DNA of 64,000 bases from Aplysia californica (GCF_000002075.1 NW_004797660.1:327071-391070), one strand, 5' to 3'; shown: positions 1-64,000, counted from the stretch's first letter. The notes: generated by a model from the sequence alone, not told the origin. Translations and numbers: made by a program.

Positions 1-12700: not shown

Positions 12701-15700
12701 TGTTCAAAAGAAAGTTGCTTGTACAAGATTAGATCTAGCTCTATCTGTGATCTGGAGCTCAGAAAACTTGAGATACATGAATGCTAAAGCATGGTGTTCA
12801 CTGCTTAGAAGACTCTTAAAAACCAAGTATGAAACATTATTAGCGCCATAGAGCTTATCAATCAGAACTCTTCCTTTTCAATAGGACCGATGGTCTTGCC
12901 TAGTCTTGTTATCATAGTCACTTTGTACGCAGTGTTGTAATTTAGTTTCTTGTACCAGCGATATTCTGTTCAGATTAACCTAATGGAAGCAGAACAAATT
13001 TGATCTTTTCAATTTTGGAAACTATTTCAACAGCCTAGCTTTGCCTTATAAAACAAAAAAGACTTAAGAAGATCTCTGTGTGAGCATCTATATAACACTG
13101 CAAAACTTTTGTTTTTGTTTCTGTAAATGAAGAGTGTACTGTTCACTTTTTTACTGATTAATTGGCCTAGCCACAACTATTGTCTGCCCTCAATTATGGC
13201 TACATCTCCTTTACCAGAATCGGCCTCTTTTAGATTACTACTACCGGACTGCCACTGGCTTTGTGTTTGTTGTGAACAGTGCTGACCTTGAGATGATGGA
13301 TGAAGCTTTTGATCAGTTTGACAGTTATATTCTGCAGGTGAGAAGTAATGTGTGTGTTATTTTAATTGCAGTAAGAGGCCATAAGTACTCTCATATTATC
13401 TTATGACAGGACTGTGTATACCCTAAANNNNNNNNNNNNNNNNNNNNNNNNNNNNNNNNNNNNNNNNNNNNNNNNNNNNNNNNNNNNNNNNNNNNNNNNN
13501 NNNNNNNNNNNNNNNNNNNNNNNNNNNNNNNNNNNNNNNNNNNNNNNNNNNNNNNNCAAGGAAAAGAAGAAGAGATAGATTGTGTTTGTGTTGAAATAAT
13601 GCTATAATTAAATTCAGATTAAGCGTCGCAGAAGCTGGTGACAGCACACTGTTTATTTCTTCCATTCGACGATCAGTCAAGGTTTTGCTAATTCATTTTG
13701 CTTTATTTCACATATTATTGTGGAAGTACAGTTGTTACCTGTTTGTTATTTCTTGATTCAGAGGCATTATATCAGGGACATGTCAGTTAAAATCATGTAT
13801 GAGCTGTCAAACTTTCTTTTTGTGGGTGAAAGGCAAGCACCCAATCCTTACACAAAAAAGGATGATCTAGTGCAAAATTTGAAAGTTCATTTCAGAGTTG
13901 TGACGTCCTGACATGTGATAGATAATACCCTTCTGTATTCTGTTTTGTTAAAAATTTCTGAGACAATTGAGAGGAAAGTATGAAATAATACCTCTTCTGG
14001 ACGTAAGGTATTTTATTGAGTATCTCTACCTTTCTGCCTGGGATATTTCCTGTACTTCTCTGGTTTTTCCCTTACAGAAAGAGTCAAAGCATAGGTCTTT
14101 GAAATGATCAAAATAGTGTCAGTTGAGACATGAAAAACTTTGCACTTTTTGTGCTGGGGTCATCGAACAGTCTTTAACTTCTGGGCAAGAGTGATTTGAT
14201 CTAATTCTTTACCAAGGTTTGTTTGGGTTCACGTGAAAATTAATGCTTTATTCGGGTTGTCCGAATGAAACTATTGTATGTGGAAATTGAGCTTCACATG
14301 ATTAGATGTGAGATTGTCAGGGAGCAAACCAATTGCCCTTATCCAGAGAATATATATATATATGAAGAAGCTTTGCACAAAATTTGTATCTTCCTGAGCA
14401 ATTCAAGAAACCTTGTATTTTTATTTACTGTAGAGATTTGTTTGTGCCTTTGAATATAAGGAAGATGTATGTCATTGATTGAACCTAATGTCTAATTGTC
14501 CGGCTGATTTAAATTCATTTGTCCTTTTGATTGCTGAACACAGTCTTGTCAAAGTCCGATAGAGTGATAGTCTATTCAGCGGGATATGCCTTTGTGAAAA
14601 CACCTTACAGTCAGGATCAGGAAAAAAGTCAATGTTTGTCTATCCCTGTGTGTTTCAGAAAGAGGAAACGAAAGGAAGAGTGGTGATGATTCTGGCAAAT
14701 AAACAAGACTTACCCCGTGCTCTGAAATGTGAGGAGCTGGAAAAGAAATTCAGGGAGAGGTTCCCTGACACTCCGGACCGCAGTAAGTTGGTATACACTA
14801 ACATTTAAAAGAAATATGAAGAAATAATATATGCCTCAACATGCAGAAACATTCAACTGTATGCAGAAATGCATCAACATAAACATGAATTCTGCACTGT
14901 AAAGAAACAGGAAAGGAAGTGCACTACTTGAAGTACAGACAAGGCTCACCGTGTCTTTTTTTATTCCTTTACTTGCATTTTTTTGGGGGGGGTGTTTGTA
15001 ATTATGGTAAGGAAAACAACACAGTCTAAAGCAGATGCCAGCCCTGTTGTCCATCATAGATAAATAAGGAGCGGAAATTTTTTTTCCCTCATTTCTCATG
15101 TCTTTTGTTTTTGCAAATGGGCTCTTTCTGAATAAGGAACACTTTGCCAAGGGAAAAAAAGACACAGAAAAGGCGTTTAACAAAACAGCATTAGCAAGTA
15201 ATTTATTCTTATTTGCTTTAGAGGTTTTTAAAAATATTTTTGTCATCAACCCTCTTATCCATCTCTTTAGAAAAGTCTGAGTTCCTCAGGGAACTAGAAA
15301 AAAAAAAAAAATGGAATGAAAACTTAGTTGGATGGCTTTTCAGGTTTGAACATAACAATATTAGGCTATTTTGAGTTTGTGCAATTGCTTCTAGAATGTG
15401 ATTTTGTCTCTTCTAAAACAGTTGTAGGCATTTTACACCCCCTTCAACATAATTAAGATCATTTAGGAGGTAGGCTGCTTCGACCCTGCCTGTCATTGCT
15501 GATCCAGGATGAGAGCGATACAATATCACGGTAGAAAGACAGAGTTACTGGACAAAATTTCTCCCCACTCAGTAATCAAATTCACGTTTTTTTAACAACA
15601 GTGCAACAGTAATGTGCCTAACCACTAAGCTACAGTTGCCATTAATTCTTTTCATATTTACCACAAATATATGTTTTTGTGTCCATAATATGTTACATGC

Positions 15701-16080
15701 ATAGTTTGCATATATGCTTTGGCTGCTTTTCAAGCAGACACCTGAGTGTTAGCAAAATTTCCCCACCCGGATTTTAAATCTATATCAGTCTTTATATTAA
15801 CATTTCCTTTCATTGACCTATTACTTCAATGCCAAACACTGTCTCTATTGGTCTCCCCACAGAGATTTTCTTCCAACCTTGCATTGCATACACGGGAGAA
15901 GGTATCCGTGAGGCCTTTGACATTTTTACCACTGAACTAAAGCTCAACCAAGCAACCTCTAACATTAACATGAAAAGTTCTGTTGAAGGAGGAGATGTGG
16001 CTGAGAGTCCAAAGGAGAATTCCATGAAGTTGCTCTTCAAAAAACCCATGAGTTTCGTGAAGTCTGTGCTAATGTATTGA
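6747..16080 (+). CDS. ADP-ribosylation factor-like (ARF/ARL) small GTPase, atypical, 222 aa, 6 coding exons
   Basis: Exons 6747-6801, 10006-10083, 12593-12666, 13218-13337, 14659-14782 and 15863-16080, all GT-AG with matching phases (669 nt). Protein: MGNFQVKKKVDPQHIIIQGLDAAGKSTLLYNLRYGEINSSYAIIGFPIETLSFKGIDITSWDISGRCAHNRPLLDYYYRTATGFVFVVNSAD...ILANKQDLP...IFFQPCIAYTGEGIREAF...KSVLMY. Shows Gly2, the GLDAAGKS P-loop, NKQD and a CxAxxGEG G5 typical of ARFs. Confidence 0.88.
7330..7520 (+). mobile_element. LINE 3' end fragment with CCHC knuckle and (GAA)n tail
   Basis: Translates HNILQDCPQL...RQKYWP....HQKLYG, a typical non-LTR ORF2 C-terminus; ends gaagaacaaagaagaagaag. Confidence 0.55.
7940..8490 (-). 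mobile_element. tRNA-derived SINE, diverged copy 2
   Basis: gggatctctttaacatgtgcaacttgcaca and gatcaggggtgtagctgagagacagcagtaagaa match the family; head near 8430-8490. Confidence 0.7.
8580..8828. mobile_element. MITE with ATAT target duplication (Sola1-like non-autonomous, tentative)
   Basis: atat-ggtcgcttttaag ... cttaaaagcgacc-atat, perfect inverted ends. Confidence 0.65.
8888..9362 (+). mobile_element. tRNA-derived SINE, copy 3
   Basis: Partial head with ggattcgaatac B-box, pyrimidine-rich body, ttaaagatccc core and atatgaccttatgcagttgc tail. Confidence 0.8.
10471..11127. mobile_element. Diverged pogo/Tigger-type MITE
   Basis: TA-cagt...actg-TA termini with ctcgaa/ttcgag subterminal motifs. 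Confidence 0.5.
11134..11332. mobile_element. 199-bp Tc1/pogo-type MITE
   Basis: TA-cagtgcagcctctctataac ... gttatagagaggctgcactg-TA, 20-bp perfect TIR. Confidence 0.85.
11645..12130 (-). mobile_element. tRNA-derived SINE, copy 4
   Basis: Reverse complement of the family, including the B-box (ggattcgaactc on the + strand). Confidence 0.8.
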
Positions 16081-18977
16081 ATGATTAAAATACATCCATC
16101 TAAACTGTATCTAGTTGTACTTTGAATTTTGTCAATAAATATGAGATTACTTGTGCTGTCAGTAACTTTAAAAATGTTTGCCGAGGAAAAAATTGTCAGA
16201 TTCTGGACCCTTTCAACATACCATTAAAACAGAAACTATAACTTTAGAGTTTTTGCGGGGCGTGACTACTTTCTTTGATCTTTCAAAAAATGTGATGTTT
16301 ATAATATTATGATATATAAAACACTTTATACAAAAGTCATTTGAATATGAATTATGTTCTTTCTGGCTCTCTGAAAGTCTTTGTCTAGTTGTCTTTTTGA
16401 CAGAATTTCTTTTTATTTGTCTACTTCTCTTGGGCAGGCATGCATATGCTCAAATACATACACATAGGCAAACCATCGTTCAGACATCCCTTTCACTATG
16501 TGTCTGCATCAATATCTTTACTCTGATATTTCCTGTATTCTTGAGCCAAATTGTCTTTGCGATGATTTCGTCGGAGATATTCATCATGTTTTGTGAATGA
16601 ATCAGAAGTAATTAGTCATAGTTTTGCTGTTTGTCTTGTCTTGTGTAGTTATCTTTATCTCTAAACAATGCTTTTCTAACTTCATCCCACCTCTCCCTTC
16701 TTTTTCATTTCACTGTTCTTCTGCGAAACAGCATTTATTTTTTGGCGAAATTGTCTCTAGATGCATAATACATGGTATGTGATAATACTATTGTATCAGA
16801 TAGAGTTGCTTTATCTTGTCTGTCAGCAAGAGCACACTGTGACCTTTTGCATTCCTTATATATGTAATTCTAAAATTCAATACAAAATTCATTAAGTTTC
16901 TCTTGAGTTATTTTGCATTTGCTTTTATTTCCGTACTTCTGTTTGGGTTTCTGTGTGTTCTACTGTGAGGACACCTTACAAGTGCAGGGCATTGAGTTTG
17001 GTATTTTTTAAAACCAGAACTCTTGACTTTCCTCACAATAATCAAGATAAGTTTTGAGAAAGAGAGAGAAAATGCTGTACCAAATTTTGTGTAAGCATAC
17101 ACATAAACAGATAACATTGTTTAATGCAATACTGAGTAGAATCACTTGCATTGGGAATTTTACAAACCATTAATGACTATTGTTAGGGATCAAGTGGCTG
17201 GTATGGTAGGTGCCACAAGCATTGTTTTGTGTATTTGAATTCAGAAAAGGGTGTGATATTTAAGGAAGCTGATACAGAGCATACATTTATTAATTGAAGG
17301 TTTTCCTGACTCTTTTTTTTCCACTTCAAATTCTCTTTGTGGACATATTGTTTGTTTTGTTTTTTTAATTGTTTTGTAGTTCTAAAAGAATAAGAAACCA
17401 TTAACAGACTTTAATTTGTCTTTTCATAATGCATGTTCTATACTGAAGGGGTGCAGGAGTCGTATGTTTTTGGTAAACTGGACCTTCAGTCAACATTTGG
17501 GCTAAAAGAGAGTTCGAAACAAGACAGAGTTATTATAGAAGAAAGATAATTTGTCTTTACAAAAAGTATATATTCTATGCTGTTGGTGGTGGGACAGCTC
17601 ATTATCTATGTCCGTCAGCCAGCTCCCTCACTGTGAGATAGTGGTAAAACCTAATTCTTTTCCTGTTATATATAATCACACATGTGTTCAGTTCTTGCTT
17701 CTGTGAGACTGTGTTGCATATTCATAAAAAAACAGCAGCACTGTTTGAACCTACAGTCTACCTACTTTCCCCTTATTATTAAGGGTCAAAGTCTCAGTGT
17801 GAGTAGAAAAAGTAAGGAACCGAAATGGTAACCGGAGAAGCTGAACATTATAAAATGATTATAAATAATAAACAGCATTTATATAGGGCATAACCCCACT
17901 GTACAGCAAGCTCTATGCACTTTACACTAGATCTATATATATTATTACCCCAGCAGAAAATAGAACGCTCGGAAACATTCTCAGCTTTCCAGGAAGCATA
18001 CAGTGCAAGCAGCTGATTAAACACTCAAATACTAACAAACTCACAAGATCTTTCACTGAAAGATTATTCAGGTATATTGCTGCATCTCCAATACTTAGTT
18101 CCCATTGACATATATGTAGCTTTGAGAGAATCACCAACATCCAATTAGCAGGTAAATTTTTTAAAGCATCTGTCAATTAATAAAGAAAATATTATATAGG
18201 CCTGCCTTGCCACATCAAAAAGCCTGTATCAAACTTCTGATTTTGGCTCCAGACTTTGACCTCTCTGTATACATGATGAATGAGAACAGAAATGTATTTT
18301 TGAGGGTGTTTTTTTCTTGTCACAATATTGTTATTTGAAACAAATTTCATGCAGAAAGCTGTCGTTTCTGGGTTGTTAAAAATTACTATTAACTATTGAG
18401 ATGGAGTGTCGTATTGAGTTGGCTGTAGACAGAAAATTTTAACTTTTCTGAAGGTTATGATTGTCATTCCATGAATTAACATTGAAAGACAGAACAAAAA
18501 ACAACCCCCCCCCCCCCACACACACACACAATGAGGATTGTTAGAATCTTAACTTTTTCGGAATAAGCCTATGAAGCAAAATCTTAACGTTTAACTAATA
18601 CGAAGCAAAAATGCATTGACATGATCTGTATGCAGCGAAAGAGACATAATTATAACGGAAAGTTAATGTAAATTGCTACGACTACTAGATAAATCGTGCA
18701 GTTTGTTTTCTTCGCTGCTACACACAAGAAATTGCCCTTGACCTCTGAACTTACCCGATAAAAACAAACAGTTCATGCGCAGCCGTTTGACAATAATATA
18801 ATATTATGTTCTTAAACATTTAAATACTTAATATATAAGTATTAAAGTATTATTGCCCTTGCTGTCTTGGTGTCAATGAAAGTAGATCTACGACTTGACA
18901 GCATTTCCGGGAGAGAGTCGTGGAAATATCCACGGCTCATCAGCCACGGTGGATCCAGCTGTGGAGAGCTAATAATA

Positions 18978-19128
18978 GAAATCGCAGTGGCTACGTTCAC
19001 GGTGCCGTGAACGTAGTCTGAAGGCTAGGTTCACGGCGCCCTGAATGTAGTTGGCAGACGCTGTTGAGGCTACTTTCACAGCACTCAAGCTTCGTTTAGA
19101 GTTAGACGGAGTGTCCACTGCCGGTTTT
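18978..19128 (+). repeat. Palindromic 34-bp-unit block, copy B
   Basis: gaaatcgcagtggctacgttcacggtgccgtgaacgtagtctgaaggctaggttcacggcgccctgaatgtag...ccactgccgg. Confidence 0.85.
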
Positions 19129-19130
19129 CG

Positions 19131-21000
19131 TAGTCAGTGACTACAGTGACGTATATTTAATATTTTGGCCAGCTTCAAATGCTCCATCCCATGAGATGAA
19201 GGAAAACGAAAAAGCCCGGGAACCGACACAGAGAGAAAATGACGGGAATAATTATTATCATAATAGCAAACACCCTCTCTCTCTTTCTGGTCTGTCTCTC
19301 CCCTTTCTCTTTCCTTCTCTCTTTCTCCCCCCCCCCCCTCTCTATTTTCTTTGCCTCTGTCTGTCTGTCTGCCCCCCCCCCTTCTCTCTCCCTCTCTCTT
19401 TCTCTCTCTCTCCCCCCGGAGTTGTGAGTAAAAATCATTTAGCCCCAGAGCTCCCGGGCAGGAAACTGCATCTCACATAGAGGCATATGCCTTGTTACGC
19501 CACTTTGTGAGAATATATGCCGAGGCATATGACCGCATACGCCATGGTATGAAGATGTTTCGTTTTGTTTTCTCGCTTGTGAATGAGGGGGGTGTGTCTC
19601 ATTTCATGTTTAGTAGTCTTGCTGATTCTGTCTCGTTGCATCTTTGAGGGACTTTTATACGCTTCCTTACCATTAGTTCAAGTAGACACGTGTTGTTCTG
19701 GTACCTGTGCTGTAAATGTTATCCTTGCTTTCTCAGCGTTTGATGTTCATGCACCCATAAAGATATGGTATTTTAGCTCATTTGTAAGCTTATAATTATA
19801 AACATTCACTTTTTAAAATATTTTCTACTAGTAAAAGTATTTTATTAGGTCCATGAGTCCCCAAAGATATGGTATTGCAGAAAGTTCTGATTATATTGAT
19901 GATTTAGATGCAGACCCGTCTTTCAAACCTGGTTTCTATGTCATGCAAGAAGAACATATTTGCTGCTTGTGGGAGGTGTGTATTGCTCCTGTATTATACA
20001 TACAGTCACTTTGTGGAAGAAGCATGCTCATTGTAGTCTTTTTTAAAAAACACATAGCATCGTGAGTAGAAAACAGATAAAGCCAGAAGAGAATAACTGT
20101 TGTCGTTGGATATTGTACTCGACCTGAAAATTTCATGGTAGAAGGTGCTGCCAAGGAAGTGACTGCTCAGAAAGGTCTACAGTCCAATAAGTATAAATCA
20201 GCTAACCACAAAGGACATTTTGGAGAGGAGTTCCTTAGCCCTATAACTGAAATACATTTTGGCGTTCACGGGCTTCGAGACAGGTGTATGAATTTGAAAG
20301 CTATGAGAAATATTGTCAAAGCTGTCACACTATTGCGAATGAAGCACACAAGGAAATGTTCCAGCAATATTACAGACTTAGAGACCATCACCTACAACGT
20401 GAGTTCGTTGTTGGTCACATGGACTGCTCTGAATCTATGAAAGGGGCAAGCTGTTCTCGCGGACAGAAAACCAATACATATTACTTGAACTTGACTGTCA
20501 ATGGAATTCCGCCATCTATAAGACAACATCAGAAAAAAGAGGATGATTATGCCCAGCAGTTGTCAAAAAAAGAGATAAAAAAACTTACCATCCTTATTAA
20601 TGCTTTAATTACGAGATTCACCGCTGTAGGTCAATTTCCAGTTAAAAGGACTTGCTCTCAAACATGAACTGAAGAGGAGACAAAACAAAGGCTGAACAAT
20701 CGTATCCACGGAAAAGCCAAAGTGAGAAAACTTAAAGAAGATGCTTTCAGTTGCAATATAATCATAAGCTGAAGTGGAACAGACTCAACAGAGACTATTC
20801 AATAACTATTTATTTCCTACTAACCCATCGTACCAAGCATTGACCTTTCAGCCCCAGAAAAATCAAGTCAAAGACGTTCCATTGTCAGCACTGAACCATG
20901 AACAGCCTAAAAGGCTCCCTATTGCCAAGCACACTTTTCATCAGACTGGGGGAACACACAATGTTCTTTTAACTTTGCCACACGTAACTTAAATAACAGG
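19131..21000 (+). mobile_element. Degenerate DNA transposon relic (Sola-like), longer copy
   Basis: Matches 2325-4222 along its length and extends further. It has a small deletion at the FPAVDSH motif and many stops. Confidence 0.55.
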
Positions 21001-21194
21001 CTACCACTTACACTGTGTTTTGGCATTGAAGTGCCTTTCCAGATCATTTTAATCTTTCTTAACAAACACTTGCGCAATAGTTCATTGATTAACATTGATT
21101 ATGGGCAAATACGTTTATAAGGTATTACACAAATTCATTACACAAGCTCAGAATTTATCTTTCTACTAATATTGTTCTTGTCTAAGGATGGTGC

Positions 21195-21345
21195 GCAGCT
21201 CCTTCTTTCCTATCAAACAACTATCGTACGTATCTCTCCTCCTCCTTTTTTGTGTATGTTATTCTCTTGTAACACCTCTAATCTTCGGCACCTATATGAC
21301 CTTATTGAATTGCAAGTGCTGTAAAACTCTTACTAAAACTAAAAG
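21195..21345 (+). mobile_element. Short 3' tail of a second I-like LINE/SINE family; other copies at ~6050-6205 and ~9750-9915
   Basis: Shared ttcctatcaaaca...taacacctctaatc..gcac.tatatgacc...ttgcaagtgctgtaaaact..actaaa. Confidence 0.7.
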
Positions 21346-22020
21346 CAGTCCTGAAAGAAAGGATATGTGCAGTACTAGTAATTTTATGCTCATTGTATTG
21401 TGCAAATTCTGCATAATACCTTGAAGACAAGTAAGAAAGCTTAACTCTTAAAGTTATTTACATTTCATATCGTGGAGACCCCAAATCTGTTTCTGTTTCT
21501 TTTTCTTGTTGTTTTTCACTCCCCAAAATAGATCACTTTGGCATATTGAGTTGATAAACCTGTTCAATAATCAAGAAAAAAATCCCTTTTCTCTTTATTC
21601 TATTACCAAACGATGTGGCGTATTGTCAGTCTTGTGTCTTTACGGACATAATTATGTTCTCACAAACAGACGTATCAGCTATTTTAAACAATTTCTTAAA
21701 AACTGATAAAGCAATATCTGTAGTCATTATAGGGAATGATAAATCAGTGGTTGTACTAATATCTTGCCAAAAAATGAAACGAAAAAGCTAATGGTTATGC
21801 CACAGCAAGAATTTAAAAAGTGTCCAAAACTTTGAAATGCTCTCCTGAAAAATGCCAAAAATGCTCTTACGCCCTTTNNNNNNNNNNNNNNNNNNNNNNN
21901 NNNNNNNNNNNNNNNNNNNNNNNNNNNNNNNNNNNNNNNNNNNNNNNNNNNNNNNNNNNNNNNNNNNNNNNNNNNNNNNNNNNNNNNNNNNNNNNNNNNN
22001 NNNNNNCCCAGAACGAGATA

Positions 22021-22944
22021 CAGTGGAAACCTGATATAACAGGGATGGTGGGAGTAGAGAAAATGTCCTGTTATATCCGATCCCTGTTAAATCAGAAATG
22101 CAAGGAAAGTAAGCATTTGTGGACTAATCCAGCTGTACTTATTTATGGGTAGTACCCACGAACAGGGATTTTGGCACCAACTCCCTCCTTGCCTACTTAA
22201 ACCACATCAGATGAGCTTGGTCCATAGCATCTGCATCGAGTAGTCTCATCTTCTTTCGATCCAGAGCAAACTTTGCATTGGAGTATGCTGCCACTACCTT
22301 CTCTCTATCCTTGATAATGGTAATGGTGTGAATCGACCCTTGTGTGGAATTTCGAACTGACGACAGATCTCTGCCAGAGGAGCTTGCTTTTTGTCAACAG
22401 CCTGGGTTATTTCGTATTATTTGTCAATTAAAAGGCATTTTCTCTTGCGCTTGACATCGTTGGTGACACATGTGACATTAGTCGTGCGTGTCGCGTGTTG
22501 CGTGTTGCTAGGTTTCGGGCTAGATCGAGGTCTGCAGCACACCGCAGCCCTCTCTCACTTCACACGCTGCGTGTGCTTGCAGTGACATGGCTTGCGTGGG
22601 CTTNNNNNNNNNNNNNNNNNNNNNNNNNNNNNNNNNNNNNNNNNNNNNNNNNNNNNNNNNNNNNNNNNNNNNNNNNNNNNNNNNNNNNNNNNNNNNNNNN
22701 NNNNNNNNNNNNNNNNNNNNNNNNNNNNNNNNNNNNNNNNNNNNNNNNNNNNNNNNNNNNNNNNNNNNNNNNNNNNNGTCAACGAGCCTTTGTCCCTGCT
22801 ATAACCGGTTGGTCTCCAATGAGGCCCTGTTATTGCCGGTAACTTTTAATATAGACAAAGAGTAGGAAAAAACGGGGATTAAAAAAAACCCTGTTATTAC
22901 CGGATCCCTGTTATTACCGGGCCTGTTATATATGGTTTCCACTG
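22021..22944 (-). mobile_element. Tigger/pogo internal-deletion derivative
   Basis: TIRs cagtggaaacctgatataacagg / cctgttatatatggtttccactg with TA flanks. The minus strand at ~22220-22450 retains HTH-psq-like remnants (AEICRQFEIP, TIIKDREKV, DRKKMR). Confidence 0.75.
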
Positions 22945-23299
22945 TATTCATTCTTTCATTCAAACTATTTGCAAGCGTATTTCATATCATGTATGCATTT
23001 TTATACAGTAAAGAGATAAGGAAAGTTGATAGCACGGTTATCTTTTTTTTAATTTCTTGCAACTACGAGACTCGTAGATTCTATGTTCAATGCCCTTCAG
23101 AGCTTCCAAAACACCAACAACGAAGAGCTGAACAGAAAACTAATGAAGATTGAAAAACAGAGCAGTTACAAATGCCTCACAAAACCTGGACGTAACAGTT
23201 ACTTGTGTTCATTAGTTTTAATTTTGTTTTTGTTCAGGAGCTGTTGGTTTCTTACCGAGCTCGAAACCTCTTTTGCACACAGACCCTGTAAGATTTTGA

Positions 23300-24216
23300 A
23301 CATTTGTCAGTGAGGAACAGAGGCTACGAAACTGTCATGGTTTTGGGTGGCCTGGGGTGGAATGAACAAAGCTGCTCTCGTGAGAATCACCGGATGCCTT
23401 GGTTTAGTGGACTCCATCGCGCAAGTGCTGGAACGCCATCTCTTACCCTTTTTTTTCTTCAAGGTGTTATTCAAGTAGAGCTAGTCATCCCCATGCGAAA
23501 CACGGCATTTTCTCATAGGGTCAATGCCATTACAGAATTCTTAAAAAACCAAATCAAGTCAACGTTCGAATAGTTAGCAGCAAACAGCCTTGATATGAAT
23601 CCTACAGGTATGTGAAGTCCCATGAAACAGCGGCTGAAGAAAAACGACTTTGCCCCCAATTCAGACCCTTTGTTTGCAACTCTCTGTGACATTTGAAATG
23701 AAATGACTGATAAATATGTCCAAAACTAAATTGAATTGATGCCCAAAGGTTTCGTGCACAACACAAAGCCAATGGTTTCTAAGTAAAATAACAATGAACA
23801 CAATTAGTGTTGAGTCGAAGTTTTGTGTGGTATCTGTGATTGCTCTGTTTTCCGTTTTGTTTGAAACTATCGTGACAAAATATCGTAACAAAATATTGCT
23901 TATTGCAAAGACACAATTCTCCATTCATTGGGCATTCAATATACCACCATTCGATCAATATTGATACTCTTCAATAAATGCGCAAAGACAATTTTATGTT
24001 TCTTTTATTTCGCACAATTTTGCCAAGCCTTATTTTTTAAAGGTCAATTTTGAGTGACAATATCTCGGGCGTCTCTGAAAATAGATTAAATATTAATGTG
24101 TCGGATGATGAAGAATTTATTTAGCATTAAATTGGTATGCTGCATGCGTGGGTAATGCAAGGCTTTAACACGATGACTGGGTGATTACATTTTCAAGTTT
24201 CTTTTGGACGCCACTG
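23300..24216 (+). mobile_element. Tc1-like transposon 3' relic
   Basis: Degenerate RNTAFSHR..ITEFLKNQ...NSLDMNP (cf. DNA..H...SPDLNPIE) and VQN.IELMPK...KANG. Terminus cttttggacgccactg-TA. Confidence 0.6.
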
Positions 24217-24811
24217 TATAACGGATTACGTTTACAGTAAGTTTTGCACGTCCAAACTTTTAGGAGTTTTCGCTCAAATTGGGCTCTTTCAGGGGGGGGG
24301 GGGGGGGGACACAAAAATATATAATGCGAAAAGTTGTTAAGATATCGTCATAATTTTCGGTATGTTGATTGATGAAACATTATTCTAGTGTAATAAGTAG
24401 TGTCGTAAAAAAAAAAAAAACTTGAATACATGATTTCATAATAAATTTAATCCGTTGTTTGGATCTGAGATTTTTTAGGTAAAAATATTCCCATATTTAG
24501 GACCTCGATTCTGGAAAAGTTTTTCCTCCTACATCAAAAATGCCAAGTCCATCCTCTAAAACAGCCACGGAAGGCTGCAAAACAACTTATTGTAACATTT
24601 AAAATCACTTATAACCTTATGATAGATTTTTTAAAAATGTGTGCATTTTCTATATATGACATTCCAATATGGCAGGCGTTACCATAGCAATACAAAAGAA
24701 TTTTCAAAATTTTACTTCATGACTTAATTCTCCACTCTTTTTATATTGATGCTACCCAATGATGCTACCACATTTGTAAGCAATTTCAAAATTTCCCCCG
24801 CTTCATGCCTT

Positions 24812-24990
24812 AAACCGGCAGTGGACGCTCCGCCTAAACGAAGCTTGAGTGCCGTGAACGTAGCCTCAACAGCGCCTGCAAAATGCATTCAGGGAGCCGT
24901 GAACGAAGCCTGCCAACTACATTCAGGGCGCCGTGAACCTAGCCTGCAGACTACGTTCACGTCGCCGTGAACGTAGCCACTGCGATTTTC
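24812..24990 (-). repeat. Palindromic 34-bp-unit block, copy C (inverted relative to A/B, one extra unit)
   Basis: Reverse complement of block B. Units gccgtgaacgaagcctgccaactacattcagggc and gccgtgaacctagcctgcagactacgttcacgtc are directly visible. Confidence 0.85.
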
Positions 24991-25477
24991 GTTTCTTGGT
25001 AGGTACAAAAGATTGTCAGCTACCAGCCACAGAATTCTACACTTAAATGAAATGAAAATGTGCACACCATGAATCTGATCTGAATCTAAAAATTCCTCTT
25101 GTTGAATAGGGGAGGCCTGTAATAATAGAACACAAAAATTCGAGCTGCCCGTTCAGTTGGGTCAGGGTCCGATTGCTGATTAGTTTTGGGGATTGGGGGA
25201 GGGAGGGGGAGGGGCAGCAGTGACGCATTATTCGCTAGGCCTAACAATAGTAGTCCTAGGCCCGCCTTAGGCCTAATGTTGATCAATCTTTGAAGAAGGC
25301 CTGAGGCCTAGTTGCTAGCGGTGCGAGACTGTGGGCTACACACCCTCTCTGCTACACACAGTAGGCCTACACACTTTCTGTAGATCTGTAATCTGTAGTG
25401 ATCTGACTCTGACCCGAGATAACTCTATGCTCTGACCTAATCACCAATCAGCTGGTGGTAGCATAGAATTCTACACT

Positions 25478-25645
25478 TAATCTAGATCTAGATCTAGATA
25501 TCTAAGCCTCTCGTTCCACCTGCATGACCTGAAGACCATTTTAAAATATTTTAATTGGTGAGGTAGGTTCAATACCAGAGACCAGACCTAATTATTCTAG
25601 ATCTAGATCTAGATCTAGATCTAGATCTAGAATCTAGATGTAGAT
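25478..25645. repeat. (TAGATC)n palindromic microsatellite cluster upstream of the PPT2 coding exons
   Basis: tctagatctagatctagata and ctagatctagatctagatctagatctagatctag; similar clusters at 6398-6610 and 51790-52125. Confidence 0.85.
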
Positions 25646-27323
25646 TCACGCCTAGATTCTTCTATGTAGAAAATTTTCTGTACACACGTAAGATGCCGTT
25701 AATCTTTTAAAACTGTTTGAAAACAAACAACATTTTCTTGAACTTGCACGTTTTAGCGCACATGCCTCCTGTTCACAACTCATAGATAATGTTTTCAAAG
25801 TTGTTTACTATCGTGACACATTGTTGAATTGACTGCTCAGATACATAAGATTCTATAAAAATATAGCAGAGGTGTATCATTTCTAAAGGTATTCATCATG
25901 ACCTAATTTTTTAAATAAAAATAAAAATTATTTATCTCATAACATGAATAATGAAATAAATCTAGATCTAGACTAATTATAAATAAAAGGCACTGCAAGT
26001 GGTTTATTTTCCATATAATTTTATTGCTGTGGTCAGCTGACATTGGGAAGGTAATCTTTGGTTTTTTATCGTCATGGTAATGGAGTCGAGCACAGATTTA
26101 AAAAAAAATCAGGTACAGCTCATATTATATATAATTTGCAATTCCCTGACTGATAATCTCATAAATTTTTGTATTGGATTCTAATTTACGCAAATTACGG
26201 ATATGTGTTGAACACTTTTTTGTCAATCCCTGAAGTGTTTGAGTCATCTGTGTTGGACTGTTTGACTTTTTCTTCAGTCATCATGGTGAAGTCAGGCGCT
26301 TGTCAAAATAATGAAATTAGAGAAACCAACATTTTCAGCTTGATGGGGAAACTGTTATCAGTTTAAGAAAGAAAAAAGAATTGGCTCAACATCTTTTATG
26401 TTTCTATTCAATTTTAAGAACTTTGAATTTCTCTGTGAATTTTGCTGAAAAACATTGATCACAAACACAAAAAAAAGTTAATTTGCAGTTTCTTAGGACA
26501 TTCTAACTTGAGTACCGGTATTCACCACTTTGGTGGCCATTTTCTAATTAATTTTATATCTGAACAAGCGAACCCCACCTCCTTCAATTGCAATACAGTC
26601 AATTTCTATTCTAGAGAGATGGATATTTTTTCATAAGAGCAAGATAAATGAGCAAGCTCTAAGATGATGCCAATAATTCTGTGTATGTATGCCAAAGAAC
26701 TGAAGAGCACCTGATTCTGTGTCATGACACAAATGTTTAGTTTCAACATTACCCAGCAGGGTATGTTATATATTACTTTTAAGAAGAGAAAAGATGAAAT
26801 TGAATATAATACTTTTCCTCTAGCTGGGTTGTTATTTTTTCCCCCTATTTCAGGGAATAAACATTAAACAGGCTTCTGTGATGTAACAATTACACTCACA
26901 CGGCTGCATGTAAAATACTCAAATTTGATCCCACAAGTGGACTAGTCTGTTTTATCAAAAGTATGTCTTTCCAATGTCATCCCAATCTGAGTCGGCCCTG
27001 ACAGATAGGACATGATCAAAGCAGCCAGCTTGAAAAATTTCTTAACTGAGTCGATGGAGACATGAAACATTATATTTACTATCAACATCAGATGAATTGG
27101 AAGTAAAAATAAAATAAATTGCTCTCAGCCTTATGATTGAATGATTGACACCTTTTCTGATTTTCCAAGTCCCTGCACTTTGATCAAACTAGTTATTCAT
27201 GAATAATTCCAACTCATAATAATAATTTTGTTTTTTTTCTTCAGAGCAGACCCTTTGTTGTTGTGAGACTTGCTCTTCAAGAAAGCTGATGACTGACTGA
27301 TCCACTTTGCTTCGATTGCTATC

Positions 27324-30300
27324 ATGGCTTTTGGCTGGAAGCTGCATGTGATACTCTCGTTTTTCTTCATCCTGGCTGCTATAAACAAAGGTGTTGCTGG
27401 GTACAAGCATGTGGTGTTAATGCATGGCATTTTAGCAGGACCAGATGAGTTTGACTATTTTGCTACTCTTGTAAAGCAAGTGAGTTTATATTCTTAAAGA
27501 ACGTGAAAAGTTTGATAATGCAGACACGATGGGTTTCTCCAATATCTATAACTCCTTAATTTAAAAAAAAATTGTTTTCCAGTTTTCAAGCTCATAATGT
27601 GCTCACCATCATTTTGCATGTACTGTTCTGTACATGATATGTGCTCTTCAGTGTAAAATTGCAAAAATCTAAAAGTTTTCTGTCAGAAATTTTGGTGCGT
27701 GGGTCTACTCACTCATGAGGGATCAGTGTAGGGCACCCCAGGATCAAGGGGTTAAAACATTGTTATTTAAAGCTTATTCACTGTGCAAAAATTTGAGAAA
27801 GATAAAAATATTGGAACAGTATAGCTTGGTCACTTTCGTCTAACCACGGTAAAACAAGCTAAACTCAGATCGTTCTGTTTAATCTTCTCAGATCTTTGCA
27901 TGTGGGTCTAAAAGCCCATTGCATTCATAAAGGTAACTGCAAAATAAGGTTCAGACTCGTTTTCTTTGATGTTAGCCTAAAGTGGGTCAAAAGATTATAG
28001 GGGATTTACAGCATACACCCAAAACATTAAAAAGTTTATCTATTTTCCTCAACACAACTTCTACGAATGCCTGTGAAACATGGTCCAACAGGCGAGTGAG
28101 TACTTTTCAACATTCACATGGAAACATTTTGACCGTTGTGGGATGAAATCTTCAAGCTAACACTGAAATGTGGATGGTGTTGCTGTGTCAAAATGAGCAA
28201 TTTGTAGTTTGTAGGCTAGGTTACCGTAAATCATTTATGGTAGTCAGCCTATCTATGCACCCTAAGAGTGGTTTTTATATGGCCCAAATAGAAAAAACTC
28301 TGTTATTAATTGGTTAATTTTTTTTTTCCAAAATTTTTGTTTGGTAGCTGTCAATGCAAAGTTTTATGGACACATGGGTATATTAATGACCTAGAATTTT
28401 TCTAAAGTGGACTGACAAAAGTGAACAAGCTATAGTAATCACTGTTTCATCACTACAGATGACAGACAATAAACTTTCTGCAGTGTTGTTCATATTATAT
28501 CTTTTCATGATGCTGCATACATCTTATCTGTCCACCTCCTGAGAGAAAGTGATGGCAGCAGAGAAAATAAAGAAAGAGGAAAGGATTCATGTTCTCCTCT
28601 CAAAATACAGGAGCAGGGCATATGTTGATACAAATGGTTGGCATGTTCCTACACACATTCATTGACTGAAAAAAATATTCCCTTGAAATATGATTTTACC
28701 TTTTCCATCTATTTGAAGAACCATACCCACTCAGTGTGCTCCCTTTCTGAAAGAGAAAGTATGCTGAAAGAGCATCTTAAGCTTGAAACATAGCTTATTA
28801 AATAGTTATGAGCTTTAATGCTTTTGCCTTATGGTGATCAAACTTTTGAATTGAACTGTTTTCTTTTGTAATGAAAATGACAAACCATGCAAGTCCTGAA
28901 ATGTGAGGACTGTTGTATGAGGTAGCCATGATGTTGTGTTCATTTCTTAAAATATTAAATGTTAAAATTATCTTCAACAAGGTAGGCCCATTTTGCAAAT
29001 GAAAAGACAAAAAGTGAGCAGGGATTTATGATATCTATTCACACTCCTTGAAAATACATCAGTGCTTTACTCTATATTCTCAAAACATGTGCTGACATGG
29101 TCCTGTGGGATACGCTGCGTCATGGAGTCTTAATTTTCGCTTTTGTAACTCTCCATTCAGGAACCTTTATAATTGTATGGGGATTTTTCATCAAAAAAAT
29201 ATTTTTCCATCACGTGTCAATTGTTAGTGCTTTTGTGATGACATAATATAAGAAAGTGATGATCTGGATTTATGATGTACTAATCCTCTTCCCATTCGTT
29301 TAACTGGGGCTCTGCTGTACTGACTGTTCCTTTAGGCTTATCCTGGCACTCCTGTCACACAAATCGATGCCTTTAACCACCTGGAAAGTTTGACAACCAT
29401 GTGGGATCAGGTGGACAAGATCTCAAAACTGGTCTCACCGATCTTGACCAATTCATCAAGTGGGACTGTTTTGGTCTGTTTTTCTCAAGGTAAGTGCTGC
29501 TGATTTGTCAGTAGAAATGTTTTTGGTGTATATCTACGTTTCAATCTTTTATACTTGAGTTACATTAACCTTTTATCTTTTTTTGGGGGGGTCCCTCTAT
29601 TCTGGGGCCCTCTCTCGGTACAAAACCTAAAAGTGGTGTATGCATCACTAAATTGGTCATTAAATCAAAACAAATGAACCTATTTTGATACTTCTTCATC
29701 TCATTAAAGAACTCCCGGCAGAAATAATTGTTTTCAGCATTTCCGAAAACCAATATATAACGTCAAAGTCATTGTTAACGAATGTGCCTGAACCGCTGCC
29801 AACATCTCACCGGCACAGCGGTTCTGACTGCAAGCTGATGGTAGCTGCTTGCCGGAGATAAGGAGTTAAAAAAGTGCACACTTAAATCATTTAGACAATC
29901 AAGGAACTCTGTCCACTTTTAATCACAGCCACCGTCAAGGATGTGGTTTATTTCCAAAACCAGATTGAGTTGCAATGTTACAAAAGTACCATGGTAGTTA
30001 CCTTTCTCTCAATGAACATAATTTTAAGTTTTGTTTCTTCCTAACCAAGTACCTTTCAAACCAACAGCTTTCTGCTGTGTAGAATTAGAATGCAACACCC
30101 CTCTTTGATTTCACTTTAGAAGTTTTGGAGAAAGGACTTTCAAGACAGTATACACTTGCAAGTTATGCATATTTTCCTTTTTATTTGTATTTTCCCTTCT
30201 TGAATATGAATATTGACTTTAGAGATTGGGAAAAGTGCTTTTTTGAATAAAAAGAACAAATTTAATTAATGGTGACCGCCTGTTTGGCAGGGTTGATTTT

Positions 30301-33300
30301 AGATTTATCAAACGGGGGCCTTCACATTATTAAGTGGAAGGATGATTAAGGTATTCTGTATGTCTGTTGTATGGTACTGATCTGTCAATGAATCTGTTTG
30401 TACACTAGAGCAATGTCAAGATGGAGAGAAAAGAAATTAAGCTTCAATGGATGGAAAGAAGAGAAGGAAAAAGGGAGGGCAAAGATGTGTGTTTCTCTTC
30501 CTTTTCTGTTTGATTGAATTATTTAAAAAGCATAAGACCCTTTATATAAAGAACAGATTTGTCTCTTCTTGTCTTAGAATGCCCCCCTCCCAATTCTGTA
30601 ATTGAACAAGGAGCTGAAGTATGTGCTTTGAATTAATACATTTCTGTGTAGAAATAACAGCGTTGAACTCAAGTAGAGCAAAAGGTAAAACATGACATGA
30701 AAAATAATGGCACCCCTAATAACAGACCTTATTTTCTGTAACCAGTAAATTACATCTCAACCCTATGTATATTTTGTACATAGGTGGTCTCATTTGCAGA
30801 GGTCTCCTGGCTACAATACCACACAATGTGGAGACTTTCATCAGTCTCAGTTCTCCACTTGCTGGCCAGTTTGGAGGTAAGATGGTTTTTAAATAAATGG
30901 AGTAATAGATCCATTTTCACCTTTTTGTTATTAATTTTATGTCGAGGCAGTATTGACCCAATATAACAGTGAAATTGTTTTTGAAAAATTGTGCTGTGCC
31001 TTGTTTTCTTATCCAGCAGTGGCTGCCTAAGATTCAAGTGTTCTAGAGTTTAATATATATAGGGTCTGACCTTCAATTTCGTTGAATCCGAGTGTTCGAT
31101 ACAGCAAACATGAGGTTTTTGTGGAGAACAAGTAATGTATAGATAATCATAATGCATTTGACTTTCTCAAGAAAAAGTAGTTTGGTTTCAAATTAGAGGC
31201 ATTTTCGTTTCTTTGATGCTGTACCACCATACCATAGAAATGCTGGACATTTCTTGAAAAATACACTGAACTCTGCCAAGCACACACTTAAAATGCTCGC
31301 CTATGTCATCTATCATCTATAACGTTGTATTTGCCGAACAAGTTATGTTGCTGTGTAAAGCCTACCATATGGCAATGTTTGATTCCTCAGTCCAGGGCGC
31401 AATTCATTACGTACATCTATGTCAAGATTATCTTATCATTGTAACGTTGATCAGTTGGCGGAAAAAAAAATGATGCACTTGTATCTTTACTGATGTTCCA
31501 CACCTAGACCGCCTTTGCACAGACAAACTCACAGTCATGTGTGGTGGTCGTCTTTCTGACCTTGACCCTTGCTAAGACATGTGTGCGAGCTAACAACGTG
31601 TGTTTTGGTATGAAAGAAGGCTGCTGGTTGGTCACCTAAGACAAACAATATACTAAGCCAATAATGGTTCACGATGCAGTTAAAATGAATGGTTTTCAGG
31701 AATAGATATGGCTCATTATGGTAGGAAAATAAGCGAATCCACGTCAGCAGGGCTGGTTGATACTGCAAGCGATTTCGTTGAATCCAAGCATGCTCATTTA
31801 TGTGTTTGTTGAATCCGATTTATTTTTATTAATTTTTATAAATAAAAAAAACGGGGAACCCAATCCATTTTGTTAAATCCGAGTTTTCTTTGAATCTGAG
31901 TCAGTTGAATCCCAGTTCCACTGTAGCACAATCCAAAGTCAAGTAAGAATAATCTTATCTCTCTGTAAACTAACTCAGAGTGAAAGAGCTGTTGATCTCA
32001 CTACCAATTAGATTTGTCTTAACGTGTAGTAATTATCCAGTCTTGTGCTAGGAAACATCTGAAGTCCATTCTCTTTGCTCTCACTCCCATCCTGCTGTGA
32101 CTCCTGCATCAAATTTTGACAGGTCCTTTGATAGTAGTGGTATTGCTTTTGTTTGTGATACCCAAGGCATACAATTAATTTTCTAATTTAAATATACTTC
32201 ATGAGAGTGGTCTTCAACTTCTTTGACAACTTATCTCTCCTCAGACACGGATTATTTGAAGTTTTTCTTTCCTTACTACGTCAAAGAAAACATTTACAAG
32301 TAAGTCTGACATTTACTTTTGTAGGCCCTTACCCTGAGAACAATTATTATAAACTGTATCTACACATTGCCTCTTTGTTTACATGCCAGTGTTTCCTTTT
32401 CCCTCTTTTAACACAATCTTATTTTTGTTTTTGAAGTCTGATTCAATATGGGGAATTGTAATGAAGGACAATTGTGGTACAAAATAGTATTAAAAATTAG
32501 AGCAATAGAAGTAAAGCTTTTCATGTTTATATTCTAGCCAGACACTCTTTGTTCTTCCGTTAAAAAGTTTTGTGGTGTACAAAGTCTAAGTCTAGCCTAG
32601 TTTACATTCAGGTGATCTGGAGGAGAGATTACTCTGTCACATTGGCATGACCCAGGCATAGCGTCACCTGTGTTACTGGATCAATGAATACATTAAGTTC
32701 AATCCCTTTTGACTTTCACAGGTCGAACAAAACAGACCTTGTCAGAACTAAAATTTCGCTCATTCAAAACATTGAATGCAGCTTTGAACTTTTAGCTTTT
32801 TTTCTTCTATTGTTAGTTTTTTATTGAATTTTTAAAATATTTTTTTTTGGGGGGGGGGGGTATTATACAACACCCTTCATCTCTTTTGTTCTGACAAATG
32901 TGACCTGAAGGCTATCCCAGTGGCCACACTGAGGAAAAGATGCTTCTGGTCAGTGGTTGTATGCTGTACCAGTGTGCAAGTGGTTATGTATTGTTATGGG
33001 AATTTCTTGTTGCAACTTTTTAGGCTGTTCTACACTGAAGTTGGACAGGTCTTTTCTGTTGGTGGATACTGGAAGGGTGAGTGCATACCTCTGGCAAACT
33101 TAGTTCTTTTTGTTATTTGATGCTTTCATTATTTTCACATTTTTTTTACAATTCTTACTGCCCTTCATTTTTAAGGAAGGTGATAATCGCTAGCAAGTGC
33201 TTTTTAAAAAAAATTTGAGCTGATATTTTTTTTCTAAACTCGTAGTGTCTTCTGTTTACAGATCGGTGTCATCAGTGTTGAGTAAGCACTTAATGACTCA

Positions 33301-36300
33301 CAGTATTATATCATGACTCACAGTATTATATCATGACTCTCAGTATTATATCATGATGACTTCAGTTGTTATTCTGCAATGAGAGACAATCCTACCCGCT
33401 TATAATATAAAGTCTCAAGAACATTCTATATGAAGTTTATAGAAATTGTTTTCGAGGTCTGAGGCGGCTTTGGGTATGGATAAAATACTTGATATTCCTC
33501 AGTTGCTCATTCCTTTGTCTTTAACATTAACTTTTTATGTCTATAGCTTGTTCACTTTCATCTGACCGCATTTAAAAAATTCTAGCTCATTGAGCTCATG
33601 TGCCCACGAAACTTTGCATGGCTCTTCTGCAGGCCAGCGACCAAACAAAACTATTTTTAAAAAAAATCTTCACCATGTAATAAAAAGTTTTTCTCTTTGG
33701 GCCCTATATTAAGCACCACTCTTTGGATGCATACACAGGATCACTAAATTAAATGACTTACAGTTGCCTTGCCTACAAATCACTCATTTTGAGACAGCGA
33801 CACCCCCCTGCCTCCACATTTCAGTGTAAGCTTGTAGATTTCATCTCCCGGCTGTCTAGACGTCTCCATGTGCTCCACGTGAGTCTAAAAAAATACTCAC
33901 CCCGTCTCTTGAATCCTGTTTCTTAGGTGAACGTTGAAGAGTGATGTTGAAGAAAATATGTCACTTTTTCAATGTTTTTGGTGCATGCTGTAAGTCCTCT
34001 ATTATGTTTTTGACCCGCTTTAGGCATACATCAAAGAAAACGTGTCGGAACCTTAGTTTGCAGTGACTTTTATAAAATGGGCTTTTAGATTCTGTTGGTC
34101 GCTTGACTTTTAGACCAGCATTCAAAGACCCAGAAAGAACAGAACGCTTTGTTTTTATCCCGTTTTAACGGTGGTCAGACAAAGGTGAACGAGCTATAAC
34201 ATTTGGATATCTATAGTGGAAGTTTCTTTTATGTTACATATATATCACCTTGATAATGTGTTTGAGAATTTGGACACTTATTAGTTTTGTATGTATAAGT
34301 TGTATTGGGTGTATTGAGTTAAGAGAATATCTCTCTGAAAATTCTGTTAGATACGAATTTCTAAATCCCATGTCAAATAAACCAGCACATGATTTCTACT
34401 TTAACCCAATAGACTTTAAAAAAATCATTCCCCTCACAGTGTTTCATAGCCCTATAATATTGAAAATGTTTAATAGTTTTAGCTAGACCAAAATTAAAAT
34501 AAAAGAACATTTATATTACTTTTTTTTTTCTTGGTCAAATTTCATTTTTGGAATGTGAGTAATATGTCATACTCACATATCTTCATGTCATATACAGCTG
34601 CCAAATCTCTTGTGCTTTCATTTTGTTCTTCTGTGCCCATTCACACATTCAGCATGTAAGAGAATGTATAATTGAACATAGAATATACACACTGTGATGG
34701 ACATCTGTACTGTTGGTCCTTTATTCTGTATACAGTCGAACCTGTCCAATACTGGGAATTTGTCAAAACGGAATCTCCCCGCTGTGTGCTTGATAAATTC
34801 CTCTGTGATACACCTGTCTAGGAGTTAAACCTACTCAACACAGAAACAGAAAGAGAAACTCCTCCCTTTTTGAGGGTTATGGTCTATGTAAAATGGAAAT
34901 GGGTTTGCTTGCGTAGCCTTGATTTGAAATTAAACTCCCAAGTTTGGTGCCATCGGTTTGAACCATAATGCCAGGCCGCAAGGCATGTGATTTTTGAGGG
35001 ACTTAGTTGGTCAGAAAGTCCAGTACAAACATCGCAAGACAGTCACTGCAGTGGAACCCACAGGGAGCATAAGGCAAGGGTAGGCCACGGGAAACATGGA
35101 GGAGATGTGTGGAATAAAGGGACATGAGAAAGATGAAGCTCTCTTAGAATTGGAAGGAAAGCCCAAAGGAGCTTGTATGTGGCATGTACCCTGCCAGGGG
35201 GGGGAGGGGAGGCATTGATAATAGTTGGTCAGGATGGCGTGGGCATGACATTTCACCATTGCTTGTGAAAGTACTTCAGTGGCGCTCCAGCACAATACTT
35301 TCCAGGGTAACGAGATGTAAAAAATTGATTTGATCACTTCCTGCCACCTTGATTGTACAGCTAGCCCAGAAAAAAGTTCCTGGAATCTTTATTATAATTA
35401 TGCATGGGAGAAGTGGCATTGTTGATTGCACTTATGACATAAATAGGTGGGGGCTAAGTGTGAAAACAAAGAAAAAGTTTGTTTATTTTTTATTGGTCAA
35501 ACAGTAGTCCAATGAGATGCACGAACTGATAGCAATGGATAAATAGTACTGATACATGGCATTATCAGAGAAGTTATGACAGCACTTGTGAGGTGGGAAG
35601 TTTTCACTACTGCTTGTGGACTGGACAGGCAACCCTTGATCCCAACATTAGCTGGCTGGCTCTTTGGGACCTCCCCCCCCCTTACACACACACACCCTCC
35701 GCCCTAAATTTCCCTGTGAAAGACAAAAAATGTCTAAAACTTAATTTTATTCTGGCTCTCTTACAGTTTGGTCGTGGACAGGTTTGACTGTAGGCCTATA
35801 TTATACCAGTACCAGTATTTGAATAGTAGGCCTACATTCTGTGATATATGTTCTTAGCTGTTCTTGTTTTTAGCAATTGTGCTATTTGTTGCCTGTATCT
35901 TTATGTTTTCATTATTGTAATGAATTCCCAAAAATTTCAACTTGTACTCTTTAACCTCTGCAGATCCTCATGAGCAAAAATTGTTCCAGAAATTTTCAAC
36001 TTACCTGGCAACTTTGAACAACCAGTCTGACACTTTCAACCCAAAGAGTCATGGTAAGATTCTTGTGCAGTGTTGCCAAAGTCAATTTCTAAGCCTTATA
36101 AAAAAAAAAATATGTTTAAGCTTTTCTATGAATCTACCTTTTTCAGAGATTTCTAAAAGTTTAAAACCCGTTCTCAAGATGAGTGTGTTTGTCTGTTACA
36201 GAGTTCAAAGAAAACTTCCTGAGACTGAAAAACATTGTGATGGTTGGTGGACCTGATGATGGAGTCATTACACCATGGCAGTCTAGGTATGTGCCTCTAG

Positions 36301-39300
36301 GTGTGAGGGTCTTAACTCTCTATAACCCCGGGGGGACGATGGGAGCGTCCAGTGAAACTCGTATGGTCCCCAAGTGGACTGTCCCAGCGTCCCCTGAGAT
36401 CGTAGAGTACATGAAGCATTACTGCTAATGTTATCTCTTATGAATCCTAATAGATTATTTTTTACTTGGAAGTGATAGATAAATGTATGAACTACTTCCT
36501 CTTTCACGTTGACACAGTTTTAGCTCTTTTATGAATATTTTGCATGTATACCTCATTATGTGTTTCACAAGATCTTGAAAAAATTCCATTGAAAATGTAG
36601 ACAATAATTCTGGGGTTAAAAAGTTAAGCTGGGTTCTGCAGTGATATTGTGAATGAATGAGTGGTAAATTGAATGAATATTTGATAAGTGAATTCATAAG
36701 TGAGCAACTGAAGGGAAAAAGAATTTTGTCGGGAGAGTTGAACTTGCATCTAGAGGGAATAAGAAAAGTGCTTGTTACCTTTTGCTCTAGCACAGATCAG
36801 CTCAACATATCTCTTCAGTTTTATCCTTACTATTTGCATGATTAAGCTGTGGGGGATTTTAAAAGATTCTGCTTTCCTTTTTGTCACATACAGTTGCACA
36901 CACACTTAGCAAAATCGGCGGGAAGCGGAAATCTTTTCTTTTTGTACGAATTTTGCTATGTACTTGTTATGAATACAATGAATATACATGGTGTGTAATG
37001 AAAAATTCCATGCAGGAAAATCTGTTTGCTGTGTGCATGTTGGCTATGTGCATGCTAGACTATATTTCATTCTTCATTTCCTTTTGTGTTTTTTGTTCTC
37101 ACAGTCAGTTTGGTATGTACAATGCCTCAGAGAAAGTGCTGCCCATGGAAAAGCAAGAAGTGAGTTTTGTTACACATTCCGCAATATGTAGGTAAATCTT
37201 AGTTCCACTGTTGGTTACAAGGATCTAGTCCCAATGAAGTTTAAGTAGCTGAAAGATGTACTTTAAAATCCCCTTTAACTCTTTATCATCAGAGAGGTTT
37301 TTCCTACTATGTCGGATGCGTCTCCTCACATCACTAAATTGGTCATTGAATGAAATCAATTGAACCTATTTTGATAGTTCCTCGTCTAATAAAAGAACTC
37401 CCGGTAAGAGAAACTTATTTTCAGTTGTTACCAAATATTACTAATAAAAATAATAGATAGCATTTATACTGCGCATTTCCATTTTCTAAAAAATGCTCAG
37501 TGCGCGTTACAATCATAAAAATATCACATTTTAAAAAATGAATAGGGGGCTCTCGTGGCCTAGAGGTTAAAGTGTTGGCCTCTCATTCAAAGGTCCCGGG
37601 TTCGAATCCGGATAGTGACTGACAAATTTTCTTCTCTAAAATTTTTCCTTTCACCTCCTTTCCTGCTCTCTTGCAATGTTCTGTCGTCTGCTTTCATTTC
37701 CACTTTCTGCCCCCACCCCCTCACCTCCTTTGCCCCCTCCTCTGGGCTCCTGACTCTTTCTGCAGCCTTTCTACTGCTACTCCTTGGCTGCTCTTTACTG
37801 CTGTCTTTCTGCCACACCCCTGATCTTCTGGTTGGAAAGATCTACACCTAGCCTTCTCGGACAAGGGCGAAAAATGTCGGAGGGCCTGTGTGCAAGTTGC
37901 GCACGTTAAAGATCCCATGGTGGTCTAAAATCGATAAGAGTAGGCTTCGGCCGCCACCCGGGCAAAATTCAAAATTTCCTACCAACTGAAAATATTAGGT
38001 GTGTCCCGCGCACTTATATTACCTTATGCAGTTGCGAGCGTTGTAAAACTTTTTACAAAAACAAAAAAAGCAACCAAAAAAACAAACAATGAATGTACAT
38101 GTGTGTATGTAAAACATAATATGATGAATGTATGTGTATTTGTCATGTATAAAAAATTTCTATGAGAAAATTAGTCTGGCAGTGAGCCTGGCAATGCATG
38201 CACTAAATGCACTGAAAAAAATGTAGAATNNNNNNNNNNNNNNNNNNNNNNNNNNNNNNNNNNNNNNNNNNNNNNNNNNNNNNNNNNNNNNNNNNNNNNN
38301 NNNNNNNNNNNNNNNNNNNNNNNNNNNNNNNNNNNNNNNNNNNNNNNNNNNNNNNNNNNNNNNNNNNNNNNNNNNNNNNNNNNNNNNNNNNNNNNNNNNN
38401 NNNNNNNNNNNNNNTGTATCAAAATAAGTAAAAGTTCATCGTTATATCAAGTATGCTCTTGTGAATAAGTAATGCTTCAGCTGTATTTTGAAAATGTGAT
38501 TATTGGGCCATGGGGACTGGGTAGAGAGAATGAACGCGGGGAACGACTGGTAGAATGGTGCAGAGAAAATAATTTTATGATATCAAACACCTGGTATGAA
38601 AATCACTCAAGAAGAAGATACACTTGGAAGGGTCCTGACTATAGAAGTAGAAATCAAATAGACTTCATACTTTTTCAGAAATGTTTTAGAAACACAATAA
38701 AATCATCTAAATCAATGCCTGGAGCAGACTGTGATAGTGATCATGTACCAGTCATGTATAAAATCCGGATACGACTAAAGAAACTCAAAAAGTCAAAGTA
38801 TGAACATAAATTTGACATAGGTCTTTTAAAGACAAATCAAGAAATGAAAGAACGCTTCTCCATAGATGTAAGAAATAAATTTCAAGCTTTGGAAAACATT
38901 ACTAAATCGGAAGAACTATGGAGGAAAATGAAAGACTCAATAATGGAAGCTGTGGAAGAAAATATCCCCCCGAAAGCTAAAAAAGCAAATAAAAAATGGA
39001 TGACCCAGGACATATTAAACCTAATGGAAGAGAGAAGAAAGGCAAAATCAAATGTAGAAAAGTACAACATCTTAAACAGGGAAATAAAGAAAAAATGCAA
39101 CGAAGCAAAAGAAACATGGATAAACGATCAGTGTCAACAAATAGAGAAGAACCAAAACAAAGACAGCAAATACATGCATTCAAAAATCAAAGAAGTAAGT
39201 GGGATAAAAGGATGCTCAAATACAGGATGCATAAGATCAAAGGGAGGGGATATTTTAATGGACAACGGGGATGTCTTAAACAGATGGTCAGAATACATAG

Positions 39301-41533
39301 AAGAACTTTTCAAAGATAATAGAGGAGGAAAACCCGGTAATAAAGAATGAAATAAATGGACCTCCAATACTGAAAGCAGAAGTACAAGCTGCCATTAGGA
39401 AAATGAAACAAGGAAAAGCCACAGGGCCAGATAATATTCCAGTTGAAGTGATTGTCGCGCTAGAAGAACTAGGCACTGAAATAACAACAAAGCTCCTAAA
39501 TGCTTTTTATGACAGCGGTGAGATCCCAGAAGATATGATGAAGTCAGTTTTTATAGCTTTACCTAAAACACCAGGTGTCACTGAGTGTGATATGCATAGA
39601 ACAATTAGCCTTATGAGTAATTTGACAAAAATATTGCTGCGAGTAATAATGGGAAGATTGAGAAGAAGTGTAAGACCAGAGGTATCTAAAACGCAATTCA
39701 GCTTTATTTCTGACAAGGGCACCAGAAATGCTATATTCACCTTACAAATGTTAATGGAAAGATGTATTGAAGCACAGAAAGATCTGTATTTATGCTTCAT
39801 AGATTATTCAAAGGCGTTCGACAAAGTTAGACATGATGAGCTATTTAAAATACTGGAAAAGCTAGACATAGATGGAAAAGATCTAAGAATTATCAGAAAT
39901 TTGTACTGGGACCAAAACGCTGCTGTACGAATTAATGGAGAATACAGGGAATATAAGCAGATTAGGCGAGGAGTGAGGCAAGGATGTGTTATGTCAACAG
40001 ACCTCTTTAACATGTACAGTGAAACAATCCTTAGAAACATAGAAGAATGCCCAGGCCTCAAAGTTAATGGAGAAAATATTAATAACATCAGGTATGCAGA
40101 TGACACGATTTTAATAGCAGGCTCCGAAAAGGACCTTCAAATGCTTCTAGATACTGTTGTAAAAGAAAGTGAACGTAAAGGATTATTGTTGAATGTAAAG
40201 AAAACAGAATACACAGTAATATCCAAAACAGCAGCAAATCCTAGTTGTAATCTCATTAGCAAAGCTGAAAAGATGCCAAATCTTCAGCAGAAATAAAAAG
40301 GAGAACTGCAATGGCTAAGGCTAGTTTCAATAAAATGAGCCCAATCCTGAAAAATAGAAACATATCAATGAACACCAAAATGAAAGTCCTGAAATGCTAT
40401 GTTTGGTCAACCCTTCTATATGGCTGTGAATGCTGGACAATCACTAAAGACAGTGAAAATAAAATAGAGGCAACAGAAATGTGGTTTCTTAGGAGACTGC
40501 TAAGAGTATCGTGGAAGGAAAAGAAATCAAATGAGGTAGTGCTTGATGAAGCCCACGTGGGACGCTCAATGTTAAAAACAATCAGGAAACGACAAATGCA
40601 GTTTTTGGGACACCTGAATAGACATAAGGGTCTTGAACATCTAGCTCTCACTGGCAAAATAGAGGGCAAGCGAGGCAGGGGTAGGCCCAGAACAACATAC
40701 TTAGGGAACCTAAACAAATGGGTAACAGGGAAAGATCAGGGAAACGTAGCTTTTCTGAGAGCATCTGAGCAAAGGAATGAATGGAAAATCATGATCGCCG
40801 ATGTCTGTCGCAGATCTGGCACTGGATGATGATGATGATGATTATTAGGGGCACTCCTTCTTTAATATAGAGAGTTGGTTCCATACATGGGGACCAAAGA
40901 AGGAAAAGGAACACTCACTGTATTTAATATAGTGTTGTCGTCATCGTCAAGTAATGTGACCAGACTGTTGACTGTGGATTATCTGCAAAGTGGTTCTAAT
41001 CACAAGCCTCTGAGAGTGGCTAGCCGCAGATTCAGAGTTGCAATATAGTTACTGACCTGATGTCATAATCTTCATAATGTAAATTTTTTAAGTGAATAGA
41101 AAAATTGTGTGTATGTACTGAATTTTTTAAAACCTTGACCCCAATAAATTCTGAGTATAGAAAACCAGTCCTGTCCTCATACTCATTCAAACAAATGTAC
41201 CGTGGTTTGTTTTGGCTGAACTTACACATGCAGCATCACCAAAGCCCACAAAATTGTAGACTTGTACAGCTCAAACACCTTTGTTTCCAGTAATGAAACA
41301 GTGCTCACAACTTTCTGTTTGACCTTGTTTTTTCAATGCATAGATAATTACTTGTTTTTTTGGGTTTTTTTGTTAAAATATTTTTTCAGTGGTACCTGAA
41401 CGATGCCTTTGGCCTGCAGACTTTAGCAAAGAGGGGAGGTCTTCATTTGCACACCATTCCTGGCATTCATCACGTCAGATGGCACAAGGAGTTACAAATC
41501 TTTAAATGCTGTGTTCTGCCTTGGCTTACATAG
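27324..41533 (+). CDS. PPT2: Lysosomal thioesterase PPT2 (palmitoyl-protein thioesterase family), 294 aa, 9 coding exons
   Basis: Exons 27324-27479, 29336-29489, 30784-30876, 32245-32299, 33024-33076, 35964-36053, 36202-36286, 37105-37159 and 41390-41533, all GT-AG and phase-consistent (885 nt). Signal peptide, VVLMHG, nucleophile [30 protein letters not shown] (Asp), D.FGL.TL, GIHH..W (His) and a terminal LPWLT*. Confidence 0.93.
27822..28432. mobile_element. MITE with TAG...CTA termini
   Basis: tagcttggtcactttcgtc ... gacaaaagtgaacaagcta; same TIR family as 33544-34196. Confidence 0.65.
29565..29868. mobile_element. TTAA-flanked MITE (piggyBac-like), partial second copy at ~37275-37435
   Basis: ttaaccttttatc ... 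gataaggagttaa. Internal catcactaaattggtcatt...gaacctattttgata recurs at 37330-37380. Confidence 0.55.
31070..31923. mobile_element. pogo/Tigger-type MITE (ggattcaacgag family)
   Basis: Repeated gttgaatcc motifs and terminus cagttccactg-TA. Similar to 4222-4808 and 43848-44300. Confidence 0.65.
33293..33357. repeat. 20-bp minisatellite x3 (atgactcacagtattatatc)
   Basis: Direct tandem repeat visible in the sequence. Confidence 0.9.
33544..34196. mobile_element. MITE with TAG...CTA termini
   Basis: tagcttgttcactttcatctgacc ... ggtcagacaaaggtgaacgagcta, ~33-bp imperfect TIR. Confidence 0.7.
34733..35790. mobile_element. pogo/Tigger-type non-autonomous element
   Basis: TA-cagtcgaacctgtcca ... 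tggacaggtttgactg-TA (15/16 TIR match). Confidence 0.65.
37545..38088 (+). mobile_element. tRNA-derived SINE with Deu/Nin-like core and LINE-derived tail, copy 5 (most complete)
   Basis: Head ggggctctcgtggcctagaggttaaag...gggttcgaatcc (A and B boxes). Core gccttctcgga...cacgttaaagatcccatgg...tcgataagagtagg. Tail ccttatgcagttgcgagcgttgtaaaac followed by an A-rich tract. Confidence 0.85.
38490..40842 (+). mobile_element. RTE-clade LINE, 5'-truncated, in the last PPT2 intron
   Basis: APE C-terminus ([24 protein letters not shown]), RT ([31 protein letters not shown]) and RTE C-terminus ([21 protein letters not shown]). One frameshift at ~39345, an internal deletion at ~40270 and a (GAT)n tail. 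Confidence 0.92.
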
Positions 41534-43439
41534 GTTGTAATTCATAGGTAAGGTATTGTAATAAGACATTCCTTTTGTTTGGTTTAGAACCACCTCGGTT
41601 TACCGAATGATAAAGATTCCATTCCTTTTGCCACTGCAGATTTATACCAAGAATCCTTCTCATTCAGAAAAGAGAATATAATATCAACTTTACTTTCAAA
41701 ACTTTCCGAGTTTCTGAAGAAGAATACCACCTGCTATAATTTTACCTGCCTTTGTATTTAGAATTTATCTTTACACATGTCTATATTTTTGTGAATTTGG
41801 TATCCCATGTTTTGGAAAAACATTAGGCTGCAAATTATGGACTTGTGTTCTTTATCTGTTTTTAAAAAAAATCTCTCTAATGTCGATGGGGGTGGTTAAC
41901 TCAAAGTGCAAGATGTGCACCTCATTTCTTCTCTCCTGTTCGAATCTTTTTATGATAAAAACAAAAGTTTCCCTGTTTTTCATATAGATGTGCACTTAAT
42001 TTTTTACCCCTCTAGAAGTGATTTATTTTCGTGCTCAAACAAGAAGAAAGTTGCCCAGAATTATATTCTACATTTAGCAGCATGAGTTTTTATTATTCAA
42101 CTTACAGATAGAAATGTTTGCGTTGTTTTTTCCCAAAGTTTTCCTATACGAGAATCATACGCCTTGTCTCAATGTGCAGACCACAATACCTTTACATTTT
42201 ATTTTTCTCTTTATGTGGGTTTTTTTCTGGTAAGCTTTAAAATGTTAAAGCCCATGCATTTATGTCAATTTAGATGTTACCTGTTGAAAAATTTCATGAG
42301 AGATCTATGATGGTAGACAAGTTGAGATCCATGACAACGTACAATTAGAAATCTTATTGTAGATACACCATGAGTTCTGAAATAATTCTGTTTTGTGTCT
42401 TACATACTTTGATAATATTTTTGATCTAGTAATATTATATGCAATTTTGATTTGCTTCAAGCAGAATTTCAGGGTCTGTATGTGTAGAATTTGATAGACT
42501 TTAACATTTTTTAGCAACATTGTGAAAAAAAATGTTTTAGGATGCAATGTGGGTCTTTACGAAATTGAAGGGACATGAAGTCTTTTAGAATTTTGTTTCC
42601 CCTTTATATGTAAGGTTCACATCCTTTGTGTTTCCTTTAGTTCTGAAAATCTTTTTACGTCTAACACCCCCCCCCCCCCACACACACACACACAGTCCAT
42701 AATGGTGAAGCAGTGTTTACTTGTCCAGGCTCAAGCCTCCTCCATGATAAAATTTTGAAGACCTACTTGTTAACCCCTTGGCTGCTAACTGTATAGATGC
42801 ACCCCACATGCTAAGGAAAATTCTACAGTGCACAAGACTTCACAGGTCACAATCTTTAACTGACAGTTGTTCACTTATTATAAGAGACAGGTTGGCAAAA
42901 CGTTTACCTTTATAAAAAGATAAATGATAAGATAATTTCATCCATTGACAAAACCTGTATAGAACAAGCAGTAATGATGAAAAGAACTTGAAAGCACTAA
43001 GACTGAACCAGCTCTCCAATTCTATGCGATGACTCAGTCTCGCATGATGTGTATGAGAAAGACAACTCGCCTTAGCTCAGGCTACACGTCAAACTATATA
43101 TAATCAATAGAGAGAGAAATGAAGAGATGGTTTTATTCACAGACAAAACTCGAATAGAACAGGCCGTAATGATGTAAACAGGTATAAAACGCCTAGACTG
43201 AACAAGTATTACAAGTCTACGTGTCAGCTCTCTCTCTGACATGATATATGGAAGACAAATGACACACCTCGCTTTGTTTTTGGTTTTGAACCCGCATCCG
43301 CCATCCAATAGTCTATATATGTTGTTGTTTTCAAATCCCTTTAGCTGTGAGCATTTCACTCTTGGCAGCGCAATGCCTCCCTCAAGTAACCACATGTCCT
43401 TGTCATCTGGTCAATGCCAGAGTAAAGCAGGCTTTGTGA

Positions 43440-43835
43440 GTCTGTAGGTGTGTGTGTAGGAGCCTGCGTCGAAGAACTGCCAAGTTTGGGCTGTGAAAGA
43501 AAAGATGTTCAACGGTCTCCTCGTTGTAGTCACAGTATCTGCAATGGGGTTCCCACAAGGGGTTAATTCTGTTTATGTGCTTGTTGGTGTGTAAGTGTCC
43601 TGTGCGGGCTCTGAAGATCAATGTCTGATCGGCTCTACATAAAAGATTCTAAGGGTCTTTGGGGTTGGGTTTGTCCATGCGTTGGCCCATCTGTTTAGCC
43701 ACTCGTCTCTGCTTTTAGCTTGGATGATCCCTCTGTAAAAAGGCGGCTGTGTCTGTCTGGGGCAGGCTTGCTCCAGTCTTTGATAGCTGGTCTGCAGTCT
43801 TATTCCTTGGTACTTCAGAATGACCAGGCACCCAC
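43440..43835 (-). mobile_element. RNase H-type LINE 3' fragment
   Basis: Minus-strand W.PGH..I.GN..AD-like RNase H end, followed by IFRARTGH...CRYC...ETVEHLFF (CCHC knuckle). Confidence 0.65.
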
Positions 43836-43847
43836 ATAGTCTATATA

Positions 43848-44300
43848 CAGTGAAACTTGGATTCAACGAGCTGGAATTCAACGAGAACTTGGATTCAACA
43901 AGAGGAGATGGATTTCCCTTGGGTTTTTTTCTTCTTTAAAATCAATAAAAGTAACCCGGATTCAACAAGCACTTCAGTCAGCAAGCTCGGATTCAACGAG
44001 GTCACTTACATGATGAACAGCCCCCGGCAGACGTGGCTTCACTCATTTTTCTCCCACAATGAAACTGATCTATTCCTGGAAACCATCAATTGCACCTGCA
44101 TCGTGAACCATTATTCGCTTAGCAGATTGCATGCGACCAATCAGCGGCCTTCTTTAGCACATGTGTTGTTGGCAAGCGTGTGTCGGGGTTGGATGGGTGT
44201 TCTGCACATGTATGACTGTGTGTGCGTTTCGGGGGGCAGCATCAGTCCGGGCGTGGAACATCGCAGATCAGATACAAACACGTCAGTCTTAGAGGATCTT
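43848..44300. mobile_element. pogo/Tigger-type MITE fragment (ggattcaacgag family)
   Basis: TA-cagtgaaacttggattcaacgag terminus with about 5 subterminal ggattcaac repeats. Confidence 0.65.
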
Positions 44301-47300
44301 ATGCATACTGACAGTCTTTGTTTTCCCATTGCTTTGTCAGATTCAAACAGCAGGCTTGTTCAGTATTTTGTGGTTCTGAACAGTGCAGGAAGAGAAAAGA
44401 TAAATTATGATAAGAGAAGCACATTGCATTGGATAAAACTGATAATGTGGATCTTTCAGGTTTTCATTTTTTTGAATATAAATTCAGTTTTTCACTTTAA
44501 ATGTATCTCAATCTTACATAATAATTTTATAATCTGAAAAATAAAATGAAACAGAAAGAAGAATTTGATTTCATTTTTTAGACAATATTATGTCAATCAT
44601 TTTTCTACTACTAGACTACTTGTTTCTAATAACTGTATTCTGAAAGGAAATCATGTCTTTAGTTTGAATATTTTTGGTAAACACTGTGTAGAGAGTATAT
44701 AAGTTTTTGGTTTTTTAGTTTTTGATATATAACTTTTGTCTGGTTTTACAAAATAAATCTTATTTAGATTTTTCATCCTGATAGCCTGAAAGCTGGAACT
44801 TTCTTGTCTAGTAACACTGTCTCATTTGTACAAGTTGTGCAGAACGTGTGTTCAAATCAAGGAGTGCTGATGATAAAACATTCCACTGGGTTTTTTTTTT
44901 ATGTTTCTACACGTCAAATTTTGACTGCAAAGTTGTTTAAGCTCTTCTCAATGCCCTGTTGCATAAGACCCTAAATATGTACATCTTAGTTGTATGTTTA
45001 TGTTGACCCTCGTTGTCCAGAAGGATTGCTGCCAAAAATAATGTCCTGTGATTATGATGTTGTCCTGATTTACACCATTTTATGTCCTTTAACATCTAAC
45101 TTTTCTAGTATTGATCAAAACCACATTACTAACTATCTCTAAAGACTTGTCACAATTTCATTGGCCTGTAAATCTGTAGCAGTAAGTGAATTGGGAAGGT
45201 TGGCAATGGGATTTCAAGTTGGAATATATTGTATTCAAAGCCAATTGTAATGGTTTTGTGAAAAAGAAGTTGACTGTTTTATATTGCTTTTGTTTGTTTT
45301 TTATTATTATACATTAAAAATTATTGATGTCCTGTTGGAAAAGGTCTTTCACTTTGTTGGTTGATGTTATTTTGATATATATCTATTCAAAGAAATCCAT
45401 TTTTATGAGGATGCATTTATTATTATTAAATAATTAGATATTGGACATCATGATATTATCATTCATGTAGAATTGTACCGGTTGTTTGCTCAAAATTAAT
45501 GTACGTTATTCCCAGTGAAGATGTGCTCTTCTATAGTGCGGTAAAAAATTTATGACGTAACTTATCATGGATTATTTCCTCAATTATCGAACTTTGACTC
45601 TCCAGCTTTTGCACAACGTGTATCAATTTGTCGTAACAGATCAACATTCTTGTAAACACCTGTTAACTTTATTCTATAAAATTCCTTTATAAACACTAAT
45701 TTTAAAAAATCCCAGTGGATGGCTTCTACAGATTTTATAAGTTTACATCTTATGAGCTGGGATGATATGGCTTTTAAAAGCAAATTTGTCTAGTGTTTCT
45801 AATCATGACACTACATTTATTGAATGCATGTTTTTGAGAATCTTAAGTGCAAAAAAGTGTTTGCAATAAAACATATTTTTTGTTACACCTTTTGCTATTA
45901 AAGAGTGTCATTGGTTGGCAGTGATGTAGGCCATATGCGTATTCAAAATGTGTGCTAGAAGCAAAAAGTGCTGTGATTACTTCTATTTTTCTGCATCACT
46001 GACATGTGTAGTACCGGTATTTTATATAAATTTATGAAGAAACACTTTTTTTATCTTGCCTAAATTGTTGTGGAAAAATAAGATCAAGTTAAAACAGACT
46101 GATACAAACTGCTGTGCAAAGTATAGGGAACATTGATTCACCCATTAAAAGGATATTTGAGGATAAGTTGCGCCACAAATTTTTGACTGCACTGTAGTAT
46201 TACATGTTGAAGATTTGGGGGGTTTTTTGTTAACTGCTGAATGGAAAGTTATGCGTTGGAAATATGAGCTGAGGATTCCACATGCACTTTGGGGAGGATG
46301 AAACAAGTGCTTCCTAGCTACAAGTGTATAAGAGTATCAGAATTTCAGGGAGTACTTATCTGGCTCATGCTCAGAGAAACTCTCTGAAGTCTTACTCTTG
46401 GAAATAATTGTGCCTTACTGAAACAACATCAGAAGCTTTTCAGCAAATTGTCCTATATCTGATTGTAAAAGACAAGAAAAGTGCTATTCTTTTACATGTG
46501 AAATGAAATAAGTGTTTTCTCAAGGATTATTATTCATGCAGCAGTATATGATCATTAAAGCCAGTCAAGATTCCTGAATGATTTTAGTTTGATGCTTTTC
46601 ATTCTTGGTCATACTGAAAAGTAACATTTATTATATCATAGTATAATTTCTGTGTAATTTGTTTTTGATGCAAAAGAATTTCCAGAGGATTATGCCTTTC
46701 CAACTTACTTTTTTTTCAGCAGAAAATTTAATTTTTGCATTAGGTGCATGTACTTGCTTGGGTATTTGTTAAAGTTAAAGGTAATTGAGTCAAGGGTAAA
46801 TTTTCATTCCTGTACATTCTACCCCACTTTTACAAAATTCACAAAAAAGTGCAGTTTTTGTTTCAGTATCTTTATGTCCAATATTATGTCAGGGAATTAT
46901 ATATGTATATATAGCCTACAGACTTGCCTCTTATCTTTGGCGCGATGCTTTTATATTGTTTTGTATCTTTCATTAAATATTTACAATCTTAACCGCATAA
47001 AGTAAATTGCTTAAACATGGGAGGTCCAAATGTCTGAGTTTACTCAGTTATCAGATATGACATTGATGTGAGCCTTTAAAACTCTGCAAAAAGTATGCAG
47101 GTTTAGAAATGCCCTTCAGGGATAATAAAAGATCATCAAAGAGGGACGAAGTACTCATTGGAAATTTTCGCTTCTGTGACTAAACAGGTCATTATCAGAA
47201 AACTGCGTTTTGTGTTACGCTAATACTTTGAAAACAACTTAATTCATTTTGTTTTTTCTCTTGTTATGGTTGCAAATAAACAGAATAAAATGATGAAAAG

Positions 47301-47799
47301 TCTCATGTGTGCATTTTATTCAGGTTGATGTGAGTTTGCTTAAATTATGAAATAAAGTGTAGGCCTATTGTATGTTTGTGTTTGTGCTGGCATGTGTATG
47401 TATGAATTTGTGCACTGATGAGTTTAGGAGTTTATTTGTGTGTGTGTATCCCATCAGTATGTTCCTAAATTTGTTTCTTAATTATTGTTTTTCATTGTAT
47501 GATTGCTGGCATGGTCTCAAAGTAATTTATTATTTTTGATGTGAGGTTTTGTTTGCTTTTTGGGGGATGATGGGGGTGGGGGGTTGTTTTGCTTACTGGA
47601 AAAAAAAGAGGGGGGAGAGGGGGTAAGTGGTTATGAGTCATTTTGAAGGTGAAGCTGGGACCTTGGTATAATAGCCTGACAGTCAGGCTGAGACTGAGAT
47701 TACTGAGAGACAAATGTTGAACAACTTCAATATTTGGATTCTATTTATTTTGACATTGAGGCTCTAGAAGAGCCTGTTCGACTATCTGGTAAATTGACT

Positions 47800-47935
47800 G
47801 ACTATGAATGCAATGGGTAACAAATGTGTAACAGGGAAAGATTAGGCTCTTTTTTAAGAGCATCCGAGCAAAGGAATGAATTGAGAACCATGATCGCCGA
47901 TGTCTGTCGCAGATCTGGCACTTGATGATGATGCA
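47800..47935 (+). mobile_element. 3' end fragment of the same RTE family
   Basis: catgatcgccgatgtctgtcgcagatctggcact-(gat)n is identical to 40790-40840. Confidence 0.85.
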
Positions 47936-48429
47936 TTGCGTGCAGGCTAGACTAATCAGTCTTGGAAAGTGGGGTTGTAGATCGTTGGGAGATCCTTCCA
48001 GTATTCGTCCAGACGTCTCTTGAATGTGTCCACCGATGGAGCTGACACCACTGACTCGAGATGATTGTTCCAAATAACATTCACCCAATTTTCAAAGAAG
48101 TTTGCCCTCACATACTACCTGCTTCTTTGCTTCTGGAGCTTCTCTGAGTTACCACGGAGTTGTGCGGTGGTAGCCTTTGTAAAAGCTGGTCTTTCGGTGA
48201 TGTAGTAGCCTTTGATGTACTTATATGTGTGGCGTGCTGACAAAATGAGTTACTTCTCGCAGTCCACAGAAGGAGATATTTTCAAAAAATCAACACCGAG
48301 GTCAAATTAGTAGATCTTCTATTGATTCTCTATTTTTTATGTATAACATGCCTCTTATTATTTCATACTTATAAATTGTAAAACTTCACTTATAAGCATG
48401 ATGTTGCTACTTCCATAAGACTTGAATCC

Positions 48430-49220
48430 GAGAAGTAACTCATTTTTTCAGCACACTTCACATAGGCTATATGTTTCGATCATATCACCACATAACCTAC
48501 GATGTTCTAGGGATGGAAGCTTTAGTTACCTCAGTCTTTCAGAATAAGTGTTTTCTTTGAGGTGACTCAGTATTTTGGTAGCCCACCTTTGAACTTGTTC
48601 GATTTCACTACATAGTCCTTCCAAGTCAAAAGGTTGCCAAACACAGTGTGCTCACTCTAATAACGGCCTCATTAAACTCTTGCAGAGCAAAACAAACATC
48701 CTCAGAAAGGTAGTCAAGAGATTGCCTGATAAGTCCAACAATATGATTCGCTTTTGATGTTATCTGGGCTACGTGCTCCTTGAAGGTTAGTTTATCGTCG
48801 ACCACAACTCCTCAGTCTTTCTTTCTCTTTGCTATATTCAGTTTGTGTCTTGAGGTGCAACCATCCATTGTTTGGTCCATAAAGTATTCAGTATCATTGT
48901 CTTTGCTGACTTTTAGGACACAACATTTGTACGGGTGGAAACGAAGTAACCACCGCAGAGACCATTCTTGGAGAGTTTCCAAGTCATCATGAAAATCTTG
49001 CGGCCCATTCACGGTGTCACTTCTAACGTAAAGCTTTGTGTCATCAGCGAACAATTTTAGCCGTTTTTTTAATGTCCTGTGGGAAGATTGTTAATGTAAA
49101 CAAACAAAAAAGAGGAGGCTTAGAACTGGTCCTTGCGGGATTCCACTTGTAACTTCAGCTTCCTCGGCTGATCGTGAACTCGTTGTTTTTTGCTGGCCAA
49201 AAAGTCTTACTTTAACCAAT
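48430..49220 (-). mobile_element. CR1-clade LINE RT fragment, decayed
   Basis: VTSGIPQG-like motif, FADDTKLY, DLETLQEWS..W.LRF.P.KC and KD.GVVVD.KL.F..HV. Confidence 0.8.
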
Positions 49221-50610
49221 CATTGCTTTAACTTAACCCACTTGAGTACCTTCCCTTTAGCACCGCATGCTGGGAGATATAAGTAAACCAAGAACTTCAG
49301 AATTTAGGCAAATTCATATATATGAATATTTGTATTAGCCTTGGAGTTGATTTATTTGAATGTGAGAATGTAGTATGTCTACCTTTCCAGCCACTTATGA
49401 GTATGAAACACTCTGAAGTAACCTTTGAACATGAGCAGGGGCGTGTGTAAGTTAGCAGACAAATACAATATTTTAAAAAATCATTTATTTCTGTACTTGC
49501 GTACCCAACCGTAAGCAATTAATCAAATTGCNNNNNNNNNNNNNNNNNNNNNNNNNNNNNNNNNNNNNNNNNNNNNNNNNNNNNNNNNNNNNNNNNNNNN
49601 NNNNNNNNNNNNNNNNNNNNNNNNNNNNNNNNNNNNNNNNNNNNNNNNNNNNNNNNNNNNNNNNNNNNNNNNNGAGCTCAAATTTCTATACTACATTGCT
49701 TTTCTAAAGCATGTATGCGGAGGGAGCTCTATTCAATTTGTGGGTGTGCACCATTATTACAGTCAGCAGAGACCTAATCCTGCCAATATTGTTGACAGCC
49801 TAAATTCAAAAGCAAGAAATGTGTTTTGACTGTGGTTTAATGGGCCTGTTTGAAAGATGGCAGTGGGAAGAAAGGGAACATTTGTAAACCGATTTTTTTT
49901 CTTTTAACTTACGTTTGAGTTTGGGTATCATGTCAAAGATCATAATTTTCTATTCTAATCCAGATCTAGATAAACTATGTAACACACACAAAAAACTGCT
50001 TCTTCAAAAATCAACATAAAAGTCATGAATAAATATGTTTATAATAAACTAAAAGTTGTATTTTTTGAAAATTGTGAAGCATGCAATAGCCTATCGATCT
50101 CAGGTTTACAGTACATTAAAAAAAAATCCATTTCCCCCAAGGAGGAGAGAAAAGGCCGATATATGGGTTTTGGGAATGTAACAACAAATCACACCAGTTT
50201 CTGGGGCTTTTGCCCCCCCCCCCCCCCCCCCCACACTCTTACATTTGTTTTACTTTTGCCCCCCCCCCCCCCCCCATAACAGTACATTGCTCCCTTATGA
50301 TAAAAATAATATGACATTTTTATCGCGCAAATCTGTGAAACAATCATTGTTCCATGCGCACTGCATAATATTCATGAAAAACATGCATACACACATACAT
50401 GCACATAATAATATATGCACTAAAATATAAGAGGTGCCACGACATGGTGGGATCAGGCGCTCGTCAGTTTTGAGGCATACGGAGTTATTGATCTCATCTT
50501 AAAACCTGTCCATTTACCTTCCTTTTGATAAAAACGATATATCCATCTATGCTGAATAGAAGTCGAAATATTTGCGATTGAAGGAGGTGTGGGTCACCTG
50601 ATTTCAGGGG

Positions 50611-50643
50611 CACAGAATTCTACACTAAGTGTAGAATTCTGTG
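50611..50643. mobile_element. 33-bp perfect palindrome flanked by an 8-bp direct repeat (probable P-type excision footprint)
   Basis: ttcagggg-CACAGAATTCTACACT-A-AGTGTAGAATTCTGTG-ttcagggg. Confidence 0.7.
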
Positions 50644-52149
50644 TTCAGGGGTAAATTTAGTGAGAAAACGACCGCCAAAGTTTGATAACTTCAAGAGAGC
50701 CTTTAAAACTGAAAAATCACAAATTTTGTGCATGTAATGAACGTTTTTCAGTAAAATTCGCATGGAAATGTGTTATTATATGGACGAAAAAGGTGTTTAG
50801 CAGAAAAACAAAAATTCTATAAAAGTTCCCAAACCTGCGGGAAAATGCCATTTTTTTCACTTTCATTATTTTGACGAGCGCCCGATTTCACCACGCTGGA
50901 GTAAATCATTCAAGCAAATATTGCATACTCTTTCTTACTAATAAGGAAAAAATTGAGACTCATGTCAATGACAAAAGTGCCTTAATTACAATTAAAACAA
51001 GTTACACAGTGAAATTCTGATAAAGTCTACACCCCGGACAGAAAAAAGTGTTAACTTTGAGCAAGGTTGACTTTTTCCATTGTACTACACATACGGGCCA
51101 TTGAAAATTGAAGATGACAGCTACAAAATTACAAAGTACCTGGCAATAAACAAGATGTAATCTCAATTTCAGAGAGTATAATTCTGAAGTTGTCACCAAA
51201 ACAAGAGATAATGAAAGAACAAAGTAATTGGAGGTGTGTACACCACTAGCTCAGGCGAAATATCTCTTCTTAATTAAACGAATTCATCTAGGGATTTAGC
51301 CCCAAATTGTAGACTTTACACAAGCTTAACACTCAAGCGGTTGACTGTATCAGAAACACAATTAGATCTACTTAAAATTACTTGAACAAAGAAGGTAAAC
51401 AATGGGACCACAATGAAAAGTTGACTGTAAGCAAGAGTTGACTTTAGGCAAGTTGACTTTATTAGGAATCCACTGTATCTGTTATTACTGATCATTATGC
51501 TGAAAACAAAAAGTGAAATTAGGTATCACCAACAAAGGCAGTGTTCATCAAAAATATTTTTTCACCCCACAAAAGTGTATTATTACATTAGTTCAAGACC
51601 CCTCCCCCCTTTCTTACACTTTTCTTACAAGAGCCAAAGACACGCCCCCCCATGCGTAAGTTTATATTTGAACGGCCCCTTAGGCTATTCGAATTTTTTT
51701 CGTATGCACTTGCGAATAGAAAAATCAAAACATGGAAGAAGCCCCTCTCATCACGAAACGAAGACAACACATGCACGCCAGCCAGCAGTAGATCTACACT
51801 GCACACCCGCGGCTTGTACTGTAGCCAAGAGATCTACTGTGCTATAGTGTTGATCTAAACTAAATAGGATTACAACATACACACACTGTCCGTACGCTGC
51901 ACACTTATGATTTGCGGCTGTCTGTCATAGTAATCTTAGTAGATCTAGACTAGACTCTAGATAGTCTAGATTAAATCTAGACTCTAGAGATATTGGGTAA
52001 TAATAAGAAAGTAAGTGTTCGGCTCGGTTATGTTTTGCCTGTGTTTTTCAGTGTTTTTTTTATATTCATTTCATTCACTTGACTTCTATGAATGTCAGTC
52101 GACCCACTGCCCCTAGATCTAGATCAGGCAGACGTGTGCTGCAACCGGA

Positions 52150-54095
52150 TTTGACACTATACAGGGAAAGGATTCTCGTCCTGGACCAAGCTCGTTTCCT
52201 CTGCGTTATATTCGACAAAAAACTCAATTCATACCACAAACGCCAAAGTTTCAAAGACCTTCGTGTGAGGTGCCAGAAAGCGCTTAACGCTTTGAAAATG
52301 CTATCGCATCCGGAGTGGGGCGGAGACTCAAAACACCTTCTCCACTGTAAAGTTACCTGGCGGTCCGATGAGTCTGGTCTGTCGGGGGGCCCCCGTCCAA
52401 GATTAATGTTCCCTCGTCGTGGTCCTGAGTTCGACTGAATACCTCAGTGAGTCTCTCAGACGATGTCTCTCTATTTTGCGCCGGACTCTTGACGTCATCC
52501 AAGGGCGTGCCACTCCCCTAATAATCTTGTCCCCACAGTAAAGATAAGAGTCATGTCCCTTGACATCTCCCTTGTCCGGTCCAGGCTTGACTACGGCTGT
52601 CAAGTCTACGGATCGGCAGAACCACACATCCTGAAAATGCTAGACCCAGAACAAAACCAAGGACTCCGCCTCGCTCTGGGGGCTTTCCGCACTTCCCCGG
52701 TGGAGAGCCTCCAGGCCGAGGCAAACATACCATCACTCTCACTCAGACGCACACAACTCTCACTACAATACGCAATTAAACCGAACTCACCACCAGAAAA
52801 TCCAGCGCACAACTGCATTTTTAAAACAAACCCAGAAATCATAAACAAATTCCAAAACAACGAAAAACTCATCAAACCCTTCGGCCTCAGAATCCTTGAA
52901 GACCTCAAAAACGTACACTTTTCCAAACAAGACATCCAACAATTTCTTTTCCCCGACCTCCCTCTGTGGCACCTCACCAAGGCAAAAGTAGACTTACAGC
53001 TGACCACATACAACAAAGAAAGCACAAACCCCAAAACTTTTAAAGCAGAATACAAAAAACTTATAGATGATTTATACCCCGGTGCGGAGCTCATCTTCAC
53101 GGATGGCTCCAAAAAAGAGAATTATGTGGGCGCAGCGGCCCTACCTTCCAACAGTACACGCCAGAGAAGACTCCATCCTGAAGCCTCCATTTTCTCTGCG
53201 GAGGCCACTGCCATTGACATGGCACTGGACTCCGTAGAAAATTCTCCTAACAAATCTTTCCTTATCCTTTCTGACTCTCTGTTTTGCATCACCTCACTCA
53301 CAGACTACACACTCCTACACTTAAAAATAGTTAGGCTACAACAGAAAATTCACACCCTATCTGTACCTAGCTATGTGGGCATCCGAGGAAACGAGCAGGT
53401 AGACGACCTGGCGAAGAAATCCTTTCATCCCTTCTGTTGGGATCAACGACAAACACTCTCCCACAGACTGACTTAAAAAATTTTATAAAGTAAAAAAGTA
53501 CACCTCCAGTCTGTGGGAGAGCCACTGGAAAAAACAGAAAAATAACAAACTCTGTATGGTAATATAAAACCCAAACTGGAACCGCGAAATCCTGTGGACC
53601 TCTCTAGAGGAGACGAAGTCATTTTTACTCGATTGCACATCGGACACACGGCCCTGACGCACAAATACCTCCTACAGGGAGATGAGAAGCCGTTCTTTGT
53701 CGGATGCGACACAGATTTTACCATTAGACACATTTTAACCGAATGTCTACACTTTGGAGAGATCCGAAGGAAATATTCAAATGCAAGAAATTGCAAGACA
53801 TTTTTTCCGTCGTTGGTCCCAACAGAATCTTGGATTTTATGAAGGCCATTGGTCTTTATGGGAAATTATAAAATGAAACAATATTGTTAAAAATGTTATT
53901 ATTTATAAGAGTTGTTTTCAATTGAAAATATGTTTACACCTAAATTTAATATTTTAACGTTTTAAAGTCTAATAGTTGACCAACCGTGCATTGAACTATT
54001 GCGAATGCAACCAACTTGTGTTTCGCGCACTCATATGACCTTATGCAGTTGCGAGCGCCGTAAAACCCCATACTAAACAACTAAAAACTAAACAA
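52150..54095 (+). mobile_element. I/Nimb-clade LINE 3' half (RT C-terminus, RNase H, CCHC) with complete 3' end
   Basis: RFL.VIFDKKL, WGGD, SLVRSRLDYG, GAFRTSPVESL.AEA, IFTDGSK, SIFSAEA.AI, GIRGNE.VD.LAK and RL.IGHT.LTH...C...TIRHIL.EC. 3' end atatgaccttatgcagttgcgagcgccgtaaaac followed by (ctaaa)n. Confidence 0.9.
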
Positions 54096-54684
54096 GTTTT
54101 CAAAATGATAGAATAGACTTCCTGTTAGCAGACTCGAAAGAAAATATAGCACTGAGAGACGATTTTTGGTCATTTCAGCCCTTTTTTTGTTCCCTTCGAA
54201 ACGTAAAAATGAGAAGAAAAGCTCTCCCCCGACTTCAGTATATGTCTCATATTTTCACTTCTATATTAGGTACATATATACATGACTTTCAGCATTTCTT
54301 TGTATTACTTGAGGCAACCTACTTGGGAAGTTTGAATCATGCTGTTGTTGTACTTTTTGAGATATGACCTTTAAAAGATGGAAAATTGTTGATTTCATAT
54401 GACGCCTTCGATATTGCATAATCACTTTTAGAAACCCAAAACTAATATAATTGGAATAAATCTTCAATATATTGTATCCCCATATGATAGATTATTTTTT
54501 AACCTTCAGTTTGATGGGCCATAAGATATGGTTTCTGCGTGTTTAGTTGGACGTTTTGACATTTTCCTTTGGTGGGGTAGGGGCGTAAAATAGATCAGGG
54601 AAAAGCCCTGGGCCAGTGGTTGATTTTGGCCGGGTAGGAAAAGAGTTAAAATTGTAATGAATGTTTCTTTGTTTCAAAGGTACA

Positions 54685-57600
54685 ATGGATCTTCTTCCTA
54701 CAAGTCACACAGAGTTCAGCCAACCTGACTACTGGGACCGATTTTTCAAGAAACGAGGGAAAATCCCGTTTGAATGGTAAATAGTAGCTTTACAATAACT
54801 ATACATATTTTAACCTACCCGAGATGGAATTGCAAAGAAGCAAGAGAACAATTGCATCTTAAACATTTTCTGTCTCAGATGGGGAAATTTAGGGGGAGTG
54901 GGTCCAGAGGGCCAGCTCGTAGGCAGTGGTATCAAGGGTCGCCTGTCCGGTCGGCAAGATGTGGTAAAAACTTCACACCTCCCAAGTGCCATCCTAGCCT
55001 CTCTGATAATGGCCTGTATCAGTCTTACTTATCCATTGCCACAAGTGTTAGCATCTCCAAGGACATCTGTTTGACGAATTAAAAACTGAAACCATTGAAC
55101 TTCTCCTCTGTATCCATTGTTCTTAGCCCCCACCCATTGATGTAATTATAAGCACAATCAGCTCTAAAACCACCCTTGTCCTGTATGTAACAATGATTCA
55201 AGAAACGTTTACAGTCAGGGCGGCAGGCCGTGGTCAAATTAATTTCACACTTCTGGCTCCCGAGGACAGTTTTCATGCTGGAGCCACTCAAGCACTTCCA
55301 CCAGCAGTGGTGAGAAATCTTGCCCACACCACCTTGACCAACTGCACCACTTGGGGCTCACATGGATGGGTAACAGCAACCCTCAAACCACACCCCTTCT
55401 CCCCCCTCCCCCCTTCCTGCCTTCCTTGCCTGGCGGCGTTGCATAAATGTTATCTGATGGAACTAAATTTAGTTTTGTTTCAAATCAAGGCTGAGCAAGC
55501 AAAGCATAATTTTCCATCCTCAACAGGAATTTCTGTTTCTGGATTGAGTAGGTTTCTGTCTCAGACAGATGTATTATTTATAAAAGAATTTATCATGGGA
55601 GGGGCAGGGAGATATCGTTTGGCAGTTAAGGTAGGTTCCTGTAAGTGATTGCAAGTTTTTTTAAACTTTGGTTTATCATCATGATCTTGATTCAGTGGAA
55701 ATGTATTGGATAAAGAGTGTGTACATTTTTTTATTTTTTGATCAGGCTTTTGCACACCCTAGAATAACTTTCAGAGTCTTAGTGTAAAAATTAATGTGAA
55801 GCAATCCAGTTTAAATGGTATTGATAGTTATTGTCTTTTGTTATGAAGTTATGACCGACCTACCATTGTAGACAATTCAAATGGAAAAGAACGTGAAAGT
55901 GGATGCAAATGACTGCATGCTTATTTTGGGATTATTTTCTTACTTTTACTCAGAACACTCTGATGTGAAAATATAATATTTGCGAGTACAAATTGTATAT
56001 GTATTTTCTGTTTTCTAGGTATGGTGAGTACCCTCAGCTGAGCCATGTGATCCATAAGTACATCACGCCATCCAACTTGGTCCTGGTAGTGGGCTGTGGT
56101 AACTCTGCTCTCAGTGAGAATATGTACGACAATGGCCTACAAAATCTTGTCAACATTGACATCAGTGATGTGGTCATTCGTCAGATGACAGACAGACACA
56201 AAGTGAAACGACCAAAAATGACATTTGAAAAAGTGGATGTCACTCAGGTTTGTGCGTTGATTTTCCTGTTTAAATGTGTATTTGAATCAAATTTCTTATT
56301 TAAATATGATCTTTGTGGACTTCAGCTCATTGATGTCTTAGCTTCTGGATCCCACCCTTTTGTTATTTAGATCTCTATTGAGGTGTTTTAGAAGTTGACT
56401 TAATGGCTTGCTAAAAATTCTAAACAAAAGTAAGAAGAGATGGTTCTTGGGATTTTGTTTTCTATTTTCAAGTCCATTTTTGCAAAAAGTATTGAGCCCT
56501 TGACCGGTGGCGTATAAAATTGCTCAAATTCCTAGTCACTGGTGCAGCGGTGAGCGAGACCCTATTCCCAACCTGTCTTCTGGAGGTCAGGGCTCAAAGG
56601 GTACTGACTGACCTGCTCAAAGTTTGTCAAAGCACTGCTTTCTTTTTAGTGTCAGCAAATGGTTTTGCTTTCATTTTGTCTCCTTTTTCATTATGTTTTA
56701 TTTTTACCTGTTTTTAATCTTAAACCTGTTTTTAATCTTATACCTTTGCTTGCGCTCTTGTTCACAGACATTGCTGATAGGTCTTCCATCAGCTGTATCT
56801 TTTTTTGTTATTATCTAACATTGTTAGCTCTAAGTGACTGTCATTATGTAAATTTTCTTGTTTGTGACAGACTGAACAAAAAAAAAAATTTAATTTGATT
56901 GCAGATGGCCTATACAGATATGCATTTTAATGCTGTACTGGATAAAGGAACCTTAGATGCCCTTCTGGTCAGTGAAGAGAAAGACGTAATTGAAAATATA
57001 CACCGTATGTTTGCTGAAGTGTGTAGATGTTTGAAGCTTGGAGGTCGCTACGTTATCATCTCACTGCTTCAGGACCATGTACAGAGAACTCTTCTTCGCT
57101 ACTTTACAGAATTGTAAGTCTGTATTATTTTGATATTTTTAGTCTTTTATACGAAAGTCACTTTGGGTGAGCTGCTAATCTGGTTTGATAAAGTTCTACT
57201 TCTGTGCTAGCTATCTGTGTTTGAATTCTTCTTCTGCGTTTTTTAAAGCTTTTGCTGTACTCATTCTCTGAGATGGCCTTTTCTGTTTACTTTGTTTTTA
57301 GATGTAGACTTTCTTTGTTTGATGAAGACACATCATTGAAGTTTCAGAGTTCATTCAGATTTTGTCCAACAGTTGATGCTTAGCTGTGCAGAAAGTATTT
57401 CCAGACTTTGAAAAACCTCTGTGGTGCGGAATTCTTTTCTTTATTGGTATCAGGTTTTTGTTTATCTTCTTACCATTTTGTCTCTATTGATGTATGACCC
57501 ATTCTTTCTTGTTTTAAATTTTATCGCTTCAACTAAAATTCTCAAACTTTACAGATCCTGGCCAATCAGAATTCATCGTATTCACATGGAGGCTGAAGGT

Positions 57601-60600
57601 GGCGGTCAAGATTCATTATCAATGCCTGTCTTTGCCGTGGTCATTACCAAGCTGAAAAGCATACCTGGGATGCCCCAGGTAAACTGATGATTTTTCAAAT
57701 ACTGTTTTGTATTGGTATGGAGCATCAGTATTGTAAGTGAAACTTCCAGTAAATGTACTGGACATTCGTCAGTCACGATTTTTTATTCTCCAGTGTTGTA
57801 TGTGTTGTCAAATACACCTTTCAACACTGTAAGGTTGGCTATGAGGCATGACTTCCAAATTGGATACATCCAAAAGTGTCAAGCCAAGTGAATGGAGAGG
57901 AGGGGCTCTCGTGGTCTAGAGGTTATGGTGTTCGCCTCTCATTCAATAGGTCTCGAGTTCAAAACCTGACAGCGACAGAAAAATTTTTTCTGTAAAATTT
58001 CTCCTTTCACCTCTTTTCCTGTTCTCTAACCTAGTTCTGTCATCTGCTTTCATCTCCACTTTCTGCCCCCTCCTCTCTTCCCTTTGCCCTTCCTCTGGGC
58101 TCTTAACTCTCTCTGTAGCCTTTCTACTGCTACTCCTTGGCTCCTTCTTACTGCTGTCTTTCAGCTACACCCCTAATCTTATGGCAAGTAAGATCTAACA
58201 CCTAGCCTTCTCGGATAAGGGCGAAGAATCTCAGAGGTCACGTGTGCAAATTGCGCTCATTAAAGATCAGTTGGTGGTCCTAAAAATCGAGAAGAGTGGT
58301 CATCAGCGGCCACCCGAGCAAAATTCCAAATTCCTACCAAGCAGAAAATGTTTAATGTGTCCCGCACGCTCATATGACCTTGTGCAGTTGCGAGCGCTGT
58401 AAAAACAGAGGATAGAGAGCTTTGAAAACTCACAAAAGTTTAAGAATGCTTCTTCTGTCTTCCTGTTTTACCGGCTGCTGTGGCTCAGTAGATTATGAAC
58501 TCAGCCTGCTCTTACAAGTTTGGGTGTTGAATTCAAGTGGGATCTGAATTGTTCATACCCTTCCTTGAATTGTTTTCCTTTTTGCTTGGTGTTCTGACAA
58601 CAGATCAAGTGTGCTGCCTATGAGGCCTTTTGTAAAAGCATTGACTTTCAGTAACAGCAAACAGCAAATTAACAACCAAAGATAGAACCTGACAGCAATC
58701 TGCAGTAAAGACAATAGGAAAAAGAAAAGAGTGCTTTAACTCAAGCCCCCCCCCCCCCCGTCCTCTAACCCCAGATCGTGGAGGTTTGTCGATATGAAGA
58801 TCGAGTGGACAGATTGGAAGATGTGAAATATCTGTCTGAGATCGTGCGAGACATGCAGTACTACCATATTGTGAGGCAGCAGCTGGCTGGCAAGTGAGTA
58901 GAGGGTCCAGTGAGTGATGTTTAGGTTCTGCTTTTCTGGGTATGTATAAAAGTTTCTGACTTTGTATTTGCTCATTTGTTTGAGAGGAAGTAAAAATCAC
59001 AATTTCGAGTAATAAAGGAGGGCATGTGATGTTTGCTTCGTTTCCATCTGTTCCAAGAAAAATTAGTCATTTTTACGTCTGGTCAGTTTCTGACACAAGC
59101 ACAGGAGAGATCATGCTAAAACAAGTTGCTGTCGCTTTGAAATGTGCTTTTACAAGTGATAATAACATAAGAAAAATTCCGTTTTACCCAGAATGCTAGC
59201 AGCTGGAGACCACTGTATATTAGATTTTGGAAATAAATAGAATTATTAATCCTGAATTTGAAATGTCAACCTCTTTTTTCACCCACATTACAGAATGTGC
59301 TACTACAGCTAGTTGTCCTATTGAAAGATACTTTTTGTGCCTCTAATTTAATTTGATGTAGACTTATTGTTCAAGAAAAAATATTGACAGAGGCTGCAGA
59401 TTGATTGGGCTTTGTATGATCTCCTTATCCCTTTGTGAATATCACTGTCCATAGCTCTATCTTGTTTGTAATTCTCGTGAACTCTTTAATTCCTTGGGGA
59501 TAACCCCTCGGGGCGGTGCTACTGACTGAACTGTCTTTAGGCCATTCCCAAACGGGGGACACTAATATGTTCTTATGCACAGTAGAATTCAGGATCAATA
59601 ACAACATGCACAGTAGAATTGGAAATTTTAAATGGGCTGATTCATTAATGTCATGCTCATAACTGTGCCTGAACTGCAATAGGGAACTGCTGCTTTTTCT
59701 TTCCTAATCCTTACTATCATCATTTTTTCTCTACTTCTTTTGTATGTTTGTCACACACTTGTGACCCACTATTTCCCGGTTGCCTTGATAGTCGAAGTAG
59801 ACTTTGTGCTGTTGAAACTAGGGAAGTAAGCAGAGTAAGTCTGATTCCCTGTAAGGACTTCTCTGTTGACATCCACCCCTTGGCGCTCATATGACCTTTT
59901 GCCTTTGTGATCGCCGTAAAACCTCTTCTAAAAAAAAAATTTTTTTTGAAAAACTCAAGTCCTTGGAGATGGTTAGAGAGAGCTTCTGGTCATTCCTACT
60001 TCTTTCCCATTCCCATATTTTTTTCCACATAATATGATCTCGAGGGTTTTTATTAAAGTTCTTTAGCTCTTGATGAAGTGTTCCCAATATGTTTCTCTTT
60101 ATCTCATACTCAAACCTGTGCCCTGTGTCCCCAGGATGTCCAGCGATCAGCAGATTACGCTGGAACTGCACACCCCTGACTCCAACATGCCACGGTACAG
60201 TCTCACGGTGGTCGACTCACCAGACAAGATGGAGAACAAATTTGCCATCTTCATTGTACCTCAAGGAAGGTGAGAGAATGAAACTGCTGTTGTCATCATC
60301 TCAGGTTCTGATGCTTGAGAGTCAGGGAAAACTGAGATAGAAAAAGTAAGATGTTGGGCGAAATGGAAGAGGGAGCAGTTGATGATTGAACCTGAAAAGA
60401 CTTGCCATAGATCTAACAAACAGCCCAATCATGGTCGAATCATCTGCACATTTTATCAACTTGATGTTATTGCTTTTAATTTGTCATTCATTCGTTTACA
60501 GTGTAAACAAAACTGGTGACAAAACAACACAGTCTTGCTGTGATGTGTGTCAATACTATGCAATGTTCTAAAATTGAGAAATTCCTTCACAGGGAGACGG

Positions 60601-60779
60601 AATGGCTGTTCTCTACTGACAAGGGCCGGCTTCATCTCACAGCCAGTGCTGGCTTTCAGCGCCTAGTGGTGGTAGGGTTGGGTCGAGGTCACGAATATGA
60701 CAATCTTGAAGCTATCAAGGCAGAACTTTCCCTCAAGGTCATGGAGTTAGCTCCGCCTAAATGCCCTCCTAGAGCACAG
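54685..60779 (+). CDS. METTL13: eEF1A lysine and N-terminal methyltransferase (METTL13/EEF1AKNMT), 5' part; gene continues beyond the window
   Basis: Exons 54685-54776, 56019-56247, 56905-57113, 57555-57678, 58775-58893, 60135-60269 and 60593-60779, GT-AG and phase-consistent. Motifs MDLLP..H.EF...YWD.FF..RG...[49 protein letters not shown] and [21 protein letters not shown]. Confidence 0.93.
57902..58406 (+). mobile_element. tRNA-derived SINE, copy 6, in a METTL13 intron
   Basis: Full head, body and tail. Candidate target-site duplication agagga on both sides. Confidence 0.85.
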
Positions 60780-61372
60780 GTTTGTGACATAACGCAAATG
60801 TTCGATGTTCTTCTTCTTTTTGTATTATAAATTCACTGAAGTCTGTTTTTAATACACTCACTTGTAATAATGCTTCTATAAAACAGTCTGTAGTCTTGAG
60901 TGGAGGGTTGGGGGGGGGGAGAAGAAAATGATTATTTAACTCAAAAGTGAAGTGTCCACCTCTTTTTTTCCAAAGCACATAGTTCTGTGATTGGTTCATT
61001 GGTTTGTACAAGTATGAATGGATGGTAAATGACTGGAATTTCATTCAGTGCTTTGGATATGATAGATATAACATTTGATTTTCTTCCATTAGGGCAAAAC
61101 ATTCAGAGGTCACATGTGCACATTGCATAATCTACTGACATGATAGTCATTTAAAGCCACTGAACTAGTTGACTATTGAGGTCAGGAGCCTGGAGCTTTA
61201 ACTTAAAGCAAAATTATACATTAACCCCTAGCTAGAACAGAAACACTGGGGTACTATTAAGAAACAGTTAAGGGAATTGACAGTGGTAGGGAACATGACC
61301 AGATAAATATGGAAATATGTAGGTCTATTGAGGTTATTACTTCCAATTAACTTTTACCCAATGTTTATAGTC

Positions 61373-63923
61373 CAGTGGTTCTCAACCTTTTTCAATCCGC
61401 GACCCCCTTTTGATTGTTTGGCAAATGAAACGACCCCTCGTACCCCAACCACTAAATAAAGTAATAAAGAAACCCTTTTAATCATCCCCCCCCCCCAAAA
61501 AAAAAGCATACAATCCAGCAGCAGACAATTAAAGAGGCCTATATTACATATTAACTACTGAACAATAACTGTACCTTTGATGTTTTAAATCACTCCTATT
61601 TCAAGCAAATACAAATCNNNNNNNNNNNNNNNNNNNNNNNNNNNNNNNNNNNNNNNNNNNNNNNNNNNNNNNNNNNNNNNNNNNNNNNNNNNNNNNNNNN
61701 NNNNNNNNNNNNNNNNNNNNNNNNNNNNNNNNNNNNNNNNNNNNNNNNNNNNNNNNNNNNNNNNNNNNNNNAAACTGGTGAGAGGGCTGTGCCTGTAGTT
61801 CAGCGACCAGTTTTGAAATTCTCGGGGAAGTCTTGGATAAAGCAAGGTACATATCTCTCTCTCTCTCTCTCTCTCTCCTCATTTTATATCCCTACTTTCG
61901 CCATCCCCACCCACTCCCCCACTCACACACACACCACTGTAAACATTTTATATAATGTGAAAGAGCTGGAATAATTATGGTAGTGTCAAGAAACAATATT
62001 GTGATTAATGTATGATGGAAGTTACTGAGTTAATAGAAACTGACTTGAACGGCATAGAAACAGAAACACTACTAGAGTATGCTAGAAAACAAACTGAAAG
62101 TGAGAAGCACAATGAACTGCTGGTCATGGCCTCTGGTACTTTAACCAAAGATTTTTACTTTCTACTAAGTTTCTACACACCCACACACAATATCGACGTG
62201 CACTCGACCTGTAAATAATATGTAATAAGAACAGTACTGTATGATGGCAAAAAGTCAATTGATACGGTACCAATGACGCTGTCCCATGCAGATTAAGTCT
62301 ACAATCAGATACTATACAAAGCTGGACAAAGTTAGCACACAACAGTTTTCCATCATTATGTTATCAAACGTTCTTCATCTCACTTCTCAGTTTTCAGACC
62401 ACTGTGGTAACAAAGTGGGAAGTGTGTCAAATGCTAATTATAGAACTTGGTGTCTAGCTGGGGTGACGGTGGATAAGGGGAGGGAAGGGAGGGGGTAGGC
62501 CCATTGTTTTCGGCCCAGACTCTGACGGCCGAGAGCCTATCGCTCCTCGTTATAATTCTCCTTATATATCTTCACTAGACGATTCCTCTTTTCGCCGGCT
62601 AGACTCATATGGGCCAGGTACGTTGTTAGTGGGGAGAAAGCAATGAATAGTCACCAAACATGAACTATAGGTGGCTAAAAATTCAATAAACAAAAAAGAT
62701 TAGTGCCATGCTGACAATGAATGTTCTGATGATAGTAGACAAAGGCTGGATGATAAGTACATGTATTGAGCTGATAAAATATTTTATGTGTCTGTGCTGC
62801 TCAAGACTCAAGACAGTCTCATTACTGATTTTGTAAGCAACACGGAGGCCAATTTGGCAATCAAGGGCTGGTGCGATAAACAAAGGTGAAGGAATGAGGC
62901 TCTGTCGCGACAAAACAGCAGTGAATCCCACTTGTCTATTTGAATGCGTTTAAATCGGCAAGGTGCTTTTTGAATGTTGATACATGTTTATTCGGATTTA
63001 CTTAAAACTGAATGAAAATCATCATCAGCAATAAATCTCTGACAAAAATTTGACCGCCACCGCCGGTCTTGCCCAGTTAACAAACCGCCCCTGCCTGTAG
63101 GCAAGTCTTTGGGTCCACAAATCAATTGAGAAATGCCTGCTGACCTCATCTTTTCTTTGCACTTCCAGGAAGAACTTGATCTCCTCTCTCGGCTCGAAGA
63201 CGCGACATACAACGTTTCCTTTCGATAACCATCGAACTTGAGTGTAGAAAAGCAGTGTTTCATGATCTGCACTCATGTCAAAACAGAGTTCCTTGAACAG
63301 TCGGGTATTTAGGGGGCTGTGTTTCACATAGTTGGCAATCTTAACAGTCGATTCCAACGTTTCCTTCAAAGTGGGATTGAGAGTCTTGCAAGCTAGTGCA
63401 TATATATCTATGTATCATGCAGTGAACGCCTTTTGCGTATGGTGCTTTGTCTTTCACTTTTACCTGAAAGCCCAACTTAGATCCCATCGTGGCTGGGGTA
63501 CCATCAGTACAAATACCACACACATTCTTTCACTCAAGACCCTCGTTTTCCAAAAAAGGAGGCTAACTTGTTCATGACATCATCAGCTGTTGTGGTGGTG
63601 TCCAGTGGGGTGCAAAAAAAAACCCCATTCTTCTTTCACATCTTTTCCCAACACGTATCTCGCAAAGACCAGTCACTGTGAGCAGGATGCCACATCAACT
63701 GATTCGTCAAGCTGGAACGAGAACTTGGGGGAAGCATTAGCCTCCTCTACAACCTGTTACTTAATAAATGTTTGAAGACATGCGTACAATACGCCTCTTG
63801 ACAGTATCATTTGAAAGGGGAACTTGCTGCAATTTCTGTGCACTAACCTCACCTAACATCAGCTGTGCCATCTTTATCGTGCAAAGCTTTATAAGTGTTT
63901 CTCCAATTGTGTGTGGTTTCTTT

Positions 63924-63925
<2 letters not shown>
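61373..63925 (-). mobile_element. hAT (Buster/Charlie, ZBED5/SCAND3-like) transposon relic in a METTL13 intron
   Basis: TIR cagtggttctcaacc at 61373. Minus-strand fragments KPHTIGE.LIK, LSNDTV.RRI, QLDESVD, ICTDG...M.G...GF, HCMIHR, SPLNTRLF and LLFYTQVRWLSKG, with frameshifts. Confidence 0.85.
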
Positions 63926-63983
<58 letters not shown>

Positions 63984-64000
63984 TCCTTTTTTTTTCTCCT

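What the first reader, a model, noticed from the sequence alone, without database searches (positions are those of the whole stretch)
18978..24990. Blocks of tandem 34-bp palindromes with 13-8-13 geometry, next to gene 5' ends and bracketing a 6-kb segment
Seen: three blocks (2198-2324, 18978-19128, and inverted 24812-24990) are built from a unit whose consensus GCCGTGAACGTAG-CCTGCAGG-CTACGTTCACGGC is a perfect 34-bp palindrome. Real units have asymmetric 8-bp cores (cctgcaga, cctgccaa), unit number differs between blocks, and each block is bounded by GCAGTGG/CCACTGC. The GCAGTGG end always faces an adjacent outward-pointing 5' end: the EF-Tu start ~220-270 bp away, a candidate minus-strand transcript at ~18.8-18.9 kb, and the presumed PPT2 5' region. 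Established: 13-8-13 is the layout of tyrosine-recombinase sites (loxP, FRT), and Crypton elements use tyrosine recombinases in eukaryotes. Inference: these may be recombination or terminal sites of a promoter-associated mobile system that gains and loses units. Read in the other phase, they are stacked 17+17-nt CAGGC...GCCTG foldback or TIR footprints. No recombinase gene is visible in this window.
Basis: partly seen in the sequence, partly recalled or inferred. Interest (0 to 1): 0.7.

Follow-up and report, generated by a model that had tools for sequence, protein, structure and literature searches.

The report
Foldback transposon ends beside gene starts
These palindrome blocks are the mirror-image ends of a jumping-gene family with more than a hundred ends in this animal genome, likely moved by a Mutator-type enzyme and likely landing near gene starts, and two neighbouring copies may have carried a whole host gene along with them.

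Summary
The blocks are real but are not recombinase sites. They are the long, foldback-type terminal inverted repeats (TIRs) of a non-autonomous DNA transposon: 130 exact termini genome-wide, and a perfect 9-bp target-site duplication (TSD) in 17 of 31 end pairs, the Mutator (MULE) signature. The unit is a 26-bp palindrome plus an asymmetric 8-bp spacer; the claimed core CCTGCAGG occurs in 1 of 107 spacers. The transposase remnant inside is a nested Kolobok-type passenger (TTAA ends); the mobilising enzyme was not found. No tyrosine-recombinase gene shares a contig with a listed terminus. Flanks are rich in a motif weakly tied to gene starts (22 of 47 sites versus 10 of 148 random kb), so promoter bias is likely and Mu-like. 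Oddity: the 6-kb copy lacks its own TSD, but its right flank matches block 1's left flank at 8 of 9 bases (chance about 1%), suggesting a 22.8-kb composite element that holds a single-copy Arf-family gene.

The parts
2197..2322 (+). Left TIR of copy 1 (first base changed, first 13-bp arm lost)
   Evidence: Sequence; matches genomic TIRs 85-93%
2197..4221 (+). Copy 1: left 2 kb of the element, right part lost; joined at 4221/4222 to a piece of another repeat
   Evidence: Self-BLAST
2188..2196 (+). ATTTTTGTT, candidate left copy of an outer 9-bp TSD
   Evidence: Sequence; 8 of 9 match to 24985-24993; chance rate
18983..19126 (+). Left TIR of copy 2 (terminus CGCAGTGG, two 26-bp palindromes)
18974..18982 (+). 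AATAGAAAT, left flank of copy 2; not repeated at the right end (6 mismatches)
19417..21877 (+). Nested 2.5-kb non-autonomous TIR element of another family (its left end trimmed here); marks a sub-lineage of at least 5 copies
   Evidence: free copies L104, L105 with their own inverted ends
22021..22944. Nested CAGTGG...CCACTG element with TA on both sides (Tc1/pogo-like; family label recalled, no Pfam match)
   Evidence: Sequence
22945..24809 (+). Interior shared with the 3.5-kb family (90-93%); holds remnants of a Kolobok-type element: transposase piece 23082-23147 and 3' region 24313-24809 ending at its terminus
   Evidence: PF20700 E=1.6e-7 in sister copy L046
24810..24813 (.). TTAA target into which the Kolobok-type element inserted, at the inner edge of the right TIR
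   Evidence: older subfamilies read TTAA then GTAAGC here; intact relatives L091-L093 have TTAA at both ends
24813..24984 (-). Right TIR of copy 2 (172 bp, three 26-bp palindromes)
24985..24993 (+). ATTTTCGTT, right flank; candidate right copy of the outer TSD
   Evidence: junction also present in two other samples
6747..16078 (+). Arf-family host gene (predicted coding exons near 6747-6801, 13218-13338, 14660-14783, 15863-16078), single copy, lying between copy 1 and copy 2
   Evidence: Pfam PF00025 E=1.3e-4 on two exons, translations, genome search
359..1984 (-). Single-exon EF-Tu open frame pointing away from copy 1
   Evidence: Pfam GTP_EFTU E=6e-63
25245..25562 (+). Likely non-coding first exon of the palmitoyl-protein thioesterase gene (ATG 27324), about 260-310 bp outside the right TIR
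   Evidence: Contigs of two runs guessed to be RNA cover it; one ends at the GTAGGT donor with 146 further letters lying elsewhere; PF02089 exon at 36183-36425

Best explanation
The blocks are the long terminal inverted repeats of a non-autonomous cut-and-paste DNA transposon with a 9-bp target-site duplication, likely mobilised in trans by a Mutator (MULE)-type DDE transposase of the foldback kind. Shown: each end is CGCAGTGG followed by 1-4 units of a 26-bp palindrome plus an 8-bp spacer and a tail; ends come in inverted pairs around interiors from almost nothing to 9.8 kb; insertion duplicates 9 AT-rich bases. Inferred: the terminal 8-mer marks the cut, and each 13-bp arm is a transposase binding site, so a palindrome would seat two subunits and more units would strengthen pairing, as shown for Muta1's subterminal repeats. 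Inferred: because each unit is a palindrome, units of the left and right end are also direct repeats of each other, so slippage and gap repair change unit number and collapse elements to 42-, 128- and 231-bp minis without any recombinase. Shown: the 3.5-kb subfamily, to which the window copies belong, carries the broken right part of a TTAA-specific Kolobok-type element as cargo. Likely: the family prefers open DNA at gene starts, as maize Mu does. Possible (about even odds): in this window the outer ends of two neighbouring copies moved together as one 22.8-kb composite.
For: 9-bp TSD: 17 perfect and 3 one-mismatch of 31 end pairs; lengths 4-8 and 10-12 give at most 2 perfect (pairs). 130 exact termini, control 0; 387 first-look candidates, 40 scored. 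TIR lengths step by 34 bp. Interiors differ between subfamilies while ends are kept. MULEs have TIRs over 100 bp and 8-10-bp TSDs, and Muta1 has a terminal motif plus variable subterminal repeats that bind transposase (PMC5499845, passages); Tm1 is a Mutator/foldback family with variable 13-15-bp repeats and 9-bp TSDs (PMC3169594, passages). The genome holds 37 PF10551 matches. Flank motif enrichment: 22 of 47 sites and, in a second set, 8 of 19 flanks versus 10 of 148 random kb. Mu targets transcription starts (PMC7337890, passages).
Against: No autonomous partner was found: 1 of 35 wide stretches around MULE matches holds a TIR of this family, 4.3 kb upstream of a broken MULE frame and with no second end in about 33 kb; 30 further MULE-like loci (1.5 kb each side) hold none. 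So the superfamily rests on TSD length and TIR build, not on an enzyme. 11 of 31 pairs lack the TSD, the window's 6-kb pair among them. The promoter proxy is weakly validated (5 of 20 first coding exons versus 0 of 19 last exons, p=0.027; p=0.056 on a wider measure), CpG content of flanks does not differ from background (p=0.37), and the outer kilobase of PF20700 loci is also enriched (15 of 56). Binding of arms by a transposase was not tested.
Confidence: 0.85

Rival explanations
1. The units are loxP/FRT-like sites of a tyrosine recombinase (Crypton-like system).
For: One reading frame of the array gives 13-8-13 with an asymmetric core; the genome holds tyrosine-recombinase genes (17 PF00589, 5 PF12012 matches).
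Against: Site-specific 9-bp TSDs and TIRs are not Crypton features (PMC3212892, passages); none of the 22 matches is on a contig with a listed terminus (100 of 130 exact termini listed; compared by eye); the array is phased from the element end as 8+26; collapsed minis join inside arms or through filler DNA, not within the 8-bp core.
Confidence: 0.02
2. The PF20700 ('Mutator-like') transposase whose remnant lies inside is the element's own enzyme.
For: Remnant over the Pfam cut-off in a sister copy (E=1.6e-7); 62% identical to intact frames L059, L061, L064.
Against: Those intact elements (3 of 3) end in TTAA plus a 17-bp TIR starting GG and carry no palindromic arms; that same end sits inside the right TIR; older subfamilies have the TTAA site empty and no remnant at the end. 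TTAA duplication, RR...YY ends and a C/DxxH motif are Kolobok marks (PMC9587614, passages).
Confidence: 0.04
3. The ends are foldback TIRs but the enzyme is another DDE superfamily able to make 9-bp duplications (Rehavkus, Merlin, or a P/Galileo-like line).
For: No MULE partner found. Rehavkus has 9-bp TSDs and TIRs up to 400 bp (PMC6446971, passages); foldback ends also occur in the P superfamily (PMC5499845).
Against: TSD is sharply 9 bp; P-type 7-8 bp and Merlin GG termini are recalled, not from a call; Rehavkus is itself MULE-related. These families were not searched in the genome.
Confidence: 0.09
4. Sub-question on the window only: copies 1 and 2 are two independent promoter insertions (local hop), each lost its TSD by small deletions, and the 8-of-9 outer match is chance.
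For: 11 of 31 pairs lack a TSD; neighbouring copies occur elsewhere (C304); both gene pairs (EF-Tu with the Arf gene; the unverified minus transcript with the thioesterase gene) would be plausible native head-to-head pairs; the match needs the first TIR base of copy 1 to be read as changed C to A.
Against: 33 of 5120 pairs from different loci match within one base (0.6%), and 0 of 102 termini flanks match this 9-mer within one base; the one difference is C/T at a CpG; the register is exact on both sides.
Confidence: 0.5

Closest known systems
Muta1 (Aedes aegypti MULE, type 2 foldback; PMC5499845, passages seen)
   Same: TIR about 145 bp made of a short terminal motif plus a variable number of subterminal repeats; 8-9-bp TSD; non-autonomous copies with unequal repeat numbers at the two ends.
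   Different: Muta1 repeats are 12-bp head-to-tail units with 3-4-bp linkers and the palindrome is the terminal motif; here the repeats themselves are head-to-head 13-bp arms (26-bp palindromes) with 8-bp spacers, and no transposase is linked.
Tm1 Mutator/Foldback family (Meloidogyne; PMC3169594, passages seen)
   Same: Composite TIRs of variable length built from 13-15-bp repeats, short outer motif, inner tail, 9-bp TSD, mostly non-autonomous copies with unrelated interiors.
   Different: Tm1 outer motifs are asymmetric and its repeats are not palindromic; Tm1 has a Phantom-like transposase copy, none was tied to this family.
Maize Mu and Pack-MULEs; Drosophila P (PMC7337890, passages seen)
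   Same: Strong preference for gene 5' ends, which this family likely shares.
   Different: Shown there with de novo insertions and annotated starts; here only a motif proxy and a few gene examples.
Kolobok superfamily (PMC9587614, passages seen) - for the nested cargo only
   Same: TTAA duplication, RR...YY termini, C/DxxH motif in the intact relatives L091-L093.
   Different: It is a passenger inside the foldback element, with its left end deleted; single open frame, no accessory gene seen.
Ac/fAc macrotransposons of maize (PMC9910405, passages seen); FB-flanked composite elements of Drosophila (recalled, not confirmed)
   Same: Outer ends of two neighbouring elements moving 10-28 kb of host DNA, with a TSD at the outer ends.
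   Different: Here inferred from one 8-of-9 match in an old, likely fixed arrangement; no donor site or empty allele seen.
Crypton / loxP / FRT (PMC3212892, passages seen)
   Same: A 13-8-13 reading of the array exists.
   Different: No TIRs or site-specific 9-bp TSDs in Cryptons; no recombinase near these ends.

Membership tests
MULE (Mutator) superfamily, foldback type | 8-11-bp TSD, usually 9 | tested here: met
   17 perfect + 3 one-mismatch of 31 pairs at 9 bp
MULE (Mutator) superfamily, foldback type | Long TIRs (over 100 bp) | tested here: met
   104-206 bp, longer in older subfamilies
MULE (Mutator) superfamily, foldback type | TIR of terminal motif plus variable subterminal tandem repeats | tested here: met
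   8-bp terminus plus 1-4 units of 34 bp
MULE (Mutator) superfamily, foldback type | MULE DDE transposase encoded by an element with the same TIRs | tested here: inconclusive
   37 PF10551 matches; 1 of 35 wide stretches has one TIR 4.3 kb from a broken MULE frame, no second end; assembly gaps hide many ends
MULE (Mutator) superfamily, foldback type | Insertion bias to gene 5' ends | tested here: inconclusive
   Motif proxy enriched but weakly validated; no annotation or CAGE at hand
MULE (Mutator) superfamily, foldback type | Transposase binds the subterminal repeats | not testable with these tools
   Needs a binding assay
Crypton / tyrosine-recombinase element | No TIRs; 4-6-bp terminal direct repeats | tested here: not met
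   Long TIRs and 9-bp site-specific TSDs
Crypton / tyrosine-recombinase element | Tyrosine-recombinase gene inside or beside the ends | tested here: not met
   0 of 22 matches on a contig with a listed terminus; 30 of 130 exact termini were not listed
Crypton / tyrosine-recombinase element | Circular intermediates joined in the spacer | not tested
   No long reads laid
Kolobok (nested cargo and intact relatives L091-L093) | TTAA TSD | tested here: met
   3 of 3 intact relatives, both ends
Kolobok (nested cargo and intact relatives L091-L093) | 5'-RR ... YY-3' termini with short TIR | tested here: met
   GG start, 17-bp TIR
Kolobok (nested cargo and intact relatives L091-L093) | DDD/E transposase with C/DxxH signature | tested here: met
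   CINH in the 664-690-aa frames; PF20700 E=6e-59
Kolobok (nested cargo and intact relatives L091-L093) | Placement inside Kolobok on a transposase tree | not tested
   No reference sequences at hand
Composite / macrotransposon (window 2197-24984) | TSD at the outer ends of two elements | tested here: met
   8 of 9, chance about 0.6-1%
Composite / macrotransposon (window 2197-24984) | Empty target site or donor site showing the move | not testable with these tools
   No related genome held; two other samples carry the same right junction

The most novel reading that the evidence does not exclude
A promoter-seeking foldback Mutator family in a mollusc-like animal, with head-to-head palindromic binding arms, used the outer ends of two neighbouring copies to move 22.8 kb holding an intact, single-copy Arf-family gene into the shared promoter of EF-Tu and the thioesterase gene: gene relocation by a composite transposon that became common or fixed.
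Probability: 0.42. Interest if true: 0.55.

Novelty: new member of a known kind. Interest (0 to 1): 0.33.

Why it matters
The main result removes a false lead: 13-8-13 geometry here is a by-product of palindromic transposase sites in a foldback TIR. It also warns that a Pfam 'Mutator-like' (PF20700) match can be Kolobok cargo. If the promoter bias holds, it extends Mu/P-style targeting of transcription starts to an animal group where my searches showed no report. If the composite reading holds, it is a dated case of a DNA transposon pair relocating a whole working host gene and splitting a bidirectional promoter, one route by which gene order changes in animals.

Tried and rejected
1) PF20700 remnant taken at first as the element's enzyme; rejected when its intact relatives showed TTAA ends. 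2) MULE locus L187 shares 140 bp with one interior, but that piece belongs to another short inverted-repeat element there; rejected as a link. 3) MULE frame at C700 near one TIR: no second end, link unproven. 4) tblastn of frames from MULE loci against TIR loci gave only shared LINE and simple repeats; two FLYWCH-type proteins against 151 TIR-bearing sequences gave nothing. 5) CpG content as promoter proxy: no difference. LSM loci as positive control: too short to judge. 6) A second AATAGAAAT at 6567 has no TIR beside it; taken as chance. 7) No RNA holder on record was listed; the runs laid are contigs, cannot show a start or strand, and showed no empty allele at the right junction. The left part of the window (EF-Tu side, Arf gene, 18.8-kb candidate transcript) has no reads laid. 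8) Paper searches: (five terms on palindromic MULE TIRs) 0 papers; some searches gave the comparisons cited, none describing this family; Repbase and Dfam could not be searched, so it may be catalogued there. 9) Scan notes: none by sequence, by words or in relatives. 10) Folding of the three blocks gives long hairpins as expected of palindromes; no shuffled control, not used as evidence.
Full report
OBSERVATION. The three blocks are at the stated places. Self-comparison shows block 3 inverted against blocks 1 and 2 (83-87%), and blocks 1 and 2 alike far beyond the block: 2207-2627 with 19005-19417 (88%) and 2910-4221 with 19417-20708 (93%). TRF finds the 34-bp period in block 3. The genome (927 Mb, animal with spliced genes; earlier scan notes call it a snail or sea hare, not tested here) holds 130 exact copies of the terminal 18-mer and 0 of the reversed control; a DNA search gave 387 first-look candidates, 40 scored, many as inverted pairs 3-6 kb apart.

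ANATOMY OF THE END. Aligned ends from different sites agree from CGCAGTGG inward and disagree outward. Over 83 distinct termini the distance to the inner tail is mostly 104, 138, 172 or 206 bp, so whole 34-bp units are gained and lost. The unit is a 26-bp palindrome (two 13-bp arms head to head) and an 8-bp spacer. Of 107 spacers counted, 48 are TTGGCAGG, 34 TCTGCAGG and 1 CCTGCAGG: the perfect 34-bp palindrome of the finding is a two-strand average. Collapsed copies of 42, 128 and 231 bp exist; the 231-bp one keeps a perfect TSD. Inference: palindromic units are both inverted and direct repeats across the two ends, which lets slippage and gap repair delete between them.

TARGET-SITE DUPLICATION. 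Of 31 left-right end pairs (all pairs, misses and the window pair included) 17 have a perfect and 3 a one-mismatch 9-bp duplication; lengths 4-8 and 10-12 give at most 2 perfect. The 9-mers are 12% G+C. Long TIRs with 8-11-bp TSDs define MULEs (PMC5499845 and PMC6446971, passages). Muta1 and Tm1 are foldback MULEs with a terminal motif and a variable number of subterminal repeats; in Muta1 more repeats give more binding and more excision (passages).

INTERIOR. The 6-kb copy is the common 3.5-kb element (90-93% over 18983-19417 and 22945-24984) with two nested insertions: a 2.5-kb TIR element (19417-21877; free copies) and a TA-flanked element (22021-22944). A sister copy carries a PF20700 'Mutator-like' remnant (E=1.6e-7). 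The genome has 114 PF20700 matches; the nearest intact frames are 62% identical to the remnant. These 5-kb elements end, 3 of 3, in TTAA plus a 17-bp TIR starting GG, and that end lies right inside the right palindromic TIR of the 3.5-kb family, where older subfamilies show the TTAA site unoccupied. TTAA, RR...YY and C/DxxH are Kolobok marks (PMC9587614, passages; frames). So the remnant is cargo. Other subfamilies (0.5-2.3 kb) share the ends but not the interior.

SEARCH FOR THE ENZYME. 37 PF10551 matches; 35 stretches of 5.5-10 kb around them were screened and 1 holds a TIR, 4.3 kb upstream of a broken MULE frame whose N-terminus reads like a FLYWCH finger (motif recalled), with a 1.2-kb gap between and no second end in about 33 kb. 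56 relatives of that frame were found; the 30 fetched loci hold no TIR. The mobilising enzyme is therefore inferred. Tyrosine recombinases: 17 PF00589 and 5 PF12012 matches, none on a contig that carries a terminus listed (100 of 130 listed) or 57 (compared by eye). Cryptons lack TIRs (PMC3212892, passages).

GENE STARTS. In the window, EF-Tu (359-1984, minus) starts 220-270 bp outside copy 1. Outside the right TIR, contigs of two runs guessed to be RNA cover 25245-25562, one ending at a GTAGGT donor with 146 letters lying elsewhere: likely exon 1 of the thioesterase gene (ATG 27324; PF02089 exon 36183-36425). The minus-strand transcript at 18.8 kb stays unverified. Genome-wide I had no annotation and used clusters (4 or more per kb) of AGATCT/TCTAGA/AGGCCT as a proxy: 29 of 60 flanks (those with 900 or more bases and under 100 N) versus 10 of 148 random kb; 22 of 47 with one flank per element (p=3e-9) and 8 of 19 in a second, older subfamily (p=1.4e-4). 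Against: the proxy is weak (within 1 kb of 5 of 20 first coding exons versus 0 of 19 last exons of Ras-family genes, p=0.027; p=0.056 on a wider window), CpG does not differ, and outer kilobases of PF20700 loci score 15 of 56, of MULE loci 5 of 46. Examples: a DNL-zinc-finger frame 1.8 kb and a NUDIX frame 2.8 kb from termini. Such bias is known for Mu, Pack-MULEs and P (PMC7337890, passages).

THE WINDOW'S OUTER DUPLICATION. The 6-kb pair has no TSD (AATAGAAAT against ATTTTCGTT). The nine bases before copy 1 are ATTTTTGTT (2188-2196), in exact register if 2197 is the changed first TIR base, and differ from the right flank only by C/T at a CpG. Among 5120 pairs of termini from different loci 33 match within one base (0.6%), and 0 of 102 flanks match this 9-mer so; with two registers tried, about 1%. 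Copies 1 and 2 are 93.4% alike, no closer than to three other copies of their sub-lineage (91.7-93.9%), so they are separate insertions 17 kb apart, not a recent duplication. Between them lies an Arf-family gene (ATG 6747 to stop 16078), single-copy in the 2.5 kb searched. The simplest single mechanism is a composite move by the left end of copy 1 and the right end of copy 2, as with maize macrotransposons of 10-28 kb (PMC9910405, passages). The rival is two insertions, lost TSDs (11 of 31 pairs lack one) and chance. Two other samples carry the same right junction; no empty allele or related genome was at hand. I put it at about even.

VERDICT. Observation partly confirmed; recombinase reading not supported; foldback TIR reading supported. 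New member of a known kind (non-autonomous foldback MULE-like family), confidence 0.85, interest 0.33. Not found in print; Repbase and Dfam not searchable. Of all papers I saw passages only; no supplements were read.

Noticed in passing
G000 C636, C280, C144 (L091-L093): Near-intact 5-kb Kolobok-type elements with TTAA ends, 17-bp TIRs and one 664-690-aa frame that Pfam labels 'Mutator-like' (PF20700); 114 PF20700 matches in the genome, several with open frames over 600 aa.
   Followed up: partly
L315 4715-5671 (G000 C700): Broken FLYWCH-like plus MULE frame between a TIR of this family and a Tim10-like exon (names from reading the translation); link to the family unproven.
   Followed up: yes
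G000 C8:1565487 (L110) and C247:282128: 42-bp copies made of the two terminal 8-mers around a single 26-bp palindrome; also 128- and 231-bp collapsed copies.
   Followed up: partly
window 359-1984: EF-Tu open frame without introns, with a long N-terminal extension (likely mitochondrial), in an otherwise intron-rich region.
   Followed up: partly
window 25001-26000, 6001-7000, 51501-52000: Clusters of AGATCT/TCTAGA/AGGCCT near predicted first exons; used here as a promoter proxy and only weakly validated.
   Followed up: partly
window 19417-21877 and 2910-4221; free copies L104, L105: A 2.5-kb non-autonomous element with about 27-bp inverted ends, 59 candidates in the genome, no Pfam match; superfamily not determined.
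   Followed up: partly
window 4222-4811: Piece of a Tc1/pogo-like repeat joined to the break of copy 1; the same repeat is nested in the TIR element at C700.
   Followed up: partly
window 16400-18950, minus strand: Donor-like sites and AT-rich frames of a possible minus-strand transcript; no Pfam match over cut-off, not verified.
   Followed up: partly
window 38469-40826 (+) and 52493-53473 (+): Endonuclease/reverse-transcriptase pieces of a LINE-like element, and an RNase H frame.
   Followed up: no
window 55969-56367 (+): Exon with a methyltransferase domain (Pfam Methyltransf_25, E=1.9e-5).
   Followed up: no
window 25008-25075 and about 25450-25480: A short repeat beside the right TIR, present twice and also elsewhere in the genome by read depth and loose ends.
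   Followed up: no
L181 (G000 C254:388551-398353): A 9.8-kb copy with a perfect 9-bp TSD, showing that these ends can bracket long interiors; no open frame of 170 aa or more.
   Followed up: partly
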